In this document: positions 1 through 64,000 of the stretch, one piece after another
How positions within the stretch are numbered: the stretch's first letter is position 1
How the letters are laid out: each line of letters starts with the position of its first letter
IMG/VR virus record: IMGVR_UViG_3300031993_000018
Coordinates: 89,614 to 153,613 of that record
Direction: 5' to 3' (one strand)
DNA: 64,000 nt
From: a virus
Taxonomy: Duplodnaviria > Heunggongvirae > Uroviricota > Caudoviricetes
Translations under genes and position numbers: made by a program
The notes under the pieces: model-generated
Told to the model about the DNA's origin: nothing
What the model saw: only the letters and a program-made list of their open reading frames with translations
Databases searched by the model: none

Positions 1-351
1 TGTAGCATCATATGTTGACCGTTTTTTCGAGAAGGCTTCAACAATCATGGGGAACTGTATAGAGGTGCAGAACCACATAATGGCGTAAAATTTTCAAATA
101 GCGTAAAGGGCCTTGATTTTAGTAGAGGAGATTACATTGAAGCCAAAATAGATTTACGCAATTTAAATAGAGCAAAGCAGAACATCATCTCTATTGGAGA
201 AGATATAGCCAACTGGACCCCAAGTGGTAGTGGAGAAAAATATAATCTTCATATTTATTATCCCAATGATGTTAACGATTTACGAATAAGATTTTCTGCA
301 TTAAGCAGTAATAGAATTAAGATTGGTAATACCACTTATAATCGTAGAACA

Positions 352-663
352 ATGGGAATTGTTGATTCAGATATATTTTATTTTGATGAGGATACTAATT
401 ATGAAGTTACTATAAAATTTGACAAAGATGGATTTTATGTCAATGACCACTTGATAACCAGAGATGATTTTGAATCTGTTGAACCAAGTAAAATACCTGA
501 GTGGCCAACAAATCCAAGTGGTACTGGAACAGATGTTTGGACATATCCAGATTATTTCATGTTACATTTCCAAAATAAAGTAAGTGTTAGTTTTGGAAGC
601 ATGGAAGGTAGTACACGAAGTTACGCTTATTATGAATACATAAAATATCATCATGTACTATAA
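352..663 (+). CDS. Hypothetical protein. ATG at 352, but the frame is open from 19 to 351 with no in-frame ATG/GTG/TTG, so the start is uncertain
   Basis: ORF track gives 103 aa. I translated frame 1 upstream by eye and found it stop-free from 19. TAA stop is followed by a hairpin terminator at 664..690. Confidence 0.4.
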   Translation: MGIVDSDIFYFDEDTNYEVTIKFDKDGFYVNDHLITRDDFESVEPSKIPEWPTNPSGTGTDVWTYPDYFMLHFQNKVSVSFGSMEGSTRSYAYYEYIKYHHVL

Positions 664-744
664 AAGAGAGGATAAAACATCCTCTCTTTTGTACATAAAT
701 ATTTTATAAAAACTTTGTTATATTTAATATACAAAATAAGTTAT

Positions 745-951
745 ATGAGTATGAATGATTTGAAATACTTTGGTAAGGTGGTTGCCTTGTTTCTTGCAGG
801 ATTCATTGCCATCATCACAGCATCAGGTGTTTGGAATGGTGTAGCAGAAGGATGTGTTGATTCCTTCTATGGTTGGGTTGCTGGTATCAACTTCATCATC
901 CAGGGATTTGGTATCTATTCACTTTATAAGAAATTATTCCCAAAAGAATAA
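745..951 (+). CDS. Small two-TM membrane protein (start 715 or 745)
   Basis: Hydrophobic segments ALFLAGFIAIITASGVW and VAGINFIIQGFGIYSLY; it follows a terminator/promoter cassette. Confidence 0.4.
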   Translation: MSMNDLKYFGKVVALFLAGFIAIITASGVWNGVAEGCVDSFYGWVAGINFIIQGFGIYSLYKKLFPKE

Positions 952-1148
952 TACAATATGCTCTCTGGTGAGTTTATGGGTGTCTTGATTAACTTCATAT
1001 ATGACCCATAAATAAAAGTGGTATAAGTGCAGTATATTCCAGGAGTACATACTGCAACGGTTCATAGTTCAGCCGGGAAACGTACGAAACTATGCGTGGG
1101 ATCCATAACAGACGGAGAAGCATACGGTCACTTGAAAGTCTGTTTTTC

Positions 1149-1236
1149 GGAGGGTTGCCTGAGTGGACGAAAGGGGCTGCCTGCTAAGCAGTTGAACCCT
1201 TTATGGGTTCCAGAGGTTCGAATCCTCTACCCTCCG
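1149..1236 (+). tRNA. tRNA-Ser (anticodon GCU), class II with long variable arm
   Basis: Hand-folded cloverleaf. Acceptor GGAGGGT pairs with ACCCTCC, discriminator G. D-stem CCT pairs with AGG around a GG-containing loop. Anticodon stem GCTGC/GCAGT with loop CTGCTAA. Variable arm AACCC-TTTAT-GGGTT. T-arm AGAGG-TTCGAAT-CCTCT. CCA is not encoded. Confidence 0.8.
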
Positions 1237-1354
1237 CACATAAATACTATGAATATACAATGTTTTTGGTCCAGAGGATTCCGGAACCTTTTGAGTGTTA
1301 ATAAAAGACACGAATGGATTAGAGACAGTTAAATACAAAATAATTTAATAAAGT

Positions 1355-2191
1355 ATGTCTAATTTTATCGTTAAAGACTCATTGGCAAAGATTGCCATCC
1401 AAAAAAATCTAATCAAGGAATACAAGACTTCTGAATCTGACAGAACAGTGTACCTCAATGATGGTACTGAATTCCAAATCTATCTCAAAAATCCTTATCA
1501 GACACATCTGGGTATTAAGATTTCTGTGAACAACAAGTCCATAGGTAATATGCTTGTGTTGAAACCAGGTCAGAGTTTCTGGCTTGACAGGTTTGTAAAT
1601 GAGAACAGTAAGTTCTTATTCTCTACATACCAGGTTGAAAACACAGGTGAGATGAAGTATGCAACCAGTAACAATGGTAAGGTAAAGATTGAGTTCTACC
1701 ATGAAAGGGAAAACACTTTCAGTTTCTGTCGAGGTGTCTCAACAGTTTATGATGGTTATAATGGTTGGAGTAGTGGTACCAAATTATACAACAATGACAA
1801 TATAACCTGTTATTACAGTGCTTCAACCATCACAGGTTCAGCAGCAACACCTGATACAGTTCTTACAGCAAGTTCTGCTTGCTTGGATTCAAGTTCTCGT
1901 TCAAGAAGTCTCAAAAAGGAGATTGACAAGAGTGCAAACAAGAAAGTTGATCATGACCTTACAATGGAGACAGGTAGGGTAGAAAAAGGTGGAAGATCAG
2001 ACCAGGAATTTACAACCTGTGACATTAATTTTGATTACTATCCATTCCAGACAGAGAACATCCTTATCCTTCCAAATTCAAGGAAGCAGATAAGGGTTGA
2101 GGATACCAGAAGAAGATATTGCAGTCAGTGCGGAAAGAAGGTAAGTCCAAAGGATAAGTTCTGTTCCAACTGTGGTGCGAAACTCTACTAA
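1355..2191 (+). CDS. Hypothetical protein with C-terminal zinc-ribbon (CSQCGKK...CSNCGAK)
   Basis: 278 aa ORF; two CxxC pairs at the C-terminus; hairpin terminator at 2192..2222. Confidence 0.5.
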   Translation: MSNFIVKDSLAKIAIQKNLIKEYKTSESDRTVYLNDGTEFQIYLKNPYQTHLGIKISVNNKSIGNMLVLKPGQSFWLDRFVNENSKFLFSTYQVENTGEMKYATSNNGKVKIEFYHERENTFSFCRGVSTVYDGYNGWSSGTKLYNNDNITCYYSASTITGSAATPDTVLTASSACLDSSSRSRSLKKEIDKSANKKVDHDLTMETGRVEKGGRSDQEFTTCDINFDYYPFQTENILILPNSRKQIRVEDTRRRYCSQCGKKVSPKDKFCSNCGAKLY

Positions 2192-2234
2192 ACAAAATCC
2201 CGGATGAAAGTCCGGGATTTTTCGTAAATATAGT

Positions 2235-2615
2235 ATGAAAAGATTTACAAACAGTGAGATTACATTTGGTGAGGAGATCCAAATCAATGACTGGCAGGTC
2301 AGACTTCCTGTCATTGTTGATGGTAAGGAGATGTCTGTTGATGATGTGAACTTCATCATAGAACCTCATTATGTGTCAGGAGAGACATTGTATCAACCTC
2401 ATATATTCATTGATGAAAGACTCCGGGACCAAGGTCTGGGATATGGAATCTACAAGGCATTCATACATGAGTTCGGGAACATATACAGTTCCCACTGGTG
2501 TAGGACAAACAACAAGGAAATTATATCCATCTTCAACAAACTTGCACTGGAAGATGACATAGTGGTGGAGAAAAACAACAAATATTATTTCGCATATCTA
2601 AAGGGTTCAAGATAA
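2235..2615 (+). CDS. Hypothetical protein
   Basis: 126 aa ORF immediately after a terminator; followed by a hairpin plus TTTTGTTATATTTAA cassette. Confidence 0.45.
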   Translation: MKRFTNSEITFGEEIQINDWQVRLPVIVDGKEMSVDDVNFIIEPHYVSGETLYQPHIFIDERLRDQGLGYGIYKAFIHEFGNIYSSHWCRTNNKEIISIFNKLALEDDIVVEKNNKYYFAYLKGSR

Positions 2616-2661
2616 TTTGAACCTTTTTTGTTATATTTAATCTGGATTATTTAATTGAATT

Positions 2662-3792
2662 ATGCAGATTATAGACAATGTACAACTTGACTTCAGTGAT
2701 GTTCTCATTAAACCCAGGAGGTCAAGTATTGATTCGAGAAGTAAGGTAGATATTACCAGGGAGTACAAATTCAAATGGTGTCCATATAAAATCACAGGTA
2801 CTGGTATTATGCAGGCCAATATGGGAACCATAGGTAACTTTAAAGTGAGTGAGAAACTGTTGGAGAATGGTATGTTTGCTTGCCTTCACAAATATCATGA
2901 TACTGACAAACTGATTGATTTCTACAAGAAACTCATCCACAAAGGTGACGGAAGTATGAGAAGATGTCTCCTTGCAATAGGATTGAGAGATAATGGTATT
3001 GAGAAACTGAGGGAAATAAACAAGGCAACCGGTGAACAGATTGGTGTGAAGTTTGATGTTCCCAATGGATATATTCCCCAGGTAAAGGAAAGAGTCATTG
3101 AACTCAGGAAGGAGTTTCCAGATATGTTCATTATGGTTGGTAATGTGGTTACTGGTGATATCACAGAAGACCTGATTCTGTCAGGTGCAGACTGTGTTGC
3201 AGTAGGTATCGGTAATGGTGCCCAGTGTCTCACAAGAAGACAGACAGGTTGCGGAAGACCACAGTTCTCCGCTGTCGTAGAGTGTGCAGATGCAGCTCAC
3301 CAGGTCGGAGGTATGGTTTGTTCTGATGGTGGTATCACCTGTCCTGGAGATTTGGGTAAGGCATTTGGTGCCGGTGCGGATTTCATTATGATAGGAAGTC
3401 TGTTTGCAGGAACTGATGAGGCAGATGGTGAGACTGTTGAGAAGTATGTCTTCAATGGTGAGTATGACAAAATATTATATAATCCTGGTTATGTGTTTGA
3501 TCCCCATCTTGATAAGAAACAGTTCAAACAGTTCTATGGTATGAGTTCAACTCTGGCCCAGGAAAAGTTTGGTAATGGTAAACCCAGTTACCGTGCGAGT
3601 GAAGGTCGTGTAACTCTGATGCCTTATACAGGATCTGTTTGTGATGTGATTGAGGAACTCCTTGGAGGATTGAGGTCAACAATGACTTATATAGGTGCAT
3701 GGAAACTCAAGAATATTCCTAAACAGTGTGTGTTCTATAAGGTTCACAACCAACTGAACCAGACATATGAGAGATTTACAGTAGGTAAATAA
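2662..3792 (+). CDS. guaC: GMP reductase (IMPDH/GMPR family)
   Basis: N-terminal LDFSDVLIKPRRSS and the motif GADCVAVGIGNGAQCLTRRQTGCGRPQFSAVVECADAAH...SDGGI...GADFIMIGSLFAG match E. coli GuaC almost motif-for-motif, including the catalytic Cys loop. Confidence 0.85.
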   Translation: MQIIDNVQLDFSDVLIKPRRSSIDSRSKVDITREYKFKWCPYKITGTGIMQANMGTIGNFKVSEKLLENGMFACLHKYHDTDKLIDFYKKLIHKGDGSMRRCLLAIGLRDNGIEKLREINKATGEQIGVKFDVPNGYIPQVKERVIELRKEFPDMFIMVGNVVTGDITEDLILSGADCVAVGIGNGAQCLTRRQTGCGRPQFSAVVECADAAHQVGGMVCSDGGITCPGDLGKAFGAGADFIMIGSLFAGTDEADGETVEKYVFNGEYDKILYNPGYVFDPHLDKKQFKQFYGMSSTLAQEKFGNGKPSYRASEGRVTLMPYTGSVCDVIEELLGGLRSTMTYIGAWKLKNIPKQCVFYKVHNQLNQTYERFTVGK

Positions 3793-3830
3793 AAAAATGA
3801 GAGGTTGTTGCCTCTCATTTTTATTTTAAT
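3793..3830. terminator. Bidirectional intrinsic terminator between convergent genes
   Basis: aaaaaaaTGAGAGGttgttgCCTCTCAttttttatttt: a perfect 8-bp stem flanked by an A-run and a T-run. Confidence 0.6.
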
Positions 3831-4758
3831 CACCCCAGTATGTACCTGGTCTTGAACAATTAATTTCAACTTCATATTTATATCCTTTTGAGAAGTTGTC
3901 ATCATTGACATATCTCATAACAGTCTTGACATCATAAGGACTCATTGAGATGAACTCATCATATTTGACATAAGGTGCATCCATATAATCATCAGATTTC
4001 AGTGCATCTGCAATTTCCTTTGGAACATCCTGGGCAGCAATCTCCTCATAGTTGTCAGGATTTGCCTCAACATCTGCCTTGAGTGCCTCAACCCTTGCAT
4101 CATATGCTTCTTTCTTTGCCTTCTCTGCGGCAGTCCTGGCTTCCTCCTCTTCTTTTTCTATTCTTCTCTTTTCCTCCTCTTCCCTCTGCTTTTCAAGATA
4201 TTTGTCATAAAGTTCATCCACTTCCTTTGTAACTTCCTCAAGACCTGATGTCCTGATTTTGATGAACATTTCCAGAAAACCTATTGCATCATTGTTACTG
4301 CTGTAATATGATTTTGAATCTATTGTTGTGAAATAGAAGTATTTGTTTTCCTCATTCCAAAGAACATAATAGAGGTCACCCTTGTTTGTGAAGCATGATT
4401 TAACTTTCTCAATATTGGGTTCTGACAATACTTCAAGGAGTCTGTCCACTTTACCTTCTGTACCGAATGTATGTGTGTCCAAATATGCCTTACTTGGTTT
4501 ATGAGAAATATAATCTCTACCTCCACATTCATATAATTTATCACATATTTCATCAGGAACAACAGCCTTGATTTCCTTATATGCAAAATTATTAAAAGTT
4601 TTTACTTTGAAAGATATGTTTCCCAGGAACTCATAATCCTTTGAAAGGAAACCATTCTTCATCTGTGAATAACTCAGATTCCTGATGTTTCCATTTTCAA
4701 GTTCCTTTATTGAAATAGATTCCTTAAGAAAGTTGTAACTATTAAAGTTTGGTACCAT
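3826..4758 (-). CDS. Hypothetical protein with a central E/K/R-rich coiled coil (minus-strand moron)
   Basis: 310 aa ORF on the opposite strand, lying between a bidirectional terminator and a divergent promoter region. Contains an EKQREEEEKRRIEKEEEEARTAAEKAKKEA segment. Confidence 0.55.
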   Translation of the reverse strand: MVPNFNSYNFLKESISIKELENGNIRNLSYSQMKNGFLSKDYEFLGNISFKVKTFNNFAYKEIKAVVPDEICDKLYECGGRDYISHKPSKAYLDTHTFGTEGKVDRLLEVLSEPNIEKVKSCFTNKGDLYYVLWNEENKYFYFTTIDSKSYYSSNNDAIGFLEMFIKIRTSGLEEVTKEVDELYDKYLEKQREEEEKRRIEKEEEEARTAAEKAKKEAYDARVEALKADVEANPDNYEEIAAQDVPKEIADALKSDDYMDAPYVKYDEFISMSPYDVKTVMRYVNDDNFSKGYKYEVEINCSRPGTYWGD

Positions 4759-4788
4759 ATTTTTGTTATATTTATAATTGAACTTATA

Positions 4789-5889
4789 ATGTATTTATGT
4801 ATGAATAAGAATTTTTTAGAAGATTTTTTGAAGACTTACAGACCTTCAGGGTTTGAACAGGAAGGTGCTGAAGTGTTTGTCAGTAATGCCTGTGGACTCA
4901 AAGGAGTCAAGAAAGAGTTTATTGATAAGATGTGGAATGCATGTGTGAGTGTGGGTAGTGAAAAGGAGGATGCACTGAAAATCCTCATCTCCGGTCACTC
5001 TGATCAGAACTGTCTCATTGTGACTGAAATCACAAAGAATGGTTTCCTCAAGTATGCAACCCAGGGTGGATTCTCTCCAAGGACAGTAATTGATTCAGAC
5101 CTCTTTGTCATCACAAACAATGATGGTGTGAAGAAACTTATCCCCTGCTTCTGTAGTTATAAAGCAATACATATAGAAAAACCGGATGACAGAAAGAAAT
5201 GTCCAGAACATAAGGATCTCTATCTTGATTTGGGATGTACATCCAGGGAACAGGTTGAGAAACTCGGTGTACATATAGGTGACCTGGTTGTATTCAACAA
5301 CAGTGGTCTGAATATGGACTTTGGTCCTGATGGCAACTACATTGTAGGTTCAGGTCTTGATGATGGTGTTGCTTGCGGAATCGTTTATGATGTCCTGAAG
5401 AAACTTGATGAGAATGAACTCAAGGAGATGAACATCAGGGTATATGGTGCATGCATCACATCAGAGGAAACTGGTGCCAGGGGTGTTGGTCCTGTAGTAA
5501 GAAAGGTTCAGCCACATATCTCCATAGATATTGATGTATGTCATGACTGCACCAAGGAGATTGGTGAGGATGAAGGCCGGATTGCAAAGATGGGTGATGG
5601 TGCTGTCCTGAACTATGGTCCTGACAAATACAGACCTCTCAATGAAGACTTGAGACAGATTGCAAAGGATTATGACATCAAGTTGCAACTCATTGCCGGC
5701 AAGGCAGGAGGTACAAACACCAACAACATCCAGATGATGTCAGACAACTGTGCCACAACCCTGTTGAGTATCCCTTGCAGATATATGCACAGCGGAACAC
5801 ATGAGATGGTCAATAAGGATGACATTGATGGTTGTGGTCAGCTCATATACAAGTTCATCAACAAGGTAGATCCAAAGAAGTATGTATAA
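4789..5889 (+). CDS. M42-family metallopeptidase (glutamyl aminopeptidase / cellulase-M like)
   Basis: Segments GHSDQNCLIVTEITKNGFLKY, GSGLDDGVACGIV, ITSEETGARG and RYMHSGTHEM line up with the conserved metal-ligand blocks of M42/FrvX peptidases. Confidence 0.6.
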   Translation: MYLCMNKNFLEDFLKTYRPSGFEQEGAEVFVSNACGLKGVKKEFIDKMWNACVSVGSEKEDALKILISGHSDQNCLIVTEITKNGFLKYATQGGFSPRTVIDSDLFVITNNDGVKKLIPCFCSYKAIHIEKPDDRKKCPEHKDLYLDLGCTSREQVEKLGVHIGDLVVFNNSGLNMDFGPDGNYIVGSGLDDGVACGIVYDVLKKLDENELKEMNIRVYGACITSEETGARGVGPVVRKVQPHISIDIDVCHDCTKEIGEDEGRIAKMGDGAVLNYGPDKYRPLNEDLRQIAKDYDIKLQLIAGKAGGTNTNNIQMMSDNCATTLLSIPCRYMHSGTHEMVNKDDIDGCGQLIYKFINKVDPKKYV

Positions 5890-6361
5890 GTCTGAAATCA
5901 CAGATGATATGCCTGAACTTGAGAAGTTTGTCAGGCAAGAGGCAGCTGCCTATGTCAATTCCACAATCTTCTTGAGTTGTATTTCAACCAGTCACAAGAA
6001 CATTGACAGTGTTGTTGAGAAAGGTAAGGATGTTGTACCATATGTAATTAAACTATACAAGGAGAATGGTGAATACTCCAACCAGAATATGTACACACAT
6101 TTCTTCCTGATTGTCATGCAGAGACTCTATGGTAACCCATTTGATGGATATGTAGGTATGAACTTTGCAGAGAGGTATTGGTTGAAGAGATATGAGCATG
6201 GCATGCTGGATGACTATGATGAGAATACAGACAAGAAAAAGGAAGAGAATTTCATACTTGACCTGTTCCAGTGTAAGTCTATGGAAGAACTGAAGGCATT
6301 TTTTAAACCTGATTCAGTAGCATCTTATGGAGGAGGAAACAAAAACATACAGGACTCCTAA
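5882..6361 (+). CDS. Hypothetical protein
   Basis: 159 aa ORF overlapping the preceding stop. Confidence 0.45.
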   Translation: MYKSEITDDMPELEKFVRQEAAAYVNSTIFLSCISTSHKNIDSVVEKGKDVVPYVIKLYKENGEYSNQNMYTHFFLIVMQRLYGNPFDGYVGMNFAERYWLKRYEHGMLDDYDENTDKKKEENFILDLFQCKSMEELKAFFKPDSVASYGGGNKNIQDS

Positions 6362-6752
6362 ATGGAGAGAGTATTACAGTATCATCCTCTGGTGGATGAA
6401 TGAAAAGTTCCATGACCAGAATAATCTGTCTGGTTATGATGCCACACCTGTACAAAAATCCATTGATGGTAATGAGGAATATTACTCATTCTGGGTTGAG
6501 ATAGGTAATCAGGTATATGAGAAAGGTCATGAAGATTATATGAAAGACAATCCTGAAGCTGGAAAATTCTATGAAATACTCAATCCTATGAAGAAGGTTA
6601 CACTGGATGACCTACAGGAACTCAATCTCAAACTGAAGGAAGCGGGTGCTGATGAGGTGTATATTCAGACAAAAGAGATGTATGTGCATGGTCAAGCAGC
6701 TTTGTACAATTACATAAGTCCGAATATCCTACAGTTACTCATCAAAAAATAA
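6327..6752 (+). CDS. Hypothetical protein
   Basis: 141 aa ORF with a terminator hairpin directly downstream. Confidence 0.4.
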   Translation: MEEETKTYRTPKWREYYSIILWWMNEKFHDQNNLSGYDATPVQKSIDGNEEYYSFWVEIGNQVYEKGHEDYMKDNPEAGKFYEILNPMKKVTLDDLQELNLKLKEAGADEVYIQTKEMYVHGQAALYNYISPNILQLLIKK

Positions 6753-6794
6753 TTGAAGAAAGAGTCAGGAAAACCTGACTCTTTTGTTATTTTT

Positions 6795-7388
6795 ATGTTG
6801 TCAAAAAATGTATTTATTATGAGCAGACCAAACAAATGTATCAAGGATGAGAATGGAAAGGATCAGTGGATCTCCCGCAGTACTGTGGTAATACCTATTG
6901 TATTCAAGATAGACAATGAAACCGGAGACATCTACACTATTGTGGAACAGAGAGGTAATGCAGTAACCCATCCTGGTGAATGGTGTTGTCCCTGTGGATT
7001 TATAGACTGGGATGAGACTCTTGAAGAGGCCTGTCAGAGGGAAGTGAGGGAAGAGACCGGAATCATCCTCAATCAGGAAAACATCCATTTTATGTATGTC
7101 TATAGTGACCCCAAGAGTACCAATCAGACTGTTGACTTGTGGTATATGTGCTGGACAGATGCAGACATAGACACATCAAAGATTGAAACAAAGGAAGAGG
7201 TTATGGATGTAAGGTGGCTGAAGGTCGGTAAGTTATACCGGGGTAGTACATTGTTCATCTTCAACACATCAATCAAAAACTGTTATGGTACCTGGGCATT
7301 TAAGACACATGCCGGCAGAGTCATAGAGATGTTGAAAACAATTGTCAAAGATGCCAAGAATGGTAGAGTGGTTGAAGTAAATGATTAA
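6795..7388 (+). CDS. NUDIX hydrolase
   Basis: Nudix box [23 protein letters not shown] (Gx5Ex7REUxEExGU). The ORF-track start at 6753 is a TTG lying inside terminator hairpin 6761..6783, so the ATG at 6795 (or 6819) is preferred. Confidence 0.75.
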
Positions 7389-8880
7389 GAAAGGCAAATA
7401 TGAGAATATCCTGGATCATGGATATACAGTCTGGCTTGACTTCTTGCTGAATGACCAGCAGAAGGATGTCATCAAGCAGATAAATGACTTCATAACAAGT
7501 CCTACTGAATTTGCTATGACCATATCCGGATGGGCTGGAACAGGTAAGACCACCCTGATGGAAATTGTCAACAAGAGGTACTGGATGAGTCATACTGTTC
7601 ATTTTGCAGCCACTACACACAAGGCAGCAGGTGTACTCAAGGAGAAAGTAGGAAAGAAGGTATTTACTGTCAATTCACTCTTTGGAATCATGATTGAAAC
7701 CGATATGGAGGGTGAAACATATGATGTGTCCAAGAAAGCAAGGAAACTATCTGATGACAAAGTGAAACCAAACTCAATCATCATTATTGATGAGGCATCT
7801 ATGCTTTCCATCCAGAACTATATTGATGTGATTCTCAAGGCAAGAGAAAGAAAGTGCAAGATAATCTTCATAGGTGATTCAGCACAGTTGTCTCCTGTCA
7901 ATGAGGATGACATCTCCATTGTGTTCAGAAATACAGATCACAGGATAGTGGAACTCACCAAAGTGATGAGAACTGATGATGACTCCATCCTGAATGAATC
8001 CACTTCTGTAAGAACAGGTGATGGATTCACATATGAAACTCACATCAATGAAGAGGGAGATGGTGTCAGATATATCTCAAGTAAGGATACAAAAGCAATT
8101 CTTGATGTAATTGACAATCATATTGAAGGTCTGAAAGATGATCCCAATTACTTCAGGGTACTTACATACACCAATGCCAATGTGGAGAAACTGAACAGGA
8201 TGATCCGCAAGAAACTTGGTTATGACGGTCTGAATCCACAACCTGGGGAACCATTGATGGCATACAGTAACTGGGGGTATCAGGGTATGGGTCTATCAGG
8301 TGCTGTATATGTTGTGGTCAATTCGGAGGCATATACAGTCAAGAGTGTTCCTGAAATGTATGATGTCATTGTCCATAAAGAGGATGTAAGCAGAATGATA
8401 ACATACACCAATGAATCAAGATTGGATGACTACAACCTTGAAATCATTGACCTTGAGATTGAAGACTCACTGGGTATTCCTATTGATGTTCCTTTGATTG
8501 ATGTCAAGAACAACTCTCACAACAGGGAGATAGTGGTTGCCCTTGCATATGAGAAAGTCCATCAGTGGAATCTCTACAGGGAAGCGGAAAACAAAAATGA
8601 CAAACTGACCTGTCTTGATAAGATAAATGCCATTGATGACTTCCTGTTTGTCAATGACAATGTATATGACAAGTATGGAACTCTGATCCAGGCCAAGGTG
8701 ATTGACTATGGTTATGCCCATACAATCCACAAGAGTCAGGGAAGTACCTTCAGGCATGTTCTCATCAATGATGATGACATCAACCGCTGTCTTGACAAGA
8801 ATGTAAAAAAGCAGCTCAGGTATGTGGCTGTTACCAGGGCACAGAAATCAGCAAATATTATTACATCACATGTTGTTTAA
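7381..8880 (+). CDS. Dda/RecD-like SF1B DNA helicase
   Basis: Walker [10 protein letters not shown], Walker [11 protein letters not shown], and a C-terminal [13 protein letters not shown] motif typical of RecD/Dda/Pif1-type helicases. Confidence 0.8.
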
Positions 8881-8882
8881 TT

Positions 8883-9494
8883 ATGAGTTATAAGATTAGT
8901 TTATACAGATGTCCAAAGAAGGATGTTGATTCAATAAGGGACATCACAGATGAGGAGTTTGAGGTCAATTATGACAAGATATATGCCACACTTGAAAAGG
9001 AGAAAATCAAGTATGACACCCTTGCAAATATACTTGACACTGGTATGGAGGTTAGGGAAAACCTATGCAGCAGAATCTTCACAAACAAACTGAAGTGTGA
9101 AGAGGATGTATCTTTCTACACAATATCCAAAGACCAGCTCAGGAATATCATAGAAAAAATCAGGCAGCGCACCTTTGAATATGAATGGGGAAACACCATT
9201 GATTATGACAATAAAATAATAGGTGAAAAGATACATGGAGATTTGTCCTGGGAGAAACCTACCTGGGATGAAGCCATCAAACATGTATGTCGTGAATCAA
9301 GGTTTGACGCAAGGATGTGGGCAGACTATCTGGAGAATGAAGACGGTACTAAAAGATACACCAATGTAGATACCAGTGACAATAAGTGGTGGATTACCAA
9401 TGGGTTTGGTTACAAGTACTGCATATTCAACTTTGTGCATATCCTGAAGTGTTTTGACTGGGAAAATGACTATCTTGTCGCAATCGGCGGATAA
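8883..9494 (+). CDS. Hypothetical protein
   Basis: 203 aa ORF. Confidence 0.45.
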   Translation: MSYKISLYRCPKKDVDSIRDITDEEFEVNYDKIYATLEKEKIKYDTLANILDTGMEVRENLCSRIFTNKLKCEEDVSFYTISKDQLRNIIEKIRQRTFEYEWGNTIDYDNKIIGEKIHGDLSWEKPTWDEAIKHVCRESRFDARMWADYLENEDGTKRYTNVDTSDNKWWITNGFGYKYCIFNFVHILKCFDWENDYLVAIGG

Positions 9495-9522
9495 ATTATT
9501 TTTCAATTTACATAAATAACGT

Positions 9523-9963
9523 ATGGGAAAATATAGAATGTACAGCTTGGTGCTGAGGCAACTAAACCCAATTCAAAAAGGTGTTCAATCAGCACACTCA
9601 ATCGTCGAATACGCAAAGAAATTCTACAAATCCACTGAATATATACAGTGGGTTAATGTGGATAAGACCATTATCATACTTGATGGTGGAACATATCCTG
9701 AATTGAAAGAATGTAGGGACACCCTCATCGATTTAGGTGTACCTTATATGGCTTTCTATGAAGAAGATCTTGGTGATGTGATGACTTCAATATCATTCCT
9801 GGTTGAAGACAAGGTCTGGGATTCGAAGTCATATCCTTCTTATGAAGATGAACTTGATGAGAATTCATCTGAATCCGAAAATCCGGTATGGCTCATTATG
9901 ATGGGTGGAAAACGGAATCTTGAATTAAGGAAATTCCTGATGAGTAAAAGACTTTCAGCATAA
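9523..9963 (+). CDS. Hypothetical protein, possibly peptidyl-tRNA hydrolase PTH2-like
   Basis: N-terminal YSLVLRQLNPIQKGVQSAHSIVEY resembles the PTH2 core K..vvR.DL.M..GK.aaQ..HA. Weak, from memory only. Confidence 0.3.
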   Translation: MGKYRMYSLVLRQLNPIQKGVQSAHSIVEYAKKFYKSTEYIQWVNVDKTIIILDGGTYPELKECRDTLIDLGVPYMAFYEEDLGDVMTSISFLVEDKVWDSKSYPSYEDELDENSSESENPVWLIMMGGKRNLELRKFLMSKRLSA

Positions 9964-10022
9964 AAGTGATGAACAAAAGTTCATCACTTTTTTGTTATAT
10001 TTACTTTATAATACTTAAGGTT

Positions 10023-10337
10023 ATGACTGATAATGAACTGTTCCACTATATCTGTATGTATGTGACCGATGATGTCTTCACATTTGAGGAAAGGAGGAGT
10101 ATGAGTGTGGAGGATTTCCACCAGTATGTAAGAGAACACTTCATACCCATACCCAAATCAGAACTCATCACAGGTGTAATTTATGATGGATATTGCCGGA
10201 ACACCAACAGGGCAACATGGGATGGGGAGGAATTTCATTATAAAAGACATAAGTTCGGTACCACATTTGATGACACAATCAACCATTATGAAGATGATGA
10301 AGGTTATGATGTGTTTGTACCCATAAAGGAGATTTGA
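10023..10337 (+). CDS. Hypothetical protein
   Basis: ORF 9966..10337; ATG at 10023 lies after the terminator/TTTTGTTATATTTAC cassette. Confidence 0.4.
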   Translation: MTDNELFHYICMYVTDDVFTFEERRSMSVEDFHQYVREHFIPIPKSELITGVIYDGYCRNTNRATWDGEEFHYKRHKFGTTFDDTINHYEDDEGYDVFVPIKEI

Positions 10338-10338
10338 T

Positions 10339-10704
10339 ATGGAGAAATATAAAGCAAAAGGTTTGTATGGTGAAGGGGATGTTTATGTCCTCAAGACTAT
10401 GGAAGACTGGGATGAACTTGAAAGAATAAAGAGATCAAGATCCCCGGAATTTCCAAAATGGACTCCTGCCTTCTTTGACATCAAGGAGGATTTCCGTAAA
10501 TTCATTGGAAAGATTTGGCAGGATAAGGAGAAACTCAGGTACCTATATAATGGTGAACCGGTTTATGTCCAGTATAGAATAATTGCCATTGAAGATAACG
10601 ATCCAATGGCAGACTTCTATTGGGTAGTACAGAATGTAGATGATGACAGGGATATTAAGTATATCAATGTCCTTACACCAATCAGGAATGATATAATCTT
10701 TTAA
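10339..10704 (+). CDS. Hypothetical protein
   Basis: 121 aa ORF. Confidence 0.45.
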   Translation: MEKYKAKGLYGEGDVYVLKTMEDWDELERIKRSRSPEFPKWTPAFFDIKEDFRKFIGKIWQDKEKLRYLYNGEPVYVQYRIIAIEDNDPMADFYWVVQNVDDDRDIKYINVLTPIRNDIIF

Positions 10705-10708
10705 ACAT

Positions 10709-10867
10709 ATGGATACATTTAGATACAAGGTCATTAAGACTTCTACAGAATTGAGTGAAGCGAAACTCAACGAATTCGGCCGCAGAGGATTTGAACTTGT
10801 CAGTGTTGATTCTGATGAGTATGGTCACAGATATTATTTCAAAGTAAAGGTGGAGAACAATGGGTAA
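10709..10867 (+). CDS. Small hypothetical protein (52 aa, below ORF-track cutoff)
   Basis: Hand translation gives MDTFRYKVIKTSTELSEAKLNEFGRRGFELVSVDSDEYGHRYYFKVKVENNG. It overlaps the tdk start with an ATGGGTAA arrangement. Confidence 0.35.
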   Translation: MDTFRYKVIKTSTELSEAKLNEFGRRGFELVSVDSDEYGHRYYFKVKVENNG

Positions 10868-11429
10868 ACTGACATTCACTTATGCCTGTATGGGTGCCGG
10901 CAAAACAACCCAGATGCTCACAATGTTTGACCAATATAAGAGGAGAAAGAAGAAACCCATCATTGTCAAACCCTGTATAGATGTGAGGGAAGGTGTGTTC
11001 ACTGGTTGGGGTATCACAAAGTCACGAATTACGAAGAACGAGGAACCGACCTATTACTACAAGAATCTGAAAGAAGAGTTGGAGAAACTTGACTATGGTG
11101 TTCTCTTTGTGGATGAGGTACAGTTCCTATCCAGGGAAGATGTCCTGACACTCTGTGATGTATGTGACAAAAAGGATGTTGATGTGTTCTGTTTTGGACT
11201 CAAGACTGATGTGACTGGTAATCTCTTTGAAGGGAGCAGATACCTGTTGGCCCTGGCAGATAACCTCAATGAAATCCAGACTCCCTGTGAGATAGAAGGA
11301 TGTAACTGTAATGCAACCTGTCATATCAGATATATAAATGGTGTGAGGGATACAGATGGAAGAACTGTCGCAATAGAGACGGGAGATGTGACATATAAGG
11401 CAGTGTGTAGGAAACACTGGAAGTTATAA
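10860..11429 (+). CDS. tdk: Thymidine kinase (TK1 family)
   Basis: P-loop CMGAGKTT, Mg/dT site FVDEVQFL, lasso FGLKTD, and a C-terminal zinc ribbon C..C...C..HIRY...C. Confidence 0.85.
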   Translation: MGKLTFTYACMGAGKTTQMLTMFDQYKRRKKKPIIVKPCIDVREGVFTGWGITKSRITKNEEPTYYYKNLKEELEKLDYGVLFVDEVQFLSREDVLTLCDVCDKKDVDVFCFGLKTDVTGNLFEGSRYLLALADNLNEIQTPCEIEGCNCNATCHIRYINGVRDTDGRTVAIETGDVTYKAVCRKHWKL

Positions 11430-11724
11430 AATATGTGAAAAATATCATGAAAAGTGGAGATATACTCTCCACTTTTGTTATTTTTATAATGAAAAATTAT
11501 TGAGTTATGAAAATATATGGAATTAAATGCATCCAGTCTGAATGGGATGGATGCAATGGTTGTGAAACAGACAGTTATTTGTTGGACTATTTTTTCAGCA
11601 CAAGAGAAAAAGCAGAAGAAAATCTTTTAGAAGATGTACATAGTGCTGGGTACAGAAAAAGGTATGAGGTTGCTGAAATAGACCTTGACAGATATACTAC
11701 AAGACCTGAATACCGCAGAAAGAA

Positions 11725-12183
11725 ATGAAAGAATTGACAGAGACCGAAAAGCAGTATGTATGGTTACATGAGTTCTATGAACTTGAGGACAAAACCAAGT
11801 CAAGATCATATGATAACTATGATTCCAAGAGATCTGCTGTTGCCATATTAAAATGTACAGGTAAGATAAAGTATGGTCTTTATGAAGCAACTGTAATAGA
11901 CATAGTTTCAAAAGAGGAGTTCAGGGTTATGGGGACTCTGTCTGAATATACCCAGCAGTACAGGATAGGTCAGAAGATACAGTTGAGACAACACAGGGAA
12001 CAACCTACAAGAAGTTCCTTTTCAGACCACCATCACCACTTCTGGTATAATCCAGAACACAGGGACACCTTCCAGGGTGAGAGATATGAACTGTTGCAGT
12101 ATGAAGCACAGTGTATCAACTACAAGATAGATGATGTAACAAAATATACAACAATGGAATTGATTCCAGTTTCTAACAGATAA
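11725..12183 (+). CDS. Hypothetical protein
   Basis: 152 aa ORF. It is surrounded by many 40-75 aa ORFs (11507..11728, 12189..12380, 12393..12557, 12554..12739, 12741..12950, 12952..13155, 13262..13399, 13397..13567). Confidence 0.4.
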   Translation: MKELTETEKQYVWLHEFYELEDKTKSRSYDNYDSKRSAVAILKCTGKIKYGLYEATVIDIVSKEEFRVMGTLSEYTQQYRIGQKIQLRQHREQPTRSSFSDHHHHFWYNPEHRDTFQGERYELLQYEAQCINYKIDDVTKYTTMELIPVSNR

Positions 12184-13586
12184 ACATTATGTACATAGGA
12201 TTTAAACATTACAAGACATTTCAGTGGATTGAGGAAAAGACCTCTGATGAGTTACCAATTGTTCCAGACAAGGGAGATGTTGTCTGGTTAAAGGGTCATC
12301 AATACAAGGTCAAGTCTAAACTGTTCAACATCATTGATGGAAAGCATTCATTGATGTTCATATTTGTAAAAGAGGTATGAGTATGTGGGAATTAATATGT
12401 TTAGCATTATTTGTTGGAATTGCTACTCTTCTTGCATTTATAATTATATTTGGTATAGGTTATACTATCTATATTGGTATAGAATATTTCATTCACAGGA
12501 AGAAACTTATGAGGAAGTTAAGAGATGTTGATCTTGAACATTTTGATTGAGATATGATGACAAAGGAATTAGAAGAGTGGTTGAGGTATCACTGGAGAAG
12601 GGATAACCACCCCAAATATCAGAGATATTTTGAAGAGTGGATGGCAAATCTTCTGCCAACACAGATAGAGTATTTCAAGAAACAGATGTACAATGAGAAG
12701 AATGGAATCCTGGGTAAGACAATGACAAATAAGAAATGATATGAATAACAGTATAAAAGTGATAATAAGTCCTCTTGTCGGAACAAAGAATTACAGTATG
12801 CATGAAGGTAAGGAATTGGTTCTACCTTGTGTACCTCAAATTGGATCAGTCATTGAAATTGGCAGTGACAACCTTGAAGTCAAAAGAGTGTTTTATATAT
12901 ATAAAGAAGGTGAATATAAAGTTTATTTAAGTGTAACTGACTGGAATTAATATGACTAAATTTACATTAATCCCAATACACTGTAAGGTCCTCAGGATTT
13001 ATTATTCCAAGATGTGTTATAATGGATACTGTGATAAATCTGTTCTCAAAGATAAGGAATGGGTTGTGGGAAAATACTTTGTTGCTGAACATTCAAAGAC
13101 ACCAGGTCTTAAAGAGGGTGACAGTTTTATAATCAAAGAAATATATACTGATTGAGATATGGATAACAGTACATTAATCACTTTATTTATTTTTGGTGCA
13201 GGATTTCTTTTGGGGTTTTGGATTAGTGACAAGATGTCAAATAACAAAAGAAGAAATTAGTATGAAACTATTGAATGTATTTAAATGGATGTGGTATGAA
13301 CTCGGTATTATGGGAACCCTGATTGATGATTATGGAGATCCCGACGGAGCACAGAAACTCCGTATTGAACTATATAAAAAACAGGATGAACTAAAATGAA
13401 AATACTTTGTGTTATATTTTTGATTTACCTAATTGTAGGAACACTTGCGTTTATAGGTGGATCCATATATGCTATACTAACATATAAAAGAGATAAATCC
13501 AAAAAGAGTAATTATGGTTATCCATATCTGGGATTCAACAATCCCCTTATGGATGGGTTTGAATAATAGAATATAAAAAAGATATA

Positions 13587-14105
13587 ATGGAAAAGAAAGG
13601 TAATATGGATGAGTACATAGACAGACTCATCAGGGAACTTCCAGGTGTCCATACCTATGAGTATGGTCAGAGTTGGCACAAGGGTACATATGAAGGTTTG
13701 GCTGCCTTTGCCAAACTTCTTATAGAATATGGTATTGAACTTGGTCACACAGAAGCAGATGTGGAATCCAAAATGACAAGTATATACAGCAAACCTCTGG
13801 ATGAGGCTGCAAGAAAATATGAGGATTATTATGATGCATGTGATGAGACACCATACCTGTACTGTATGAGAGGTGATATGGAACAGGCATACAAGGCCGG
13901 TGCAGAATGGCAGAGAATCCATGACATAGAGGGAAGAGGTGTTGATATAGAGTCAGGTAAGGAGATTATGAAGATGGAGTTGATGAAGGATGCAAAAGAA
14001 TGTACTGTTTTCATCAGTGATGGAAAGAAAGTTATCAACCCTGGTAATATAGAGGTTGATGCAGATTTTGGTGATAAAGTTAAACTTGTAATTATAAAGG
14101 AGTGA
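13587..14105 (+). CDS. Hypothetical protein, paralog family A (conserved GA.WQ block and C-terminal GDKVKLVIIKE)
   Basis: Shares internal AGAEWQRI and C-terminal FGDKVKLVIIKE with 14110..14823 and 20464..21282. Confidence 0.5.
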   Translation: MEKKGNMDEYIDRLIRELPGVHTYEYGQSWHKGTYEGLAAFAKLLIEYGIELGHTEADVESKMTSIYSKPLDEAARKYEDYYDACDETPYLYCMRGDMEQAYKAGAEWQRIHDIEGRGVDIESGKEIMKMELMKDAKECTVFISDGKKVINPGNIEVDADFGDKVKLVIIKE

Positions 14106-14109
14106 GATT

Positions 14110-14823
14110 ATGATTGATGATAAGGATATAGAACAGTTAGTTCAGGATTATATTGGTGATGATGATATTGGGGATGATTTAGGAGATATCCTTGATGGAT
14201 TTGGCAGATACTTGCGTGACAAGATATTATCAAAGGGGGCATATGAAGGAGATGACCTGGAAAGGGCAGCAGAGAAATATGAACACAACAGAGCCTATGA
14301 GAATGAGATGGAGAGGTATGCCAATTACCTTGAAGGTCTTGAAGAAGATGAAACCCCAAGAATGAAAGAACCATCACCAGATACAGAGTATATATTAAAT
14401 GCTGATATGATTGATTCTTTTATAGCTGGTGCCCAATGGATGGAATCAAAGATGATAGGAGATTACAGATGGATGACTCCTCACAAGACCAAGATAATCC
14501 AGAAGTCCTGGTATCTGGAAGGATGGCATGACCACAAATATAACCAGAAACCCCAGTTTGAACCTGGTCCGGACTTGGAACAGAAATACCGACCCTGTCA
14601 TATGACTGGTGATGAAGTACAGGAACTGTGTAACAGGAACTATGAGAATGGTAAAAAGGATAAGGAGGAGGAGATAATGAAAGATGCCATTCATTGTAAA
14701 GTGTTCTGGCATGATGGTCCACTGTTAGATTATACCCAGGAACAACAGGATGATGCTCTTGAAAAGATAGGAGCAGAAGTCGGTGACAAGGTGAAACTTA
14801 TAATTGTTAAAGACAATGAGTGA
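14110..14823 (+). CDS. Hypothetical acidic protein, paralog family A
   Basis: AGAQWMESK block and C-terminal VGDKVKLIIVKDNE; Asp-rich N-terminus. Confidence 0.5.
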   Translation: MIDDKDIEQLVQDYIGDDDIGDDLGDILDGFGRYLRDKILSKGAYEGDDLERAAEKYEHNRAYENEMERYANYLEGLEEDETPRMKEPSPDTEYILNADMIDSFIAGAQWMESKMIGDYRWMTPHKTKIIQKSWYLEGWHDHKYNQKPQFEPGPDLEQKYRPCHMTGDEVQELCNRNYENGKKDKEEEIMKDAIHCKVFWHDGPLLDYTQEQQDDALEKIGAEVGDKVKLIIVKDNE

Positions 14824-15373
14824 TTCCAAATCCCTACATTACCAACTTTGTCTGGAAGGTGCCAAGTGGTTACATAGGAAAAAGAATGACTACAAGAAGT
14901 GCCCAAATAAAGACTGTCACTTGAAGTTCTGCCGGAACTGTGAGACTTACGATTACGTTGCGGTGGAACTCTGTGTATATGGTGCAGAGAACACTGATGT
15001 ATGGGGTTACTCATGTGGAAGTCATACCAGTGCAGTCATTGAAGTAAAGACATCTCATTCCGATTTTCTGGCAGATCAGAAGAAATGGTGGAGAAGTAAG
15101 GAAGCAGAGAATGGTGGGTTCCAGGCTGGACAAAGGAGATGGTATCTATGTCCGGAAGGTGTCATCAAACCTGATGAACTTCCCGAGGGTTGGGGACTTC
15201 TTTACTGGGATGGCAAGAAGGTATATCATGTGGTGAATCCTGTTATGACAGACAGGAAAACATCCAGGGCAGATATGATAATGCTGACATCTATATTGAG
15301 GCGAGAGAATTTCCCCAAGAAGATTTACAACTACAGATACACTAATCCAAATTTCCAAAATGATTTGGAATAA
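14804..15373 (+). CDS. Hypothetical protein, possible PD-(D/E)xK nuclease fold
   Basis: An ordered VAVEL ... TDVWGY ... AVIEVKTS pattern resembles the E / D / ExK motif series. Confidence 0.3.
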   Translation: MLKTMSDSKSLHYQLCLEGAKWLHRKKNDYKKCPNKDCHLKFCRNCETYDYVAVELCVYGAENTDVWGYSCGSHTSAVIEVKTSHSDFLADQKKWWRSKEAENGGFQAGQRRWYLCPEGVIKPDELPEGWGLLYWDGKKVYHVVNPVMTDRKTSRADMIMLTSILRRENFPKKIYNYRYTNPNFQNDLE

Positions 15374-15506
15374 CAAGAAAAAATCATTATCTTTGTAATG
15401 GAGAAATAATGTTTAAGAATATGTGGATAGTATTATTACTGTTGATTGGATTGATAGCTTGCCTTTGGAAAGGTGAAGGTAGTAAGTAATTTTAAAAAAT
15501 ATAATT

Positions 15507-15722
15507 ATGGCTTGGTATTGGATTGTAGCAATTATCATTGGCTACTTTATTTTTGGTAGCACCCTTACAGCTCTTGCAGTAAGATTTGACATTGTTGAAG
15601 ACAATGAGGAAGCTGGCTTCTGTATTGTGTTCTGGCCAGTTTACACACCGGTGAGATTTATATTCTGGTTGTGCGCAACTATCTATTGTGAAATTGCATT
15701 CCCAAAAAACAAAAGAAAATGA
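15507..15722 (+). CDS. Small membrane protein (MAWY family paralog 1)
   Basis: MAWYWIVAIIIGYFIFG; two TM segments; paralog of 16813..17004. Confidence 0.4.
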   Translation: MAWYWIVAIIIGYFIFGSTLTALAVRFDIVEDNEEAGFCIVFWPVYTPVRFIFWLCATIYCEIAFPKNKRK

Positions 15723-15952
15723 AAAGAATTGATTTTAGAGTTCTGTTGAAGTCAATAGGACTGTTTATTCTGGTGATTGGAGCAATCATAGGATTTTGCT
15801 TTTTTACAACTTTTTATCCTGTGGCGGGGTGTTGTATTTTCATTATATGTGTATCAGTAGTTTGTATCTGGTGTATATATGATATAGTACTTGATTCTGA
15901 ACGTCGTATAAAAAACCACACCAAGGATCCTGGATCAATGTAAATTAAAGTT

Positions 15953-16270
15953 ATGAAAGTAAAAGTAATTAAAACAGGAGAAATCATAGATGTCGAGTGT
16001 TTATACTCCACTGTATATTCAAGATTGGACGGTAATGGTAAAATCTTTGAAGAATACTATGATGATGAGATTGAAATTCTCCATGACGGTGAAGAAACAC
16101 TTGGCGCACGTTTAAGAAACCTTCTCACACCTTACAAGAACCTTATCCAGTTGAATAAGGATGGTAGGGATGTCAGTGGTTATCTTGAGGATGTGGAGAA
16201 AAACTTCAAAGACTTGTTGGAGTTTTCTGAATTATGGACAATGGAAAACCACTACTTAAAGAAAAAGTGA
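15953..16270 (+). CDS. Hypothetical protein
   Basis: 105 aa ORF. Confidence 0.4.
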   Translation: MKVKVIKTGEIIDVECLYSTVYSRLDGNGKIFEEYYDDEIEILHDGEETLGARLRNLLTPYKNLIQLNKDGRDVSGYLEDVEKNFKDLLEFSELWTMENHYLKKK

Positions 16271-16812
16271 TATGACCAGCACAGAAGAAAGATGGGCAGC
16301 AAAGGCAAAGGATGCTGAACAGAATCTATATGACCTTATTCCCAGGTTCAAGGGTGCTCATGGCAGGTATCTTGCAGAACGTGACTTCTATTCATTGAGA
16401 AACCTGGCAATGATGGCAGAAAATGTCAAACGGGATTGTATTGACATAATGAGAACATTCAGGGGTCCTGATGTTGAAGAGGAAATAAGAAAATTAGAAA
16501 ACTATGACTAATTTCTTTATAAATGGCGTGGTCATAAAGGCGGAGACCGAACAAAAGGCATTGGAAAGATATGCCCGGGAGTATGGTCACCACTATGAGG
16601 AATATGAAGATGAACTTTATGAAGATGAGATATGAGAAAAGAAGACATTGTAATTGGTAAGAAGGTTTATTACCATCCTATCATTGGTGGATCTGAAAAG
16701 AAGGAGGCTACTATCACCAGTGAAGTGTTTGTAATTGGAGGTACAGATTGTTGTATGGTTGACACTGTATCCGGTTGTGTTGCTATTGAGGCATTAAGTA
16801 AAAGAGAATAAT

Positions 16813-17004
16813 ATGGCGTGGTATTTTATAGTTTTAATTGTTCTGGGATATTTTATTATTGGTGGTATTACCGCAGGATTATACAAAAGATATTTTGAAC
16901 AACCAGTAGTTGGTGATTTAACTATGGTCATAGGTTTTTTATGGCCTATATTTATAATACCAATGTTTATAGTAATTATTTCTGACTGGGTATCAAATAT
17001 ATAA
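16813..17004 (+). CDS. Small membrane protein (MAWY family paralog 2)
   Basis: MAWYFIVLIVLGYFIIGG, homologous to 15507..15722. Confidence 0.4.
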   Translation: MAWYFIVLIVLGYFIIGGITAGLYKRYFEQPVVGDLTMVIGFLWPIFIIPMFIVIISDWVSNI

Positions 17005-17007
17005 ACC

Positions 17008-17289
17008 ATGAACATAACAAAGGGGAAACTGAAGGTTGAATGGAATGATACCCACACATGGAAGGTCACCAAGAGATACAATAAAGAAGGAAAGGTGATT
17101 GCTATGAAGTTTATGGGCGAGTGGTATTACCCCAGAAAGGATTACAGTGGAAGAGATTGGATGTATGGAAGCTGGTATATCGCCAGTGATGTCTGTGACA
17201 ACTGTGCCCTTGAAAAATATTGTAAAGGAGATAATCCAATCTGGAATGCATGTAATGGTGCAGATCAATCAGAAATAAATTGGCATTAA
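17008..17289 (+). CDS. Hypothetical Cys-containing protein
   Basis: 93 aa ORF with a CDNCALEKYC...C motif. Confidence 0.35.
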   Translation: MNITKGKLKVEWNDTHTWKVTKRYNKEGKVIAMKFMGEWYYPRKDYSGRDWMYGSWYIASDVCDNCALEKYCKGDNPIWNACNGADQSEINWH

Positions 17290-17292
17290 GAT

Positions 17293-17874
17293 ATGAATAT
17301 TGAAATTTCACAAGAGGATTATGAATTCCTGAAGGAGTTACAGCATGAACTGAACACTCAGGAGAATGATGGAAATGCTGACCCTGTATTCTGGGGTGTG
17401 GAAGAGACTGTTGAAGAGTGCAGAGGTGGTGATGGTGAATATGGTGGAGACCCATATATTCATTATGATGATGGTGACTGGACACTTGAAGAGGCAATTG
17501 AAGAGGTTGAGAATGCATTCAAGGATGAGGACAACTATGGTCCATATGATGAAGATACCCGTGAAGCATGGAAGGAGGTTGACAAGACCTGCGCAGAGGA
17601 TGTCTATGATTTTATGACAGAAGAACTTGGATGGAATTTTGTCTATGGTGTTGTTTATGTTGAAAAGGTACCGAGGGTGACTCCCTATACTGGAGCATTC
17701 ATCACCAAGAGGGCTTGTAAAAACTATATTGAGAGATTTGGTTACAATCACAACAATCCTCACACATATGCTATGACAGCATACAGGAACTTTGAGTTGG
17801 CAAGACTGATAAAGATTCTCAAGACTATGAACTTTAAAGATTCAGACAATGGGGGAAAAGAAGCAGATGCATGA
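17293..17874 (+). CDS. Hypothetical acidic protein
   Basis: 193 aa ORF, strongly D/E-rich in the N-terminal half. Confidence 0.45.
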   Translation: MNIEISQEDYEFLKELQHELNTQENDGNADPVFWGVEETVEECRGGDGEYGGDPYIHYDDGDWTLEEAIEEVENAFKDEDNYGPYDEDTREAWKEVDKTCAEDVYDFMTEELGWNFVYGVVYVEKVPRVTPYTGAFITKRACKNYIERFGYNHNNPHTYAMTAYRNFELARLIKILKTMNFKDSDNGGKEADA

Positions 17875-18039
17875 ATGGGAGATATATGAGAAAGACCTCC
17901 CCTGGTGGTTTTTCCTCATTCACCCCGGTGATGCTATTGTGTTCCAACACTATGGTTCAGTATGTTATGGTGGATACACTATTGAAGATGTCCCAAAGGA
18001 GTACAGGAAACATGCAAGAAAAATAATTCAGATAAAGTA

Positions 18040-18933
18040 ATGACAAAGAAAGCGGAATATATCGGTGATAACCATCCTCAGGTCTATGGATTTGAGGTTG
18101 GTCATATCTATTTATACAGAGACTTTGGTAGAGGGGTTGAAGTCTATTACTCCAAAGAGGGTGGTACTTCCCTGGCAATGGGTTACAATATGTTCAATGC
18201 CTGCTTCAGGGGTGTGGAAGATAAAGTGTTCAAGAAGGAGGGTAGACTCCAGCACATCACTTTCACAGGTATTGATTGGAAGACTGACTTGAATGAACTG
18301 TCAGAAATCCAGAAGCAGTATCCCTATGTGGAATGGGGAGTACTTGTATCAAAAAATTGGAAGACCAATGGTAACAGGTATTTCAACCCCTCATTCATAG
18401 AAGCACTTGACAGTAACCTCAACCTATCTGCACATATGTGTGGAAGGATTGCAAGGGAAGCAGTCAGAGGAAACCTGAATCCATTCCTGGATTGGGTAAA
18501 TGGATATGGTTACATCTTCAAGAGATGTCAACTCAACATATCAGGAAGTGAGACCAACCCAGAGAAGTTTGAATACAAGGGTGATTTGTCAGATTACTTT
18601 GATGAAGTCATACTTCAACAGAAGGGAGTCAATAACTGTGACCTGTTTATGAAGAGCAAGGGAAACAGACATGTGTCCATACTCCTGGATGCATCCGGTG
18701 GAAATGGAATCAACACTGACATTGAACTCCTCAATGTCAGGTCAAAGGTTGGTTATGCTGGAGGTATCAATGCCGACAATGTGGCAGAGAAACTAACATA
18801 TCTTGAAGAGAACTGCAAGACTCCATATTGGATTGATATGGAAGCAGGTGTAAGAACCAATGACTGGTTTGACACAGAGAAGGTGAGAAAGGTTCTGGAG
18901 ATTTGTGATGGTATAATCAATAAAAAGAAATGA
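18040..18933 (+). CDS. Hypothetical protein, possibly a (beta/alpha)8 barrel with C-terminal GGI..DN phosphate-binding motif
   Basis: 297 aa ORF. The C-terminal YAGGINADNVAEKL resembles the terminal phosphate-binding loop of ribulose-phosphate-binding barrels such as ThiE/TrpF. Weak. Confidence 0.45.
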   Translation: MTKKAEYIGDNHPQVYGFEVGHIYLYRDFGRGVEVYYSKEGGTSLAMGYNMFNACFRGVEDKVFKKEGRLQHITFTGIDWKTDLNELSEIQKQYPYVEWGVLVSKNWKTNGNRYFNPSFIEALDSNLNLSAHMCGRIAREAVRGNLNPFLDWVNGYGYIFKRCQLNISGSETNPEKFEYKGDLSDYFDEVILQQKGVNNCDLFMKSKGNRHVSILLDASGGNGINTDIELLNVRSKVGYAGGINADNVAEKLTYLEENCKTPYWIDMEAGVRTNDWFDTEKVRKVLEICDGIINKKK

Positions 18934-18934
18934 C

Positions 18935-19396
18935 ATGGATCCAAATGATGTAAAACGTGGAGACTGGGTATTCTCCAATACTATGAACCAACCCTGTAAG
19001 GTACTGGGAATCATCCCGGAGGAGACAGAGGAGGGTGAGAAAATTGTGTTCAAACTCACAAATGGTACATCAACATTCCTTGTCTATAACACAAGTGTGG
19101 ATCCTCTTGACATAAGTGATGACTTCCTTTTAAAGAATGATTTCCAACCAATCAAAGGTGTAGACAACAATACCATAAAATATATTTTGATTGAAGATGG
19201 AAGAAGAGAAGGATGTGTTATAGAGATTACTCCTTACAATCCTCCTCATATGGGTGTGAAATTCCTGGTCTCAATCCACACAGAATCAACACACGATAAT
19301 GGTGTAAACAGGATACACAATTGTGATATTGAGTATGTACACCAACTTCAGCATGCATTTAAGATTTGTAAAATTAAAAAAGATTTTATTGTATGA
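18935..19396 (+). CDS. Hypothetical protein
   Basis: 153 aa ORF. Confidence 0.45.
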   Translation: MDPNDVKRGDWVFSNTMNQPCKVLGIIPEETEEGEKIVFKLTNGTSTFLVYNTSVDPLDISDDFLLKNDFQPIKGVDNNTIKYILIEDGRREGCVIEITPYNPPHMGVKFLVSIHTESTHDNGVNRIHNCDIEYVHQLQHAFKICKIKKDFIV

Positions 19397-19908
19397 AAGC
19401 ATTTTACTTTGGTGGTCAGTTCAGGTTCAGATACAAGGACTGTAATCCTGATTTACTGGCAAAGGATTACCGGTCACTCCTACTTGGAGACAAGAAGGAT
19501 ATATGGATTAACAGACCTGAATGGGGATATGTGGAAATCAATGATAGTGTATTATATAATGGTCCATTCTACTTCTATGACCAGATTGATTCAGAGACTG
19601 TTGTCAAGGTTGAATCAGAAAGTATAAGTGGTTCAACTGACTGTGTGTTTGTGTTGAGTAATGATGATGCACCTGGAACAGTCACAGAGATAATCCAGGC
19701 AACAATGTTAAAGAAGAATGTGTACATATTCTTTGAGAAGAAAGATTTGCCAAAGGAAGAGGTGGATACCAAATATCCTTCAAACCTTTGGTATGTAATA
19801 ACATTTGCCTGTATGAATAATAACCCCAATGTCAAATACTGTATGGGATTTGATACGTATGATGATGCAGTTAAAGCATGTGTTAACTATTTCAAAGGAG
19901 TATTATGA
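19393..19908 (+). CDS. Nucleoside 2-deoxyribosyltransferase-like protein
   Basis: N-terminal FYFGGQF resembles Lactobacillus NDT (IYFGAGWF). Acidic block DDAPGTVTEIIQA sits at the position of the catalytic-Glu motif DxGxxxExG. Confidence 0.4.
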   Translation: MKAFYFGGQFRFRYKDCNPDLLAKDYRSLLLGDKKDIWINRPEWGYVEINDSVLYNGPFYFYDQIDSETVVKVESESISGSTDCVFVLSNDDAPGTVTEIIQATMLKKNVYIFFEKKDLPKEEVDTKYPSNLWYVITFACMNNNPNVKYCMGFDTYDDAVKACVNYFKGVL

Positions 19909-20459
19909 TTGAGTTTATTTGTGCAATACTTGGTCTGGCACAGGGAGTTCTGGCCTGGCTTAACAAGAGAATCAACTGGCTTGTATATGCAGTGATGATG
20001 GTGTTTCTAATCATATTCTCTGCTGCCAACAATCTATGGGCAGATGTTTTTCAGAACTCAATATATGCAGCAATATGTCTTTATTCATACTTCATAATGT
20101 GGAACAAAGGTTCTGATTTTGACCACATATCAAAGATGAGTAATGAAAATAGATATTGGACTGTTGCGATAGTATTGTTGGCAACACTCCTGCTTGGTGT
20201 GTTGTTAAAGGGTACCAATGACCCCTTACCTGTGATTGATGCATTTACCACAGTTACTACATTTGGAGCCCTGATACTGATGTCACGACACAAGATAGAA
20301 TGTTGGATTATGTGGTTAATCAATGACATTGCTTACATTGTCCAGTACTATATGTTACCGGACCAGGCATGGTATTTGATATTCCTGTATATAATATGGA
20401 CAGGATTTGCCATTGGTTCATTGATAACTTGGAGAAAGCAAATGATAACTAATTCTTAA
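19905..20459 (+). CDS. pnuC: PnuC-family nicotinamide riboside transporter
   Basis: 184 aa multi-TM protein. N-terminal ICAILGLAQGVLAWLNKRINWLVYAVMMVF, Trp-rich helices and an overall layout resembling PnuC. Confidence 0.6.
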   Translation: MIEFICAILGLAQGVLAWLNKRINWLVYAVMMVFLIIFSAANNLWADVFQNSIYAAICLYSYFIMWNKGSDFDHISKMSNENRYWTVAIVLLATLLLGVLLKGTNDPLPVIDAFTTVTTFGALILMSRHKIECWIMWLINDIAYIVQYYMLPDQAWYLIFLYIIWTGFAIGSLITWRKQMITNS

Positions 20460-20463
20460 GAAT

Positions 20464-21282
20464 ATGTCAAAAGAGAAGGAAATAAAGAACTATATGGGTT
20501 ACAAGGAAGCCCTCCTTGAAGCAAGGAAAGAGGTGGAGGGTCTCATCAGTAGATATGAATCCATCAAGGCAAAAGATTCATACAGTGAGACATTCCAGAA
20601 AGCAAGGGTGATGGGATACAGGGATGTACTCTACAGAATAGGTAACCTGATTGCAAAGTATGACAATGAAGGTCATAATTATACTGCACTCAATGAAATC
20701 AATGAGGCAGCAGACAACTATGTTGGTCATCCAGAGGAAGTTGATGAAGGTATCACAGTATCCGGAAGGAGAGATGCCTTCAAGGATGGTGCCAAGTGGC
20801 AGATGAAGAAAGACTTTGATTTCTTCACAGGACAGATGGGTTTGTATGATCCGAATATGGAAGTGACTGATGAGGAGAAAATAGAAGCATTGAGGTTTGC
20901 TTATGACCTGGATGCTTATATGGAAGGTGAAGGTCCCAACATCACTGATGTGGTGAATGGTTACTATGGAGGTCTCCTTGCACAGAAGAAAAAGGATAGG
21001 ACAGAACATCTTGCATACCCTGTGACAGATACAACAAAGGATAAGATTGAACATTATATTGCTTCCACATTCCACACAGAAAGACCTGAACCTGTTCTCA
21101 TTGAAACAGTGGAAGAGGGTGTCAGACTCGGAAGACAGGAGTATAGGGATGAGATGATGAAGGATGCACTTGATGGATATATCTCTGTTGGTGGTAAAAG
21201 AAGACTCATAACAATCCTGGATGGTATGAAGGACTTCAAGTTTGGTGAAAAGATTAAGGCAATTATATTAAAGGATAAGTAA
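20464..21282 (+). CDS. Hypothetical protein, paralog family A
   Basis: FKDGAKWQMKKDF block and C-terminal FGEKIKAIILKDK, related to 13587 and 14110. Confidence 0.5.
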   Translation: MSKEKEIKNYMGYKEALLEARKEVEGLISRYESIKAKDSYSETFQKARVMGYRDVLYRIGNLIAKYDNEGHNYTALNEINEAADNYVGHPEEVDEGITVSGRRDAFKDGAKWQMKKDFDFFTGQMGLYDPNMEVTDEEKIEALRFAYDLDAYMEGEGPNITDVVNGYYGGLLAQKKKDRTEHLAYPVTDTTKDKIEHYIASTFHTERPEPVLIETVEEGVRLGRQEYRDEMMKDALDGYISVGGKRRLITILDGMKDFKFGEKIKAIILKDK

Positions 21283-21582
21283 ATGGGATTTCTTGAAAAA
21301 CCAAAATTGAGTGAACCAAATGAATTGGGATATCAGTTCGGTATAAATGAATCACTCACAAAATATGCACATGATAAACAAATGCAGAGTGCCAATACAT
21401 ACCTTCCGGGTGTCAAGATCACTGTAATGGAAGTATGGAAGGATGATAAACTGGTGGCATATCTTTTGGTTGATGAGAAGACAAACCAACCACTGAAGGA
21501 AGCACAGGGGTATGAAGCAGCTGCGGTTGATATTGATGCATACAAAATATTAGCTCAATCAAAACAACTTGAGAAGAATTAA
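21283..21582 (+). CDS. Hypothetical protein
   Basis: 99 aa ORF; followed by several tiny ORFs (21586..21714, 21718..21849, 21847..22065, 22061..22175, 22172..22360). Confidence 0.4.
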   Translation: MGFLEKPKLSEPNELGYQFGINESLTKYAHDKQMQSANTYLPGVKITVMEVWKDDKLVAYLLVDEKTNQPLKEAQGYEAAAVDIDAYKILAQSKQLEKN

Positions 21583-22373
21583 TTATGAGTAAGGAGGATG
21601 CCATTCAGGAGTTGGAAGAGTTACTCTATTACTGGAGACATATAAAGTTTTACAACAACAAATCTGAACAGGACGCTGTTGAGTTTGCAATTAACTACTT
21701 AAAAGAGAATTGATTATGAATGATGAGATTAAAAATTATCTCAAGAGTCATCTTGGTTTGAGATGGGAAGTTAATCGTCATGGAGATTATTTTCTGGATC
21801 TCACACTGGATAATGAGACAATAAGTAAGGTACCGTTTCATATGGATTGATTATGAACAGAGAAGAATTTATAGAGATGCTGGTTAAGCTTGCCAGAATA
21901 AGGTACAACCTGTCAGAAACTGAACTCAATGAGTTCAGGACAGTGTTGGAAATGATGCCGGACAGGGAATCATTGGATACAAGTATCCAACAGGTCAAAC
22001 CAAAGAAGAATCCCTGGCCACAGAACTTTGATAACATACCACTTATGTATGGACCCCCAAGATGATGACTATGTGTTTAAGTGCAGGTATTTTAATTGTA
22101 GGTATGCTGGCAGTCATATGTATATGTGTTGTGGAAATGTTTGATGACTGCGAAAATGACGATGACGAAGAATGAAAGCTACATTTGAAGATTGTATGGA
22201 TTGTCCATTCTGCCTGGTGAGCAAGAAGGACAGAAAGTATGCCAATGTGTTTTGTCATGGTTTGGACAAAGTGGTGGCTCAAGTACTGATAAAAGATGTC
22301 TTGGATAAGACAGCAAAAGCAGGACTTCCGCCAAACTGTCCATACATTGATAAGGATTAAAAAATGCGAAAAA

Positions 22374-22406
22374 ATTTGTTGGTTCAGATTTTTTTATTAT
22401 CTTTGT
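22374..22406 (+). promoter_or_regulatory. Bacteroidetes sigma-AB type promoter (TTTG, then 19 nt, then TATCTTTG)
   Basis: aaaaaaTTTGttggttcagatttttttatTATCTTTGtaatag, upstream of the gene at 22427. Confidence 0.55.
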
Positions 22407-22426
22407 AATAGAAATAGAAAGGATTT

Positions 22427-23032
22427 ATGAATAAAGATGATATTATCAAGATAGGTAGTCACAACAGTTGGTCTTTCAATCCAATAAAGCAGTTGTGGCT
22501 TAAACCTTTTTCATGGGTGGCAAGGTGTCAAAGAGTCACCATACTTGAACAGTATTTTGATTATGGGGTGAGAGTGTTTGATCTCAGACTCCGTTATGAC
22601 AAGAGATCCAAGTCATTTAAGGTCGCACATGGACTTGCTATATTCAAGTGTGATTGGGAGAATGACCTCAAGGATTTAAATGCCCTGGCTGCCCTCGATA
22701 CCATCTATTGTAGGGTTTTACTGGAAGATGATGAAAACCAGAAAGACCAGAAGGAGAATGATGAGAGGTTCAAGGCAGAGTGTCAGAGACTGGCAGAGAA
22801 GTATAAGAAGGTAATATTCTTTGGTGGTTTCCCGGCAAGATACAGGTGGAGAAAGGTCATATATGACTTCAAGACCAAAGAACCCACCCTGCATGACAAG
22901 TATTCATCATCAAAACTGGTGAATGGAAACAAGGTATGGCCTTGGCTCTATGCTTTCAACCACAACAAGAAAAACCTGAAAATGGGAACTAATTTTGATT
23001 TCCTTTTCATTGATTATGTTGACATTAGATAA
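22427..23032 (+). CDS. PLC-like phosphodiesterase (PI-PLC X-domain-like)
   Basis: IGSHNSWSF and GVRVFDLRLRY resemble the catalytic His motif and the G.R.FD.R block of bacterial PI-PLC. Confidence 0.4.
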   Translation: MNKDDIIKIGSHNSWSFNPIKQLWLKPFSWVARCQRVTILEQYFDYGVRVFDLRLRYDKRSKSFKVAHGLAIFKCDWENDLKDLNALAALDTIYCRVLLEDDENQKDQKENDERFKAECQRLAEKYKKVIFFGGFPARYRWRKVIYDFKTKEPTLHDKYSSSKLVNGNKVWPWLYAFNHNKKNLKMGTNFDFLFIDYVDIR

Positions 23033-23041
23033 AGATAAGAT

Positions 23042-23647
23042 ATGCTGACAGTAGATGAAATGAAGTCCAATTCTGAACTCTACACATTGAGGGAAAGTCT
23101 TGGAAGACACACCCAACCGGTGATGTTGGATTACAGAATAGGTGATGCCCTTGTGAGTGATGACCTCACACACAGGGGAAGAAAGTATGATATGGATGTT
23201 TATCTTGAGAAATACAAGACAAACCTTCAGCGTCCTTATGTATGGACATATCCACAGCAGAATGCTTTCATCCAGTCTGTCCTTTATGACAAGGTTGTAT
23301 CTCCATTTGTTGTAATCATGCACTCTTTGAGTAATGATGGTCTTGGTGACAAGATTGTATATGTCATTGATGGCAAGCAGAGGCTCACTACTGTCCATAA
23401 GTTTATGCACAATGAGTTTCCTGTTGAGGTTGGTGGTGAGAAATATTACTACAAGGATTTTGATGATGACTTGAAGACCTATTTCAACAGAAACCTTGAC
23501 CGCTTTGTGGCAATTGTGTATTACAGTTACCCTTATGAACCGGTCACTGATGATGAGAAGATCCAGATCTTCAACTTCTACAACTTCACAGGTACTCCCC
23601 AGGCAGAGGAACACAAGATTAAGTTACAGAACCTTTTGAAGAAATAA
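23042..23647 (+). CDS. Hypothetical protein
   Basis: 201 aa ORF. Confidence 0.45.
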   Translation: MLTVDEMKSNSELYTLRESLGRHTQPVMLDYRIGDALVSDDLTHRGRKYDMDVYLEKYKTNLQRPYVWTYPQQNAFIQSVLYDKVVSPFVVIMHSLSNDGLGDKIVYVIDGKQRLTTVHKFMHNEFPVEVGGEKYYYKDFDDDLKTYFNRNLDRFVAIVYYSYPYEPVTDDEKIQIFNFYNFTGTPQAEEHKIKLQNLLKK

Positions 23648-23649
23648 CT

Positions 23650-24021
23650 ATGTGCCTTTTATCAACATCTATTAAACCCAAGAAGGCCAAAGAGGATATT
23701 GTCTGCTACAAGTTCTTTTTTAAACGTAATGGACGCCTGATATCTCCCTGGACTCATTTTGAATGGAGAACAAATGTGACATACACTGCCAGAAAGGCTA
23801 AACCAATGTATCCTAATGAGATAAAGGATGGATACTTCCATAGTTTTACAACAAATGAAATAGCAGATGAGATGGCAGATCATTACTCTGGTATACGTCA
23901 TTGTTATGTATATGAGTGTGTAATCCCAAAGGGTACTTACTACTATACTGGTGAACATCGAGGACTTTCTGGATATGCATCCAAGAAATTGATTATCAAA
24001 AAGAATGTAAGTGTATTTTAA
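23650..24021 (+). CDS. Hypothetical protein
   Basis: 123 aa ORF. Confidence 0.4.
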   Translation: MCLLSTSIKPKKAKEDIVCYKFFFKRNGRLISPWTHFEWRTNVTYTARKAKPMYPNEIKDGYFHSFTTNEIADEMADHYSGIRHCYVYECVIPKGTYYYTGEHRGLSGYASKKLIIKKNVSVF

Positions 24022-24247
24022 GTTCCTAACATTATGATGTACATACTTGCAGGAAGAAGTTATCAATTATATGGCATCTTCTCCACAAAGGAGAAACTCA
24101 ATGAGGCCATCGCAGTCGTAAGGAAACATGACCCTTACACACATCTCTATTGGCAGGAGGTAGAGGTTGACAACTTTGACACAACCATTGCCTCATTCTT
24201 TACAATGCATCCGGAAAAACTTATAGAAATAGAAAAAGACACAGATT

Positions 24248-24973
24248 ATGAAATTTCTGATACAGACAGTAAATAAACAGATTACATATGACTTCATTTT
24301 TGAGTTGACCATATGTAAGGAATACTTTGATTGGATTGGAAGGGATTTCAAACTCAAGAAACATGAAGGTCTGAACTTTGATGATATAAAGAACCCGGAC
24401 CAGTATGTCCCTGTTGGTTCTGTTGAGTTTGTATCAGAGTATTTGAGGAAGTTTTACCCCCAGGCAGAGAAAGCACTCATACCTATCAATGTTCCAGAAC
24501 AGTTGTTCCCATTTGCCGGCAGAACCATTGCCAACATAACCAAACCGGAGGATATGAATGGGTTTGATTGTCTTGTGTACAGAAAGTCTTTGGATACAAT
24601 AAAGGATCCCAACAATGGATGGTGGGGATTTCCTGAATATGAATGGTGTAAGGGTTACCAGGTTTCCACTCCAATTGATAACATTATTTCTGAATGGAGA
24701 GTATTTGTATTCAATGATGTAATTGTGGATGCAAAAAACTACAGGGGTGACTTTTTCGTATGTCCGGATGAAGAAACAGTTTCCAATATGGTGAAAGCAT
24801 ATAAGAATTCACCCAGAGCATATACGCTTGATGTAGCAGTCACAAGTGAAGGTAAAACTGTAGTGATTGAGTGTCACCGGTTCTTTTCATGTGGTCTGTA
24901 TGGATTTTGTGAGCATGATAAATATCCTGTAATGCTTTCACAGGAATGGTTTGAAATGAAAAATATGAGATAA
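24248..24973 (+). CDS. ATP-grasp fold enzyme
   Basis: EWRVFVFNDVIVDAK and LDVAVTSEGKTVVIECH resemble ATP-grasp C-terminal strands (RimK-like E.RV.V.G.VV and D....G...V.E.N). Confidence 0.4.
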   Translation: MKFLIQTVNKQITYDFIFELTICKEYFDWIGRDFKLKKHEGLNFDDIKNPDQYVPVGSVEFVSEYLRKFYPQAEKALIPINVPEQLFPFAGRTIANITKPEDMNGFDCLVYRKSLDTIKDPNNGWWGFPEYEWCKGYQVSTPIDNIISEWRVFVFNDVIVDAKNYRGDFFVCPDEETVSNMVKAYKNSPRAYTLDVAVTSEGKTVVIECHRFFSCGLYGFCEHDKYPVMLSQEWFEMKNMR

Positions 24974-25580
24974 TTATGAACACTAAAAAAAGAAATGTAT
25001 TCTTTGATTTGTTTTACAAGAAATACAAATCCATTGATAAAATGAACTACATCAAAAATGTTATGGACTCTTGTGAGACAAAAGTACAATTGGATTCAGC
25101 GTATTCATGGGGAATTGAAATCATTTGGAAAACATGTAGTGCAATGAGAGAAATACTTGATAATGAATATGGTAGTATCTTTGCATTTCCTATTGAAGAT
25201 AAAATAATGGATATGTGTAAAGAAATATCAGATGAAATTACCAATCATTATAATAACATACTAAAAAGAAAGATATAAAAGAATGATATGATAGGTATTT
25301 TTATTTTCCCGGCAAAACCAAACAAGGATTACCTGTTCTACAAAGAACCCAGAAAAGTTCTTGAAATGAGTGATGATGAAATCATATCATCAAAAAATTC
25401 ATCAAGGGGTATTTTCTATAACATACATTATGACAATGAATGGGAAGGACTCAGTGATGCAGAAATTGTTGATAAGTGGAATGAAAAAGCGATAAACCTC
25501 CAAATTCAGATTGGTAACAGAAAATCCGGACTTGGTTATACATCAGTAGATAAGACTAAATTTATTAGAATAATAAGGAA

Positions 25581-26258
25581 ATGAAACACTATGACAGTAT
25601 TCCCAGACTCCAGGATGATGGAACACTGAAAGGAGAGATGGTCGCCGGGTACAACAAACTTGACGGTCAGAACTTCTGTGTCACATATAATTGTAGAAAG
25701 AAAACCTGGGGACCTTATGGATCCAGGACTGTCACTGTTGATGAGAACTCTGAACAGTTTGGGGACACGGTTAGATTCTTCAACAACTCCGGTTACAAGG
25801 AGATACTTGGAAATATCATCAAGGAGTATTCAGGTAAGGGAGATGTGTTCAATGGTGTTGAAGAAGTCACATTCTTCTTTGAGTGGTATGGGTGGAACTC
25901 ATTCGCTGGCAAACACAAGGAAGGTGACAAGATGCACCTGGCACTCATTGATGTGTTCCTGAAGAAGAGAGGTTATATGGAACCCAAATCATATGAGATG
26001 TGTTTCAGAAATTGCGGAATTGAACTTCCTGATCTCATATATTCCGGACCACTCAATGCAGACATTATAGAAAAGGTTCAGAACAATGACTGGACAGACC
26101 CGGATTGTTGGAATTCCAAAGTACATGAGGGTGTTGTCTTCAAAAGAACAACACTCCTGAAAGGACAGAGGAGACCATCAGTCAAGGTGAAGACCAAATG
26201 GTGGTTGGACACTCTCCACTCACTTTATACAGAAGAGGAATGTAAGAAACTTGAGTGA
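25581..26258 (+). CDS. ATP-dependent RNA/DNA ligase-like nucleotidyltransferase (small)
   Basis: Motif I KLDGQN (KxDGxN), motif IV-like EGVVFK and downstream lysines in RPSVKVKTKWW. Confidence 0.5.
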   Translation: MKHYDSIPRLQDDGTLKGEMVAGYNKLDGQNFCVTYNCRKKTWGPYGSRTVTVDENSEQFGDTVRFFNNSGYKEILGNIIKEYSGKGDVFNGVEEVTFFFEWYGWNSFAGKHKEGDKMHLALIDVFLKKRGYMEPKSYEMCFRNCGIELPDLIYSGPLNADIIEKVQNNDWTDPDCWNSKVHEGVVFKRTTLLKGQRRPSVKVKTKWWLDTLHSLYTEEECKKLE

Positions 26259-27111
26259 TATGGAAGGATACAGTATAAATCCATTAGACTATCTTAACCA
26301 GGCACTTAATTATGCACATCGTTGGAAACTTGATGTCAATCTTGAAAATCCGACCACAATACAGGACAAACTGTTCTGGTTGAATTTCTATGACCAGGAC
26401 ATCAGAAAGTCCAGATGTGCAGATAAACTGTTAGTCAGGGAGTATGCAAAAGAAAAACTTGGTTTTGACATCAACATACCAATATTAAAGGTGTATGACA
26501 GTGTTGATGACATAAACCTGGATGAACTCCCAGATAAGTTTGTCATAAAGTGTAATCATGGAAGTTCAATGAACATTGTTGTCAAAGACAAGAGTTCATT
26601 TGACTTTGAAAAAGCAAAGGACAAACTCAGGAAATGGATGAGTATTGATTATGCACTATATAATCATTATGAGTTCCATTACCATGACATACAACACAAG
26701 ATTCTGATTGAGGAATACAAGGAAGATCTCAAGACCAATGAACTCAGGGATTACAAGTTCAGCTGTTTCAATGGTGTTCCCAAAGTTATGTGTGCAATCA
26801 CAAACCTGTTCAAACACAATGAGACAACCAACTATTATGATATGGATTTCAATCCATTGACTGATATGTCCCTGATATATCATCCTGCAAACTACAATGT
26901 CCAGATTGATAAACCCAAAGGGTTTGAAAAGATGATAGAGTATGCCACAAAACTCTCCCAGGACTTTAAGTATGTCAGGGTAGATTTCTTCAGTATCAAT
27001 GGTGATGTGTATCTGAGTGAGATGACATTCACACCACATGCCATAATCTGGTTGAGATTCAATAACCCCAAATATGACCTTGAACTGGGTAATATGCTTA
27101 ATATAAAGTAA
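26251..27111 (+). CDS. TupA-like ATP-grasp protein
   Basis: IQDKLFWLNFYD, ADKLLVREYAKEKLG, FVIKCNHGSS, DYKFSCFNGVPK and FTPH blocks match what I recall of the TupA-like ATP-grasp family. Confidence 0.55.
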   Translation: MSDMEGYSINPLDYLNQALNYAHRWKLDVNLENPTTIQDKLFWLNFYDQDIRKSRCADKLLVREYAKEKLGFDINIPILKVYDSVDDINLDELPDKFVIKCNHGSSMNIVVKDKSSFDFEKAKDKLRKWMSIDYALYNHYEFHYHDIQHKILIEEYKEDLKTNELRDYKFSCFNGVPKVMCAITNLFKHNETTNYYDMDFNPLTDMSLIYHPANYNVQIDKPKGFEKMIEYATKLSQDFKYVRVDFFSINGDVYLSEMTFTPHAIIWLRFNNPKYDLELGNMLNIK

Positions 27112-27860
27112 TATGAATACAAGTTTCATTTATAAGGTGATATCTGAATCAGAAAGGTGGCAGGTAAGACGCAAGAGAAAGATCGAGAGGATGAAATTTC
27201 TGATGAAAGTTCTTGAAGACAGAAACCTTAACCTCCCTGAAAGATTTTATGGTATGCTGGCAAGGTGGGAGTCAGAATATAGAAGAGAATGTGAGGAATA
27301 TCAGCAACTACTTAACATAACCAAGAATGAAAAGAAAGAAGAAAGAATACAGTAACATCTGTGATATGAATGGGGAACTCATCCCATATGGTGTCCCTAT
27401 TGACTTCACATGGTGGGCATACTATGGGACAGAAGTTGAACTCCACCTGGTTGCGAAGATACGAAAGCGAAAATCCGGTGACATCTTTGAGTTCATAAAG
27501 GATGAACATGGAAGAGATTGTTTCTTCACTCACAGACTGACATCACTCAATTGGGAACCGGCAGATTTGGAAATATTAAATGAAAATGAGTTATGAACAA
27601 CATCTTTAATTATATCTTTAATTTTGGACCGGTAATTGTCTCCCTCATCCTCCTTATCTGGATGAGATGTTGTTGTGTATTCACAGAGAACATCAAGTTC
27701 CCGACAAGAGGACATATTGTACTGATTACACTGTTGTCAGCAATCCCCATTATAGGAATTATAACAGTGGCGGGTATGATTGCATTCTATATTGGATTCA
27801 GAGTGACAGGTGATTTACGTCTTAAAAGTAATAGATTTACTAAATTTTGGTTTGACATAG

Positions 27861-28388
27861 ATGAATGATTTTAAGAAAATAGTTTTCCTGGATATAGATG
27901 GTGTATTGGCATCCATCCAATTCTTGTGTGATCATCCCAAGTCATCAGGAATTGATCCGGAAAAGTGTAAACTCCTCAACACCCTTTCTGAAATAGGTGC
28001 TGAAATTGTCATATCCTCTTCCTGGGGACACGACAATGGCAGAACTGAAAAGACATTGAGACAATGTGGGTTGACCCTTCCAATCATAGGTTACACCCAA
28101 CATTTTTCCCAGGACTGGATATGTAGGGGTAATGAAATTGAGAAGTGGTTGACAGAGATGTATGGTGGTATGGGTACCAAGTTTGGTTACGATTGCGATA
28201 CGGGTGAACCATACTACAGGGAACACTTTAGTGATAATGATGTTGATTATGAGTATGTTATCTTTGATGATGACACTGATTTCCTGCTTGGACAAAAAGA
28301 CAACTTCATCAAAATAGATGAAAAGACAGGTCTGACAGAAGAGGACATCAACAAAGCAATTAAGATACTTACAAGAAGTGGCGAATAA
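27861..28388 (+). CDS. HAD-superfamily phosphatase (HAD_SAK / polynucleotide-phosphatase-like)
   Basis: Motif I VFLDIDGVL followed by a short ISSSW block, as in the HAD domains of Swiss-army-knife RNA repair proteins and PNKP phosphatases. Confidence 0.5.
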   Translation: MNDFKKIVFLDIDGVLASIQFLCDHPKSSGIDPEKCKLLNTLSEIGAEIVISSSWGHDNGRTEKTLRQCGLTLPIIGYTQHFSQDWICRGNEIEKWLTEMYGGMGTKFGYDCDTGEPYYREHFSDNDVDYEYVIFDDDTDFLLGQKDNFIKIDEKTGLTEEDINKAIKILTRSGE

Positions 28389-28401
28389 ATTTCGCCATTT
28401 T

Positions 28402-28433
28402 TTTTTTGTTATTTCAAAAAAATATATTATCTT
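28402..28433 (+). promoter_or_regulatory. Sigma-AB type promoter (TTTG, then 19 nt, then TATCTTTG)
   Basis: TTTGttatttcaaaaaaatatatTATCTTTGtaatag, preceded by hairpin terminator GGCGAAtaaatTTCGCC. Confidence 0.55.
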
Positions 28434-28457
28434 TGTAATAGATATAAACAAACAGAT

Positions 28458-29063
28458 ATGAAACTGATTGAATTAGGTACCCAGTATCTCACCCGTAAGG
28501 ATGAGGAAGAGGCTGCCAGACAGGCTGCCCAGAAGATTATGGAAGAGATTGAAACCCTGTGTCCTCACAAGGTTGGTGAGATAATCAAGTGGATTGGATC
28601 CAAGTGCAAGAAGGTTGGTCCGGTACATGATTCATATTGGACAACCGGTGACAAGGTTGAGAAGAAAGCTATGCTTTCCAAGGTTCAACCTGACATCTTC
28701 AAAACTCCTGATGGTGAGGTCAAGGTCAATTTCATATATACTTTCCGACCCATCACATCCAAGGGCAACCTGAGTCATATACATACTTCACCTGAAGAAG
28801 AATTTGAATGGACAGGGGAAATGTATGAGAACCCCAACAAGAAGGATTACACATCTGACTTTGAGCAGTTCAAGAATGAACACCCGGGTTGGGATAAGTA
28901 TGGTATCACTGATTCAATGGCATATGACCTGATGGATTGGTATGATATAAAGCACAACATCACACTTGAACTGGATGAAGATGGTGAGGCAATATGTGCA
29001 AGTGATGAGGGACATGAGTTCGCAAGATATGTCTGGACTGAGATTCTCGGTCTTGTATGGTAA
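28458..29063 (+). CDS. Hypothetical protein
   Basis: 201 aa ORF. Confidence 0.45.
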   Translation: MKLIELGTQYLTRKDEEEAARQAAQKIMEEIETLCPHKVGEIIKWIGSKCKKVGPVHDSYWTTGDKVEKKAMLSKVQPDIFKTPDGEVKVNFIYTFRPITSKGNLSHIHTSPEEEFEWTGEMYENPNKKDYTSDFEQFKNEHPGWDKYGITDSMAYDLMDWYDIKHNITLELDEDGEAICASDEGHEFARYVWTEILGLVW

Positions 29064-29082
29064 ACAATTAAACACTAAGGAT

Positions 29083-29415
29083 ATGAAGAAGATTTTATTT
29101 TTACTTTGTCTTATGTTGTGTCTGGTCTCTTGCGGGCCATTAGGCAGATGTGACTATAAGAGTACAATCACATACAAACTGGATGGAGTATCCCATACAG
29201 AATCAATATTGATGGAAGACATACAAGAGTATTCTGTTCCATCTTATTCCTGTAGTCCAAAGGGGTTACAGATAATTGCTTCTAATGGTCCATACATCAC
29301 CTACCGTAAAAAGATATACACAGGAAATCTTCCCATTGAGGTTGAAAAATTTGAATACAAGACATTGAGAACATACAAGGTTTCCGCATGGAGTGGAAAG
29401 GAAATTAAGAAATAA
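29083..29415 (+). CDS. Putative lipoprotein
   Basis: MKKILFLLCLMLCLVSCGP: signal peptide with lipobox LVSC. Confidence 0.45.
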   Translation: MKKILFLLCLMLCLVSCGPLGRCDYKSTITYKLDGVSHTESILMEDIQEYSVPSYSCSPKGLQIIASNGPYITYRKKIYTGNLPIEVEKFEYKTLRTYKVSAWSGKEIKK

Positions 29416-29971
29416 TCATATGTTTGGAGATACAATAGATGATATGATGGTCATTATGGACAATGGTGTAAAGTCAAACCAGTCTGTCTATTCCGATCGC
29501 CTTTGGCAGATGAACCCCAAGAAGTATGACTCCTGTTGTATGAAGGTGTGGGGTAATGAAGGTCAGACTTTCTATGGCAGAGAGTTCAATGACATTGAGA
29601 AGTTCCTGAAACTCTATACAGAAAACAATGACCTGATACTGTGTAGAGTACTCCAGACAGAGAATGTCTCCAATGGTTACCCGCTGTGGAGATTTGATTA
29701 CAAGATATAAAAAAGTTATGGCAGCATCAAAATTACCTAAAATCAATGTAGTTCGCATCACAAAGAACTATGTAACATTCAAGAGGGAAGACTTTGAAGC
29801 ATTGAAGGCTGCATATCTTGATTTGTATAATGAACACAAGAATGACCCCAATGTCGGTAAGTCTGTCAAGGATCAATGGCTTGGACACTATCTGATGTTG
29901 TCTGAGATTTGTGGTAAATGGTCATTTCCCACTTTAGAAACAAAACCGGAAACAAATAAAACAAAATAATT

Positions 29972-30532
29972 ATGGCTTATAAAGGAGACCCCGAAAAGGA
30001 TTTGATGGTCCAGTTTCTTGACCAGAAAACAATGTCATTCCAGACATTAATAGATGGTGTTGAGAATTTCAAACACAACTGTGAGTTAAACCATATTGAC
30101 CCCAGGAATGTTCCATTTGTCATAGAGACAGATGGTCTCAAATATGCTGTACCCTGGTATGGTATCAGTCTTGGTATAGGAAAGGGTACAAGAGTTGCTG
30201 TGGAGTTTTCCAAGGATAAAAAGTGCATGCCCATTGTACCTGATGTAAGACCTGAGGGTGAGGGTGAGTACTGGAGTTCAAGAGGTCCAGGTTACCCGGA
30301 CATATCCGGTTTCGTAAAGAGCAAGCAGGCCGGTGAGAGAATTGATGCTATGGTTGACAGGGTACTTGGTACCAAGAATCACAAGACCTGGCTTGATTAC
30401 AGGGAGTTTGAACCCACCTGGATCCAATACAAGTTCCACAAGGATGAGTTTGATATGGAGAAACTGGACAAACTGACCAAGGATAATGATTATATCATCA
30501 CTGAAGAAATCATAAGGAGGTGTAAAAGATGA
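29972..30532 (+). CDS. Hypothetical protein
   Basis: 186 aa ORF. Confidence 0.45.
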   Translation: MAYKGDPEKDLMVQFLDQKTMSFQTLIDGVENFKHNCELNHIDPRNVPFVIETDGLKYAVPWYGISLGIGKGTRVAVEFSKDKKCMPIVPDVRPEGEGEYWSSRGPGYPDISGFVKSKQAGERIDAMVDRVLGTKNHKTWLDYREFEPTWIQYKFHKDEFDMEKLDKLTKDNDYIITEEIIRRCKR

Positions 30533-30770
30533 AAGGAAAGGCAAGACTGATACGAAAGGAAGATGGCAGATATTATGTCTATGCAAAGGACTTCTGGTTT
30601 CAGAGGTGGAAGCCATTGACATACAGTGAGAATAGTGATGTACAGATTTCATTCAAGGACTTTGCTGAATTTGGGGAGGTAACCCAGATTGAAACTTTTG
30701 ATGTCATCACATTATCTTATGACAAGTTTTCAGGAATGAGAGGTTGACTATGTAACATAAAGAAATAACT

Positions 30771-31406
30771 ATGAGAAAGTTCAAAGAGGGTGATGTAATC
30801 AAGTATGATGGTATAGGTCACAATGTATATATCATCAAGGAGGTTCATAGATCCCATTATGTAAACAGTTTGGGTAACTGTATGGATGGTGCTTACACAG
30901 ATGCTAATTTCGTTTTCTGTGAAAGATGTAAACCGAACACTCGGATCGGAGAACTTGAAAAACTGATAAAAGAAAAGGAATCTGAATTGGGAAAACTCCG
31001 CCAGGAATTGCATGAACTGGAAGAGAACATCAATTACGGCAACATCAATTTCTTAATAAAGTGTTCAAATGATTCATCCATACTTGCAAAGAATACAGAT
31101 GAAGGTGACATTCTGATTGACTCTTATGTGGACAACAATGGTAAGGTTCATGCCCGTTCTGGAAAAGAAAGAAGGGAATATGCTTCTGACATCTTCCTGG
31201 AATATCTTGGAACAGGAAACAAATACACTATCTGTACTTGCAGTGATGAGGCATTGAATGCTATTGGAAACCTATTGATGGAATACAATGTCATACCCAA
31301 CAATATAGAGGTACTTATGTTCTCTAAAGAACATCCGGAAGGTAAGGTCAGTCACTACACAAGAGAAGGATACCTGACCAACTGGGAGATTGGTTTCCTG
31401 GGTTAA
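30771..31406 (+). CDS. Hypothetical protein
   Basis: 211 aa ORF. Confidence 0.45.
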   Translation: MRKFKEGDVIKYDGIGHNVYIIKEVHRSHYVNSLGNCMDGAYTDANFVFCERCKPNTRIGELEKLIKEKESELGKLRQELHELEENINYGNINFLIKCSNDSSILAKNTDEGDILIDSYVDNNGKVHARSGKERREYASDIFLEYLGTGNKYTICTCSDEALNAIGNLLMEYNVIPNNIEVLMFSKEHPEGKVSHYTREGYLTNWEIGFLG

Positions 31407-31417
31407 AAAATACAACT

Positions 31418-31741
31418 ATGGTAGCATACAAGACAAGTAAAGACTATAAACACCTCATAGAGTTACTCAACAAAGGTGTTGAGGTGGTATGTTTCTACAC
31501 TTATGACTGGAATATGCTCAGACCTGGAGAGAAACAGGAAGACCATGAACCAATGATGGTAACTGATGTATGTACTGCAAAACTGATGTATAAGGACAGT
31601 AAATATGAGCAGTATGTCATCTCGTGTAGAGGATCCCAGTTCATAAGTTACTGGGTACATGATTTCCCTTACACATACACATTTGAGGAATTGCTTAAAG
31701 CAAGAGATATAGAATATATTGAACCCAATAACATCCAATGA
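31418..31741 (+). CDS. Hypothetical protein
   Basis: 107 aa ORF. Confidence 0.4.
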   Translation: MVAYKTSKDYKHLIELLNKGVEVVCFYTYDWNMLRPGEKQEDHEPMMVTDVCTAKLMYKDSKYEQYVISCRGSQFISYWVHDFPYTYTFEELLKARDIEYIEPNNIQ

Positions 31742-32793
31742 TATGGAAGTAATTATAGATGGAGTAAAATATCTTCCTTCCAATGTGGCACAACCCACAA
31801 TGGAGGAACTGAAACAGTATCTGGAGGAACTGAAAGGTAAAAGTCATCTGGTTGCTGAACAGAAAGTCCCTGCTGAATATGTAAGAGATGATGACAGAGG
31901 CAGACCCTTTGACAAGGCATATGACAAGAGAGACTGTTATGAAAGGGGATATGACTATGCCTTATTGGAGATTTTATACTGGGTAAATGAACACACTAAT
32001 AATAAGTAATATGGATAGAGAAAAATTATTGACAGTATTCAATTTGAGTAACAGTGCATTGATATTCACCTCATTTGGTGTATTCAATATGGCAATAAAC
32101 AACCACAAGGGTGCATTCATCCTGTTCGGTATTGCCCTGGTGGAACTCCTGGCGATGTCCATCACACTCGGAATTGGAGTGTTTGGAAAGAATAAATGAA
32201 CATCCAATGGAAGGAAAGAAGTTAGGCAGGAAGGATAAGGAAATGCTCAAGTCGGCACTTGGTGCCATCCACTTCGCAGATGACAGGTATTACTTTGATG
32301 GTGGAGAATACACATCCATTGATGTAATATCCTGACTGACTGATCTGGTCCTGAATAAATGACTTAATTTGGTATATTTATATAAAGGTAAGATATGACA
32401 AAAGAAGAATTCAATAATGAGATATCAGTCGGTGATGTAGTAAGAATCATTGGAACTGACAAAGAGGAAGACTGTGTGGTTCAACACAAGACAGAATATG
32501 CAGTCAATCTCCTGACTGTTGAATTAGGTCCGAGCGGTCTTCCGCGCGGAAGTTTCTATCGCACATATGATGAGATAATTTCAAAAGTAAAATAATATGG
32601 GTAATAAAAACAAATTAAAGGGTGAAGGTACTGCCACAATCATACAGACCAAACAAAACCTGGGTCTCTTCTTTGAGAATGGCAGATTCTACACCATGTA
32701 CTCCAATAGTTCATATGGTCCCATACTTGAAAAGGAGGATGTGACCGATGAAATTGCAAAGGTACTGAAACCATATTTCACATCTAATCCGGA

Positions 32794-33267
32794 TTGACAA
32801 TGATCCCTGTACTCACATTAGACACAGATGCCATCACCAAGAACTGGAAGGGTGACCAGGAGTCCATTGACTGGGTAAAGAAGTACTGTAACGCTGTTTA
32901 TGCAGAGAACAGTACCATCCCATTGTATCAATGTGATGAGAACTATGTTGATATGGAAGTCTTCAAGGAGTTCAAAAAGATTTGTACTATGAGGGATTTC
33001 CATGACTATGGTTACTGTGACAATGAGGAGTCCCTGGTGAAATATCTCCAGAAGTATGTTGATGACAAAGACAACAACTACTTTGTCCATTTTGGTTTTA
33101 TGAGTATGGACTATGAGAAGTACTACAAGAATGGGACATACATCAACAAGGATGGTATTGATACTGATCAGGACTACTATCTCTATATAGATCAACATCC
33201 GGAGATGAAGATTGACCAGGAGTTTGAGAACAAATGGATAACATATACAGTAAGAAAACTGAAATAA
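32794..33267 (+). CDS. Hypothetical protein
   Basis: 157 aa ORF. Confidence 0.45.
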   Translation: MTMIPVLTLDTDAITKNWKGDQESIDWVKKYCNAVYAENSTIPLYQCDENYVDMEVFKEFKKICTMRDFHDYGYCDNEESLVKYLQKYVDDKDNNYFVHFGFMSMDYEKYYKNGTYINKDGIDTDQDYYLYIDQHPEMKIDQEFENKWITYTVRKLK

Positions 33268-33282
33268 TCAAAATAAACAACT

Positions 33283-34074
33283 ATGGCAAAAAAGAAGGAG
33301 AATGAAGAGGAGAAGACAATCTCTCCAAGTCAGTACTTTGATTTCTTGAAGGGAGCAAAGAACATCATCACAACCGAGGCACTCAAGGAGTCATATGATG
33401 TGTTCATAAAACTGGCTGAAAAGTACCAAAAGATAGGTCAGGTGGAGTCTCTCAAGAAGCTTTGCTTCCTTGCAGACACACTGGTGAAGGAGGAGAAACT
33501 CATTGAGATGGGAATCAACACATTCATCTATAAGGACACCATTGAGGACTACATTGAGAATGTGGCAGGTAAGACCGTCAAGATTGTGGAACTCTCCAGA
33601 TATATGAGAGAGGTTCCGGATGAACTGGTGGAGACCATTGAAAAGACCAAGAGTCTCTTCAATGAGTTCTATGTAATCTTCACAGACTATACCGGTAAGG
33701 AAGAGAGAAAGATTGAGAAGGAGAGAAGGGATAAGGATCCCATCCTGTTCGGTGTGTTCAAAGACAACACCAATGTATCTGACCGCTTCTACTTCCTGGG
33801 TGACTGGGTGGATGAGTATTGTGACCTCACCCTTGACAAGATGGTTGAGCAGTACAAGTCAAAGAAGAATGTCTCACCTGTTGTAACCACAGAGATACCC
33901 AAGGATAGTGATGAACTTGTTTCAATCCTCAAGACATACAAGATTGAGGAGAAGAAGGGTAACAGTTACATAACCCTTACACCCAATGATCCGCTTCCTG
34001 TTGCCAATTACAAGGTAGAGGGTGAAAAGAAACCCGGATTCTTTAAGAAGGTCTTCAGTGTATTTAAGAACTAA
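33283..34074 (+). CDS. Hypothetical protein
   Basis: 263 aa ORF immediately upstream of the leader-family array. Confidence 0.5.
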   Translation: MAKKKENEEEKTISPSQYFDFLKGAKNIITTEALKESYDVFIKLAEKYQKIGQVESLKKLCFLADTLVKEEKLIEMGINTFIYKDTIEDYIENVAGKTVKIVELSRYMREVPDELVETIEKTKSLFNEFYVIFTDYTGKEERKIEKERRDKDPILFGVFKDNTNVSDRFYFLGDWVDEYCDLTLDKMVEQYKSKKNVSPVVTTEIPKDSDELVSILKTYKIEEKKGNSYITLTPNDPLPVANYKVEGEKKPGFFKKVFSVFKN

Positions 34075-34076
34075 GT

Positions 34077-34481
34077 ATGCTTCCGAGAAACATTGATCTC
34101 ACCGAGAATAGAGACTTTGGTGGTGATGGAGAATTGGATGGACTTGACATATCACTCTGGTGGGATGATGATGAATTGATAACTCCTGCCCAGTGGCACA
34201 ATAGTGTAAGGTTTCAGAGTTTCTTTGGGAAAAGAATCCACAAGAATGAGAAGGATAAAATCTTCACTCATATGGATCTTCCATTTCTCACAGGTGATGA
34301 AGGTAGATGTACCAAGTGTGGTCGCTTATTAGTCCCCTGGAATAGGTTTCACGGATTCTGTATGGGATGTAAAGATGAAATGGAAAAGTTCACACCAAAG
34401 GACATTCCTTGGCGGAACAATGAACTAAGAATAGTTAGAGCTGGTGACAGAGGTCAGGGAGATTTATTCAATTTAAGATGA
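34077..34481 (+). CDS. Hypothetical zinc-ribbon protein
   Basis: RCTKCGRLL...FCMGCK; its stop overlaps the next start as ATGA. Confidence 0.45.
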   Translation: MLPRNIDLTENRDFGGDGELDGLDISLWWDDDELITPAQWHNSVRFQSFFGKRIHKNEKDKIFTHMDLPFLTGDEGRCTKCGRLLVPWNRFHGFCMGCKDEMEKFTPKDIPWRNNELRIVRAGDRGQGDLFNLR

Positions 34482-34654
34482 GTATCTGGGGTGATATGCT
34501 TGACAAAGGTCAGGGAGATATGGAGAGAGGAGAAGACCTTCCACATATCAGAAGTCTTTATCCCTCAGTGTTTGGTAAGAAAAATCCCACAAGAAAGGAT
34601 TTGGAAGACTATAGAGAAATGTGTGAAAACTTAAATAAAATATTTGGACTATGA
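34478..34654 (+). CDS. MSIWGDMLD-leader family member 0 (58 aa)
   Basis: Hand translation gives MSIWGDMLDKGQGDMERGEDLPHIRSLYPSVFGKKNPTRKDLEDYREMCENLNKIFGL. Start and stop both overlap neighbours as ATGA. Confidence 0.5.
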   Translation: MSIWGDMLDKGQGDMERGEDLPHIRSLYPSVFGKKNPTRKDLEDYREMCENLNKIFGL

Positions 34655-34920
34655 GTATCTGGGGTGACATGCTTGACCGGGGAACCGGGGAGAAAATAAA
34701 GAAGGAGGATATCATCCCCTTTCCTAACTTTGATGAACTTTTTTATCCTGATATTACTATTAATCCCAAATCATTTACTGTAGATTATTTAGACCAATTA
34801 AGAGATTTCTCAAAGAAAACATCAGATATAGAAAGTAAACTATCAGATGTGGAAAAGAAACTCAAGGAACTTGGAGTTACAATAAATGATTTTACCAAAT
34901 CATGTAGATTACCATTATGA
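34651..34920 (+). CDS. MSIWGDMLD-leader family member 1
   Basis: MSIWGDMLDRGTGEKIKKEDIIPFP...; unique C-terminus. Confidence 0.6.
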   Translation: MSIWGDMLDRGTGEKIKKEDIIPFPNFDELFYPDITINPKSFTVDYLDQLRDFSKKTSDIESKLSDVEKKLKELGVTINDFTKSCRLPL

Positions 34921-35177
34921 GTGTCTGGGGTGACATGCTTGACAGAGGTAGAGGTATAAGAGAAAAGAAAGAAGATGATTACCTCTCCAAAATGAAAAGT
35001 GCGGGTGTATATAAACCTGTATTTGTACCCTGGTGGAAGAATTTTGACTCTACTGATATTGATATTGATGAAGATGCAATAAAGGAGATGAACAATTTCA
35101 GCTGGGATAAAATGTGGAAGAAACAGAATATCAATGATGAATATTCAAGAGACCTTTTATCCAAACTGTACAAATAA
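34917..35177 (+). CDS. MSIWGDMLD-leader family member 2
   Basis: MSVWGDMLDRGRGIREKKEDDYL...; unique C-terminus. Confidence 0.6.
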   Translation: MSVWGDMLDRGRGIREKKEDDYLSKMKSAGVYKPVFVPWWKNFDSTDIDIDEDAIKEMNNFSWDKMWKKQNINDEYSRDLLSKLYK

Positions 35178-35182
35178 ATCTT

Positions 35183-35500
35183 ATGGGAGTCTGGGGAAAA
35201 ATACTTGACCAAGGTTGTGGTATAAAGATTAAGAAGGAGAATGAATATTTGGAGAATCTGAAAAGGATGATTAGAGATGTCCTATCTTCCCATAAGGTTT
35301 GTCCAGATGGTGACCCACCAATCAAAAATTTCTTTATTGAGGTTGAAGAAGATGGAGGAGTACAAAGATATTCCATTACCCTTGCAGCCTTGGAACACAA
35401 AGATGAATATGGACAAATAACAAGAGATTTTAATAGTCTTGATAATTTGGAAAGCATCCTTAAACTACTTAAAAAAGGAAAAATAATATATGTATTTTAA
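35183..35500 (+). CDS. MSIWGDMLD-leader family member 3 (divergent leader MGVWGKILDQGCGIKIKKENEY)
   Basis: The leader is conserved at both protein and DNA level (atgggagtctggggaaaaatacttgac). Confidence 0.55.
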   Translation: MGVWGKILDQGCGIKIKKENEYLENLKRMIRDVLSSHKVCPDGDPPIKNFFIEVEEDGGVQRYSITLAALEHKDEYGQITRDFNSLDNLESILKLLKKGKIIYVF

Positions 35501-35502
35501 TT

Positions 35503-35916
35503 ATGAGTATCTGGGGTGATATGCTTGACCGGGGAACCGGTGAAAAGATAAAGAAGGAGGATCTCATTGCCGATCCACTGGGGACACTTGAAAAAAGTGT
35601 TATAGTGTATATAGGACCTGTGGACAGAACAGTGTTTCCCACAATGCCGGCGGAAAAAGGACAACTGTACTATGTAAAGGATGAGGTAACCATTGAAGGT
35701 GTAACCTTTCCAGCAGGTTCAGGTATAGTCTATGATGGAACCAAGTGGGTAAATGTAGGTGGTTACACTGTTGAAAGGGTAGATGCCAATATCGATTACC
35801 TTAAACCTGATTCTGGTTTGGAATATATCCCTGAGCCGCCGCGAATTACAATAGCAGCATATGACGATGACGGAGTATATGTACCAAAGTCAATAGGATG
35901 GAAAAATAATTTTTGA
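35503..35916 (+). CDS. MSIWGDMLD-leader family member 4
   Basis: MSIWGDMLDRGTGEKIKKEDLIADP...; 137 aa. Confidence 0.6.
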   Translation: MSIWGDMLDRGTGEKIKKEDLIADPLGTLEKSVIVYIGPVDRTVFPTMPAEKGQLYYVKDEVTIEGVTFPAGSGIVYDGTKWVNVGGYTVERVDANIDYLKPDSGLEYIPEPPRITIAAYDDDGVYVPKSIGWKNNF

Positions 35917-35945
35917 TTAATCAAGAAAAATCATTATATTTGTAA
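35916..35945 (+). promoter_or_regulatory. Sigma-AB type promoter (TTTG, then 19 nt, then TATATTTG)
   Basis: TTTGattaatcaagaaaaatcatTATATTTGtaag, upstream of the nucleotidyltransferase gene. Confidence 0.5.
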
Positions 35946-35968
35946 GAGAAGAGACATTTAATCTTATT

Positions 35969-37288
35969 ATGAAACTAACATTAGAGAATATTACAATCAA
36001 AGACCACAAGATTTATGACCCGGAAGGAAACTTCAGGGGAGAAATCTTGTATGAGTACATTCGTGGTTCTCATCTGTATTCAACCAATGTGGAGACATCA
36101 GATGAAGACCAGGGAGGTATCTACATTATGCCTAACAGCACCATATTGGGTCTTGGTCTTGACTATCAGAATGAGATAAAGGATAAGAGTAATGACAAGT
36201 GCATCTGGGAGTTGGGAAGATTCCTGGAACTTGCCCTGTCTTCAAACCCAACTGTCCTGGAGGCACTCTTTGTTCCTGGTGATAAGGTCATCTATGAACA
36301 TCCTGTCATCAAGGAGATCCGTTCACACCGTGATGAGTTTATCACCAAGAAGTGTTTTGCACCATTTGGAGGTTATGCTTCAAGTCAGATAAAGAAGGCT
36401 CAGGGTCAGAACAAGAAGATCCACTGGGATATTGCCCAGATGGTAAGGAAGACTCCTATGGACTTCTGTTATACCTTGAAGAACCAGGGTAGTCAGCCTA
36501 TGCAGGACTGGTTGGATGAAAGAGGACTTGATCAGAGAAACTGTGGTCTGGTCAATATTCCCAATATGCCTGATATGTTCGGTGTGTATTATGACTGGGG
36601 TCAGCACATCAGACTTGCCGGTATCACCAAGGAGTATTTCACCAATAAGGAGAATTACTACAAGGATAAGTTTATCAAGACTATGGACATGTATCTTGGA
36701 AATGAATATATCCTCCATGAGGATGGAAACCTTGAGGATGAACTTGAATATATCTGGGATCATCACTCTGAACCTCATGGTGGTTACTGTGGAATCATCT
36801 CACCCAATGAGGATTCCAACACAGTAAGGTTCTCTTCTGTTGTCAAGGGTGAGAAACCCATCTGTTATATGTCTTACAATGCCAATGCATATATATCACA
36901 TTGTAAGGAGTATAGGGAGTATGAGGACTGGAAGGAACACAGAAATCCAGCAAGGTATGAATCCAATATGGAGGGAGAGAAGTCAGGCAATGCAGATATG
37001 AAATATGACTGCAAGAATATGATGCACTGCTTCAGGTTGATGGCAATGGCAAAGGAGATTGCAGAAGGAAAGGGTGTGATCCTGGATCGCGCTGGTATTG
37101 ACAGGGAGTTTCTCCTGGATGTTAGAAACCGTAAGTATGGTTATTCTGAACTCCAGAAGAAGATGCTTGACCTGAAGGATGAGATGGATGCTGCCATTGA
37201 GAAATCTACCATCAAGGATGAGATTGATCCCCAAATGGTCAATGACCTCCTCCTGGAAGCAAGAAAACATTTTAATTCAAAAGATTAA
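35969..37288 (+). CDS. Pol-beta superfamily nucleotidyltransferase (GSHLYST...SDED motif)
   Basis: Near the N-terminus, IRGSHLYSTNVETSDEDQGG fits the GS...(S/T)D.D nucleotidyltransferase active site. The ~440 aa protein probably carries a helical substrate-binding extension. Confidence 0.5.
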   Translation: MKLTLENITIKDHKIYDPEGNFRGEILYEYIRGSHLYSTNVETSDEDQGGIYIMPNSTILGLGLDYQNEIKDKSNDKCIWELGRFLELALSSNPTVLEALFVPGDKVIYEHPVIKEIRSHRDEFITKKCFAPFGGYASSQIKKAQGQNKKIHWDIAQMVRKTPMDFCYTLKNQGSQPMQDWLDERGLDQRNCGLVNIPNMPDMFGVYYDWGQHIRLAGITKEYFTNKENYYKDKFIKTMDMYLGNEYILHEDGNLEDELEYIWDHHSEPHGGYCGIISPNEDSNTVRFSSVVKGEKPICYMSYNANAYISHCKEYREYEDWKEHRNPARYESNMEGEKSGNADMKYDCKNMMHCFRLMAMAKEIAEGKGVILDRAGIDREFLLDVRNRKYGYSELQKKMLDLKDEMDAAIEKSTIKDEIDPQMVNDLLLEARKHFNSKD

Positions 37289-37305
37289 CTTTAAAAAATA
37301 ACACT

Positions 37306-37581
37306 ATGTTTGGAATTATTTTATCATTAGTAGCTGCACTTCTATGTGCAATTTCATGTGGTATTTACATTCTTGAAAAGAAACCGGTGGGTGCCACATT
37401 TTTTGGATTCTTGTCAATTTTAAATCTTGTTTTCTTTTTTCTTAATCTTGTGAACTATAATTCAAATGAAATTGAGAAACATGAGATTGAAAATGTTATA
37501 AAGTATGATGTTGACAGTACCATGACAATATCCGGAAAGGACACTACAAAGACATACACAATTTATTACTACAAATATTAA
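37306..37581 (+). CDS. Small membrane protein
   Basis: Two hydrophobic helices at the N-terminus. Confidence 0.4.
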   Translation: MFGIILSLVAALLCAISCGIYILEKKPVGATFFGFLSILNLVFFFLNLVNYNSNEIEKHEIENVIKYDVDSTMTISGKDTTKTYTIYYYKY

Positions 37582-37585
37582 AATT

Positions 37586-38035
37586 ATGAAACCGGAGAAT
37601 AGGAATACATTGAAGAAAAGTGTGGAAGCTCTCACTACCCTTGGGTTCAAACCTGAAAACATTATGGTAACCGGAAGTATAGCTCTGGATATTGTTGGAG
37701 TACTTCCCCCGAACAGATGGACTCATGACATTGATTTCATCATCAAAATGGATGACAAGTCTTGGCATTGCATGAAACTGCTTGAAGCAATTGAAAAGGC
37801 AGATATGGGTAAGGATAGCAAGTATCCTGATGACAAGAATATGGTCTTCCTGAAGTTAAAGGGTATCAGTACTAACATATGGAGACACACTCCCAACTTT
37901 GACTGGTCAACCATCAAGGATACAGAGACTGGTGTTATGGTGGCAACAGTGTCTCATATTATTCAGGCAAAGAAGGCATATGGTCGCCAAAAGGACTATG
38001 AGGATCTTGCCGCCATTTGCAAATACATTCTTTGA
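37586..38035 (+). CDS. Hypothetical protein, possible minimal nucleotidyltransferase fold
   Basis: VTGSIALDIVGV....THDIDFII resembles the GS...D.D motif of MNT-type nucleotidyltransferases. Weak. Confidence 0.3.
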   Translation: MKPENRNTLKKSVEALTTLGFKPENIMVTGSIALDIVGVLPPNRWTHDIDFIIKMDDKSWHCMKLLEAIEKADMGKDSKYPDDKNMVFLKLKGISTNIWRHTPNFDWSTIKDTETGVMVATVSHIIQAKKAYGRQKDYEDLAAICKYIL

Positions 38036-38266
38036 TAATGATATTCAAGTTCAATGGAGGTAGAGGTGCCATCCTTTGTGACAAATGTGGAATCATCCTC
38101 AAGTCAGGAGATGACATTCCAAAATATGTCTGGGATGCAGTCAGGAAAGGTACTGTAAGTGACCTCCCTGGTATGTGTTGTGATGACAACTGTGAAAGAA
38201 GTAAGAAAATTCTTGGAGACATCTACACAGGTAACACCAAAGATGTAGGACAATAAAATTAAGATT

Positions 38267-39112
38267 ATGTATTTCAAAAACCTAAAAGAAAAGTGCGAAT
38301 ATTACCGTTCGCTTACTGATTATAAACTGATGTCAAACTCTTATGTCCTGGTGATGGTGGATGGTCACTGTTTCAGCAAGATGATCAAGAATAAGTTTGA
38401 CAAACCATTTGATGATGAGTTCATCAATATGATGAATGAGACTGCAAAGTATCTGTGTGAACAGGTACAGGGAGTTAAGTTTGCATACACACAGTCTGAT
38501 GAGATTTCACTTCTCATCACAGACTTTGACACACCAGTAACCGATGCATACTTTAGTTTCAGACTCTGTAAGATGCAGTCACTCATTGCTGCACTGGCAA
38601 CTGCCAAGTTCAACCAGTTATATGCCATCCATAACATTGGTAAGGAAGTGAGTGGTGGCAGCAACAAGATTGAACTTAAGAAGACTATTCCACTCTGTAC
38701 ATTTGACTGTAAGGTATGGACTGTTCCAAATGCAAATGACGCCTATGCCTGGTTCCTCTACAGACAGACTGACTGTATCAAGAACTCAAAGGCACAGACA
38801 GCCCAGACATATCTTCCACACAAACAGTTGGTGGGTCTGACAGCAGATGATATGATTGCCAAACTCAAGGATGAGCAGAACATTGACTGGTATGAGTTTG
38901 TCAATGGTAAGAAGTATGGAAGACTCATCAGGAAAGTGGAGACTCCTATGGAGAAAGACCTTTCCAATGGACTACACATTGAATACATAAGGAATGTATG
39001 GACACCTGTTGAGATAACAGACTTGAGAGAGGATGGGTCACAAGTGAGAGATCTGATTCCTGAACTGTTCAGACCTGGTGTTAATATAAAAGAAGAAATC
39101 ACAGAAGAATGA
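38267..39112 (+). CDS. Thg1-like protein (tRNA-His guanylyltransferase family 3'-5' nucleotidyltransferase)
   Basis: YVLVMVDGHCFSKMIKNKFDKPFDDEFINMMNETAKYL and FAYTQSDEISLLI parallel the Thg1/TLP N-terminal catalytic blocks (R.DGR.FH.F...KP.D....M...A...AYG.SDE.S..L). Confidence 0.65.
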   Translation: MYFKNLKEKCEYYRSLTDYKLMSNSYVLVMVDGHCFSKMIKNKFDKPFDDEFINMMNETAKYLCEQVQGVKFAYTQSDEISLLITDFDTPVTDAYFSFRLCKMQSLIAALATAKFNQLYAIHNIGKEVSGGSNKIELKKTIPLCTFDCKVWTVPNANDAYAWFLYRQTDCIKNSKAQTAQTYLPHKQLVGLTADDMIAKLKDEQNIDWYEFVNGKKYGRLIRKVETPMEKDLSNGLHIEYIRNVWTPVEITDLREDGSQVRDLIPELFRPGVNIKEEITEE

Positions 39113-39489
39113 TTATAGGTATAGATTTTGATGGGACATGTGTAAAGCATGCATATCCCAATATAGGAGATGACATTGGTGCTGTTCCAGTACTCAAGGA
39201 ATTCATAAGACAGGGACACAAACTGGTTCTCATCTCAATGAGGTCCGGGGAACTCCTGGACAATGCCGTACAGTGGTTTAAGGAGAGAGGAATTGAACTC
39301 TATGGAGTAAACCACAATCCTGATCAGGACAGTTGGACTAAGTCACCAAAGATTTATGCACAACTGTATATAGATGATGCCGGACTTGGTTGCCCCACTA
39401 ATTTTGACCAGAGAACCGGAAGACCTTATGTGGATTGGAAAGTAATTGCACAGGCATTCGGTTACAAATATGATGAACTTCCAAAATAA
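39109..39489 (+). CDS. Small HAD-superfamily hydrolase
   Basis: Motif I IGIDFDGTCV (DxDGT); 126 aa. Confidence 0.5.
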   Translation: MIIGIDFDGTCVKHAYPNIGDDIGAVPVLKEFIRQGHKLVLISMRSGELLDNAVQWFKERGIELYGVNHNPDQDSWTKSPKIYAQLYIDDAGLGCPTNFDQRTGRPYVDWKVIAQAFGYKYDELPK

Positions 39490-39499
39490 TATTTGATTT

Positions 39500-40219
39500 A
39501 TGGATACTACCAATACCAATTATTATTATATGATGAGAGATGAGATAGACAGTATTGACAATCCTGAAATCAGGAGGTTTGCCAACACACTGTTGAACAG
39601 AGTCCCCGATTATTTTTTCAAGGTACCCGCATCTTCATCAGGTAAGTATCACCCAAAGAATGACCTGGGTGAGGGTGGATTGGTCAGACACTCCATCAGT
39701 GTAAAGAGAATGCTTGTACATCTCCTTGAACTGGACTGTTATAGTTTCTCTGATGATGAGAAGGATCTCCTGATTGTTGCGGCTCTGTTCCATGACTGTA
39801 TGAAGTCAGGAACACAGGAGGAGTATAAGAAAAACAACAGAACCAAATTCCTCCATCCTGTCCTGGCTGCCAACTTCATTATCACCACATCTGTGATAGA
39901 TGGGTTCAAATATGATTGGGCATTGTATATTGCTGATGCTGTGATTTCACATATGGGTCAGTGGAACACCAACAAGAGTGAGGATGGTGAACTCCCTGTC
40001 CCTGTTAATCCGGCACAAAGAATCCTCCATCTTGCAGACTATCTTGTCTCAAGAAAGGACATCAATATGGTCCTCAGGGAAGATGATGAGATTATTGACA
40101 ATGAAGTAATTGTAACCCAGGATGACAACAAGGATGAACCTGGAGATGTTCCTGAACACAAGGAGAATGGTGAGGACACCAAGACAGCACCAGGAACAAC
40201 TATGGAAATGTCAGACTGA
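39500..40219 (+). CDS. HD-domain phosphohydrolase
   Basis: H...HS...AALFHDCMK contains His-Asp metal ligands, with additional downstream His (ISHMGQW). A bidirectional terminator follows. Confidence 0.6.
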   Translation: MDTTNTNYYYMMRDEIDSIDNPEIRRFANTLLNRVPDYFFKVPASSSGKYHPKNDLGEGGLVRHSISVKRMLVHLLELDCYSFSDDEKDLLIVAALFHDCMKSGTQEEYKKNNRTKFLHPVLAANFIITTSVIDGFKYDWALYIADAVISHMGQWNTNKSEDGELPVPVNPAQRILHLADYLVSRKDINMVLREDDEIIDNEVIVTQDDNKDEPGDVPEHKENGEDTKTAPGTTMEMSD

Positions 40220-40280
40220 TTGCTGCGATAGCGGTTGCGACAATAAAAAAGAGGGTGAATGATTTCATCCTCTTTTGTTT

Positions 40281-40577
40281 TTAAATACCATCACATCCTT
40301 CTTCACCAGAATCAACTTCTGCATAGTCCTCACCTTTGGGGATTGGGTCTTTAAACCTCTTCTCAAACACACCTATACCCAGGAGGGCAAATGCACCAAT
40401 CATCATGGTCATTATTGCCTCACCAAGCCAAACTGCCTGAACATTCCTGAACACACTGATTACAATGACAGTGAGTAAGACAATAAGAATGAATGTACCC
40501 AACACTCTCTTGGATGACACTCTTCCATTCGCACCGGTGAACATTGTGTCAAAGAATCTGACCTTTTTGTTTTTCAT
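40281..40577 (-). CDS. Minus-strand small membrane protein (2 TM, acidic C-terminus)
   Basis: Internal start MKNKKVRFFD of minus ORF 40281..40739; TM helices LGTFILIVLLTVIVISVF and IMTMMIGAFALLGIGVF. It is flanked by a bidirectional terminator and divergent promoters. Confidence 0.45.
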   Translation of the reverse strand: MKNKKVRFFDTMFTGANGRVSSKRVLGTFILIVLLTVIVISVFRNVQAVWLGEAIMTMMIGAFALLGIGVFEKRFKDPIPKGEDYAEVDSGEEGCDGI

Positions 40578-40668
40578 GTTGTATGTGTTTATTATAAAAT
40601 ATTTATGTGAATATTTGGATATTTCAAAAAAACATATTATATTTGTAGTAAGAATAAAAATATAAACT

Positions 40669-41127
40669 ATGTATTGGAAATTTATATACAGGTGGTGGTA
40701 CACCGCACAGGCATCAGTAATGTATGTTTGTGCAGACAATGCAAAGGATGCTGAGAAGGAATTTGACTCCCACTTCGGTTATGAGGATGTGGATATAGTC
40801 AGTTACAGTGAAATATCCAAGGAGGATATGCTGAAGGAAATGGTGAAGGGTTACAAGGGTGATGATACCGACAAGAAACTCTATCAAGTCTTTGAGGTGG
40901 ACACCACCATTGAAGAATATAATATGGAATATTGTCTTATTGGTGCCAATAATTTGGAAGATCTCATCCAGCATCTTCCAGACATTCTGAAAGAATATAA
41001 AAATATATCCAAAAAAGAAATAAGGGGACTGATGAAGAACTATGAGATATACCCACCTAAACCAGTTGTGGGTACATACACAAACAAACCATATTCTGTC
41101 TTAACTATGTTTGGTTATATGGAATAA
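40669..41127 (+). CDS. Hypothetical protein
   Basis: 152 aa ORF. Confidence 0.45.
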   Translation: MYWKFIYRWWYTAQASVMYVCADNAKDAEKEFDSHFGYEDVDIVSYSEISKEDMLKEMVKGYKGDDTDKKLYQVFEVDTTIEEYNMEYCLIGANNLEDLIQHLPDILKEYKNISKKEIRGLMKNYEIYPPKPVVGTYTNKPYSVLTMFGYME

Positions 41128-41336
41128 CGGACGATTACGAACGACAAAATAAAAGGCATTATGTTTTATATTTATAAAAAGAACTTGAACACAGGCAAGT
41201 CCTCATTCTTTATGAAGACTGCTGATAACAAACTGGCTGAGTCCAGGATTAGGGAACTGAATGCCGAGTCATTGTATGATGATGAGTACTACTACATTTC
41301 AGAGACACCTATCAATGGTTAAAAAATCTAAAAATA

Positions 41337-41368
41337 TTTGGTAGTATCGATTTTTTGTTTTATATTTG
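41337..41368 (+). promoter_or_regulatory. Sigma-AB type promoter, extended conserved form (AAAATATTTGGTRGT...TATMTTTGTATCAGAAAC)
   Basis: aaaaatatTTGgtagtatcgattttttgtttTATATTTGtatcagaaacc. The same extended motif occurs at 50791..50840, 54341..54390 and 60851..60900. Confidence 0.55.
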
Positions 41369-41937
41369 TATCAGAAACCAAAAACAATAAACAATTATGA
41401 ACGACGATCAACTCTTCATAGAGGTATTCAGGAACTTCCAGGAACATTATTATGGTCTGGATATGAGAGGTACACTTGTTTATTACAAGGGTGAGTGTAA
41501 ATTCAACATAGAGGGTTACAACCTCTGTTATAATCTCCTCCGACTCACAAGGATGCTTGAAGAGGCTGGAGAACTCAGGTAACAACTTAAAACATCAAAA
41601 TTATGAAACTTATCAATGTAAATGACAGAGATGGGGATACTTACATAATCAATCCCATCCATGTGGAGGAAGTCAAAGTCACACGTTCAAGTCACAATAA
41701 TGACTGGTGTATTGTGATTTCCGTTGGGGAGAACAGGACACACACAATCTTGTGTCATTCAGAATCAGAGAAGGACAAACATGTTCTTGAAATCAATGCA
41801 GCAATGGAGTCAATTTCTTAATCCTGACAACTATGAACTGGACAAATTTTTGGTTGTTCCTCATTGTACTTGTACTTTATGGAATAGGGGATGAAATCCA
41901 TAAGTTGAACAACAAAAACAAAGACTAATTTGAGATT

Positions 41938-42543
41938 ATGAAGAATATCCGTATAATTTTCAATGTCATAGCGACACTTTTGTGTATGGCTCTTGCCTTT
42001 TTGTTGATATATCCCTTCCTTGGGAATCCAAAAGAAAAGGAACTGAGAAAAATGGTGAATGTATACTATGAGACTCATGATTTCACCAACTTTGAAGAGT
42101 ATCAGTCCATCCGCCTGTGTGATGAGGTTGAGCAACAGATTAAGGTTATGAACACCAAACTGAACTGGGATAAGAGTTTCTGTGAGGCATACCGGGAAAA
42201 TCTTGATGGTGAGGTGGAGAGTACACTTTCAGAGGATGAGGTTGTATTCAGTTATAACTACTATAAACATGAGATAGAGAAGGATGAAAAGATGCTTGAA
42301 TATCTCAAGTATGTAAATCTGCTTTACCCGGAGAAATATAATGAGGTATCATACACTACATACAGAATAACATACCTTGGGAAAGATAAGGATGGAAATG
42401 TAATCCATGACAGATGTTATGGGAAATTTGACAATGACGGTGTGATGGTCGCATACAGAATGTCTGACACCGCCGAGTGGAAGGTTACTTATAAAGGTGA
42501 AACCACATCCATCCCAAAGTACCGTGAAATGCTTTTACAATGA
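41938..42543 (+). CDS. Hypothetical protein with N-terminal signal anchor
   Basis: MKNIRIIFNVIATLLCMALAFLLIYPF, then a soluble domain. Confidence 0.45.
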   Translation: MKNIRIIFNVIATLLCMALAFLLIYPFLGNPKEKELRKMVNVYYETHDFTNFEEYQSIRLCDEVEQQIKVMNTKLNWDKSFCEAYRENLDGEVESTLSEDEVVFSYNYYKHEIEKDEKMLEYLKYVNLLYPEKYNEVSYTTYRITYLGKDKDGNVIHDRCYGKFDNDGVMVAYRMSDTAEWKVTYKGETTSIPKYREMLLQ

Positions 42544-42607
42544 TTAATAGAAGTACATTTGAAGAAGGTTGTCTGTGAAGATAACCTTTTTTGTTATATT
42601 TACATAT

Positions 42608-43471
42608 ATGATTATACCCCCAATTAAAATACAAGGAAAGAAGACCAAACTGGTTCCGAGAATAATGGAGATTGCCCAGGACCAACTGGATACACATCCG
42701 GAGATTGACACCTGGGTTGAACCCTTCCTGGGATCTGGAGTGGTGGCCTTCAACTGTCCGGACAGAATAAAGAATGTCATAGTCAATGACATCAACCCCC
42801 ATATCATCAATCTATACAAACAGATTGCATGTGGATTTATCACCCCCGAAATGGTGAAAACTGTATTCTCACAACACAATGATGCACTACTGAAAGGAGG
42901 ATATACATACTATAATAAAATCAAAGACAGATTCAATAATTATTTTGATCCTATGGATTTCCTCTTCCTTACCAGGACTGGATTCAATGGGGTGATGAGA
43001 TTCAATGGTTCAGGAAAATGGAATGTCCCATTCTGTAAACTCAACAACAGGTTGTCCACAAAAGTCATAGAAGACCTTTCCAGCTCCATAGAGGAACTTT
43101 CTCACCTCTTCCTGAGCAAGTCATTCACTTTCTATAACACTTCGTTTGAGAAGGTTTTAGAGGCCTCTCCTGCCAATTCAATTTTCTATTGTGATCCTCC
43201 TTATTATGGACTCCAGGTTCAGTACTTCAAAGGGTGGGAAAAGGAAGATGAAATAAGACTCAATGAAATGTTAAAGGATAAGGTGTTCATCTACTCAACC
43301 TGGCTTAATGATGGAAAGAAAGACAACCCTATGATAGATGAATACTGGAAAGACTTTGTGGTGGAGAAGATACCTCACAAATACAATGTGGCAGAGAAGT
43401 CCACAGAGAGAAACCAAGTGTTTGAGGGACTCATATACAGACCGGCGGAAAACAAGTTTTCATTGTTCTAA
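42608..43471 (+). CDS. Dam-class (D12) N6-adenine DNA methyltransferase
   Basis: N-terminal KIQGKKTKLVPRI (compare Dam KWAGGKRQLLPEL), motif I EPFLGSGVVAFN, catalytic FYCDPPYYG. The ORF-track start at 42569 lies inside the terminator/promoter cassette, so the ATG at 42608 is preferred. Confidence 0.7.
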   Translation: MIIPPIKIQGKKTKLVPRIMEIAQDQLDTHPEIDTWVEPFLGSGVVAFNCPDRIKNVIVNDINPHIINLYKQIACGFITPEMVKTVFSQHNDALLKGGYTYYNKIKDRFNNYFDPMDFLFLTRTGFNGVMRFNGSGKWNVPFCKLNNRLSTKVIEDLSSSIEELSHLFLSKSFTFYNTSFEKVLEASPANSIFYCDPPYYGLQVQYFKGWEKEDEIRLNEMLKDKVFIYSTWLNDGKKDNPMIDEYWKDFVVEKIPHKYNVAEKSTERNQVFEGLIYRPAENKFSLF

Positions 43472-43593
43472 ACCTTGCGGTCACGACCTTACGAAAGATG
43501 AAGAAACAAAAAATCTTCATCTTTTTTTTCATTTTTATTTGGTAGTTTCAAAAAAAACCTTTATATTTGTAGTGTAAATCAAGTAACAAAGTT

Positions 43594-43917
43594 ATGAAAC
43601 ACTCTTACACGATTTTTCAACTTGATGATGAGAACATCAAAGTTCTCAAGGAACACAAACTCTTTGAGTCTTGGGAATTTCTCAACAGACGTTCAGAGTT
43701 TGACTTTAACCAGTATAAGAAGGTATATGAGAATGAGATCGATGGTGAAACCCCGGCAGGTATTCTTGAAGACCTGTTTCAGAAGTTCAATCTTCACATC
43801 CCGAAGGGTTTCAGAGGTCACTCCCTCTCTGTGTCTGATGTTGTCATTCTTGATGATGTCAAGTACTACTGTGACTGTTATGGTTGGGTAAATGTAGAGA
43901 CAGGTAAGAAAGTCTAA
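43594..43917 (+). CDS. Hypothetical protein
   Basis: 107 aa ORF behind promoter 43538..43569. Confidence 0.4.
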   Translation: MKHSYTIFQLDDENIKVLKEHKLFESWEFLNRRSEFDFNQYKKVYENEIDGETPAGILEDLFQKFNLHIPKGFRGHSLSVSDVVILDDVKYYCDCYGWVNVETGKKV

Positions 43918-43927
43918 ACACATCATT

Positions 43928-44461
43928 ATGGAAAGGATTAATATTAGATTTAAGATAACACTCCTGATGCTTGCGATATCGCTCGCAGTAAATGTGTACT
44001 TCATATCAACCAAGGAACAGAAACATCCTGGTAATGAAGATTCATATCCTGTTGTGGTGCAGAACAATGTCTTTTACTCAATGCCTGACACCCTGTCAGA
44101 CTGGAGTACCCTTCAGTTGGCAATAGCAATGACTGAGTCTGAATTCAAACCGGATGCAGTCGGAAAGACAAAGGATTATGGTATCTATCAAATCACTCCC
44201 ATTTATGTGGAAGAAATCAACAGACTCCTGGGTGAACAGATTTATACCCATAACCAGGCATTTGACATAGAAAAGTCTGTTGAAATGTTCAATGTTATGC
44301 AGGAGTTCAAGAATCCTGATCATGACATTGAGACTGCCATATACTATCACAACAAGGCCTCCTGGTATAAGAAGAAGGTGTTGAGAAACTATGAGACAGT
44401 CAAGAGGTATGAGGAGTTGAGATCCATATTACAAGATTATAACAAATCACAGAACATATGA
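43928..44461 (+). CDS. Lytic transglycosylase (SLT domain) with N-terminal signal anchor
   Basis: LQLAIAMTESEFKPDAVGKTKDYGIYQIT matches the SLT catalytic block (ES.F.p.A.S..GA.GLMQ). Confidence 0.65.
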   Translation: MERINIRFKITLLMLAISLAVNVYFISTKEQKHPGNEDSYPVVVQNNVFYSMPDTLSDWSTLQLAIAMTESEFKPDAVGKTKDYGIYQITPIYVEEINRLLGEQIYTHNQAFDIEKSVEMFNVMQEFKNPDHDIETAIYYHNKASWYKKKVLRNYETVKRYEELRSILQDYNKSQNI

Positions 44462-44742
44462 GAATAGAAAAAAGGCAGAAGACAGTGGTTGTAGACTATA
44501 ATGTCTATATTGCCAATGATGGTCAGGAGTTTGCAAGTGCGGAACTGTGTCGTGATCATGAGAAGATGCTTGATGGTACCAGGATCACCTGTCCAGAATG
44601 TGATGGAAAGAAAGGATACCGAGGTAAGTGGATAGAACCATATGATCATTGGGATGGACCAATGGGTGGTTATTATGAATGGCATACATGTTCAAGATGT
44701 GGAGGTAAGGGTTACCTTGAAAAGAAAACAACCTGGGAATAA
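44458..44742 (+). CDS. DnaJ-type cysteine-rich zinc-finger protein
   Basis: CPECDGKKG ... CSRCGGKG (CxxCxGxG repeats). Confidence 0.4.
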   Translation: MRIEKRQKTVVVDYNVYIANDGQEFASAELCRDHEKMLDGTRITCPECDGKKGYRGKWIEPYDHWDGPMGGYYEWHTCSRCGGKGYLEKKTTWE

Positions 44743-44894
44743 CTATGGCACACATATTAACACAGAAGGAAACTGAAACAAGTTCGGTGTATGTTATGCC
44801 AGCAAAAGAAAAATGCAAAACATGCATATACAAACATCATGATTGTTCAAGTGACCCGGACAACAAGTGTCAAGTAACTTATTAACCGAAGAAT

Positions 44895-45197
44895 ATGACA
44901 ACTAAATCATTCAAAGAATTACTCAACAAATCCTTTGAGATAGGATTTAATGATGAGAAAAGAATCATTTGGTTTATCAATGATTGCCCCTGGCTCAATA
45001 TTGAGTGGAAAGAAGGAAATGGGTTTATCTTTGATTATAAAAAGAATACATTTGTTGCTCATATTACCATTGACAGTGTTCCAAGACTTGTGGATGCTCT
45101 AAATCTTTGTGGACTGTCAGTGTTGGCAAAACAGGTAACATATAACTTTATAGACTCCGGTAGATGTCCGGAAATAAAAGAAGACATTGTAAAATGA
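44895..45197 (+). CDS. Hypothetical protein
   Basis: 100 aa ORF. Confidence 0.4.
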   Translation: MTTKSFKELLNKSFEIGFNDEKRIIWFINDCPWLNIEWKEGNGFIFDYKKNTFVAHITIDSVPRLVDALNLCGLSVLAKQVTYNFIDSGRCPEIKEDIVK

Positions 45198-45691
45198 TAA
45201 GAAGAATAGTAGTTGACGGTAATGACGGAACAGGAAAGACTGCAACCATTAACAAGTTGAAGTTCCTATTCCCTGGTATTGAAATACAGGACAGAGGTCT
45301 GTTCTCTGAAGCGACTCTCAATGATGAGTTGTTCAAGGAGTATGAGGAAGAGAGTAAAAGGAGGGAAAATAACCCGAATTTATTTCTAAACTTTGGTATG
45401 AATATTGATAACCAACAGGTGAACAAAAACATCATGAATTTCCTGTTGAGTCTCAGTGAAATCCCAGAATGTGATACACTCTTTATCATATGTGTTGCAG
45501 ACCCGGAGGTATGTCAACAGAGAATTGCTGCCAGAGGTGACTCCATTGAGGAGGAATATCACACAATGGAAGACTTGAAAAAGTTTGACTACCGTTTCAG
45601 AATACTGTGCAGACTTGCCGATTACAAACAGAACATAATGTTGGTTGACACAACAAACAGGACAAACCCGGATACTTGTGATCTGGTATAA
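45194..45691 (+). CDS. P-loop nucleoside/nucleotide kinase (thymidylate-kinase / NRK-uridine-kinase-like)
   Basis: RIVVDGNDGTGKTATINKL (Walker A) followed by IQDRGLF. ATG 45194 is preferred over 45164, which overlaps the upstream gene. Confidence 0.5.
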   Translation: MIRRIVVDGNDGTGKTATINKLKFLFPGIEIQDRGLFSEATLNDELFKEYEEESKRRENNPNLFLNFGMNIDNQQVNKNIMNFLLSLSEIPECDTLFIICVADPEVCQQRIAARGDSIEEEYHTMEDLKKFDYRFRILCRLADYKQNIMLVDTTNRTNPDTCDLV

Positions 45692-45714
45692 AAATAATAT
45701 GTAAAGTTAAAGAT

Positions 45715-45987
45715 ATGGATAAAGCAAAAGAAAAAGCATTGAAGGCATACCCAGATTATGTTGGGTTCAATGACCCTAACACCATAAACCATGTGAGAAA
45801 AGCATATGAAGATGGTTACAATGAAGGTCATAAAGACTCGGCTGTCACCACAGAGGACATAGCCAGGATAAAGGACTTGCTGGACATCGTTCGTGCAGTC
45901 AAGGGTGTTTCAATACCTCAGGACCAGTTCTATGAGGAGGTGTTGAAGAGATACAACAACTGGAAAGAAAACAAATCAAAAAATTGA
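45715..45987 (+). CDS. Hypothetical protein
   Basis: 90 aa ORF. Confidence 0.4.
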   Translation: MDKAKEKALKAYPDYVGFNDPNTINHVRKAYEDGYNEGHKDSAVTTEDIARIKDLLDIVRAVKGVSIPQDQFYEEVLKRYNNWKENKSKN

Positions 45988-45994
45988 AAATAGT

Positions 45995-46477
45995 ATGAAG
46001 GTATTTTTCCCGGGGACTTTTGATCCCTTTACAATTGGTCATGAAGACCTTGTTAAGCGTGCATTGGCAATGGGTTTTGAGGTGGTAATCGGTATTGGCA
46101 TCAATGAGAAGAAGGAACCTCTCTTCACCATAACAGAAAGACTTGATGCCATCCGTAAACATTTTGCTGGTTACACCCGTGTTGGTGTTGTTCAGTATGA
46201 GGGACTCACTGTTGATGCTGCCAGGGCAAATGGTTGCCAGGCAATCCTGAGGGGTGTCCGCTCAGTGGTAGACTTTGAGTATGAGAGAGGTCTGGCAGAC
46301 ATCAATGACAAGATTGACGGTATAGAGACCATCCTACTGGTATCCAAACTTGATCTCCAGTATGTGAGTAGCAGTTTTGTCAGAGAACTCATCCACTTTG
46401 GTCGCAACCCCAAGGATATGGTGATTGACACATTCCAACCGGATGTGGAACTCAAGGCATACTACAATAAGTCATAA
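45995..46477 (+). CDS. coaD: Phosphopantetheine adenylyltransferase (CoaD/PPAT), copy 1
   Basis: FPGTFDPFTIGHEDLV (compare E. coli YPGTFDPITNGHIDIV), ILRGVRSVVDFEYE (LIRGLRAVADFEYE), YVSSSFVRELI (FISSSLVKEV). Confidence 0.8.
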   Translation: MKVFFPGTFDPFTIGHEDLVKRALAMGFEVVIGIGINEKKEPLFTITERLDAIRKHFAGYTRVGVVQYEGLTVDAARANGCQAILRGVRSVVDFEYERGLADINDKIDGIETILLVSKLDLQYVSSSFVRELIHFGRNPKDMVIDTFQPDVELKAYYNKS

Positions 46478-46482
46478 AGTTA

Positions 46483-46895
46483 TGAAAAAGAAAAGATTAT
46501 GGAAGGTCATCAAGACCGGACTCACATACAGCAAGGCATTGAGTATTTTCAAGGCCCAGGCAATTGAGGGAAAGCAGTATGAAGACCTTGCTATCCAGGT
46601 TGGTGACAAGTTCTTTTCACGCAATTCCAATCCGGAACTGGAACAGTACTTCCCATCGGAATTACTCAATGACACATGGGAGGTGTTGGTACCCGACACT
46701 GATGAGGAGGCAAAGTGTGACAAGATCCGTCAGGCAGTCAAGGACTCAAACTGTTCAGGACTCAACTATGCACAGATAGACAATATGACTATCCCTGAAC
46801 TGTTTGAAAGAATTATGTCTGGTCTGAATAATGATCAGATGTATAAAGTTCTCAAAGCATTCTATAATGAAGAGATATACAAAACAAAAAATTAA
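46483..46895 (+). CDS. Hypothetical protein
   Basis: Internal ATG of ORF 46425..46895. Confidence 0.4.
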
Positions 46896-46910
46896 CAAAT
46901 TCAAAAAGTT

Positions 46911-47123
46911 ATGATTTACACTATTGTAATTGGCCTGTTGGTATTGGCCGTAGCACTTTACTACATTTTCTGTTTTCTGGAAATCTTCGGTGTGATAGAT
47001 TTCACCGGTGAGAAGACCACAGTTAAGGTTCCCCAGATGTTCATCCCCTTCTATTACCTCATCCATGAGGATAAGGATTCCAAAGAGAAGGAAAACAAAT
47101 CAAAAGACAAATCAAAAAAGTAA
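46911..47123 (+). CDS. Small membrane protein, possible short NfeD-like partner of SPFH protein
   Basis: A single N-terminal TM followed by a ~40 aa domain, sitting immediately upstream of the SPFH gene as in NfeD-SPFH operons. Confidence 0.3.
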   Translation: MIYTIVIGLLVLAVALYYIFCFLEIFGVIDFTGEKTTVKVPQMFIPFYYLIHEDKDSKEKENKSKDKSKK

Positions 47124-47150
47124 TTAACAATCAATTTAACAAAAAGTATT

Positions 47151-48368
47151 ATGATTAAACTTACAAAAGGTAAAGTTACCGCTATCATTTGCGGTGTGTT
47201 CACAATCATCGTTCTCTGTCTGTTGGGCAGTATAGGTGAGGATGTAAAGAACAAGACAATCGTTGTTAACCAGTATCCCATTTCAGGTCGTATGGCCTAT
47301 TGGACTGAACCTGGTTTCAAGTGGCAGTTGTTCGGTAAGACAACTACTTATTACAAGACCGAGCAGTTGTGGTTCGGTGGTAAGGACATCAATGACAACC
47401 CCATTGGATCTCCCATCCCGGTGAAGTTCTATGACGGTTCTGATGGTATGATTTATGGTTCTCTCCGTGTTGAGCTTCCTACAGACACAAAGTATCTGGC
47501 AAAGATTCAGAGAGAGTATGACAGTATGGACCGACTCATGAATGACCTGGTTAAGCAGACAGTAAGTAAGGTTATATATGCGACAGGTGCTTTGATGACA
47601 GGATTTGAGTCTTATGCAGAGAAAAAGAATGACTTCTTGGAGTATGTTCAGGACCAGCTCGCTCATGGTGTATATAAGACAAATGTTAGGATAGAAGAGG
47701 TTAAGGACCAGGCAGGTAATATAGAGAAACTCAAGATTGCCAGTCTTATACCCGACACAGCATCTGCAAATGGTTACAAGAGATCTGAGACTTCACCCTT
47801 TATGGATTATGGAATTAAGGTGAACCAGGTATCTATTTCAACAATTGACTATTCACAGAAGGTTAAGGACCAGATTGCACAGCAGCAGGAGTCAAATATG
47901 TTGGCACAGACTGCAAAGGCCAAGGCTGCAGCCGCAGCACAGGAGGCAATCCGTGCAGAGGAGGAAGGTAAGGCAAAGGCTGCTCAGGCAAAGTGGGCAC
48001 AGGAGACCATCAAGGCTACAGAGGTGACAAAGGCAGAGCAGGAGTATGAGGTTGCCGTCACCCAGGCAAAGCAGCAGAGGGAGACCGCCAAGCTTGCAGC
48101 AGAGAAGGCAGAGTTTGATAAGAAGAGAATTATCGCCCAGGGTGAGGCTGAGGCCGCAGCTAACAGAGCAAAGGTCAATGCTGGTCTGACTCCTCAGGAG
48201 AGGGCAGAGTGGGACTTCAAGACCAAGGTTGGTGTCGCAGAGGCAATCTCCAAGGTTAATCTTCCTACAATCGTAATGACCGGTTCAGGTTCAAATGGTA
48301 GCTCATCAGCACTGGATGCAATGGGTCTGAAGATGCTGACCGATCTGGCAGACAAAATGTCCAAGTAA
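47151..48368 (+). CDS. SPFH/band-7 (stomatin/HflKC/flotillin-like) membrane protein
   Basis: N-terminal TM, central SPFH-like region, and a long Ala/Glu/Lys/Gln-rich coiled coil (AKAKAAAAAQEAIRAEEEGKAKAAQAKWAQE...) typical of HflK/flotillin C-termini. Confidence 0.6.
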   Translation: MIKLTKGKVTAIICGVFTIIVLCLLGSIGEDVKNKTIVVNQYPISGRMAYWTEPGFKWQLFGKTTTYYKTEQLWFGGKDINDNPIGSPIPVKFYDGSDGMIYGSLRVELPTDTKYLAKIQREYDSMDRLMNDLVKQTVSKVIYATGALMTGFESYAEKKNDFLEYVQDQLAHGVYKTNVRIEEVKDQAGNIEKLKIASLIPDTASANGYKRSETSPFMDYGIKVNQVSISTIDYSQKVKDQIAQQQESNMLAQTAKAKAAAAAQEAIRAEEEGKAKAAQAKWAQETIKATEVTKAEQEYEVAVTQAKQQRETAKLAAEKAEFDKKRIIAQGEAEAAANRAKVNAGLTPQERAEWDFKTKVGVAEAISKVNLPTIVMTGSGSNGSSSALDAMGLKMLTDLADKMSK

Positions 48369-48473
48369 CTATAAGTAAAACTTGAAAAAAGACCATCCGA
48401 AAGGGTGGTCTTTTTTTGTTATATTTTTTATAAAATGACATAAATATCTATATAGTGTTTATAAGTTTTTCAA

Positions 48474-48746
48474 ATGGCAGACGATATTGAAACCATATCT
48501 TACATAAACCCTGGTGACGGACAGAATCATCCCATTGATGCTGTTACAGTTGGAGGTAAAACCATACCGGGTGCAACATCTCTCCTTCCATCAGTGTCTA
48601 ATTCAGACAATGGAAAGGTGTTGAGAGTTGTCAATGGACAGTGGGTCATTGTTACTCCTGCCATCATCTACACAGGTGATGGTGAGCCATCCGACAGTGA
48701 AGGAAATGATGGAGACATCTACATACAAACAAATATAGAGATCTAA
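48474..48746 (+). CDS. Hypothetical small protein, probably tail-fibre associated
   Basis: 90 aa, Gly/Asp-rich, directly upstream of the fibre gene. Confidence 0.4.
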   Translation: MADDIETISYINPGDGQNHPIDAVTVGGKTIPGATSLLPSVSNSDNGKVLRVVNGQWVIVTPAIIYTGDGEPSDSEGNDGDIYIQTNIEI

Positions 48747-48748
48747 TT

Positions 48749-50719
48749 TTGGCACAGTATATCAAGATAGGAGGTAGATGGAAACAAATCAGGTCTGTCT
48801 ATAAGAAGGTAAACGGTACCTGGATCCCCCAAGAGTATTATAATTTTGATGACAATATCCACTTCTTTAATGCAGCAGAGGTGGATGTTGATGTTTTCAC
48901 TATTGTATCAGAAGACTCTTATACCGGTAAACAGTTCTATCTTGTTGCAAAGTTCAATGGTACAAGAGTGTATCCTACCTGGTCAATCACATCAGGAAAT
49001 GAATATGCCACAGTCAACAGTAATGGTAAGGTGACCATACTTGCCGGAGCCCACAATAACACTATCACAGTTCATGCTTCACTCAATGGTCTGGGAAAGT
49101 CCAAGACCATCACAGTGTCTTACAGCAACCAGTTGTCAATTGAGGGTGCTGACACAATGTCAGGAACATCGGGTAACCTGATTGCCCTTTACAACTCAAC
49201 CATAGTTGTTCCTACCTGGTCAATCACATCAGGAAGTCAGTATGCCGAGATATATCCGACAGGTCAAATCTCCATTATGGATTCAGGACAGATTACAGTA
49301 TCTGCCACATATGATGGGTATACTGCAACCAAGGTCATCACTCTTGTCTATGATGAGAACAGTTCAGCATATACAGATGTTGATCCCGACACCGGTGCAG
49401 TCACAACAACCGAGACTACAACAACAGTTGACCCGGAGACAGGTGCAACAATAGAGACAACAACATCTACAACAACCAACACTGACGGTTCTACATCAGA
49501 GACATCAACAGAGACAACAACAAACACTGATGGTTCTACAACAACCACAGAGACAACTACCAATTCAGATGGTAGCAGCAGTTCATCAACCACATCAGTG
49601 TCTTCAGCAGATTCAGATGGTGCAGTCACAACAGAGACCAGCACCACAACCAATAATGCAGATGGTACATCAACAGAGACCAACTCTACAACAGTTGAGA
49701 ATGAAGACGGATCTTCAACATCAACATCATCCACTGTAAACTATGATGAGAATGGAAATGAGACATCATCATCCTCATCAACAGTGAATGTTTCATCAGC
49801 AGATTCTGACGGTGCGGTTACGACAGAGACCAGCACAACAACAAACAATGCTGACGGTACATCATCAGAAAGTACATCCACACTGGTGGAGAATGAGGAT
49901 GGTTCATCATCATCACAGTCACAAACAGTCAACTATGATGAGAATGGTGACACCACAGGATCTACAACCAATGAGACCAATGTCAATTCTGACGGTTCAT
50001 CACAGAGTTCTACAACAAACTATGATGCATCAGGTGACCCGACAGACACAACCAATGTGGGAACAGACACCACAGGTAATGTGGACACCCAGAACATCGA
50101 GTATGATGAGGAGGGTAACCAGACAGTAACAGGTTATGACATCAACACAGAGGCAAGTGAAGGTGAAGGTAAGGAGATTAGTGGTGATGGAGTCAATACA
50201 GAGTTTGTTCCTTTTGATGACCAGGGTTCAGGATTCATCTGCCACATCAGATTCAAGACTGTTCAGTCAGAACAGCCGAGACCTCCTCTTGTTGAGGACA
50301 TAGATGACAGTGGTACAAACTATCTTTATAATGTAATGTCTGCCAAGTCACCTACAAAGATTGGTAACTACTATCCTGGCTTTGACATAAGATGGGCAAT
50401 CTCCAAGACCAATGCTTCCAGTGGAGTAATCCAGTTCAGGTATGCCCCCGCCAATTCAGGAAACACCCAGACTAACCTCACACCATATGGAGATAATGAG
50501 TATGACATCACAGTGACTTATGATCCCCATAAGTTATACAACAATTACAAGCTCAGGGTCACATCAGCACTGGGAAGTATCCAGACCATTCAGGCAGACA
50601 AGGAGTTTTCCACACTGAATATGGACTTCACAATAGGTTGCGCCCTTTCATCACAAGGTACACCATACAGACATGCCAATGTGACAATATATGAGTTCAC
50701 GATAACCAAGTTACATTAA
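48749..50719 (+). CDS. Tail fibre / receptor-binding adhesin with Big_2 Ig-like domains, Thr/Ser-rich tandem repeats and a C-terminal beta-rich domain
   Basis: Two Big_2-like blocks (ATVNSNGKVTILAGAHNNTITVHASLNGLGKSKTITVSY and AEIYPTGQISIMDSGQITVSATYDGYTATKVITLVY). A ~62-aa unit SSADSDGAVTTETSTTTNNADGTS...VENEDGSS...TVNYDENG is repeated twice, alongside shorter TTNTDGST repeats. Confidence 0.6.
   Translation: MAQYIKIGGRWKQIRSVYKKVNGTWIPQEYYNFDDNIHFFNAAEVDVDVFTIVSEDSYTGKQFYLVAKFNGTRVYPTWSITSGNEYATVNSNGKVTILAGAHNNTITVHASLNGLGKSKTITVSYSNQLSIEGADTMSGTSGNLIALYNSTIVVPTWSITSGSQYAEIYPTGQISIMDSGQITVSATYDGYTATKVITLVYDENSSAYTDVDPDTGAVTTTETTTTVDPETGATIETTTSTTTNTDGSTSETSTETTTNTDGSTTTTETTTNSDGSSSSSTTSVSSADSDGAVTTETSTTTNNADGTSTETNSTTVENEDGSSTSTSSTVNYDENGNETSSSSSTVNVSSADSDGAVTTETSTTTNNADGTSSESTSTLVENEDGSSSSQSQTVNYDENGDTTGSTTNETNVNSDGSSQSSTTNYDASGDPTDTTNVGTDTTGNVDTQNIEYDEEGNQTVTGYDINTEASEGEGKEISGDGVNTEFVPFDDQGSGFICHIRFKTVQSEQPRPPLVEDIDDSGTNYLYNVMSAKSPTKIGNYYPGFDIRWAISKTNASSGVIQFRYAPANSGNTQTNLTPYGDNEYDITVTYDPHKLYNNYKLRVTSALGSIQTIQADKEFSTLNMDFTIGCALSSQGTPYRHANVTIYEFTITKLH
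49598..49965 (+). repeat. Two tandem copies of a ~186-nt unit inside the fibre gene
   Basis: The DNA starting at 49598 (gtgtcttcagcagattcagatggtgcagtcacaacagagaccagcacc...) recurs from 49784 (gtgaatgtttcatcagcagattctgacggtgcggttacgacagagaccagcaca...) with about 85 % identity. Confidence 0.6.
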
Positions 50720-50858
50720 AACGGTTGCGACAACGAAGCACGAATCACCAATTCCAAAAGGAGTTGGTGATTTTTTTGTTAAAAAGTACGAAAATATTTG
50801 GAGGTATCAAATATTTCTTGTATATTCGTGACAGAAACCAATAAGAAAGAGGGTATAT

Positions 50859-51065
50859 ATGAATACAAAGGAAGAGATAATTGAGTTCATCAAGAATGTG
50901 AAGACAACCTCTGCAAGAAACAGTATGGGTTGTTCTGAGAACTGGTACAATGCATATTTTGCAATCTCTAAAACATTCACAATGGAGGAAATTGAGGCGA
51001 TGAGTGAGAAGGAACTGAATAATCTGGTCAAACTGGCCGACAATATTGCAGAAGGTTTATATTAA
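50859..51065 (+). CDS. Hypothetical protein
   Basis: 68 aa ORF behind extended promoter 50797..50828. Confidence 0.4.
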   Translation: MNTKEEIIEFIKNVKTTSARNSMGCSENWYNAYFAISKTFTMEEIEAMSEKELNNLVKLADNIAEGLY

Positions 51066-51076
51066 AACTGACAATT

Positions 51077-51289
51077 ATGACAAAGAAATCAATCCTGGTG
51101 CGCAAGATGCGCAGGGCATACAACAATAAGCACAACAGAGAGTATTCATTATTCAAGGGTTACCCCAGTGACACATACTTTGGTTACTACTCCTTTGATG
51201 AAATGAAGAAGAGTGTACTCAAAGATTTCAGAGAGTATTATGGAAAGGGATTGAAGAGATACAGATTCAAAAAATTAACACATTGCTGA
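51077..51289 (+). CDS. Small basic protein
   Basis: 70 aa, K/R-rich. Confidence 0.35.
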   Translation: MTKKSILVRKMRRAYNNKHNREYSLFKGYPSDTYFGYYSFDEMKKSVLKDFREYYGKGLKRYRFKKLTHC

Positions 51290-51357
51290 CAATCTGTCAT
51301 ACAAACCCGACGGTACAGCATTTGTATTATATATTGAGGATTTAAAACAACAAAGAT

Positions 51358-52197
51358 ATGGTTATAAATTACACCAACCTTAATGAGAACATCAACATCT
51401 ATTTCAAGGAGATCCGCAACTTCGCATCCCTGACAAGAGAAGATGAGGTAAGACTGTTCTCAAGAATCAAGACAGGTGACAAGTCAGCACAGGCTGAAAT
51501 CTTCAACAGGATGGCCAAGCTGGCGGTCAACATTGCCAAGACATACACAGGTGATGCAGACCTTTTGGAAGATCTCATCCAGGAGGCAAACATTGGTATC
51601 CTTACCGCCATTGACAAGTTTGACCTCAATTCCGGTTTCAGATTTTCATCATATGCCCGTTACTGGATGAAGGCCGCCATTTCCAAGTATCTTGATGAAA
51701 TGGGTGTGGTACGTCACTGCAATCCCCATCTTGTTGACCTGGCCAACAAAATCCGTGAGAAGTTCTACAAGGAGAACCAAAGGGATATCACCAGTGTGGA
51801 ACTGATGGATATGTTGGAGGATGCAGGTGAGGTGGTTGATGACATCAAGTCAATCACCAGCATCACCAATGTGAGGATTGATCTTCCTTATGATTGTGAT
51901 GAGTCCGGAAAGCCAAAGGGCGAATATGGAGACTTCGCAGACCGTACTGCCTGTGACAATGGGTTTGTAGAAAAGGAAAGAGCCGAGGAACTTTCAGAAG
52001 ACATCAGACGAAGACTCTCAAGACTCACTCCGAGGGAGCAGCAGTTGGTCCTGTTGATGTACGGTTTCGTCACCGGAGAAGAAATGGGTTATGACGCTGT
52101 TACAGAAAGGTGGAATGAAGGTAAGCCCGAGAAGGAACAGCTCACACAGGAGAGAGTCCGTCAGATCATCAAGGGTGCACTCAAAAAGATGAAGTAA
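51358..52197 (+). CDS. Sigma-70 family RNA polymerase sigma factor
   Basis: Region 2 LLEDLIQEANIGILTAIDKFDLNSGFRFSSYARYWMKAAI (compare DLIQEGNIGLMKAVDKFD...F.TYA.WWIRQAI); region 4 LTPREQQLVLLMYGF...ERVRQIIKGALKKM. Confidence 0.7.
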   Translation: MVINYTNLNENINIYFKEIRNFASLTREDEVRLFSRIKTGDKSAQAEIFNRMAKLAVNIAKTYTGDADLLEDLIQEANIGILTAIDKFDLNSGFRFSSYARYWMKAAISKYLDEMGVVRHCNPHLVDLANKIREKFYKENQRDITSVELMDMLEDAGEVVDDIKSITSITNVRIDLPYDCDESGKPKGEYGDFADRTACDNGFVEKERAEELSEDIRRRLSRLTPREQQLVLLMYGFVTGEEMGYDAVTERWNEGKPEKEQLTQERVRQIIKGALKKMK

Positions 52198-52384
52198 TGA
52201 CACAGGTTCAGATACAAATGCTTGAGAGTGCAATCCAGACTCATCAGAGTTCCCTTTACAGGGATGCGGAGGCATACAAGCGTCAGAACAACACTGAAGC
52301 AGTCAAGGACTGTCTTGCTGAGATAAAGAAGTTTGAAGACTTGAAAAAGTCACTTAAATCAATCCCTGTAGAAAAGTAATCACT

Positions 52385-52663
52385 ATGTTCCCATTTTTTA
52401 TCATCCCCTGGATACACTGGGCAATCAACAGAGAGGATCTCCCGGAGATAGACTCATCAAAAGAAACATTAAAGACAGCTATATATTTTGCCATCATCAC
52501 CCCCATATGGTTTGGATTGGGCATATGGTTCATTCCGAATATAGTAAGTGCCGGCAACCCGACTTTTGATATCGGACTGATTAAAATGGTAATATGTATA
52601 TTGGTATGGTTAGCAGTCTATGCTGCCGCAGGTGTAATAGGAATCAAGAAGATATTCAAATAA
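52385..52663 (+). CDS. Small membrane protein
   Basis: Three hydrophobic helices. Confidence 0.35.
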   Translation: MFPFFIIPWIHWAINREDLPEIDSSKETLKTAIYFAIITPIWFGLGIWFIPNIVSAGNPTFDIGLIKMVICILVWLAVYAAAGVIGIKKIFK

Positions 52664-53833
52664 TAAATTGTAAATAACTTTTGCTCACCTTATAAACGAG
52701 GTGAGCAAAATAAAACAGATAGGAAATATGGAAATAGAGGACATTACAGATCTCAATCCGGAGGAAGTACAGAATCTGGAGGTAAAGGAGTCAATTGAGG
52801 GGTGTGGTTTTGTTGCAAGAGACAAGTGTGGAGACTTGTATTTCTTCAACACTTTTGAGAAACCCATAAGAGATAAGTTTCTTGGTATCAAGAGTGGTAG
52901 ATGGGTTTCAGTGAAAAGATGTCTTGTATTCAGACTGAATCCCAAAAGTTTCAAGAATGTTACCTGGGAGTCAGAGCCATTGATGGTGACACTGACAATA
53001 AAACCTAATGACTGGACAAAATGACAGACAAAAAGAAAAAAATTAGGGATATTCTCCTGCCTACACTGGTACTCCAGATGTTCGCTCATAAGACTTCTGA
53101 TGAAACATTGGAGGAAATTACAGATTCCTTCAATGATGACATCAAGAAACTTGAAGAACAGATGAAGCAGTCAATCATTGATGAGAAAATCTCCAATGAC
53201 AGGTACAACAAGGAACAGATGAAATTCAGAAAAAGGTTTTATAAGAAATGAACAACTTTACAAGTATAGAGGAAGGTTACACCCTGTTACACCTGGGTGT
53301 CAATAGGATCAGTGCAGATATGTACTATGGTTACAAGAGGGAGAAACCCGTTCCTCTTCCATACAATGATGTGGAGATAACCCATTTATGTACACCTTGC
53401 TGGACAGTTGGGGCACTGTTGGAAATCCTGCCGTCAGGTAGTTCAATTGTCAAGAAAAGTGAGGGTGCATATTACTGCACATGTCCACTGAAGAAGGATG
53501 AGGTTCCCACAACATATGAGACTCCTGTCAAGGCAGCATATGAAATGGTGGTCTGGTTGTTGAAAAAGAAAAGAAACAAGTAATGTCAAGGGAATGGATA
53601 GAACATCAGGACAACAGTGGTGAAACCATCTTCAGGGTGGGAGACACTGTTGAGGCAGGTGACATCAGATATGAACTGGGAACCTGTTTCAGACCTGGTA
53701 TATCCATCATTGAAATCAACATCACAAGGAGATCAATCACAACCCACAATGAAGGGTTTGGAAATTTCCAGATGACATACAGTAAGAATATGTCCGAAGA
53801 GGACTTCTATAATGAAATCAAAAAGAGACTGAT

Positions 53834-54277
53834 ATGAAAGAGATAACATACAGTAACAGTATGAATAATGTCTACCTGGCAGACAAGGGTGAATACAAGG
53901 GAGTCAAGTACTTCATCATTGCTGGTGGTATCCATCCCTGTGCATATGTCATGTGTGACGAGGAGTTTGTCAACAACCACAGGAATGAGTGGGGAGACCT
54001 GGACTGCATCAGTGTGCATGGTGGCGTCACCTGGTTGGAAGATGCCGACCATCTGAAGTGTCACCCTGATGACTGCACAGGTATATGCTTCGGTTGGGAC
54101 TATGGTCATGCCGGTGACTGGGCAGGTTACCATCAGGATGTGGAGAATATGGTCTATGAGAACCACAAATACACTCTGATGGAAATCCAGTATCACTGTA
54201 AGGATGCCATTGACCAGTACCTGAAAGCAATCAGGAAAGAGAGAAGAGGTGACAACTACAACAAAAGTGAAAAGTGA
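53834..54277 (+). CDS. Hypothetical His/Cys-rich protein
   Basis: HPCAYVMCDEEF...CISVHGG...HLKCHPDDCTGICFGWDYGHAGDWAGYH suggests metal binding. Confidence 0.4.
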   Translation: MKEITYSNSMNNVYLADKGEYKGVKYFIIAGGIHPCAYVMCDEEFVNNHRNEWGDLDCISVHGGVTWLEDADHLKCHPDDCTGICFGWDYGHAGDWAGYHQDVENMVYENHKYTLMEIQYHCKDAIDQYLKAIRKERRGDNYNKSEK

Positions 54278-54346
54278 TATGAAACCTTGCGATAACGACC
54301 CGCGATAAACCCTTTGTGTTAAAAAGTCTAAAAATATCAGGAAATA

Positions 54347-54378
54347 TTTGGTGGTTCCGAAAATATATTGTATCTTTA
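54347..54378 (+). promoter_or_regulatory. Sigma-AB type promoter, extended conserved form
   Basis: gaaatatTTGgtggttccgaaaatatattgTATCTTTAcatcagaaac. Confidence 0.5.
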
Positions 54379-54400
54379 CATCAGAAACAAGAAACAAAAA

Positions 54401-54980
54401 CATAAAAGATATGAGTACAACAAACTACAACTTCAAGAGAATGGATGAGGATGAGAAGATCCTTGCTATGGTAGAGTTGCTTGGCGCAAATTCCCCAGAG
54501 ACAGCAGTCACAATGGAGCAGATAATCGCCAAGGGTATCGAGACAGGAGCCACTGAAGACTATTTCAGAGAGAACTGGCATGGTTACAAGGAGGGAGATC
54601 ATCCCTGGTGGCAGAAGGTCGCCCCTATGATGGGTGTAGGCACAATCGAGGAGGTCAGAGCACATGACTGTCCCCATCTTCACCGCCGTCAGGTCAAGGA
54701 AATGAAGAATGACCGCAAGACCAATGTCATGAGATACTGGATTGATGAGTCAATGACTCACAAACAGGTCATCAGACAGAAGAAGGTCAAGACAAAGGTC
54801 AATGTTCTTCCTGAGATTCCACCTATGGAGGTAAGGTTCAGAGGTGAGGATGGTGCACAGCAGAAGGCTAAGGAGAATCCAGACTGGATTGCCATCAATG
54901 GAAGGGTTTACAGCCGCCAGTTCATCCTGGATCACCCAGAGAAATTCAATTCTGTTGAGATTGCTATGGCCAGACAGTAA
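54401..54980 (+). CDS. Hypothetical protein
   Basis: Internal ATG of ORF 54348..54980, placed after the promoter. Confidence 0.45.
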
Positions 54981-55115
54981 CACTTAAATCATCACAATAT
55001 GAAAAAGGGAAGCAAAACAATCCTGGGAGAGTACACAATATCTGACAATCCCATTGAAGGAAGACGAGTGGCAGTCCATTACAGTGACGGTTCCACAAAA
55101 ATAATCTGCAAATAA

Positions 55116-55147
55116 TTTGGAATATCCGAAAAGATCCATTATATTTG
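55116..55147 (+). promoter_or_regulatory. Sigma-AB type promoter (TTTG, then 20 nt, then TATATTTG)
   Basis: aataaTTTGgaatatccgaaaagatccatTATATTTGtaatg. Confidence 0.5.
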
Positions 55148-55500
55148 TAATGTAAGGGAATAAGATATGAAGAAAAGATTCAATGTTATCAGACAGGTCC
55201 TCGTCACAACAGAGGACATCTGGGAGGCAGAGTCAGAACAGGAGATCCTGGACAGGCTTGAGGATGGAACATCACTTGCCGGGGAAATATCTCTCTTGGG
55301 ACTCAAGTCAAGACCGGGAAGGATTGTCAAGTATCAGTTCCCGACTGATCCAAAAGTAAAAGAGTTAAATAAACCGTTGTGATGTTGTTTTAAGTCCTAA
55401 AGATTCATACCGCAATCATCAAAAATAAAATATTGATTATTACTTTTAAGAATCTTGTTAATCCGCTTTAAGACAACATCACAACATAAAAATCAAAACA

Positions 55501-55755
55501 ATGGCAATACGAAAAGTAACAAATGAGGAACTTCGTCAGATGATGAAGGAGGGAAAGGTGACTTTCCAGTACAAGAAGAAGGACGGTTCAATCCGTCAGG
55601 CAACAGGTACACTCAAACCTGAGCTCATTGAGAAGAAATCACAAGGAGGTCCTTGTTATCCCAAGGAAGCAGGATATTCAGTCTATTGGGATATGGATAA
55701 GAGGTGGTACAGAGTCTATGCGGAGTCTCAGCTTGTTGGTGTTGTCGAAGGTTAA
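55501..55755 (+). CDS. Small stand-alone domain protein, homologous to the C-terminal domain of leader-family member 58458..58892
   Basis: VTFQYKKKDGSIRQATGTLKPELIEKKSQGGPCYPKEAGYSVYWDMDKRWYRVYAESQLVGV aligns with IVRFQYRKK....RTAWGTRKSEVITKIPHGGECPPKKVGYSLYFDMEKSDWRVFWSGRLIGV. Confidence 0.5.
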   Translation: MAIRKVTNEELRQMMKEGKVTFQYKKKDGSIRQATGTLKPELIEKKSQGGPCYPKEAGYSVYWDMDKRWYRVYAESQLVGVVEG

Positions 55756-55766
55756 TCACAATCAAT

Positions 55767-56354
55767 ATGAATAATATAGTCAGAGAATCTATAATGGCAG
55801 GAATTCTCATTGGTCTGGGTGCATATGGTTACCTGGCCCTGGGTGGAATCCCCGGTGCAATCATCTTTGCCTTCGGTCTGATATGTGTTGTCCTTATGGA
55901 AGCATATCTCTATACCGGAAAGGCAGGAGTCCTCACCAACATCAAAAATGTGACTACCATCTGGTTTTTCAACATCCTTGCCTGTGGACTCATAGGTCTG
56001 ATGGTCTGGTATCTGGGTGGAAAACCTGTTGAGGTAGCACAGGAAATTGTCGCAAACCGTCTCGCGACAGAACCTCTCAAGGTATTCCTCAAGGCACTTG
56101 GTTGCGGACTCATCATTGATCTCTCCTGTGCCTCATACAGAGGTAGCAAGAGTCTCCTTCCCATTCTTTTCGGTGTCCCATTGTTCATCATACTGGGATT
56201 CTACCATTCAATTGCAGATGTGGTTTACATTGTTGCTGCATGGGACTGGTCAAAGGATCTCATCTGGTATTACCCCCTGATTGTAGTGGGTAACTATGTG
56301 GGATGCAACATCAGAAGACTGGTATATGTAACCAGATGGATTCAGATAGGATAA
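55767..56354 (+). CDS. Multi-TM channel-like protein, possible FNT (formate/nitrite transporter) family
   Basis: GLICVVLMEAYLYTG resembles FocA SLGLILCVVCGADLFTS (L-F-T signature). LGFYHSIADVVYI resembles FocA SGFEHSIANMFM (conserved His of TM5). At 196 aa it is shorter than canonical FNT proteins. Confidence 0.35.
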   Translation: MNNIVRESIMAGILIGLGAYGYLALGGIPGAIIFAFGLICVVLMEAYLYTGKAGVLTNIKNVTTIWFFNILACGLIGLMVWYLGGKPVEVAQEIVANRLATEPLKVFLKALGCGLIIDLSCASYRGSKSLLPILFGVPLFIILGFYHSIADVVYIVAAWDWSKDLIWYYPLIVVGNYVGCNIRRLVYVTRWIQIG

Positions 56355-56535
56355 TAATCTAAAACAAATTGACAATGAAAGATAACTTAATCAACCTGAT
56401 TTTAGACAACAGAAATTCTGTTTCTGACAAGGTGTTGGAAATTATGCTTGAGAAGTTGTACCAGGCAGGTACACAGGCAGGCTGGGTAGATGGTTTCAAT
56501 AACGGAGTAAATTATCAGCAATCAAATTAAAAGAT

Positions 56536-57159
56536 ATGGGTAAGAAAATAATTACCATCATCATTGATGATGACAAGAAGAGCATGAGTGTTGACATTAT
56601 CAAGGAGAAAGAGACCAATGTGGGAAAGTACATTGTCACCACCTCAAACTTCTCCGGATATGGAAAGGATATCCTGGATGATGCGTATGTGATAGGAATC
56701 CCCTGCAAGATTCTGACAGAACCATATCAGAAAAGAAAAAAGAACATCCTGGGTCATTATGAAGAGACCAAGGAGGTCATTGATGTCATGTCAATGGTGA
56801 CAGGTAAGACATATACAATCCCGACAGGTTGGGGAAACATATTTGACACCCTGGAGGAAGCAAACAACATTGCAAAAACCAAGGGAACATACAATCCTTC
56901 AACCAAAAACCTCATAGGTAAAAAGTACTGGCCATATAGTAACTCATTCAACAAGGATTTGGTGACCGGTGCAAGGTATAATCTTGTTGATAAAGAGTGC
57001 AGGATAGTCTCTGAACCGTTCAGGGAAAAGACCGGTGACCCGCAGTTCAAGAATGTGGAATGTGATTTCATTCTCGTGTATCATGAGGGAATGGTCTACA
57101 GGGTACAGTTCGGTGAGTGGGGACTTCAGGATCGTTTATATCGTTTAACCAAAAAATAA
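56536..57159 (+). CDS. Hypothetical protein, paralog family B
   Basis: About 40 % identical to 57783..58364 (KKIITI.I..D...NVGK..V.T.N......DAY..G.PCKIL.EPY...). Confidence 0.5.
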   Translation: MGKKIITIIIDDDKKSMSVDIIKEKETNVGKYIVTTSNFSGYGKDILDDAYVIGIPCKILTEPYQKRKKNILGHYEETKEVIDVMSMVTGKTYTIPTGWGNIFDTLEEANNIAKTKGTYNPSTKNLIGKKYWPYSNSFNKDLVTGARYNLVDKECRIVSEPFREKTGDPQFKNVECDFILVYHEGMVYRVQFGEWGLQDRLYRLTKK

Positions 57160-57163
57160 ACTC

Positions 57164-57772
57164 ATGTACAGACATAATTCAAAAAAGGCTGTAAAAGAGA
57201 TGGAGGCAGGTCTCCAGGCAATGGCGAACATCAAGGTAAAGTATGGCATCAGAGGTATCCAGTCTGCCCGTTTTATGAAGGACAGTGTTGTCGCTGACAA
57301 TCTCGGAAATGTCCAGATGAACACCAATCCTCACGGATGGGATGGAATATTCAGCAATGGTGTCTTCTATGAGAACAAGAATGTGTCGGCCGATGCCAAG
57401 AGTCAGGTCTCATTCTCACTCAAGTTCCAGGACACTTCAGAGGAAAAACTTGAGGAACTCAAGGATGGAGTCATCTGCACCACATCATTCTTTGATGACG
57501 GCAAGGCATGTCCTGGTTTCCTGATGGTTGGAAACACCAGGATGGTGGGAGATCTCCTTCAGATCTCATACAACCCCACAACCAGGAAGTCCTGTCAGGT
57601 AAGCCTGCCCAAGTGTATCAAGAATGGTTTCAAGATTGTCGCCTGGGAGTATGACAGAAAGCAGGTATGGGATATCCTCTCCTCAAAGTTCCCCCGTCTG
57701 GGAAATGTGATGACCATAAATGACATTCACACCAAGAGGGATCTCAAGAACCTGGTCGCAAATATGATGTAA
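57164..57772 (+). CDS. Hypothetical protein
   Basis: 202 aa ORF between the two family-B paralogs. Confidence 0.45.
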   Translation: MYRHNSKKAVKEMEAGLQAMANIKVKYGIRGIQSARFMKDSVVADNLGNVQMNTNPHGWDGIFSNGVFYENKNVSADAKSQVSFSLKFQDTSEEKLEELKDGVICTTSFFDDGKACPGFLMVGNTRMVGDLLQISYNPTTRKSCQVSLPKCIKNGFKIVAWEYDRKQVWDILSSKFPRLGNVMTINDIHTKRDLKNLVANMM

Positions 57773-57782
57773 TCTGGTAACT

Positions 57783-58364
57783 ATGGCAAAGAAGATTATA
57801 ACAATTCAGATTGAGATTGATGTCCCCGAGTCAAATGTGGGAAAGTTTATGGTTCCAACACACAACTATGGTGAAGTGGATGAAAATGATGCATATCTGG
57901 CCGGTGTTCCCTGCAAGATTCTCTCTGAACCTTATATGGCAACAGTGAAGACTTTCTGTGGGATACAGGAAAGAAGGGAACTTGTTGATGTGAAGTCAAT
58001 GGTGTCCAACATCAAGTACACAATTCCCACAAGTCTGTTCGGTCCGGTCTATGACACACTGGCAGAGGCCAATAAGCATGCAAAGATTCAGGGTGTTGAG
58101 AACCCCAGGATGAAGGATCTCATAGGAAAGAGGTACTACCCCTTCGACAATTCCTGGAACAAGGATTTGGTCAATGGAAAGTGGCATAACCTTATTGACA
58201 GTGACTGTACAATCATAGGAATCCCCTTCAAGGAACTGACGGGTGATCCCTTTCCGGATGTAATAGACAAAAAGATGGTCTTTGTCCATGTCCTTTCGAA
58301 TGGACAGGCACACAGAGTCCTCTATGGTGACTGGGGTCTGATTCCTGGTAAGTTAAGGAAATAA
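57783..58364 (+). CDS. Hypothetical protein, paralog family B
   Basis: Homolog of 56536..57159; followed by a terminator plus TTTTGTTATATTTAA cassette. Confidence 0.5.
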   Translation: MAKKIITIQIEIDVPESNVGKFMVPTHNYGEVDENDAYLAGVPCKILSEPYMATVKTFCGIQERRELVDVKSMVSNIKYTIPTSLFGPVYDTLAEANKHAKIQGVENPRMKDLIGKRYYPFDNSWNKDLVNGKWHNLIDSDCTIIGIPFKELTGDPFPDVIDKKMVFVHVLSNGQAHRVLYGDWGLIPGKLRK

Positions 58365-58457
58365 AAACAGTCCTCCGGGCCAAAATTCCGGAGGATTTTG
58401 TTATATTTAATATGTGAAACGGACATAAATAAAGTATATAACTAAATCACTGTTAAT

Positions 58458-58892
58458 ATGAGTATTTGGGATGATATGCTTGATAAGGGTGTCGGTGAAA
58501 AGGAGGCTCTGGAAGACAGGGCTCAGTTCAGGGATGACATCACTCCTGAAGATTTGAATGAGATGCTCCTTTCCGGAATTGTCCGTTTCCAATACAGAAA
58601 GAAGGCAAAGAAAGGTCAGCCGGAGGACAGTGGTGAGGTCAGGACTGCCTGGGGTACCAGGAAGTCAGAAGTGATCACCAAGATTCCTCACGGTGGTGAA
58701 TGTCCCCCCAAGAAAGTCGGTTATTCTCTCTACTTTGATATGGAGAAATCCGATTGGAGGGTGTTCTGGTCAGGAAGACTGATTGGAGTATGGGACAAAG
58801 TTTACACTGAACCTGAATTCACCAGGCTGTATGCCAAACTGAAGGCAGAAGAGGCCAAGGAGAAAAAGGAAGAGGTGATACCTGAAGAATAA
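58458..58892 (+). CDS. MSIWGDMLD-leader family member 5 (leader fused to the 55501-type domain)
   Basis: MSIWDDMLDKGVGEKEALED..., then a domain homologous to 55501..55755, then a K/E-rich tail. Confidence 0.6.
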   Translation: MSIWDDMLDKGVGEKEALEDRAQFRDDITPEDLNEMLLSGIVRFQYRKKAKKGQPEDSGEVRTAWGTRKSEVITKIPHGGECPPKKVGYSLYFDMEKSDWRVFWSGRLIGVWDKVYTEPEFTRLYAKLKAEEAKEKKEEVIPEE

Positions 58893-58945
58893 AAGGATTT
58901 TCAGAATCCATAACATCGATGTTTAACCTTTTAAATTGAATTGTA

Positions 58946-59182
58946 ATGAAGCACAAGACAGTTCGTACAATCCTGCTTGATTTTGTTGAGGCAAATGGTC
59001 CGCAGAGTTGGAACACACTGCACAGAGAGGTACTTGTAGTTTCAGGTCAGCCCCTGACACGAAACGAGTACGGAAGCTCATACCTTGATCAGGTTTCTGA
59101 GTCATCAGTGTGCAGACCTACCCGTCGTGAGAGTCGTTATCTCCAGAAGAGAGCAGACGGTCTCTACCACCTGGTAAAGTAA
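58946..59182 (+). CDS. Hypothetical protein
   Basis: 78 aa ORF followed by a terminator/TTTTGTTATATTTAA cassette. Confidence 0.35.
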   Translation: MKHKTVRTILLDFVEANGPQSWNTLHREVLVVSGQPLTRNEYGSSYLDQVSESSVCRPTRRESRYLQKRADGLYHLVK

Positions 59183-59271
59183 TCAGGAAAGAGATGAAAA
59201 AATTGACCTCCGGGATGAATTTCCTGGAGGTTTTTTGTTATATTTAATGTGATAATAATAAAGTATTTAGT

Positions 59272-59883
59272 ATGGATAAACTTAGTTATGCATTAGGTGT
59301 CAGCGTTGGTCAGAACCTGATAACACAGTTCGGAATCAAGGATTTGAATTTCGAGGAATTCACAGAGGGATTGAAAGTAATGTTCGGTAAGGTAGAAAAC
59401 AAGATGTCTATTGATGACATCAACAATACCATAAATGAACACATAAAGAAGATCCATGATGAGAAGAAAAAAGAACAGAAGAAGATCAATGAGAATAACC
59501 TGAAGGAAGGAAAGGCATATCTTACAGAGAATGCCGAGAAGGATGATGTTACTACAACCAAGTCAGGACTCCAGATGAAGGTACTTAAGGCAGGACCTGG
59601 ATACATCTCTCCGGGACCACATTCAAGAGTAAGAGTCCACTATGAAGGCAAACTCATTGATGGAACAGTGTTTGATTCATCATACCAGAGAGGTGAACCT
59701 GTTGAGTTTGGCCTGGATCAGGTGATTCCTGGTTGGACAGAAGGTGTACAACTGATGAAGGAGGGAGATGTATTTGAATTCACCATCCCATCTGAATTGG
59801 GTTATGGTGAGGTAGGAGTTCCAGGTCATATTCCTGGTAATAGTGTCCTGATCTTCAAGGTGGAACTTATAAAGATATTGTAA
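59272..59883 (+). CDS. FKBP-type peptidyl-prolyl cis-trans isomerase
   Basis: GLQMKVLKAGPG...VHYEGKLIDGTVFDSSYQRGEPVEFGLDQVIPGWTEGVQLMKEGDVFEFTIPSELGYGEVGVPGHIPGNSVLIFKVELIKI is a canonical FKBP domain. Confidence 0.75.
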   Translation: MDKLSYALGVSVGQNLITQFGIKDLNFEEFTEGLKVMFGKVENKMSIDDINNTINEHIKKIHDEKKKEQKKINENNLKEGKAYLTENAEKDDVTTTKSGLQMKVLKAGPGYISPGPHSRVRVHYEGKLIDGTVFDSSYQRGEPVEFGLDQVIPGWTEGVQLMKEGDVFEFTIPSELGYGEVGVPGHIPGNSVLIFKVELIKIL

Positions 59884-59884
59884 T

Positions 59885-60343
59885 ATGGGAATGACATTAT
59901 TTTATCCAGGGACTTTTGATCCCTTTACAACAGGACATGCCAACATTGTCCAGAGAGCAGTTAATATGGGTTTCAATGTTGTCATAGGTATTGGCAAGAA
60001 TTCGGGCAAGACTCCAATGTTCAGTCCTGAACAGAGACTGGAGGCAATCTCAAGTTATTATGCAGGAAATCCCAATGTGAAGGTTGTGGAATATGACGGT
60101 CTTACTGCGGATGCGGCAGCGAAACTTGCAGACGGTATATTGAGAGGTATCAGGAACGGTACCGACTTTGACTATGAGAACACAATCGCCCATGTGAACA
60201 GACAGGTGAACAGGATAGAGACTGTTTTCCTCCCTGCAATCGAAGGATACTTCTTTGTCAGCAGCACTCTTGTCAAGGAACTGTACAGAAATGGGGAGGA
60301 TGTTTCAAATTATATCATAGACACTTTCAAACCTTATCTGTAA
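59885..60343 (+). CDS. coaD: Phosphopantetheine adenylyltransferase (CoaD/PPAT), copy 2
   Basis: YPGTFDPFTTGHANIV, ILRGIRNGTDFDYE, FVSSTLVKEL. About 55-60 % identical to copy 1. Confidence 0.75.
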   Translation: MGMTLFYPGTFDPFTTGHANIVQRAVNMGFNVVIGIGKNSGKTPMFSPEQRLEAISSYYAGNPNVKVVEYDGLTADAAAKLADGILRGIRNGTDFDYENTIAHVNRQVNRIETVFLPAIEGYFFVSSTLVKELYRNGEDVSNYIIDTFKPYL

Positions 60344-60476
60344 ATGAAACTGGCGGAATATTTACTGACAAAGAATTTTTGTCATATAAGATGTAATCCG
60401 GAAGATGGGTGTTTCTCAAACTGTCCTCATTACAAGATGTTGATAGGTAGATATGGAGATGGGGAAGTTATCAAAT
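60342..60476 (+). CDS. Possible tiny Cys-rich protein (44 aa)
   Basis: Hand translation gives MKLAEYLLTKNFCHIRCNPEDGCFSNCPHYKMLIGRYGDGEVIK; the ATG overlaps the coaD2 stop (TAAATG). Confidence 0.25.
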
Positions 60477-60856
60477 AATGTTGAGGTGGATTATAGAGTC
60501 CCCCATATATTACTGTGGAGGTTGTACACCGGAGGAGGTTACCTGTGCGGGATGTGCCATAATGAAGATCCTGAAGGCAATGTTTCTGGACATATTCCAG
60601 GAAACAGTGTCCTGATTCTCAAGTTACAATTGTCCAATTTTGTCCGATTCCCATTGCAAATCACTCATCACCAGATGTTTAGATCAATTCCCAATAATGA
60701 GTGGTTGTCTGATAATCGGACAAAGTATCCGGACATAAATCAAGTCAGTGTGTCTAAATTCTCAATACCAAAATGAGTATTTAGACACATTTTTCTTGCG
60801 GTGACGGACTGCGAAAAGAAAATATTGAAAATATTTTCAAAAAAGTTCCCAAAATA

Positions 60857-60888
60857 TTTGGTGGTTTAAAATAAAACCGTTATCTTTG
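60857..60888 (+). promoter_or_regulatory. Sigma-AB type promoter, extended conserved form
   Basis: aaaatatTTGgtggtttaaaataaaaccgtTATCTTTGtatcagaaagg. Confidence 0.5.
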
Positions 60889-60920
60889 TATCAGAAAGGA
60901 ACAATAAAGACATAACAATT

Positions 60921-61151
60921 ATGGAGATCAACTATAACGAGACAAAGGCCAATGCAGTATATGAGGTAAAGACAATGATGACTGTATATCTCGGATGGAC
61001 ATCAAAGGAGGTGCCTGTAGAGTTCAGAATTCTGGAAATGCCTTGGGATAAGGGCAAGACACCCGAGCAGTTGGTCAAGGATATAGAGAGATCTGCCAGT
61101 GTTGAGTTCAGTATGAAGAAGAAACACCTCAGTATTGAGAAAATATCTTAA
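60921..61151 (+). CDS. Hypothetical protein
   Basis: 76 aa ORF. Confidence 0.4.
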   Translation: MEINYNETKANAVYEVKTMMTVYLGWTSKEVPVEFRILEMPWDKGKTPEQLVKDIERSASVEFSMKKKHLSIEKIS

Positions 61152-61168
61152 CTTAAAACAATAATGAT

Positions 61169-61567
61169 ATGAAAGAATTTTGGAATTTTATTGTTGAGGC
61201 ATATAATGCCAACACTTCAAATAAAGTAGCAATGATATTTGTACTGGTCATATTAATCGGTCTGATATTGTTCTGGATCCGTGATGCAAAACTCAACAAG
61301 GAGTTACAAAGGGAGGCAAACAAGTACCTGGAAGACAACCAGAAGAGAATTTCTGAAATCAGGATAAGGATTATGACCTGTGACAACCTGAAGGACTGGC
61401 CTAATGTCAAGAACTGGGCGATCGCGGCCGCAAACAATATTAGATCTGAGATATTCGACATAGAATACAACTATGGACAGATATATGGAAACCGGATTGT
61501 GAAGGATATAACAAATATGGTTTTCAGAAAGGAGGAGGAACTTATAAGGAAGACATTTAAGGAATAA
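61169..61567 (+). CDS. Hypothetical protein with N-terminal TM anchor
   Basis: VAMIFVLVILIGLILFWI. Confidence 0.4.
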   Translation: MKEFWNFIVEAYNANTSNKVAMIFVLVILIGLILFWIRDAKLNKELQREANKYLEDNQKRISEIRIRIMTCDNLKDWPNVKNWAIAAANNIRSEIFDIEYNYGQIYGNRIVKDITNMVFRKEEELIRKTFKE

Positions 61568-61626
61568 AATAAGTTTCGGATGGCACCCAATGCCGAAGAA
61601 ACAATGTTGTTTTCATGTTGTTATGT

Positions 61627-61680
61627 GTTTTTGGGGTGCCGGACTGTTGTGAAATAATACCGGCACCCATTTTTTTAAAC
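61627..61680 (+). terminator. Strong rho-independent terminator
   Basis: GGGGTGCCGGactgttgtgaaataataCCGGCACCCatttttttaaa: a 9-10 bp GC-rich stem followed by T7. Confidence 0.6.
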
Positions 61681-61693
61681 GAAACAAATAGAA

Positions 61694-62377
61694 ATGAAGA
61701 ATATAGAAGACATAAACACCAAATATCCAAGGACATATCATCTGCCTTGGTCACCCGGAGCCACTTCTGATGACAAGAAGTTGTCCTCAGACTGGTTTGA
61801 TGCAGATGAATGGAAAGGAAAGGAGATTGTGATCACTGAGAAGCTTGACGGTGAGAACACCGCCTTCTGGAATGGTGATGTCTTCAGCAGAAGTCACTCG
61901 GTTCCCACCAGGTCACCCTGGTCAAGAAACCTTTGGGACAAAGATGGACTCCTGTGGGTGATAAAAGACAAGATCTCCCCGGAAGAGATTGTCTATGGTG
62001 AGAACCTTTATGGTGAACACAGCATACACTATGACAGACTTCCGGCGTATTTCTTCGCCTTCGCCTGCCGCAGGGAAAATCAGTGGTGGAGTTGGGATGA
62101 TGTTGTTCTGATGGCGGATATTCTGAATGTACCGACAGTTCCTGTCCTGTGGAGAGGAAGGTTGGAGTCAGAGTCTGAACTGAAGGAGATGATCTCCAGG
62201 TTTATGTCCCAACCATCGGCATTCGGTGATACAAAGGAAGGAGTGGTGATAAGAAAGGTCGAAGGATTTGACAACAAGGACTTCTCCAAGAATGTCGCCA
62301 AGTATGTGAGGGAAAATCATGTCCAGACTGACCAACACTGGACAAAGAACTGGAAAAGAGCAAAGTTAATAGTTTGA
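61694..62377 (+). CDS. ATP-dependent RNA ligase-like nucleotidyltransferase
   Basis: N-terminal KYPRTYHL, motif I KLDGEN, motif IV EGVVIRK, plus downstream Lys residues. Confidence 0.55.
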   Translation: MKNIEDINTKYPRTYHLPWSPGATSDDKKLSSDWFDADEWKGKEIVITEKLDGENTAFWNGDVFSRSHSVPTRSPWSRNLWDKDGLLWVIKDKISPEEIVYGENLYGEHSIHYDRLPAYFFAFACRRENQWWSWDDVVLMADILNVPTVPVLWRGRLESESELKEMISRFMSQPSAFGDTKEGVVIRKVEGFDNKDFSKNVAKYVRENHVQTDQHWTKNWKRAKLIV

Positions 62378-62464
62378 TATAACAAATATGAGAGAGTTGG
62401 TTCCGAGAGAATTGAGAGGTGTTCCTGATGAACACTACAGCGAAGACGATATTGACGATTAGTT

Positions 62465-63250
62465 ATGAACATAAAAGAAGTAATAGAACAGTTTATCAAG
62501 GATTTCACAGTCCCTTACAACACAGAGTTCGCAAAGAGAACTGTGGAGATCTTCACCAATGGCAAAGAAGGTCAGAACCTGGATGACTATTTCGGATGCA
62601 GGTTCATCTTCTACAATGGTGAGAGGAGGATCATCATCAAGGAGAAGGGACACCCGCATGATTTCTATGTGTGTGAGTGGGAAAAGAACAATGAGTACTC
62701 AAATGTCAGTATCAACAATCTCATCTATGATATCCTGGATGCCAAGTATTATGAGAATGCATATAATTGTTTGGATGACAGGTATGAGATAAGTATTGAC
62801 AGAATCAAGGAGATCAATGAGTTCTTCGGAATCAATCTTCCTGTTGAAGACCAGGGTGTGCCGGAGGGAAACAAGATTTGTTTCAGTGGTGACGGTTGGG
62901 ATGACGGTGCCCAGGAATGTCTGGAGGAGAGTGATCTCTTCACTGAACTGAAGGATTCTGTAAAAAAGTATTTCCAGTATGAGTATGCACCTTACAAGAA
63001 ATACAACCCTTACTTCAATCCATTCAGATATGCCAAGGCCAACAAAGACTATGACATGATATTTGAGGAACTGGACAAAGACCAGATTTTCAATGCTCTC
63101 ATCTCCATCCTGGATAAGAAGACCAACAAGGAGAAATTCAAGAAATTCTACTATACACTGAATGACAACTCACAGATCAAGATGTTAGTTGAGGCACTTG
63201 GTCTTGATGAACTGATGGTTATCAGATGTAATACACTTTACAACCTATGA
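62465..63250 (+). CDS. Hypothetical protein
   Basis: 261 aa ORF. Confidence 0.45.
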   Translation: MNIKEVIEQFIKDFTVPYNTEFAKRTVEIFTNGKEGQNLDDYFGCRFIFYNGERRIIIKEKGHPHDFYVCEWEKNNEYSNVSINNLIYDILDAKYYENAYNCLDDRYEISIDRIKEINEFFGINLPVEDQGVPEGNKICFSGDGWDDGAQECLEESDLFTELKDSVKKYFQYEYAPYKKYNPYFNPFRYAKANKDYDMIFEELDKDQIFNALISILDKKTNKEKFKKFYYTLNDNSQIKMLVEALGLDELMVIRCNTLYNL

Positions 63251-63633
63251 GAAAGTTAATGATGTTAATCATCCTGATGTTGGGATTCATCTCCTGCGAC
63301 AAGTTTGGGGACAACAGGGATCTCGTCAATTACATCAGCACAGGTATCTTCCATGATACCTGGGGAACGGTGGACAACCAGTCTTCAATATCCTGGGACA
63401 TTACCCCCATCAGTGCTGATCATGTCAGGAATGACATCACATACCTGAAGGTCTTCATCAACTCCTACTATGTGGAATACAACTACAGTGAGGTGATGAG
63501 TGATGAAGAGTTCATACATTTTATGAAGAATATTGAAAGGAAGGAGAAAACATCAGATATTGTACAGATTAATGACAGTATCAGATGTACCTGGAACCTT
63601 TTCTACAAAGTATATAACACATATATAAAATGA
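63247..63633 (+). CDS. Putative lipoprotein
   Basis: MRKLMMLIILMLGFISCDKF: signal peptide with lipobox. Confidence 0.45.
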   Translation: MRKLMMLIILMLGFISCDKFGDNRDLVNYISTGIFHDTWGTVDNQSSISWDITPISADHVRNDITYLKVFINSYYVEYNYSEVMSDEEFIHFMKNIERKEKTSDIVQINDSIRCTWNLFYKVYNTYIK

Positions 63634-64000
63634 ACAAGCAAGGGGATAACAATAACAGTGTGCTTACCTGGCAGGACATCTGGAATGGACCTTTCCAGAG
63701 TGACCACTATGGTTATGTATGGGGAGCAGATGGTGTTCCGGTGTTCACTGTTGACGACCTGACCGAGGAGAATGACAAGCAGATGCAGGAGTTCTGCCAG
63801 AATATGGTAAAGGCACTGAACGGTGAGGAGTGCAAGAAGTATTCAGGACTCTATGTGACCGACGGTTGCGATTTCTACCAGTATGGAAATCTTATAGGAT
63901 ATTTCAGAGGTTGGGGTCATCTCACCGGAGGACTGAAGATGAAGGAGGATATGGCTGCCCAGTATCAGAATGAGATGATCAAGGCAGTTATGGATAAGAT
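63632..64000 (+). CDS. Hypothetical protein (3' end beyond the window)
   Basis: The ORF opens at ATG 63632 and runs to the window end. Confidence 0.4.

Follow-up and report, generated by a model that had tools for sequence, protein, structure and literature searches.

A class-1 GMP reductase gene in a clade of uncultured jumbo phages and its possible role in shifting nucleotide supply towards A and T

What would a phage gain from a gene for GMP reductase (GMPR)? The question is raised by one open reading frame in the window, by which we mean the whole 64,000-nucleotide stretch of phage DNA analysed here. To our knowledge, GMPR is the sole enzymatic exit from guanylates to IMP. Pyrimidine-rebalancing genes of phages are textbook material; the purine equivalent is annotated in a few phage genomes, and our literature search found no study of one, functional work on phage GMPR (activity, substrate or expression) being represented by passing mentions only. 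Two key questions are: (i) whether the gene encodes a true GMPR rather than a related IMP dehydrogenase (IMPDH), and whether its active site is intact; and (ii) what purpose it might serve during infection. The reading that we favour, and consider probable though far from certain, is that the protein is an active NADPH-dependent GMPR, encoded by a core, independently transcribed jumbo-phage gene, that it channels guanylates into A supply, and that a phage thymidine kinase (TK) contributes to T supply. In a jumbo-phage clade that is widespread in gut and rumen, GMPR belongs to the core genes and evolves under purifying selection, and in the isolated phages with a GMPR the regions sampled are much poorer in G+C than the hosts; taken together, the two observations yield a concrete hypothesis that can be tested cheaply.

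Identity and active site of the GMP reductase

The gene and the positions that matter for its function are as follows.

2662..3792, + strand: GMP reductase, class 1 (GuaC/GMPR type), 376 aa (profile, structure and alignment matches)
3226-3228, + strand: codon of the catalytic Cys189 (alignment with GuaC)
3232-3234, + strand: codon of Thr191 (alignment with GuaC)
3325-3327, + strand: codon of Asp222 (alignment with GuaC)
3445..3510, + strand: clade-specific beta-hairpin extension of the finger, residues 262-283 (alignments and model)
3601-3603, + strand: codon of Glu314 (alignment with GuaC)

The frame is open throughout its 376 codons, exactly between these coordinates, and its start codon is correct, since the alignment with Salmonella GuaC begins at residue 1. 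The protein matches the Pfam family common to IMPDH and GMPR (PF00478; 1.1e-58) over residues 9-260 and a second stretch. Among the NCBIfam models it scores highest with NF003470, 'GMP reductase' (393.6 bits, full-length match), compared with 161.6 bits for the IMPDH model TIGR01302 and ~145-166 bits for the Gram-positive-type GMPR models. By sequence, the closest solved relatives are human GMPR2 and GMPR1 (4e-89 to 2e-86), with IMPDH catalytic domains trailing at 1e-41 and weaker. The GMP reductase that an earlier note had read from the letters at this position is thus confirmed by Pfam, NCBIfam and the matches to human GMPR1/2. Two curated cut-offs are nevertheless missed: the equivalog cut-off of NF003470 by 3.4 bits (393.6 against 397) and that of TIGR01305 by a wide interval (329 against 492 bits), the latter model matching in two stretches that break at the finger extension. 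The extension probably costs part of these scores, including the NF003470 shortfall.

The predicted structure leads to the same family. In an AlphaFold model with a mean pLDDT of 75.8, the barrel is predicted confidently and the catalytic loop and flap fall below 50; both elements are mobile in the IMPDH/GMPR family. When the model was used for a fold search, the best 15 matches were all human GMPR1/2 (E 2e-32, TM 0.72-0.84), and IMPDH catalytic domains ranked next at ~1e-23.

With the class-1 enzymes (E. coli and Salmonella GuaC, human GMPR1/GMPR2; EC 1.7.1.7) the phage protein has in common a (beta/alpha)8 barrel without a CBS subdomain, a CBS pair being excluded because 376 aa leave no space for it. 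It also contains the motifs G-x-G-x-G-x-x-C-x-T-R, YGMSS and YRASEG, together with the Cys, Thr and Glu that activity requires, and it is ~40% identical to Salmonella GuaC and 40-42% to human GMPR. It differs in being phage-borne, in a 22-aa finger extension, in a score just under the curated cut-off, and in the residue between the catalytic Cys and Thr, which is Leu here and Thr in the GuaC sequences compared.

The active site was followed through an alignment of the window protein, 120 database relatives (121 clade sequences in all) and Salmonella GuaC. Cys189, Thr191, Asp222, Arg311 and Glu314 are unchanged in all 121 clade sequences, and so are the motifs that contact the base and the phosphate. 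An inactive catalytic cysteine had been named beforehand as grounds for giving up the proposal; Cys189 is intact throughout. We take the Asp222 position to be the one that contacts the ribose 2'- and 3'-hydroxyls in IMPDH/GMPR structures. The five residues correspond to Cys186, Thr188, Asp219, Arg286 and Glu289 of the E. coli and Salmonella enzymes, and mutagenesis of E. coli GuaC has shown Cys186, Thr188 and Glu289 to be required (PMC2525682). The residue directly after the catalytic Cys varies within the clade (L, R, S, I or V). From YGMSS to YRASEG, the window protein aligns with Salmonella GuaC, the one reference used for this segment, at equal length and with no gap, which is consistent with a short GMPR-type flap that would lack the water-activating Arg-Tyr dyad of IMPDH.

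The one conspicuous structural departure is the finger extension, which is 15-30 aa long over the clade, variable in both length and sequence, and missing in the alignments from E. coli and Salmonella GuaC, human GMPR and other phage GMPRs. It is modelled as two 15-residue strands (258-272 and 277-291; pLDDT ~88) inserted at the tip of the finger, distant from the active site. Judged by these comparisons, the frame at 2662-3792 is a genuine class-1 GMPR with an intact active site and is predicted to be active. Phage genes of this kind are known but rare, and the clade supplies one more, slightly varied in structure; the enzymology itself brings nothing new.

Conservation in the phage clade and origin of the gene

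When relatives of the window GMPR are clustered at 90% identity, at least 119 are 67-94% identical to it. They sit on metagenomic contigs of up to ~420 kb, and the clade carrying the extended-finger enzyme is therefore one of uncultured jumbo phages, found in rumen and gut; one of its contigs (L049) comes from an assembly labelled human gut metagenome. Two contigs encode the identical protein: one, 121 kb long, comes from JGI sample 3300028887 and the other from ENA. Related loci were also retrieved from metagenomes by way of a separate marker, the Dda-like helicase encoded nearby; of the distinct clade contigs, 11 stretch far enough upstream of this marker, and every one of them carries GMPR. 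An absence of conservation among relatives, which the earlier note had listed, coupled with a very recent host transfer, as counting against its idea, is thus not what is seen. Against ten orthologues, pairwise dN/dS is ~0.06-0.14, with synonymous sites near or beyond saturation, and the gene is under strong purifying selection. The G+C content of the relatives spans 32-46%.

Outside the clade, GMPR is indeed as rare in phages as had been supposed. IMPDH/GMPR-family proteins of any kind were matched in 71 of 50,697 phage records, and full-length class-1 GMPR in only about five isolates, representing four distinct phages. A megablast of the GMPR gene and 25 kb of the window against the same records returned no match, so the collection holds no close sequenced relative. 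The four phages, 156-385 kb in size, are XacN1 and Xoo-sp13 of Xanthomonas, RAS14 of Stenotrophomonas and Cr30 of Caulobacter. Their GMPRs differ from the window enzyme in being just 35-39% identical to it, in lacking the finger extension and in lying in unlike gene neighbourhoods. In a neighbour-joining tree XacN1, Xoo-sp13 and RAS14 form one branch and Cr30 another, both apart from the clade; in view of these separate branches and the missing extension, the isolated phages probably acquired their GMPRs independently.

Cellular homologues were sought in 185,579 species-representative genomes. Two contigs in metagenome-assembled genomes (MAGs) are ~72-73% identical to the window GMPR, but both appear to be phage sequence put in the wrong bin: L057 has GMPR together with TK, and L085 is 360 kb long with a split gene. 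Among cellular sequences the closest, at 49-52% identity, come from the gut Alphaproteobacteria 'Candidatus Enterousia', namely ~30 guaC genes on their chromosomes. They are sister to the phage clade in the neighbour-joining tree, and their finger extension is shorter, at ~14 aa. In the one locus inspected, guaC lies in an ordinary chromosomal context (accC, accB, mreB, guaC, secB, mltA, ruvC), and no second gene in common with the window was found at the Enterousia guaC loci. The window gene is 41% G+C, and its G+C and GC3 resemble those of neighbour genes. These sequence comparisons point to an old exchange with the 'Candidatus Enterousia' lineage, in either direction. The other half of that objection, a recent host transfer, fails as well: the gene is not a recent capture, because the closest cellular homologues are only ~50% identical and the phage collection contains no DNA match.

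The hints to the host of the clade conflict. For most start codons in the window there is no Shine-Dalgarno sequence, and the stretch before them is rich in A; in addition, the window is closely preceded by a DUF3575 gene. The missing Shine-Dalgarno sequences and the DUF3575 gene together hint at a Bacteroidota host. Against these Bacteroidota-like signs, the sister group and nearest homologues of the GMPR are alphaproteobacterial. The Bacteroidota -7 motif TAnnTTTG is not enriched in the window (60 copies against 55 expected) and is uninformative in this respect.

Transcription signals and the other genes of nucleotide metabolism

The signals around GMPR, and the other genes that bear on the question, are listed below.

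2600..2627, + strand: terminator-like hairpin closing the upstream unit, just before the promoter-like motif of GMPR (hairpin search)
2626..2638, + strand: promoter-like motif TTTTGTTATATTT, lying 24 nt ahead of the start codon of GMPR (motif count, relatives)
3793..3822, either strand: bidirectional terminator-like hairpin separating the stop codon of GMPR from the convergent ORF 3826-4758 (- strand) (hairpin search)
6782-6794: promoter-like motif ahead of the NUDIX gene (motif count)
6819..7388, + strand (start 6753 or 6819): NUDIX hydrolase (Pfam PF00293, 6e-18)
9990..10002, + strand: promoter-like motif heading the unit that ends with TK (motif count)
10860..11429, + strand: thymidine kinase, TK1-like (type II), 189 aa (Pfam, PHROG, motifs)
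11450..11476, no strand assigned: terminator-like hairpin behind TK (hairpin search)
11473-11485: promoter-like motif after the TK hairpin (motif count)
45164..45691, + strand: possible dTMP kinase or other P-loop kinase (TIGR00041, 27.7 bits against a cut-off of 83)

The window contains 12 copies of the motif TTTTGTTAT[A/T]TTT, for which 0.74 would be expected; 11 are on the + (coding) strand. Most copies lie ~15-50 nt upstream of a start codon, usually after a hairpin that ends in a T-run, and we regard the motif as a putative promoter. For sigma-70-like promoters there is no enrichment in the window (39 against 43.6 expected). GMPR, with a promoter-like motif of its own and a terminator-like hairpin behind it, would form a single-gene transcription unit; its promoter class appears to be common to the M42 peptidase gene, the NUDIX-helicase unit and the unit ending with TK. 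The hairpin and motif upstream of GMPR are kept in 10 of 12 orthologous loci, with differing stem sequences.

The TK is well marked at the family level. It covers the entire PF00265 profile (positions 1-176 of 176; 7.8e-34, 117.5 bits against a gathering score of 20.6), and it matches phrog_592 at 5e-51, so that the thymidine kinase claimed for 10860..11429 is borne out. Like other type II TKs (Thermotoga maritima TK, phrog_592), it has a P-loop (GAGKT), a DE-x-QF motif (DEVQF) and a C-terminal lasso Cys/His cluster (CEIEGC, CRKH). It is nonetheless divergent: its best solved relative, the T. maritima enzyme (PDB 2orw), is matched at E 2e-14, and its top NCBIfam model, NF003300, stays below the equivalog cut-off (147.2 against 195 bits). 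The start of the gene overlaps the preceding ORF by 8 nt.

Among the 13 clade loci that extend far enough, 12 carry TK and one (L008) does not. In the window it is 7 kb downstream of GMPR in a separate transcription unit. The distance shrinks to 0.3-0.6 kb in L003 and L057, the two relatives that branch deepest, an adjacency which suggests that the two genes were linked in the ancestor of the clade. A scan of the GMPR neighbourhoods of these two relatives for nucleotide metabolism returned only TK, Dam methylase, Thg1 and lysis enzymes.

The salvage module that the earlier note had assembled from GMPR, TK, a NUDIX gene and a deoxyribosyltransferase-like gene stands in part. The NUDIX hydrolase is present, with its PF00293 match at 6819-7388, and is kept 3-4 kb downstream of GMPR throughout the clade; the protein has only weak matches to NudI, MutT and NadM-Nudix, and that it supplies GMP from GTP is speculation on our part. 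The deoxyribosyltransferase-like gene drops out: no called gene of the window has a Pfam record for the family, PHROG and Pfam scans of 30 ORFs did not detect one, and a catalytic-motif scan was empty. TK, as noted above, is 7 kb away from GMPR in another unit. The nearest deoxyribosyltransferase candidate, ORF 9523-9963, is instead a weakly PTH2-like 'hydrolase'. A homologue of this ORF is found two genes downstream of GMPR in XacN1 (E 3e-12), and we regard the linkage as coincidence in light of its PTH2-type look and its lack of adjacency in Xoo-sp13. The ORF at 45164-45691, for which the Pfam Thymidylate_kin match is faint, is tentatively placed in the thymidine route. Genes related to cofactors, PnuC and two copies of CoaD, occur in the same genome region.

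Proposed role and its alternatives

The activity, substrate, direction of flux and benefit to the phage that we infer can be set out as a sequence of steps. The enzyme would catalyse GMP + NADPH -> IMP + NH3 + NADP+. Cys189 would attack C2 of GMP, ammonia would depart with the aid of Thr191 and Glu314, and the resulting thioimidate would be reduced by NADPH. During infection the guanylate pool would be drained into IMP, which host adenylosuccinate synthetase and lyase (PurA/PurB) would convert to AMP, thereby raising A supply for a genome of 39% G+C. The route to AMP would depend on the host, as neither purA nor purB was seen in the 64 kb window. GMPR would then be the purine counterpart of the dCMP-deaminase/thymidylate route, and the TK1-type TK would salvage thymidine for T supply.

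The rationale is one of composition. The window was described beforehand as A+T-rich, and at 39.4% G+C it is. Where A+T-rich phage DNA is to be built from G+C-rich host material, a G-to-A plus a C-to-T route would be needed. The isolated phages with a class-1 GMPR have G+C contents of 50%, 40%, 43% and 38% in the regions sampled; their hosts, Xanthomonas, Stenotrophomonas and Caulobacter, are at ~64-67%. Pyrimidine enzymes accompany the GMPR in these phages: XacN1 and Xoo-sp13 encode deoxycytidylate deaminase, Cr30 has a CMP/dCMP deaminase near its GMPR, and thymidylate synthase is annotated in Xoo-sp13 and RAS14. The four phages fit the rebalancing idea. By analogy, G-to-A rebalancing by the clade GMPR is plausible, and the composition argument would be weaker if the G+C content of the clade's host were close to 39%. 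The presumed hosts of pelagimyophages are A+T-rich. A GMPR has been reported in deep-ocean pelagimyophages (PMC7029224), which is at odds with a pure composition argument. Genes that make or interconvert purines and pyrimidines are known from huge phages in general (PMC7162821).

A broader version of the proposal would make GMPR the purine arm of a re-editing of nucleotide pools in large A+T-shifted phages, perhaps fed by the NUDIX hydrolase (GTP to GMP) and parallel to a C-to-T arm of dCMP deaminase, thymidylate synthase and TK. The extended-finger GMPR of the clade might, on this view, also be uncoupled from host regulation or accept dGMP. We consider this broader version unlikely.

The purpose might also lie in guanylate loss as such, a genuine GMPR serving to lower GTP and (p)ppGpp and so to reprogram the host or to starve a defence that depends on guanine nucleotides. 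The enzymatic evidence is the same as for A supply, GMPR is among small, early-looking genes behind a promoter-like motif of its own, and the nearby PnuC and two CoaD copies would indicate a general investment in metabolite pools. However, a PADLOC search of GMPR and nine neighbours gave no match for GMPR and nothing meaningful for the neighbours, the enzyme acts on GMP and not directly on GTP, and the association with A+T-shifted phages is better explained by nucleotide supply. We therefore hold guanine depletion to be quite improbable as the main purpose.

Alternatively, the extended finger could mark a functionally shifted subfamily with a non-canonical substrate. Such an enzyme might convert dGMP from degraded host DNA to dIMP, and thence to dAMP with no need for ribonucleotide reductase, or might take part in a modified-purine step. 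The extension is common to the clade and 'Ca. Enterousia' and is not in canonical GMPRs, the scores are under the curated equivalog cut-offs, and the residue after the catalytic Cys, Thr in reference GuaC, is variable. Yet Asp222 and the motifs contacting base and phosphate are invariant, the insertion is at the finger tip, far from the modelled active site, in the sister group guaC is an ordinary chromosomal gene flanked by mreB and secB, and the Pfam annotations of the window include no base-modification genes of the purZ/dpdA type. A changed substrate thus seems very unlikely, and GMP remains the substrate that we favour.

There is only the slightest chance that the protein is a CBS-less, GuaB-like IMPDH that makes XMP and so raises guanylates. 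The Pfam domain is common to both enzymes, and related metagenomic 'fractured genes' have been labelled IMPDH in the literature (PMC2677866), but GMPR models lead IMPDH models by more than 200 bits, the top sequence and fold matches are all GMPRs, the spacing from YGMSS to the catalytic Glu is that of Salmonella GuaC and leaves no room for the longer IMPDH flap, and GMPR lacks the water-activating Arg418 of IMPDH (PMC2525682). That the gene is a passenger, recently captured host DNA with no phage role, has nothing in its favour beyond the general rarity of GMPR in phages and is ruled out as far as computation goes by its presence in 11 of 11 testable contigs, a dN/dS of ~0.1, a nearest cellular homologue only ~50% identical, a G+C content that matches neighbour genes and a conserved upstream regulatory architecture.

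Finally, the window's own GMPR gene has no intein, whereas the genes of some relatives do. In two of these (L005 and L085) the gene is split into an N-extein with an N-intein, a free-standing ORF, and then a C-intein with the C-extein; in others a contiguous mini-intein occupies the same site, directly before the catalytic Cys. Split inteins in 'fractured' IMPDH genes were described from metagenomes of ocean and lake by Dassa et al. (2009; PMC2677866), and the likeness to the two split genes here is one of arrangement. Natural inteins, both contiguous and split, at a catalytic cysteine may make the clade of interest to protein engineers.

Inteins and split GMP reductase genes in relatives

In some orthologues of the GMP reductase (P0097, P0114, P0116 and P0118), the protein is interrupted by a mini-intein of ~143 aa (C...VVHN). 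The insertion point lies directly N-terminal to the catalytic Cys, which is itself the +1 residue. At the related locus L005 (7947-10564), the gene is "fractured" into an N-part, a free-standing ORF and a C-part:

Part 1: N-extein and N-intein, with a stop at the end
Part 2: free-standing ORF of 332 aa, at 8887
Part 3: C-intein (MKIEF...IIVHN) and C-extein beginning CVCRTR

The gene of L085 is likewise split, with its break at residue 188. The fractured "IMPDH" genes (Dassa et al. 2009, PMC2677866) have an arrangement similar to that of L005 and L085, and because of this resemblance they may be phage genes of the GMP reductase type.

L085 (JBGVNW010000068.1, a 360-kb contig) comes from a "Bacilli" MAG, and L057 (CAMEUD010000010.1) from a "Clostridia" MAG. 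Both are species-representative MAGs, and the two contigs carry phage-type GMP reductases of 72-73% identity. On L057 the phage thymidine kinase gene adjoins that of the GMP reductase, and the G+C content is just 29%. The two contigs look like jumbo-phage contigs that were binned into bacterial genomes.

Genes and promoter-like motif around the GMP reductase

Three features lie in this region:

1149-1237: tRNA-Ser gene (anticodon GCT)
3826-4758 (-): 310-aa gene
9523-9963: weakly PTH2-like "hydrolase" (phrog_3668), 146 aa

The mechanically listed ORF at 1027-1332 is probably spurious, since the tRNA-Ser gene sits inside it. The 310-aa gene, the sole sizeable reverse-strand gene of the region, converges with the GMP reductase gene on a terminator common to both. 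Some relatives (L002, L032 and L050) carry it and others lack it, which marks it as a variable insert; matches to its product are all weak and coiled-coil-like. The PTH2-like product has a homologue in ORF401 of the unrelated jumbo phage XacN1 (L011 7965-8582, E 3e-12), two genes downstream of that phage's GMP reductase; this proximity is probably a coincidence.

The motif TTTTGTTAT[A/T]TTT occurs in 12 copies in the window, against 0.74 expected, including those on the plus strand at 713, 2626, 4761, 6782, 9990, 11473, 13407, 42589, 48414, 58396 and 59233. Most copies stand just 5' of a start codon, often immediately preceded by a T-tailed hairpin. The motif, which matches neither the sigma-70 nor the Bacteroidota consensus, probably serves as promoter for a single temporal class of genes in this phage.

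Cofactor and RNA genes and a possible host clue

Pantetheine-phosphate adenylyltransferase (CoaD) is encoded in two separate copies (45995-46477 and 59885-60343), which at 139.5 and 137.1 bits both pass the curated cut-off of 103.3; the pair represents phage-borne genes for coenzyme A synthesis. Other genes of the window are:

19905-20459: PnuC-type nicotinamide riboside transporter (51 bits; passes the cut-off of 42.45)
18040-18933: adjoining gene, 297-aa protein with a weak phosphoribosylanthranilate isomerase (PRAI) match
25581-26258 and 61694-62377: RNA ligases
35969-37288: RlaP nucleotidyltransferase
38267-39112: Thg1-like tRNA-His guanylyltransferase
39500-40219: HD-domain protein

PnuC, its PRAI-like neighbour and the NUDIX gene may serve NAD-related salvage. 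The last five genes form an RNA repair or modification set, and at the related locus L003 Thg1 also adjoins the GMP reductase–thymidine kinase pair.

DUF3575 is typical of Bacteroidota outer-membrane proteins, and a gene of this family on the same phage contig (L006 4126-5154), ~6 kb before the window begins, is therefore a possible clue to the host.

Follow-up and report, generated by a model that had tools for sequence, protein, structure and literature searches.

A recurrent arrangement in this viral genome raises the question of what a short, nearly invariant sequence is doing immediately downstream of predicted transcription terminators. At the locus considered here, a hairpin with its T-run (9962–9991, ΔG -16.1 kcal/mol, + strand) runs directly into such a motif at positions 9992–10003, and the next gene is likely to begin at 10023. 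A first-pass annotation had argued that the motif is more than a terminator needs, and had proposed that it could be a second promoter class, possibly read by a phage-encoded sigma factor at 51358–52197, or else an RNA-processing or antitermination site. From the sequence comparisons described below, we consider it probable that each site of this kind is an intrinsic terminator merging into a -33-independent, TG-extended promoter, with transcription at this locus predicted to begin at the A at position 10008.

We searched both strands of the window (the whole 64-kb stretch of DNA that was analyzed) for TTGTTATATTTA with at most 1 mismatch, using 100 dinucleotide-preserving shuffles as the null. 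Eleven copies were found versus 0.75 expected, and none of the 100 shuffles reached 11. All 11 copies lie on the + strand, as do nearly all of the genes in the window, and all 11 are intergenic. The start codon lies 5–25 nt beyond the end of the motif at nine of the 11 sites; at 48416 and 58398 it is 46–48 nt from the motif, and a second motif, CATAAATA, is found in between. Eight of the copies are directly abutted by a strong hairpin and T-run (11–16 pairs, ΔG -11 to -21 kcal/mol, 4–8 T), and at each of these eight sites a GC-containing stem-loop and T-tract follow a co-directional gene, as expected of an intrinsic terminator. We count ~16 terminators on the + strand of the window, 8 of which lead straight into the motif.

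The eight cassettes can be described in order along the + strand. The first, at 2600–2644 (hairpin 2600–2627, ΔG -11.4; motif 2628–2639; predicted start ~2644), precedes a gene of the IMPDH/GMP reductase family (2662–3792) and has orthologues in the related contigs L012, L017, L025, L026, L031 and L032. The second, at 6758–6800 (hairpin 6758–6785, ΔG -17.1; motif 6784–6795, TTGTTATTTTTA, a site of the variant type TTATTTTTA; predicted start ~6800), leads into a NUDIX gene and then the operon of a Dda-like helicase. The cassette at 9962–10008 introduced above has orthologues 3′ of the w9523 homologue in L010, L012, L013, L017 and L032. It is followed by the cassette at 11450–11491 (hairpin 11450–11476, ΔG -13.8; variant motif TTGTTATTTTTA at 11475–11486; predicted start ~11491; gene at 11507) and, much further along, by that at 42560–42608 (hairpin 42560–42593, ΔG -16.6; motif 42591–42602), which serves a Dam methyltransferase gene with its ATG at 42608. 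Transcription is predicted to start at the A of this ATG or at a neighboring base, and the Dam mRNA would therefore probably be leaderless; in the L239 orthologue the ATG lies 4 nt past the motif and the geometry is kept.

The remaining three cassettes lie toward the right end of the window. Those at 48383–48432 (hairpin 48383–48418, ΔG -21.1; motif 48416–48427, ending in TTTT; CATAAATA at 48439–48446; gene at 48474) and 58369–58414 (hairpin 58369–58397, ΔG -17.0; motif 58398–58409; CATAAATA at 58424–58431; gene for WYL_2 at 58458) are the two with distant start codons. At the first of these loci, relatives L003, L005 and L007 retain only the CATAAATA-type motif, and the cassette at 58369 is missing from the orthologous place in the same three. 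Since CATAAATA intervenes before the start codon and the relatives keep only CATAAATA, the motif copies at 48416 and 58398 may be redundant or recent. The last cassette, at 59205–59251 (hairpin 59205–59232, ΔG -19.6; motif 59235–59246; predicted start G 59251), precedes an FKBP-type gene at 59272.

The three copies without an abutting hairpin are those at 715, 4763 and 32369. The first-pass annotation had listed at least 10 hairpin-plus-motif sites, and eight of these are as it described them. The ninth, at 664–700, consists of a terminator hairpin (659–693) followed by TTTTGTACATAAATA; the motif is 22 nt further on, at 715–726 (feature 715–731, gene at 745), with CATAAATA at 694–701 between the two. 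The tenth, at 50741–50790, lacks the motif: its terminator hairpin (50742–50773) gives way to TTTTTTTGTTAAAAAG and, beyond that, to a promoter of canonical type, TTTGG-N19-TATATTCG (50797–50828; whole feature 50742–50833, + strand). Two + strand copies were missing from that list and have no adjacent hairpin. The copy at 4763–4774 (feature 4763–4779) is a lone motif in a 30-nt divergent spacer between a minus-strand gene (3826–4758) and an M42 peptidase gene (4789), and the copy at 32369–32380 (feature 32369–32385) is the variant TTGGTATATTTA, followed by a gene at 32395. The same annotation was right to suspect that start codons had been called inside the cassettes: the ORFs listed at 715, 6753, 9966 and 42569 begin there on TTG or GTG codons, and the true starts are likely 745, 6819, 10023 and 42608.

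The internal structure of the motif points to a promoter. Baez et al. describe a Bacteroidota -7 element, TAHHTTTG, that is numbered T-12 A-11 H H T-8 T-7 T-6 G-5 and is followed 4–5 nt later by the transcription start; characterized promoters hardly ever depart from G at -5 (PMC6847099). On this numbering the motif reads T-16 T-15 G-14 T-13 T-12 A-11 T-10 H-9 T-8 T-7 T-6 A-5. The T-12, A-11, T-8, T-7 and T-6 of the sigma-A box are present (TA..TTT) in all of the window sites. Composition was examined in a set of 64 non-identical sites drawn from both the window and its relatives and chosen as ending in A or T, where the sole variable motif position is -9 (A 48%, T 31%, C 20%, G 0%). Position -5 departs from the host box: it is A in 92% and T in 8% of these 64 sites, which were selected for ending in A or T, and G is found in 5 of 70 + strand sites preceded by TTG. 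We note that A at -5 may make motif sites poor promoters for host sigma-A, because G is nearly invariant at this position in the characterized Bacteroidota promoters.

Upstream of the box, a TG at -15/-14 is located one base before the -10-type element (TGnTA) at all 11 window sites, as in extended -10 promoters. T is also found at -17 in 100% of sites, although this position was not a selection criterion, giving an invariant TTTG at -17 to -14. The overall signal can be written TTTG-T-TAnnTTTA, with the 3′ end of the T-tract (TTTTG) entering the box in a fixed register. A -33 TTTG located ~17–21 nt upstream of the -7 box is present in 1 of 60 sites with TTG and A, versus 26 of 36 sites with no TG and with G, and the would-be -33 region of the motif sites is filled by hairpins of variable sequence.

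These differences sort the promoters of this genome and its relatives into two groups. When sites sharing the core TTATnTTT were compared across the window and the relatives, 59 had the upstream TTG, A at -5 and no -33 element, and 26 had no TG, G at -5 and a -33 TTTG. Cross-combinations were rare or absent: five sites combined the upstream TTG with G at -5, and none combined the lack of TG with A at -5 and a -33 element. The corresponding Fisher p value (~3e-15) is inflated, since many of the counted sites are orthologous, and this and the other statistics from relatives overstate the independence of the sites. There are two mutually exclusive promoter classes, which differ at -33, -15/-14 and -5. 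Both classes carry the same signature at the predicted start: T at -1 in 70% and a purine at +1 in 86% of the motif class, where the start is predicted 5 nt after the last A, and T at -1 in 79% and a purine at +1 in 100% of the canonical class. The exclusivity of the classes, the co-orientation of the motif with genes and this start signature support the earlier suggestion that the motif represents a second class of putative promoters.

The other class is of a familiar type. The arrangement TTTGG-N-TAHHTTTG is that of the Bacteroidota sigma-A (sigma-ABfr) promoter (PMC6847099; PMC7366714), and the -33 box reported for Segatella copri, AAAnnTTTGG, matches the upstream part of the canonical promoters in the window. 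Exact matches to TTTGG-N16–20-TAHHTTTG number 6 in the window versus 0.28 expected, rising to ~10 when variants are included. These canonical promoters are located before runs of small ORFs without assigned function and before the small genes that lead to the sigma factor.

The relationship between hairpin and motif was examined in the same set of 64 motif sites. A structure with ΔG of -8 or below is found in the 40 nt upstream of 69% of them, versus 15% of random places and 0% of canonical promoters in the same register; ~31% of motif sites therefore have no hairpin. For the cassette before the NUDIX–helicase operon, 12 orthologous hairpins could be compared. Their stems represent at least 5 sequences and pair perfectly in every case, and every stem position shows 2–5 types of Watson–Crick pair across the 12 orthologues, as expected from compensatory change. 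This comparison used per-sequence folds anchored on the stem; plain ungapped MAFFT/RNAalifold gave no structure because the stems are out of register. The hairpin is absent at 4763, where the upstream gene is divergent, and no motif accompanies the terminators at 2194, 28373 and 50742, each of which leads into a promoter of another type. The hairpin and the motif are separable modules. A canonical promoter at 28373 draws its -33 TTTG from the T-run plus a G, which makes the sharing of T-tracts a general feature. The contention that the motif exceeds what a terminator needs is supported: it has the geometry of a -7 box plus TG, and these are kept in relatives while the hairpins drift.

The relatives used for comparison amount to 218 kb of helicase-linked sequence with 73–90% protein identity. 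Absence of the motif from related phages had been named in the first-pass annotation as grounds for abandoning its proposal, and the motif is in fact present in them, with 62 copies on the gene strand and 10 on the other. L003, L005 (GC 50%), L007, L239 and L240 all have an unchanged motif before their FKBP orthologue, combined with unrelated stems. Beyond this family, an exact 14-mer scan of IMG/VR gave, among the matches listed, mostly single chance hits; the informative ones were pieces of family contigs and L052, an unrelated viral contig with four co-oriented copies. The Bacteroides phage crAss001, which has no sigma factor, contains no strict copy of the motif in 100 kb. No DNA-level relative was found in INPHARED (megablast, 5 kb query), no Rfam family matched the motif region, and none of the papers searched describes the motif in a phage context. 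The sigma factor and the Dda-like helicase belong to large families in rumen and gut metagenomes, and syntenic contigs extend to 344,746 and 411,604 bp. A single-protein scan of IMG/VR with the sigma factor returned no match, and an alignment-based scan returned two family contigs. A Shine–Dalgarno core is present before only 12 of 128 genes, and the leaders are A-rich. Judging from the sigma-A-type promoters and these Shine–Dalgarno-poor, A-rich leaders, the host is very probably a member of the Bacteroidota, a Prevotella-like bacterium.

The genes that follow the motif in the window encode the GMP reductase family protein, the M42 peptidase, NUDIX and the Dda-like helicase operon, a thymidine kinase operon, Dam, WYL_2 and FKBP. 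In the relatives they also include a C5-methyltransferase, a clamp-loader-like ATPase and a LicD-like protein. In our model, the GC-containing hairpin and T-tract would act as an intrinsic, Rho-independent terminator for the co-directional gene upstream, and the 3′-terminal TTTTG of that T-tract would merge into a Bacteroidota -7-type promoter. A -33 TTTG would not be needed: the variable hairpin takes that space, TG occupies the extended -10 position, and -5 is A rather than G. Transcription would then begin at the purine located 5 nt past the last A, and would be re-started with very short leaders (0–19 nt as predicted for the motif-class genes), or none, for genes of DNA metabolism and modification. 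Since the canonical sites precede small ORFs and the sigma factor, and the motif sites precede DNA-metabolism genes, the host-type promoters would fit an early class and the motif genes a class that is delayed-early or middle. This timing is predicted from sequence, as are the activities of the cassettes as promoters and terminators.

Two readings of the terminator–promoter model differ in the polymerase that they invoke. It is possible that the host sigma-A holoenzyme, unmodified, phage-modified or helped by a phage co-factor, reads the motif as a -33-independent promoter and that the phage sigma factor serves another class, for example CATAAATA. The TTTG/TG and the T-rich stretch at -14 to -20 would then offset the missing -33 element. 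The motif keeps 6 of the 7 defined positions of the -7 box and, as in host promoters, avoids G at -9, and its start-site signature is the same as that of the canonical class. The T-tract could act as a -18 element, since the promoters of F. johnsoniae have AT-rich motifs at -18 and -28 that are clearer than their -33 box (PMC6847099). Compared feature by feature, the motif resembles Bacteroidota sigma-A promoters in T-12, A-11, the lack of G at -9, T-8, T-7, T-6, the distance to a purine start and leaders without Shine–Dalgarno sequences, and differs from them in having A for G at -5, no -33 element and the invariant TTTG at -17 to -14. The substitution at -5 speaks against the host enzyme, as A is found there in 92% of sites and G in 5 of 70 TTG sites, whereas the host G is nearly invariant. 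So does the exclusivity of three separate features, which suggests two recognition modes.

The residues that would contact the TG also bear on this question. In E. coli sigma70, H455 and E458 of region 3.0 read the TG of the extended -10 element. The equivalent residues are N and G in Bacteroidales sigma-A, so that the host factor lacks the classical TG readers, and they are H/V/R/R and D/K/W/D in four phage sigma factors. The TG is invariant even in phages whose sigma factors vary at these positions, which counts against the phage sigma as well; these residues single out neither factor. The motif resembles extended -10 (TGn) promoters in placing TG one base before a -10-type element and in doing without the upstream hexamer; the E. 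coli TG readers, however, are absent from Bacteroidales sigma-A and variable in the phage factors, and contact with the TG, if any, would therefore be made differently. We regard the extended -10 read-out of the motif as a likeness in geometry, the contact itself being hypothetical.

The second reading assigns the motif to the phage sigma factor at 51358–52197 (+ strand) as its specific promoter; this factor would be made early, from a host-type promoter, and redirect the host core RNA polymerase to sites that have no -33 element. We hold this as a tentative possibility. The earlier identification of the protein as a sigma factor is sound: Pfam regions 1.2, 2 and 4 place it in the sigma-70 family, and it has 279 aa spanning regions 1.2–4.2. 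Its operon lies behind a canonical-type promoter in the window (50797–50828), in L003 and in L005, and L007 has an upstream -33-type part; because of this placement, the factor could be made before the motif-class genes, which would themselves be of middle type. The systematic replacement of G by A at -5 may also be relevant. In E. coli, region 1.2 contacts the second base past the -10 element, a position that we equate with -5 here, and region 1.2 of the phage factor (NIYFKEIR) differs from that of the host sigma-A (DKYLxEIG). The motif occurs in every relative that has the sigma factor at 52% identity or more, and the sigma-less crAss001 has no strict copy in 100 kb.

Several observations count against such a specific pairing. 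In its core, TAHHTTT, the motif does not differ from the host sigma-A box, yet the phage factor is only 28–30% identical to Bacteroidales and Prevotella sigma-A and differs in region 2.4. The region 4.2 helix of the phage factor has kept a near-canonical sequence (LTQERVRQI), suggesting that the factor expects an upstream element, and the motif sites have none. The phage sigma factors also have a 13–25-residue insertion before this helix. The third motif, CATAAATA, is an equally plausible target: its 8 copies are all in spacers and co-oriented, and it is conserved in relatives and also found before large minus-strand genes of L003. Finally, the unrelated contig L052, with or without a sigma factor, has its four co-oriented copies of the motif.

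Phage sigma cascades of this general kind are known. The gp28 protein of Bacillus phage SPO1 redirects RNA polymerase to middle promoters, and phiEco32 gp36 is part of another such cascade. The likeness lies in an early-expressed sigma-70-family factor combined with a distinct promoter class before DNA-metabolism genes. The difference from the SPO1 middle promoters is that the motif class nearly copies the host -10-type box, and here the link between sigma and motif is that of a candidate. A complete cascade in this window of an uncultured, huge phage of rumen or gut Bacteroidota, in which host-type early promoters would drive a set including the sigma factor, the sigma factor would read the motif specifically and the cassettes would double as recombination joints, is doubtful as a whole. 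If true, it would provide the first defined promoter specificity of a phage sigma factor in the phylum Bacteroidota.

The closest known concept to the cassette is the PeSL (promoter-early stem-loop) of the T4-type phages RB49 and phi1 (Arbiol et al. 2010, PMC2839356). There a stem-loop stops transcription coming from upstream, and an early promoter, strong and of the sigma70 type, starts it again for the following gene. In both cases a small intergenic module of stem-loop and promoter is repeated along a large phage genome (PMC2839356). The details are different. PeSL promoters have a -35 box, a -10 box and AT-rich DNA upstream, whereas the promoters here are of the -7 type with TG and no upstream box; PeSL stem-loops are often GGGG...CCCC and are found in varied places within the promoter, whereas the hairpin here is always upstream and in a fixed position. 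PeSLs also represent the host-consensus early class, which in this genome is the other set of sites. Recombination at PeSLs and the formation of mini-circles have been shown experimentally (PMC2839356), whereas here there are hints of cassette turnover from sequence.

That the cassettes also act as PeSL-like recombination joints for gene shuffling, a role that would be added to and compatible with the terminator–promoter model, seems unlikely to us, though the precedent exists (PMC2839356). The hints include the cassette at 58369–58409, which is absent from L003, L005 and L007 and whose stem (CCTCCGGG...CCGGAGG) is similar to that of the neighboring cassette at 59205–59246. In relatives, ~600 bp of additional sequence separates the cassette from the w10023 homologue, and a swap next to cassettes has left either a 310-aa gene or an ORF-free region between the genes for GMP reductase and the M42 peptidase. 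On the other hand, only ~14–16 nt are common to the cassettes and the stems differ, leaving little homology for recombination. PeSLs are preferentially associated with ORFans and indels; what is seen here is that some indels adjoin cassettes and that one cassette has likely been duplicated, and most cassettes lie at conserved junctions before conserved core genes, not specifically by ORFans.

We consider it very improbable that the motif is not a promoter and acts instead in RNA or as a protein site, be it for RNA processing, antitermination, an operator or a terminator-enhancing element. Its location directly 3′ of terminators would place it in read-through RNA, and in four relatives a pair of copies makes up a perfect inverted repeat, TAAATATAACAA-N3-TTGTTAT, to which a dimeric protein could bind, but ~31% of sites have no hairpin, and the terminators at 2194, 28373 and 50742, with their other promoter types, have no motif. 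The match to the -7 box, the avoidance of G at -9 and the T/purine start signature would also be left unexplained. The RNA-processing or antitermination alternative of the first-pass annotation is further weakened by copies that lack the expected upstream co-directional transcript, namely the one in the divergent spacer at 4763 and those on the minus strand of relatives. In L018, L026, L028 and L031, a minus-strand copy is located back-to-back with the + strand copy before the M42 peptidase gene, an arrangement that is explained by a start signal and not by an RNA-processing or antitermination site.

Three other readings were rejected. TTGTTA is not a -35 box, as there is no conserved -10 element 16–18 nt downstream, and the translation-initiation region accounts for the A-rich stretch that begins to show 13 nt downstream. 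A T4-type late promoter would have TATAAATA at -10, but the coding-strand motif is TATATTTA, and CATAAATA is separate. An N4-type hairpin promoter, which depends on a hairpin whose sequence and loop are conserved, does not fit the 31% of sites without a hairpin, nor the lack of conservation in stems and loops.

Transcription in Bacteroidota phages has hardly been mapped, and the contigs of this family reach 345–412 kb. Two promoter classes that are defined by sequence in one genome, with a candidate sigma factor nearby, make the pairing of sigma factor and promoter class directly testable. If the motif should be an ordinary promoter read by the host, it would be a tidy and unsurprising case of phage regulatory economy. 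For annotation of the family, starts called inside cassettes are wrong and operon boundaries can be read from the sequence, and the ~45-nt terminator–promoter parts are potentially useful for engineering Bacteroides or Prevotella.

The minus-strand copies in L018, L026, L028 and L031 deserve a final comment. They head a conserved, ORF-free region of ~320 nt that ends in a hairpin and T-run. No Rfam family matched this ORF-free region of the relatives, and 19 of its 70 predicted pairs show compensatory change.

Eleven canonical Bacteroidota-type promoters, recognized by sequence match, lie in the window at positions 15364–15395, 22375–22405, 28405–28435, 35912–35942, 40614–40645, 41337–41368, 43538–43569, 50797–50828, 54347–54378, 55116–55147 and 60857–60888. 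Their extended consensus, aaaaATTTGG-N-TTATcTTTGTA, is unusually long, and small-ORF runs as well as the sigma operon are found downstream. These promoters mark the host phylum, on sequence grounds, as very probably Bacteroidota. At 28373–28435, the T-run of a terminator and the G that follows it form the canonical −33 TTTG. Because this terminator supplies a canonical element, the sharing of T-tracts with promoter elements extends beyond the TTTG-T-TAnnTTTA box.

The phage sigma factor (51358–52197) and its relatives P0017, P0061 and P0095 carry an insertion of 13–25 residues immediately N-terminal to the recognition helix of region 4.2, and the family shares only 28–30% identity with Bacteroidales sigma-A. 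Certain region 3.0 residues of E. coli sigma read the promoter TG; the equivalent positions vary in residue within the phage family.

A third motif in the window spacers, CATAAATA, is present at 694–701, 1007–1014, 1239–1246, 9511–9518, 48439–48446 and 58424–58431, and on the minus strand at 4792–4799 and 40600–40607; a further site of this class, CGTAAATA, is located at 2223–2230. All eight exact copies in the window are intergenic and oriented with the next gene. The motif is kept in the related contigs L003 (about 7082–7192), L005 and L007 at places lacking the TTTG-T-TAnnTTTA box, and in L003 it precedes large minus-strand genes; it may be a late-type promoter. In two cases the start codon follows CATAAATA by 4 nt, and it is possible that these two genes have leaderless mRNAs. 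The copy at 1239–1246 is directly 3′ of a tRNA-Ser (GCT) at 1149–1237.

A distance of 4–5 nt separates the TTTG-T-TAnnTTTA box from the Dam methyltransferase start codon, both in the window (42591–42610) and in the relative L239 (3864–3882). The mRNA start is predicted at or adjoining the AUG, and the Dam message is therefore probably leaderless in both phages. A C5 DNA methyltransferase gene lies downstream of the box in the 345 kb family contig L138 (5478 onward). After the SPC motif, this gene seems interrupted by a long insert that starts CFVAGTLIQT and resembles an intein; its homologue in the related contig L135 has no interruption.

In four relatives, the interval that separates the GMP reductase gene from that of the M42 peptidase holds a conserved region of ∼320 nt without an ORF, on the minus strand in each (L031:1418–1770, L026:2811–3135, L018:75–427 and L028:520–860). 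A minus-strand TTTG-T-TAnnTTTA box stands at its head and a terminator at its close. No Rfam family matches the region, a candidate structured RNA in which 19 of 70 predicted pairs show compensatory change. The window has a gene (3826–4758) in its place.

The window's family comprises apparently huge rumen/gut phages, including contigs of 344,746 bp (IMGVR_UViG_3300021387_000661) and 411,604 bp (Ga0247609_10000001/IMGVR_UViG_3300028888_000043). A 5 kb megablast against INPHARED found no DNA-level relatives of the window among 50,697 deposited phage records. Two independent metagenome contigs, L014 and L034, have their position 1 exactly 25 nt upstream of a copy of the TTTG-T-TAnnTTTA box, at the hairpin; this shared start probably reflects assemblies that broke off at the inverted repeat.

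Follow-up and report, generated by a model that had tools for sequence, protein, structure and literature searches.

A Pnu-family transporter coupled to a divergent nucleoside deoxyribosyltransferase-like enzyme in jumbo phages and gut and rumen bacteria

Transporters of the Pnu family are facilitators that need a co-localised trapping kinase, and nicotinamide riboside (NR), thiamine and riboflavin are already counted among their substrates (PMC5749112). In phages, PnuC combined with NadR is a proven NAD+ counter-defence (PMC13464706). The described example closest to the locus studied here is NARP3 of Escherichia phage TrudiRoth (Bas30_87/86; PMC13464706), a two-gene operon of a PnuC-like transporter and a NadR-like, bifunctional NMNAT/RNK enzyme. 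A second point of comparison is 'PnuN', a branch of the Pnu family whose predicted cargo is deoxynucleosides (Rodionov and Gelfand 2005, by the citation given in PMC7749635). That assignment was made from genomic context, through NrdR regulation; PnuN itself has never been characterised, and our literature search met the name in a single biology paper.

The DNA analysed here, referred to as the window, is a 64,000-nucleotide stretch of a Caudoviricetes genome (IMG/VR record IMGVR_UViG_3300031993_000018). Its interval 19393..20459 consists of two ORFs on the + strand, an NDT-like enzyme that we call A (19393..19908, 171 aa) followed by a Pnu-family transporter (19905..20459, 184 aa). Both junctions of the pair have an ATGA start/stop overlap. 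Translational coupling can be read directly from the sequence at the A/transporter junction (19894..19908, + strand), where a Shine-Dalgarno motif, AAAGGAG (19894..19900), lies within the 3′ end of A, ahead of the transporter ATG, which itself overlaps the stop of A. The same overlap geometry is repeated in the related loci L001, L004, L006, L052 and L054. A megablast search with 17-23 kb of the window against INPHARED gave no match. The original prediction, made from the letters alone, had called these genes PnuC-like and NDT-like, and family profiles and a fold model proved it right on both.

The transporter matches the Pfam NMN_transporter family (PF04973) with an E-value of 2.6e-31 and 109.4 bits against a cut-off of 27.3. 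The alignment runs end to end, from residue 2 to 178 of 184 and from model position 3 to 175 of 175, and PHROG 1880, annotated 'PnuC-like', is also matched (E 8e-19). A profile of the transporter family matched the PnuC crystal structure 4QTN (E 6e-16) from chain residue 45, while the sole match of a single-sequence PDB search, Cas11c, was discarded as spurious. Members of the family are recognised by a 3+1+3 transmembrane core, by WxxW(x)3D/N in TM6 and by gate tryptophans where TM3 and TM7 end (PMC5749112). The transporter has seven hydrophobic segments, and the motif W134-x-x-W137-x-x-x-D141 and gate residues Trp66 and Trp176 are invariant in 20 homologues. The protein is a full-length 7-TM Pnu facilitator; it comprises the seven-TM core and lacks the additional N-terminal helix seen in N. 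mucosa PnuC.

Whether such a protein prefers NR or deoxynucleosides is not readable from its sequence here. It passes the cut-off of TIGR01528, 'nicotinamide riboside transporter' (51 bits against 42.45), which speaks for NAD+ salvage and against a deoxynucleoside substrate; however, it shares only ~23-25% identity with annotated phage PnuCs (E 0.1 or worse). In context it departs from PnuC in the strict sense, its conserved partners being an NDT-fold enzyme and a kinase resembling thymidylate kinase (Tmk) and deoxynucleoside kinases (dNK).

Gene A escaped all standard searches. There was no match in Pfam, PHROG or NCBIfam, and the Pfam NDT models PF05014 and PF15891 gave nothing at E ≤1, placing A below their detection threshold. 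No hits came from tblastn against phages and no relatives from a scan of IMG/VR with an A profile. A narrow profile (A1) likewise found nothing in the PDB; matches appeared only after distant family members were added, the broadened profile (A4) reaching BcmB at E 6.8e-6. Relatives bridge the gap to PF05014, the NDT half of database protein P0089 scoring 35 bits against 28.8 and others remaining sub-threshold. The AlphaFold model of A (pLDDT 89) has a flavodoxin-like NDT fold. A shares this fold with the NDT superfamily, which comprises types I/II, the (d)NMP N-glycosidases Rcl/DNPH1, MilB and BcmB, and phage DmtZ, and it also shares a nucleophilic Glu in G-T-x-x-E, an acid one helix earlier and an N-terminal Tyr. 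The predicted catalytic residues are Tyr5, within a Y-F-G-G motif, Glu74 as the acid and Glu99 as the nucleophile; In alignments Glu99 falls on the nucleophilic Glu of BcmB and C. thermalis NDT, and Glu74 on the acid Asp. Unlike known NDTs, A carries an extra beta-hairpin and helices (residues 19-56), has family-specific invariants (D25-x-R27, Y55-x-G57, K108 and W133) and is always linked to a membrane transporter. Profiles and model together place A in the nucleoside 2-deoxyribosyltransferase (NDT) superfamily, as a clade for which there was no model before.

Two positions bear on what A acts upon. In classical nucleoside NDTs (type I/II) an Asp six residues before the nucleophile binds the free 5′-OH. 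At this position (93) A has Ala in 20 of the 21 phage-clade members and Ile in the remaining one, and Ser, Ala or Cys elsewhere, but never Asp. The substrates of A may therefore be monophosphates, and it may hydrolyse instead of transferring, a point against the reading favoured below. At the second position Tyr goes with 2′-deoxy and Phe with ribo substrates across the superfamily, as stated in PMC7308715 with reference to Sikowitz 2013. All 21 phage-clade members have Tyr. However, Phe is present in 51 of the 152 family members that have a residue there. Among bacterial A proteins Phe replaces Tyr in about half, and the 'deoxy' label thus does not fit the entire family. DmtZ, a phage enzyme of the NDT family, acts on dAMP (PMC12884076).

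The third protein is encoded 25 kb away from the pair in this genome, at 45194..45691 on the + strand (alternative start 45164; 165 aa), and is a miniature P-loop kinase of the thymidylate/deoxynucleoside-kinase class. Four methods agree on the Tmk/dNK-like assignment. Its closest structures are Tmk and deoxyadenosine kinases, and neither NadR-RNK nor Nrk was the nearest match by sequence or structure. The original prediction had left open an NR kinase versus a Tmk/dNK: the protein sides with the latter, though not as a firm thymidylate kinase, since it scores only 27.7 bits with the dTMP kinase equivalog TIGR00041, far under the cut-off of 83.25. It is a truncated relative, not an orthodox Tmk: aligned with the Tmk family, mini-kinases of only ~130-165 aa lack ~50 residues of the acceptor-binding region. 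The suggestion that this kinase belongs with the transporter held up well: homologues are found within three genes of the pair, though not further than that, in the phage contexts L007, L008, L049, L050 and L051, and they occur in 28 of 40 bacterial loci. P0091, P0094, L040 and L043 are fusions of such a kinase with the NDT-like domain, and P0106 joins A, kinase and Ham1.

The pairing of A with the transporter is tighter still. The two genes are adjacent, and mostly overlapping, in all phage-type contexts examined (the window, L001-3, L004, L006, L007, L008, L049, L050, L051, L052/53 and L054), with variable flanking genes. An A-family ORF accompanies the transporter in 36 of 40 loci from metagenome-assembled genomes that were found with the transporter profile, and in 34 of the 36 that are readable on both sides of the transporter gene; L046 has no A, and in L037 a match is obtained with the broader A4 profile alone. 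The genes are directly adjacent except in L032 and L033, where a 91-aa ORF intervenes. Moreover, they are fused into single ORFs in L010, L039 and L042 and in the database proteins P0077 and P0089. The distant phage Pnu genes of LR756502 and MT836775 have no A neighbour, and the pairing is therefore clade-specific. A PRAI-like TIM-barrel gene upstream (18040..18933), a 153-aa ORF and a downstream 272-aa ORF were rejected as parts of the module because they occur with the pair only in the closest relatives (L052/53) and are absent from the other contexts. Some relatives also encode an outer-membrane DUF5020 barrel, itself phage-encoded and essentially unstudied in the literature. In range, this widespread and compact module spans jumbo phages and low-GC gut and rumen bacteria.

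Bacterial neighbours include PurA and Ham1/ITPase (13 loci each), a radical-SAM protein (11 loci, and fused to A in P0074 and P0080), an uncharacterised 196-aa protein (21-24 loci) and an NrtR-family, NrtR-like wHTH regulator that follows the module in 28 loci. This variety of partners would fit import of a different nucleoside-like compound: a ribonucleoside, a purine nucleoside (inosine or another), or a modified one, for instance queuosine. A would free or swap the base and the kinase would trap what results, and the assignment to deoxy substrates would be mistaken. The breadth of known Pnu substrates, the Phe-bearing members and the small residue six positions before the nucleophile, a feature shared with (d)NMP glycosidases, point the same way. 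However, the uniform Tyr of the phage clade and the structural neighbours of the kinase do not, the window survey showed none of the radical-SAM, PurA and Ham1 partners, and no riboswitch hints at another ligand. We regard this explanation as rather unlikely.

The original prediction had further proposed a chain from NR import through NR kinase and adenylyl transfer to NAD+. The genes that it listed are all present: a NUDIX hydrolase (6753..7388; PF00293, E 6e-18), the P-loop kinase and two PPAT-fold adenylyltransferases (45995..46477 and 59885..60343), both matching the CoaD model. The latter score 139.5 and 137.1 bits with the CoaD equivalog TIGR01510 (cut-off 103.3) and only ~20-27 bits with NMNAT models. 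The PDB matches of 45995..46477 are PPAT in 34 of 34 cases, with E-values down to 4e-27, and the translations show the PPAT motifs PGTFDPxTxGH and RGxR..DFEYE. By these measures both enzymes are bona fide CoaD. No NadR, NMNAT, NAMPT or AAA_28 was found among the ~60 window ORFs scanned (nearly all + strand ORFs of at least 120 aa) or beside the transporter, so the NR to NMN to NAD+ chain is not supported here; with a firm CoaD pair and weak NMNAT matches, the proposal is largely refuted on computational grounds. The ORF 3′ of the NUDIX gene (7381..8880), suspected to be a NAMPT by comparison with NadV/NatV phages, is a Dda-like SF1 helicase. CoA salvage was also considered, given the two CoaD genes and a true CoaE inside the L049 cassette, and was not adopted: that pathway offers no role for an NDT-fold enzyme, and CoaD and CoaE are missing from most contexts.

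An NAD-type variant nevertheless keeps some standing, given the NrtR-like regulators beside the bacterial module and the NMNAT-like genes close to it in two phage relatives. Regulators of the NrtR family usually go with NAD genes, as in the streptococcal nadR-pnuC-nrtR arrangement (PMC2330246), and their presence in the bacterial loci counts against the deoxynucleoside reading. L008 encodes a NadD-like NMNAT (107 bits with TIGR00482, whose cut-off is 112.45) and L050 a NadM-like NTase, each within a few genes of the cassette, and a TIR_2 gene is also near the latter. In fact an adenylyltransferase is a repeated neighbour of the kinase, being CoaD-like in the window, L044, L040 and L043, and a pure deoxynucleoside route needs none. 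In such a 'split-NadR' variant of NARP3, the transporter would import NR and the mini-kinase would phosphorylate it. An NMNAT of host or phage would finish the pathway, and A would handle pyridine (deoxy)ribosides, perhaps exchanging their bases. The established role of phage PnuC with NadR lends this some weight. However, NMNAT-like neighbours occur in only 2 of ~11 phage contexts, the Tyr of phage-clade A disfavours a 2′-OH, and Rfam, run over 37 loci, gave nothing relevant, with neither an NAD+-II nor any other riboswitch ahead of the module in 35 bacterial loci. We therefore consider NAD+ salvage improbable, at roughly one chance in five. NARP3 and the present cassette are alike in joining a phage Pnu transporter compactly with cytoplasmic processing, and in the logic of facilitation and trapping. 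They differ in that the partners here are an NDT-fold enzyme and a separate Tmk/dNK-like mini-kinase, and the host range of the NARP3 phage is unrelated to that of the gut and rumen jumbo phages.

The reading we favour, to which we give about even chances, is that the pair at 19393..20459 is the core of a PnuN-like cassette for (deoxy)nucleoside import, base exchange or cleavage, and phosphorylation. The Pnu facilitator would let a nucleoside, most likely one or more 2′-deoxynucleosides, diffuse into the infected cell. A would then break the N-glycosidic bond through a covalent sugar-Glu99 intermediate and hand the sugar to another base or to water. The mini-kinase would phosphorylate the (deoxy)nucleoside or its monophosphate and so trap it, like the partner kinases of other Pnu transporters. 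Overall, the cassette would supply precursors for copying a very large phage genome and adjust the balance of their pools, alongside the phage thymidine kinase (10860..11429; PHROG 592, E 5e-51) and GMP reductase (2662..3792; 393.6 bits, just under the cut-off of 397). The identities and folds of the three proteins, the conserved catalytic residues and the tight linkage, including fusions, are observed. We infer the substrate (deoxy or ribo, and nucleoside or nucleotide for A), the order of the last two steps and the benefit to the phage. Besides the linkage, the reading draws on the NDT fold with its catalytic Glu, acid and Tyr, the phage-clade Tyr and the Tmk/dNK-like kinase, and on the thymidine kinase and GMP reductase of the window and the bacterial PurA and Ham1/ITPase neighbours. 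PnuN is the closest functional analogy, yet NrdR-like boxes are not enriched upstream of the bacterial operons: sites with at most three mismatches to the consensus precede 5 of 36, about the chance level, which argues against the favoured reading, as do the Phe-bearing bacterial A proteins.

The original prediction had also offered base exchange on nucleosides for DNA modification. The exchange itself is close to our favoured explanation; the purpose fared poorly. A would, like DmtZ, place a non-canonical base on deoxyribose or deoxyribose-5-phosphate and yield a modified phage genome. A GmrSD_N-type domain and a D12 methyltransferase are encoded in the window and would suit this. However, the module is common in bacterial chromosomes alongside housekeeping purine genes, the window survey found no PurZ, DpdA/TGT, hydroxymethylase or similar base-synthesis gene, and known hypermodification routes need no imported precursor. 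DNA modification is therefore very unlikely.

Taken together, a module of Pnu transporter, new NDT clade and mini-kinase appears to be undescribed. Our literature search found no paper on 'PnuC' together with 'deoxyribosyltransferase', and obligatory pairing or fusion of PnuN with an NDT-fold enzyme is not described; the fusions serve as internal proof that the module is coupled. A phage 'PnuC' is not automatically an NAD+ counter-defence gene, although annotation pipelines merge the two, and the conserved partners here point to salvage of nucleosides and DNA precursors. The long-standing PnuN hypothesis of deoxynucleoside uptake gains a small, concrete gene set for expression and assay. Moreover, ~120 cluster representatives, largely missed by current Pfam models, are added to the NDT superfamily, whose enzymes are of practical interest as nucleoside-analogue biocatalysts. 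More speculatively, and with odds we put well below even, the three proteins may form a 'deoxynucleotide reconstitution' system, a dNTP counterpart of the NARP pathways, in which deoxynucleosides of the gut or rumen lumen would be pulled into the infected cell, with the DUF5020 barrel added in relatives, and converted to the dNMPs needed. If so, the NDT-fold enzyme, transporter-coupled and in some bacteria fused, would be a new kind of Pnu trapping partner, and genomes of >400 kb would be replicated independently of host ribonucleotide reduction and with resistance to dNTP-depleting defences.

Two plus-strand ORFs, enzyme A (19393..19908, 171 aa) of the NDT (nucleoside 2-deoxyribosyltransferase) superfamily and a Pnu-family transporter (19905..20459, 184 aa), bear out the original prediction of a PnuC-type transporter beside an NDT-like gene. 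The two are joined by an ATGA start/stop overlap, with a Shine-Dalgarno AAAGGAG lying within the 3′ end of A. The transporter matches Pfam PF04973 (E 2.6e-31), PHROG 1880 (E 8e-19) and TIGR01528 (51 bits, cut-off 42.45). A profile of 20 homologues matches the N. mucosa PnuC structure 4QTN (E 6e-16) from residue 45 of the latter, so the phage protein comprises only the 7-TM core and lacks the optional N-terminal helix. Hydropathy gives seven hydrophobic segments, and the motif W134xxW137xxxD141 and gate tryptophans W66 and W176, features described for the family (PMC5749112), are invariant. Judged from its sequence, this ORF is a full-length Pnu-family transporter. Against phage proteins annotated as PnuC, those of KVP40-like phages among them, identity is only ~23-25%, at E 0.1 or worse. 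The only other ORF with multiple hydrophobic segments, probably 55704..56354, encodes a second membrane protein, of the formate/nitrite transporter family (E 2.4e-18 in the window survey). Directly before A, through an overlap of the same kind, lies a 153-aa orphan (18935..19396), preceded by a 297-aa protein (18040..18933) whose C-terminal third weakly matches phosphoribosylanthranilate isomerase (PRAI; 31 bits against 22.7). The junctions here are tight or overlapping, and outside the nearest relatives (L052/53) neither ORF is conserved.

Enzyme A has no match in Pfam, PHROGs or NCBIfam, and a word-indexed search returned only 12 close homologues, all metagenomic, on which an AlphaFold model was built (pLDDT 89.3, pTM 0.87). 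Exhaustive HMM searching across 1.84 billion representatives recovered 119 family members. An alignment of 24 sequences, taking in distant members, matched BcmB (4JEN) at E 6.8e-6, and also NDTs, BlsM and MilB at 0.004-0.02. In these alignments Glu99 (motif P-G-T-V-T-E) occupies the position of the nucleophile Glu, Glu74 that of the general-acid Asp, and Tyr5 (F-Y-F-G-G) that of the N-terminal Tyr in NDTs. Five residues, Glu74, Glu99, Tyr55, Gly57 and Trp133, do not vary across the 24 aligned sequences and are almost universal in a 178-sequence set. According to a passage of PMC7308715 citing Sikowitz 2013, Tyr at the NDT Tyr/Phe position goes with 2′-deoxy substrates and Phe with ribo substrates. 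This position is Tyr in 21/21 phage-clade sequences; across the whole family, 101 of the 152 members with a residue there have Tyr and 51 have Phe. Six residues before the nucleophile, classical nucleoside NDTs have Asp and (d)NMP glycosidases Ser; this family has Ala, Ser or Cys there, and in no member Asp. A is NDT-like and forms a new clade of the NDT superfamily, one that current family models miss. Such an enzyme might serve base modification in a DmtZ-like manner (PMC12884076), a role we hold to be very improbable.

A adjoins the transporter in all phage-type contigs examined (L001-3, L004, L006, L007, L008, L049, L050, L051, L052/53 and L054), and the flanking genes vary. These include the 412-kb L001-3 contig, the 213-kb L004 and L008, whose A is only 40% identical (hhalign probability 99.9). 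A scan of GTDB, with one genome per species, gave 40 further loci, all from gut or rumen MAGs, with record titles mostly of Bacilli and Clostridia and a GC content of 22-34% in the 15 measured. Both genes are present in 36/40, in the order transporter then A, or in 34/36 of the loci that could be read in both directions from the transporter gene; A is missing from L046, and that of L037 was picked up by the broader A4 profile only. A 91-aa ORF separates the two genes in L032 and L033; elsewhere they are immediate neighbours, and in L010, L039 and L042 they form a single fused protein, as in the database proteins P0077 and P0089. In P0089 the NDT half scores above the Pfam PF05014 threshold. 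A and the transporter form a conserved unit. No A adjoins the more distant phage Pnu genes (LR756502, MT836775), so the association is particular to this clade of transporters.

A third component is a mini-kinase (45194..45691), with orthologues in several phage relatives. It lies two genes after the transporter in L007 (46% identical), three after it in L008 (40%) and adjoins the pair in L049, L050 and L051. The order A, transporter, DUF5020, kinase recurs in L007 and L051, with one extra gene in L008 and L049. DUF5020 (L007 4384..4986; L051 3399..4004; L049 3389..3988; L008 5817..6362) is not present in the window; its N-terminus in L007 is signal-peptide-like, and it probably forms an outer-membrane barrel, its family being one known from Bacteroides-type bacteria. 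Its presence suggests that the host is diderm and Bacteroidota-like, and that uptake runs the whole way from outer to inner membrane. In L001 the pair occupies exactly the kinase slot of the window, flanked by homologues of 44458..44742 and 45715..45987. The site is a swap hot spot (44742..45995 against L001 5964..7086), holding a 100-aa ORF and the mini-kinase in the window and the pair in L001, which has no homologue of the adjoining CoaD (45995..46477). Amongst the bacterial loci, 28/40 carry the kinase family as a single gene, a ~300-aa tandem or an A fusion (L040, L043). Database fusions join kinase to A (P0091, P0094) and A to kinase and Ham1 (P0106).

The kinase matches Pfam Thymidylate_kin (27.3 bits, cut-off 27) and PHROG 761, 'thymidylate kinase'; PF02223 or PF01712 is precomputed on 36/44 homologues, four of which bear the JGI name 'thymidylate kinase'. 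The profile check proposed with the original prediction therefore came out for the Tmk/dNK class, but not for the dTMP-kinase equivalog, where the score of 27.7 bits is far under the cut-off of 83.25. Moreover, the protein is much shorter than a real Tmk. We treat it, from these matches, as a Tmk/dNK-class kinase of unspecified acceptor.

The chain originally proposed, in which NR import, an NR kinase and adenylyl transfer rebuild NAD+ during infection, is not supported in the window. Both adenylyltransferases (45995..46477 and 59885..60343) pass the CoaD equivalog (139.5 and 137.1 bits against 103.3), the identity that the prediction had itself named as telling against it, whereas NMNAT models give ~20-27 bits. 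PDB matches of 45995..46477 are PPAT in 34/34 (E down to 4e-27), with the characteristic motifs present. In a Pfam survey of 47 further window ORFs, NadR, NMNAT, NAMPT and NadE were all missing; the hits included a thymidine kinase, a GMP-reductase-type enzyme and RNA-repair genes. The NUDIX protein (6753..7388) is generic, and the ORF after it, considered as a NAMPT, is a Dda-like helicase. The NAD+ pathway NARP3 combines phage PnuC with NadR (PMC13464706), whilst the surveyed ORFs encode neither NadR nor NMNAT. Given this, the CoaD identity and the distance of the transporter from phage PnuCs, we infer that NARP3 is not encoded here.

Some hints of NAD+ metabolism persist in relatives. The MAG operon has the consensus order transporter, A, PurA (13 loci) or a radical-SAM protein (11 loci), kinase, an uncharacterised 196-aa protein (21-24 loci), an NrtR-family regulator (28 loci) and Ham1 (13 loci). 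The radical-SAM protein is fused to A in P0074 and P0080. NrtR regulators mostly accompany NAD genes, nadR-pnuC-nrtR being one case (PMC2330246). Next to the kinase there is repeatedly an adenylyltransferase as well, of varying subfamily: CoaD-like in the window, L044, L040 and L043, and nearby NadD-like in L008 and NadM-like in L050. The regulator and the last two loci favour a split-NadR variant of NAD+ salvage, but the CoaD identity in the window and the lack of NMNAT, NadR, NAMPT and NadE in the surveyed ORFs make it unlikely. L050 reads kinase / transporter, A, 277-aa ORF, NadM-like NTase, 269-aa ORF, then a TIR_2 and Sel1 protein (8044..8387). L049 has a true CoaE (2251..2817; TIGR00152, 93 bits against 65.55) between A and transporter, and the window carries two paralogous bona fide CoaD genes; phages of this lineage seem to carry genes for late CoA-synthesis steps repeatedly. 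Searches for a riboswitch and for NrdR boxes as ligand clues found none. Salvage of another nucleoside-like compound has, in our estimate, perhaps one chance in five.

Our best explanation, which we give about an even chance, is a (deoxy)nucleoside salvage cassette resembling PnuN, the predicted deoxynucleoside branch of Pnu transporters. The transporter would take up (deoxy)nucleosides, A would exchange or cleave the base before or after phosphorylation, and the mini-kinase would phosphorylate (deoxy)nucleosides. Three observations weigh most: A has the fold and residues described, with Tyr in every phage-clade member; the kinase is of Tmk/dNK character; and the neighbours belong to purine/pyrimidine salvage, namely thymidine kinase and GMP reductase in the window and PurA and Ham1 in bacteria. 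The transporter-A and A-kinase fusions place A at the centre of the chain.

The window's additional nucleotide-salvage genes are the thymidine kinase (10860..11429; PHROG 592, E 5e-51) and the GMP reductase-type enzyme (2662..3792; NF003470, 393.6 bits, cut-off 397). An RNA-repair-type set spans about 35969..40219 and other ORFs of alignment A3, with a large nucleotidyltransferase (35969..37288; PHROG 388) and two ORFs (38267..39112 and 39500..40219) whose L001 homologues have Thg1 and HD domains; the survey also gave two RNA ligases, RlaP, HAD_SAK_2 and R2K ATP-grasp domains. Unusual phage cargo comprises a transposase-like gene (33283..34074; PHROG 10081, E 4e-74), an M42 aminopeptidase (4789..5889; E 7e-54) and an FKBP-type peptidyl-prolyl isomerase (59272..59883; 171 bits). 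The sole tRNA is Ser(GCT) (1149..1237). Stop codons of the ~109 plus-strand ORFs are TAA (72) and TGA (37), with no TAG, and the TAG trinucleotide is found 362 times, where base composition predicts ~1314. Either TAG is strongly avoided, or it is suppressed or reassigned in the lineage, the region here being one without in-frame TAG.

Phage PnuC and phage NDT-family enzymes are already known separately, whilst the searchable literature gave no account of a Pnu transporter whose pairing or fusion with an NDT-clade enzyme and a mini-kinase is obligatory. The module offers a small, testable gene set for the PnuN hypothesis and corrects a tempting NAD+ annotation.

Follow-up and report, generated by a model that had tools for sequence, protein, structure and literature searches.

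A minimal RNA ligase, a stand-alone HAD_SAK_2 phosphatase and two ATP-grasp genes on one strand of a relative of the Lak megaphages

Gene layout of the locus

We examine the genes at positions 24248-28388 of a 64-kb stretch of viral DNA (64,000 nucleotides, hereafter the window), whose source is related to the Lak megaphages that infect Prevotella. The ligase encoded here is 60% identical to that of the Prevotella Lak phages, which fits the guess of a Bacteroidota phage made in the initial annotation of this DNA. TAG recoding is known in Lak phages and has no effect on the ORFs of this block. The first gene (24248..24973, + strand) encodes an R2K-clade ATP-grasp amidoligase of 241 aa that matches Pfam R2K_2 and R2K_3. 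It is followed by two small ORFs, p100 (24976..25278, 100 aa) and p98 (25288..25584, 98 aa), a minimal ATP-dependent RNA ligase (25581..26258, 225 aa; PF09414, PHROG 548) and a TupA-like ATP-grasp amidoligase (26260..27111, 283 aa; PF14305). For the latter we use the ATG at 26260 from the metagenome's own gene call; the mechanical ORF begins at a TTG at 26251. Three further small ORFs, the basic p80 (27113..27355, 80 aa), p89 (27327..27596, 89 aa) and p91 (27593..27868, 91 aa; hydrophobic in translation), lead to a stand-alone HAD_SAK_2 phosphatase (27861..28388, 175 aa; PF18143, PHROG 1818). The initial annotation had placed these ORFs exactly, and its four domain identifications, including the specific TupA and HAD_SAK labels, all agree with the Pfam matches. 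It had also described the ligase as flanked by the two ATP-grasps; this holds on the TupA side, but on the R2K side p100 and p98 intervene, so the flanking there is not immediate. The phosphatase does lie about 750 bp downstream of TupA, as had been noted, and the gap holds p80, p89 and p91.

All genes from 24034 to 28388 lie on the + strand at intergenic distances between -29 and +9 nt. A terminator-like hairpin (13 pairs and then a T-run; 28373..28403, + strand) sits at the HAD stop codon. On the + strand between 21500 and 28373 we find no comparable site. The hairpin probably ends the transcription unit, and a single transcript probably covers everything from 24034 to 28388. Co-transcription would suit a joint function, and we count it against the reading that we favor below.

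The small ORFs follow the enzymes to different degrees in homologous loci (designated L004, L007 and so on). p100, which has no significant family match, has homologues in the same block of L007, L039 and L031-33 and is absent from L019-22. The stop of p98 overlaps the ligase start by 4 nt, and p98 immediately precedes the ligase gene in the window, L004, L019-21 and L031-33; in L007, L039, L040 and L045 it is paired with a GmrSD_N gene instead, and it is therefore no obligate partner of the ligase. p80, also with no family match, has homologues downstream of the ligase in L004, L007, L039 and L092. The most constant neighbor of the HAD gene is p89, with homologues just upstream of HAD in L007, L019, L026, L039, L042 and L045. 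p91, with homologues in L019 and L039, is probably a membrane protein.

The ligase, the phosphatase and their neighbors

The ligase matches RNA_ligase PF09414 (1e-9, 39.2 bits against a cut-off of 27) and PHROG 548 'RNA ligase' (7e-15). Its motifs I, III, IV and V are invariant, as are residues K26, D28, G29, E101, E183, G184, K202 and K204 across 77 family members, so the KxDG motif singled out earlier (K26, D28, G29) is real. The 225 aa are likewise a natural length and no truncation: close homologues have 224-227 aa, and in the family at large (426 clusters at E<=0.001) most of the 150 representatives listed have roughly 195-230 aa, the shorter entries among them being partial matches to the query. 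The AF2 model (pLDDT 94.7) has T4 Rnl2, T. brucei REL1 and Naegleria Rnl5 as its top Foldseek matches (E 1e-9 to 1e-6, TM 0.6-0.67 on the query, identity 12-17%). The protein consists of the nucleotidyltransferase domain only, and its sequence match to solved ligases is weak. It corresponds to an adenylyltransferase domain of the Rnl2/Rnl5 type standing alone, with no counterpart of the accessory domain by which those two enzymes bind their substrate. What it acts on, and even whether it is fully competent for ligation, is therefore uncertain, and this counts against our preferred reading.

The phosphatase matches HAD_SAK_2 PF18143 (1.9e-19) and PHROG 1818 (3.4e-28), with D11, D13, S53, K95, D136 and D137 invariant. 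The FLDIDGV...SSW signature by which it had first been spotted is genuine and conserved; its assignment to polynucleotide-kinase-phosphatase domains was imprecise, since the Swiss-army-knife HAD is a family distinct from the Pnk-fused HAD (PMC7824862).

What links the two proteins is the company that they keep. In L179, a distant phage locus, homologues of the ligase (28% identity) and of the HAD (37%) directly abut, and among 146 ORFs neighboring HAD_SAK_2 at 24 diverse phage loci we find cREC_REC (three), RNA_lig_T4_1 and RNA_ligase (two each), Metallophos (three) and SmpB, so that Rnl1 and PF09414 ligases and cREC domains all occur beside this phosphatase. The link between ligase and HAD is independent of the Lak-like lineage. 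Within the Lak phages, 15 of 15 genomes have both ligase and HAD and neither R2K nor TupA. The neighbors of the ligase (91 ORFs, 8 loci) include Thg1, RlaP, RNA_ligase and HD twice each, and Tpt1, SmpB, PolyA_pol and RNase_T once each. Its homologue directly adjoins RlaP in L005 and L006; Thg1 is near the ligase in L005, L008 and L013, adjoining it in L005 and L013; and homologues of a second ligase are near the first in L010 and L013. Even in L017, where an 88% identical ligase has wholly different neighbors, these include Tpt1/KptA, SmpB and a TROVE-like DUF2828 protein. Wherever it is positioned, then, the ligase keeps company with RNA-repair genes.

The window itself holds more of these genes, all on the + strand: RlaP, an RNA-ligase-associated Pol-beta nucleotidyltransferase (35969..37288; PF10127, 5e-19) that is 3-5 kb from HAD in L019 and L032-33; a Thg1-like 3'-5' nucleotidyltransferase (38267..39112; PF04446, 2.9e-26), a candidate for tRNA 5'-end repair; an HD-domain phosphohydrolase (39500..40219; PF01966, 1e-9), possibly an end-healing enzyme; and a second, very divergent RNA ligase of 227 aa (61694..62377; PF09414, 1.7e-30) that BLASTP does not align to the first.

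The interpretation that we favor assigns the ligase and HAD to the RNA heal-and-seal toolkit known from earlier descriptions of jumbo phages. Here, as for the four enzymes generally, the data establish family membership, intact catalytic motifs, fold and gene neighborhood, and from these we infer the substrates, the order of reaction and the biological role. The HAD would be a phosphatase of the aspartyl-phosphate kind, its predicted nucleophile being D11, and RNA 3'-phosphate ends are its predicted target; by stripping the 3'-phosphate left by host ribonucleases it would enable the ligase to act. The ligase would self-adenylylate on K26, move the AMP onto a 5'-phosphate RNA end and join this to a 3'-OH. 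With RlaP, the Thg1-like enzyme, the HD protein and the second ligase as partners, the two may mend tRNAs or other RNAs after cleavage by host anticodon nucleases and comparable defences. The gene combination had at first been called unrecognised, but the pairing of ligase and HAD_SAK is a known one that forms part of the RNA-repair syntax described for jumbo phages, among them Lak-B8 (PMC7824862).

A different use of the phosphatase, and perhaps of the ligase-like protein, would be in nucleotide or NAD+ metabolism, with the HAD dephosphorylating nucleotides or NMN alongside NAD-salvage genes. The KVP40 homologue of HAD_SAK_2 lies directly upstream of natV, a NAD-salvage gene, and the window has PnuC and two NMNAT-like genes; its sole P-loop kinase (45164-45691) adjoins NMNAT-like and NUDIX genes and looks like NAD salvage. 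NAD synthase is near the XacN1 ligase, NAPRTase or NAD synthase near ligase homologues in Lak-like loci, and two NT5C nucleotidases are among the HAD neighbors; we found no solved or characterised relative of this HAD family. The KVP40 arrangement and the recurrence of NAD genes near the ligase count against the heal-and-seal reading, as does the fact that we find no convincing polynucleotide 5'-kinase in the 64-kb window. Against the NAD alternative stand the four RNA ligases and three cyclic-phosphate-processing cREC domains among the HAD neighbors of diverse phages, the abutting pair in L179, and a ligase with the complete polynucleotide-ligase motif set whose nearest folds are RNA ligases. 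NAD-salvage and RNA-repair genes may, moreover, merely share counter-defence regions. We regard this metabolic role as unlikely.

Conservation of the block and the place of the ATP-grasps

The gene-neighborhood search proposed in the initial annotation recovers the order R2K-ligase-TupA-HAD in L019-22 (ligase 90% identical) and L031-33 (TupA 77% identical), so the four genes do co-occur elsewhere, in close relatives only. Among the variants of the block, TupA is limited to these loci and the window. L007, L039 and L092 keep R2K-ligase-HAD; L026, L042 and L045 keep R2K-HAD, with ligase and TupA both absent; and the ligase stands alone at other loci. The block thus decays stepwise with distance, TupA being lost first and then the ligase. 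This pattern tells against a single island built on the combination of ATP-grasp and ligase, as it had been presented. That idea implies a genuine pathway in which the four enzymes act in turn on a single substrate, for instance to attach an amino acid or peptide to an intermediate of nucleic-acid or nucleotide-sugar type. Near-contiguous genes on one strand with a single terminator after them, and an order kept in three sub-lineages, would suit such a pathway. It would not predict the stepwise losses, the L017 ligase among entirely different genes, the small number of shared loci (partners at 0 of 54 other TupA loci, ligase at 3 of 59 R2K loci), or the distinct context in which each family recurs elsewhere. 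The neighborhood data strongly disfavor the pathway, and we consider it highly improbable.

The TupA-like protein matches ATPgrasp_TupA PF14305 over the whole profile (9.4e-49). At 54 other phage loci we find no ligase, R2K or HAD within 6 kb of TupA; its neighbors there are TOD1_MUCI70 (11), GT2 (10) and GT92 (7) proteins and epimerases or dehydratases, so it sits among glycosyltransferases. It is probably a glycan amidoligase that amidates a sugar acid.

The R2K protein matches R2K_2 (8.5e-20) and R2K_3 (2e-18), both over the curated cut-offs, and R92, K113, K119, E149-W-R151, D195, E208 and H210 are invariant among 64 homologues. Its AF2 model (pLDDT 95.4) finds ArgX/LysX, DcsG, Ddl, MdnC/PsnB and RimK as best PDB folds. 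Unrelated phages also have R2K with no ligase (Bacillus phage G, cyanophage S-CRM01 and a 237-kb phage whose copy adjoins helicases), as does a conjugative element that carries it next to ArdC and a resolvase; this too tells against an island built on ATP-grasp and ligase. R2K has been predicted to be a protein-modifying conflict enzyme of phages (PMC4431377), and the protein here is probably an effector of this kind, one that uses ATP to ligate an amino acid or peptide to a host or phage protein and so modifies it.

Could R2K then work with the repair genes? In a three-part scheme of translation rescue, R2K would modify or restore a protein of the translation machinery while ligase and HAD repair cut tRNA, leaving TupA as the sole passenger. 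CDC123, the eukaryotic R2K relative, acts on eIF2-gamma, a homologue of EF-Tu, and this translation-factor link (PMC4431377) speaks for the scheme, as do the probable co-transcription, the LysX/ArgX and RimK folds (enzymes that ligate amino acids onto proteins) and the position beside anti-restriction ArdC, which fits counter-defence. R2K also precedes p89-HAD in about nine loci of the clade, with the ligase in the slot between in six, and we count this kept spacing against our own reading. These loci are all syntenic relatives, however, and may represent one evolutionary event; the spacing is most simply explained by shared ancestry. Divergent R2K loci (<=52% identity) have neither HAD nor ligase nearby, the 15 Lak genomes carry ligase and HAD without R2K, and no R2K fusion to an RNA-repair domain was seen. 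We think the scheme improbable. With moderate confidence, we instead take 24248-28388 to be no four-enzyme pathway but a mosaic piece of an accessory counter-defence region in a Lak-like megaphage, in which ligase and HAD are functionally paired, and R2K and TupA would each ride along as passengers independent of the repair genes.

Comparison with known systems

In phage T4, Pnkp and Rnl1/Rnl2 heal and seal tRNA cut by the PrrC anticodon nuclease (work of the Shuman and Kaufmann laboratories). Like that pair, the window combines a covalent-nucleotidyltransferase, ATP-dependent ligase with a DxDG-type HAD phosphatase, and it is predicted to serve the same end of counteracting RNA cleavage by the host. 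The T4 phosphatase is fused to a 5'-kinase and belongs to a different HAD family, whereas the window HAD stands alone. The ligase shares the adenylyltransferase fold and motifs I, III, IV and V with the nick-sealing ligases T4 Rnl2, T. brucei REL1 and Naegleria NgrRnl (Rnl5). It differs in having neither the C-terminal domain that Rnl2 needs for complete nick sealing nor the N-terminal OB domain of Rnl5, and in its membership of a large, separate clade of small proteins (426 clusters).

TupA resembles the amidoligases of teichuronopeptide, capsule and O-antigen loci (PF14305) in its full-profile match. In other huge phages, glycosyltransferases and sugar-nucleotide enzymes surround its relatives; here it directly follows an RNA ligase, and the family matches listed across the 64-kb window include no glycan-related neighbor. 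R2K resembles its clade (CDC123, R2K.2, R2K.3; Burroughs et al. 2015, PMC4431377) in its R2K_2/R2K_3 matches, its conserved Arg and two Lys, its sporadic presence in caudate phages and mobile elements, and its predicted protein-modifying role in conflict. Its last metal-binding motif is E-x-H, not the usual E-x-N, and its RNA ligase neighbor is an adjacency absent from the contexts found in that paper, which reports links to GNAT, ADP-ribosylglycohydrolase and R2K.3.

The closest likeness to our preferred reading is the RNA-repair syntax of jumbo phages, in which a ligase, a SAK-HAD, RlaP and other end-processing enzymes go together (Iyer et al. 2021, PMC7824862, building on Burroughs & Aravind 2016). 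The window differs in its ligase form (~200-230 aa, nucleotidyltransferase domain only), in that no polynucleotide kinase was found in it, and in the two ATP-grasp amidoligases interleaved with the repair genes. It shares with those sets the PF09414 ligase, the stand-alone HAD_SAK_2, RlaP and the HD hydrolase, with Tpt1/KptA in its relatives and a shuffled, modular layout, and the same phage group (Lak-B8) was covered by that survey.

Layout and recurrence of the four genes

The run of plus-strand ORFs is present with the boundaries that the initial annotation had assigned, and its four domain calls are correct, all of them above the curated Pfam thresholds: an R2K ATP-grasp (24248-24973), a small RNA ligase (25581-26258), a TupA-like ATP-grasp (26251/26260-27111) and a HAD_SAK_2 phosphatase (27861-28388). 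NCBIfam supplies no names for these enzymes, save a sub-threshold HAD-IIIA match. The description of two ATP-grasp genes flanking the ligase is right in its order, but two small ORFs of 100 and 98 aa (p100 and p98) separate R2K from the ligase; the stretch of about 750 bp between the TupA-like and HAD genes is as described, and it is filled by three small ORFs of 80, 89 and 91 aa (p80, p89 and p91). Between 24034 and 28388, consecutive genes are spaced by -29 to +9 nt, and the HAD stop codon coincides with a strong terminator-like hairpin followed by a T-run (28373-28403), so the genes are probably co-transcribed. A scan for sigma-70-type promoters, using a model ill-suited to Bacteroidota, gives 35 hits versus 31.1 ± 5.5 in shuffled sequence, which is no excess.

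The sole deposited phages with nucleotide-level similarity to the window are the ~540-kb Prevotella Lak megaphages. Lak phages have been reported to recode TAG, and the window as a whole has three times fewer TAG than TAA trinucleotides. We considered, and rejected, the possibility that a Lak-type code 15 fuses or extends the ORFs discussed here: TAG is the stop in 4 of 169 mechanical ORFs of the window, and reading through it barely alters them. The single TAG with long open frames on either side lies outside the called genes. Since read-through neither extends nor merges genes, the standard code is adequate for the window.

To see how stable the arrangement is, we turn to loci in related phage and metagenome contigs (numbered with the prefix L). 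The order R2K-(small ORFs)-ligase-TupA-(small ORFs)-HAD is also found in L019-22 (ligase at 90%) and L031-33 (TupA at 77%), so the neighbourhood does recur, but the full four-gene order does so only in close relatives. L007, L039 and L092 keep R2K-ligase-...-HAD and lack TupA, while L026, L042 and L045 keep R2K-...-p89-HAD and lack both ligase and TupA; in L026, a 202-aa protein (5733-6341) with neither a Pfam match nor a window homologue fills the slot between R2K and HAD. The initial annotation had implied a single, unrecognised four-enzyme island, a reading that holds only in part. The genes are indeed real and tightly packed, but elsewhere TupA and R2K are mostly found without the ligase. 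We therefore think it rather probable that the locus is a set of RNA-repair genes of the jumbo-phage kind, in which two amidoligases unrelated to it ride as passengers. We also leave room for a joint function of at least R2K, ligase and HAD, in favour of which one may cite how closely the genes are packed and that they share one terminator-like site. In megaphages, however, tight packing and co-transcription are poor evidence for a shared pathway, and all loci with the R2K-ligase-HAD arrangement are syntenic relatives, so that they count as roughly one evolutionary observation.

The two ATP-grasp enzymes

The R2K protein matches both R2K_2 (8.5e-20, 71.6 bits vs a Pfam cut-off of 26.2) and R2K_3 (2e-18, 67.6 bits vs 26.3). 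The clade is named after a conserved arginine and two lysines (PMC4431377); R92, K113 and K119, which are invariant across 64 homologues, are matched to these residues by position only. An E-W-R motif, D195 and E208-x-H210 are also conserved in the same 64 sequences. The C-terminal metal-binding motif is usually ExN (ExGD in R2K.3), the N being at times another polar residue (PMC4431377), and in the subfamily of the window it is an invariant E208-C-H210. The AlphaFold (AF2) model (pLDDT 95.4) has the fold of an ATP-grasp with a pre-ATP-grasp domain and resembles amino-acid and peptide ATP-grasp ligases, including RiPP macrocyclases, with ArgX/LysX, Ddl, RimK and MdnC matched at E values from 2e-8 to 5e-6 and CDC123 not among the top 50 structural matches. 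Longer R2K forms carry no recognisable extra domain, a 1870-aa 'match' proved to be a repeat artefact, and a survey of domain architectures revealed no fusion tying either R2K or the ligase to a further function. Searches of PDB chains with R2K and with the TupA-like protein gave nothing useful; an IMG/VR scan gave no match with the single R2K sequence and, with the R2K alignment, the already known L007 contig only.

Among 59 metagenomic R2K loci, the ligase HMM matches in 3 (all from this clade), HAD is present in 6 and TupA in none; distant R2K genes have helicase neighbours in a 237-kb phage, and those of Bacillus phage G and cyanophage S-CRM01 have no RNA-repair neighbour. One homologue, 51% identical (L029 5001-5780, JGI 3300014043), is part of a conjugative element, where its neighbours are YAcAr, a resolvase, a TraG-like coupling protein and an anti-restriction protein of the ArdC type; this setting suggests a counter-defence role during DNA entry. 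According to a published prediction, R2K serves in phage-host conflict, where it would modify a protein as a ligase of amino acids or peptides (PMC4431377); both the fold matches and the leading-region location in the conjugative element fit this prediction. Beyond that 2015 paper (PMC4431377), a literature search on R2K.2 gave only papers that are, judged by title and abstract, unrelated. A separate observation concerns a PRAI-like (PF00697) gene of ~297 aa (18040-18933 in the window), which lies 0-5 kb from R2K, on either side, in at least 10 loci (the window, L026, L041, L049-52, L056, L083-84 and L087). R2K genes merely 44-53% identical to that of the window have this neighbour too; the proximity could reflect shared synteny or a true association.

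The TupA-like protein matches PF14305 (E 9.4e-49) over profile positions 2-240 of 241. In IMG/VR we find 54 loci with TupA-like proteins of 29-51% identity, many of them on contigs of 200-670 kb, and in 0 of the 54 does a member of the ligase family, R2K or HAD lie within 6 kb. The neighbours are instead mostly glycosyltransferases (TOD1_MUCI70 11 times, GT2 10, GT92 7 and DUF4422 3), along with sugar-nucleotide epimerases and dehydratases. This glycan-biosynthesis setting is present in other phage loci and absent around the window copy: among the family matches listed for the 64-kb window (25 of 31 families in one census) there is no glycosyltransferase. Based on the neighbours elsewhere, we predict a role in glycan amidation.

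The minimal ligase and the HAD phosphatase

The ligase matches PF09414 at 1e-9, above the curated Pfam threshold, and is filed under RNA-ligase family 548 in PHROGs. In an alignment of 77 family members, motif I (K26-x-D28-G29), motif III (E101), motif IV (E183-G184) and motif V (K202-x-K204) are all invariant, and the invariant residues coincide exactly with the polynucleotide-ligase motifs. The AF2 model (pLDDT 94.7) is most similar in Foldseek to the adenylyltransferase domains of T4 Rnl2, T. brucei REL1, Naegleria Rnl5 and T4 Rnl1; the top 30 matches are RNA ligases or archaeal Rnl3-type enzymes (Rnl2, REL1, Rnl5, Rnl1, Rnl3, Trl1), and bona fide DNA ligases are reached only at E>1e-3. At the level of sequence, the similarity to solved ligases is marginal, the profile giving weak matches to Rnl3 and Rnl2 alone among PDB chains. 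All 225 residues are used by the nucleotidyltransferase domain, and neither the C-terminal domain of Rnl2 nor the N-terminal OB domain of Rnl5 is present. As modelled, then, the enzyme is a stand-alone nucleotidyltransferase domain and a predicted ATP-dependent RNA ligase; without an accessory domain it falls outside Rnl2 and Rnl5 proper, in a separate minimal clade, and its range of substrates is hard to predict. The small size is a family trait rather than a truncation, because the homologues are equally small: close ones are uniformly 224-227 aa, and of the 426 cluster representatives (at 50% identity) recovered by exhaustive search, most of those listed are ~195-230 aa, the shorter ones spanning part of the query only.

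A more ambitious view is that these ~200-230-aa enzymes form a distinct RNA ligase class without accessory domain, perhaps using p98 or p80 as partners, and that here, together with R2K and the SAK phosphatase, the ligase belongs to a module mending both RNA and protein of the translation machinery after host attack. We regard this as improbable. As a dedicated ligase partner p98 was rejected, since it pairs with a GmrSD_N gene in several relatives (L007, L039, L040 and L045); the window homologue of that gene (23042-23647) encodes a 201-aa protein consisting of the GmrSD N-terminal (DUF262) domain only, without the nuclease half.

What does accompany the ligase, across its relatives, is a changing set of genes. 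JGI metagenome 3300028887 contains an identical copy of the gene, in unchanged surroundings, on a contig of 121 kb. The ligase of L017, a close relative, is 88% identical and sits in a wholly different setting of Tpt1/KptA, SmpB, a TROVE-like DUF2828 protein, NUDIX and Acb3, an anti-CBASS gene; Acb3, Tpt1/KptA, SmpB and the DUF2828 protein surround the ligase (3604-4425, 8830-9573, 12559-13017, 14201-15793) and replace R2K, TupA and HAD. Elsewhere the ligase adjoins RlaP (L005, L006), Thg1 (L005, L008, L013) or a second ligase (L010, L013). In the Lak phages proper, whose ligases share 59-60% protein identity with that of the window, it adjoins a P-loop kinase and an NMNAT-like gene. When the 4.5 kb on each side of the ligase are surveyed in eight such loci (91 ORFs), Thg1, RlaP, a second ligase and HD each turn up twice, whereas Tpt1, SmpB, RNase T and a CCA-adding-type polymerase are each seen a single time. 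These shifting neighbourhoods point to a ligase that is mobile yet found repeatedly among RNA-end-processing genes.

The HAD_SAK_2 assignment (1.9e-19, 70.8 bits vs a Pfam cut-off of 27.5) is joined by a match to PHROG 1818, and motifs I-IV (the D11/D13 nucleophile pair, S53, R89/K95 and D136-D137) show no variation among 7 sequences, homologues from Vibrio phages included. Single-sequence and profile searches of PDB chains found no characterised or solved relative; IMG/VR yields 79 loci with HAD_SAK_2 relatives. All 15 of 15 Lak genomes carry the ligase and a HAD_SAK_2 homologue without either ATP-grasp, and in the distant L179 a minimal ligase (28% identical) lies 1 nt from a HAD (37% identical). 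The link between ligase and HAD thus extends beyond the lineage of the window. Around HAD in 24 diverse phage loci (146 ORFs) we find cREC, which is cyclic-phosphate-processing, and calcineurin-like phosphoesterases three times each, Rnl1-type and PF09414 ligases twice each, and SmpB.

A predicted repair scheme and its setting

Several further genes of the window lie downstream of the four enzymes: RlaP (35969-37288), a Thg1-like nucleotidyltransferase (38267-39112), an HD hydrolase (39500-40219) and a second, very divergent RNA ligase of 227 aa (61694-62377). The second ligase matches PF09414 at 1.7e-30, far more strongly than the first, and the two cannot be aligned by BLASTP; in L010 and L013, homologues of the second ligase are found close to the first. 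The window also encodes nucleotide-metabolism enzymes, a sigma factor, helicases and an SPFH/Band-7 protein, the last of which turned up, with a WYL_2 (Sm-like) protein, in a Pfam census of the remaining ORFs. Burroughs and Aravind are said to have proposed in 2016 that SPFH modules act as RNA-repair scaffolds.

Interleaved with the repair genes is an NAD-salvage-like set (19905-20459, 45164-45691, 45995-46477, 46443-46895, 59885-60343) made up of a PnuC NMN/NR transporter, a P-loop kinase, two cytidylyltransferase/NMNAT-like genes and NUDIX. In relatives, genes for NAPRTase and NAD synthase are close to the ligase, and in XacN1 NAD synthase lies two genes after a minimal ligase. In Vibrio phage KVP40, the HAD_SAK_2 homologue KVP40.0161 (L035 3974-4516) is directly upstream of natV, the NMNAT-Nudix gene of the KVP40 NAD pathway. 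That HAD is a nucleotide phosphatase instead of an RNA 3'-phosphatase is a less probable but live alternative, given NAD-salvage genes near the ligase (XacN1, Lak-like loci) and near HAD itself (KVP40 natV), though their recurrence may only mirror the clustering of counter-defence functions. The P-loop kinase (45164-45691), the sole one in the window and a candidate for a polynucleotide 5'-kinase, has weak dTMP-kinase/AAA_33 matches and lies beside NMNAT-like and NUDIX genes. We rejected it as the missing polynucleotide kinase, a role that is unsupported; its neighbours suggest NAD salvage.

For the reading of an RNA-repair set with two passengers, family memberships, motifs, folds and neighbourhood statistics are what we observe, and from them we infer every substrate and step of the following scheme. 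Host ribonucleases would leave 2',3'-cyclic or 3'-phosphate and 5'-OH ends. Removal of the 3'-phosphate would fall to HAD_SAK_2, perhaps with help from the HD protein, and would pass through an aspartyl-phosphate at D11. The 5' end would be phosphorylated by a kinase that was not found in the window, and RlaP and the Thg1-like enzyme would restore lost nucleotides. The ligase, adenylylated on K26, would then activate the 5'-phosphate and seal the break. Outside this pathway, R2K would fill the part predicted for it in phage-host conflict, namely modification of a protein by an amino-acid or peptide ligase (PMC4431377), and the TupA-like enzyme may amidate a glycan.

Such a reading helps annotation and brings no conceptual advance. 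The most interesting loose ends are the minimal ligase clade, which is abundant and could provide a compact enzyme of practical use, and the targets of phage R2K enzymes. In jumbo phages, RNA repair has been described as combining ATP-dependent ligases and HADs, either Pnk-fused or stand-alone 'Swiss-army-knife' proteins, with cREC and RlaP (PMC7824862), and our ligase-HAD pairing data agree with this description. If the reading is true, the locus is one more case of the shuffled RNA-repair toolkits of huge gut phages, which adjoin other counter-defence genes: NAD salvage and, in relatives, the anti-CBASS Acb3.
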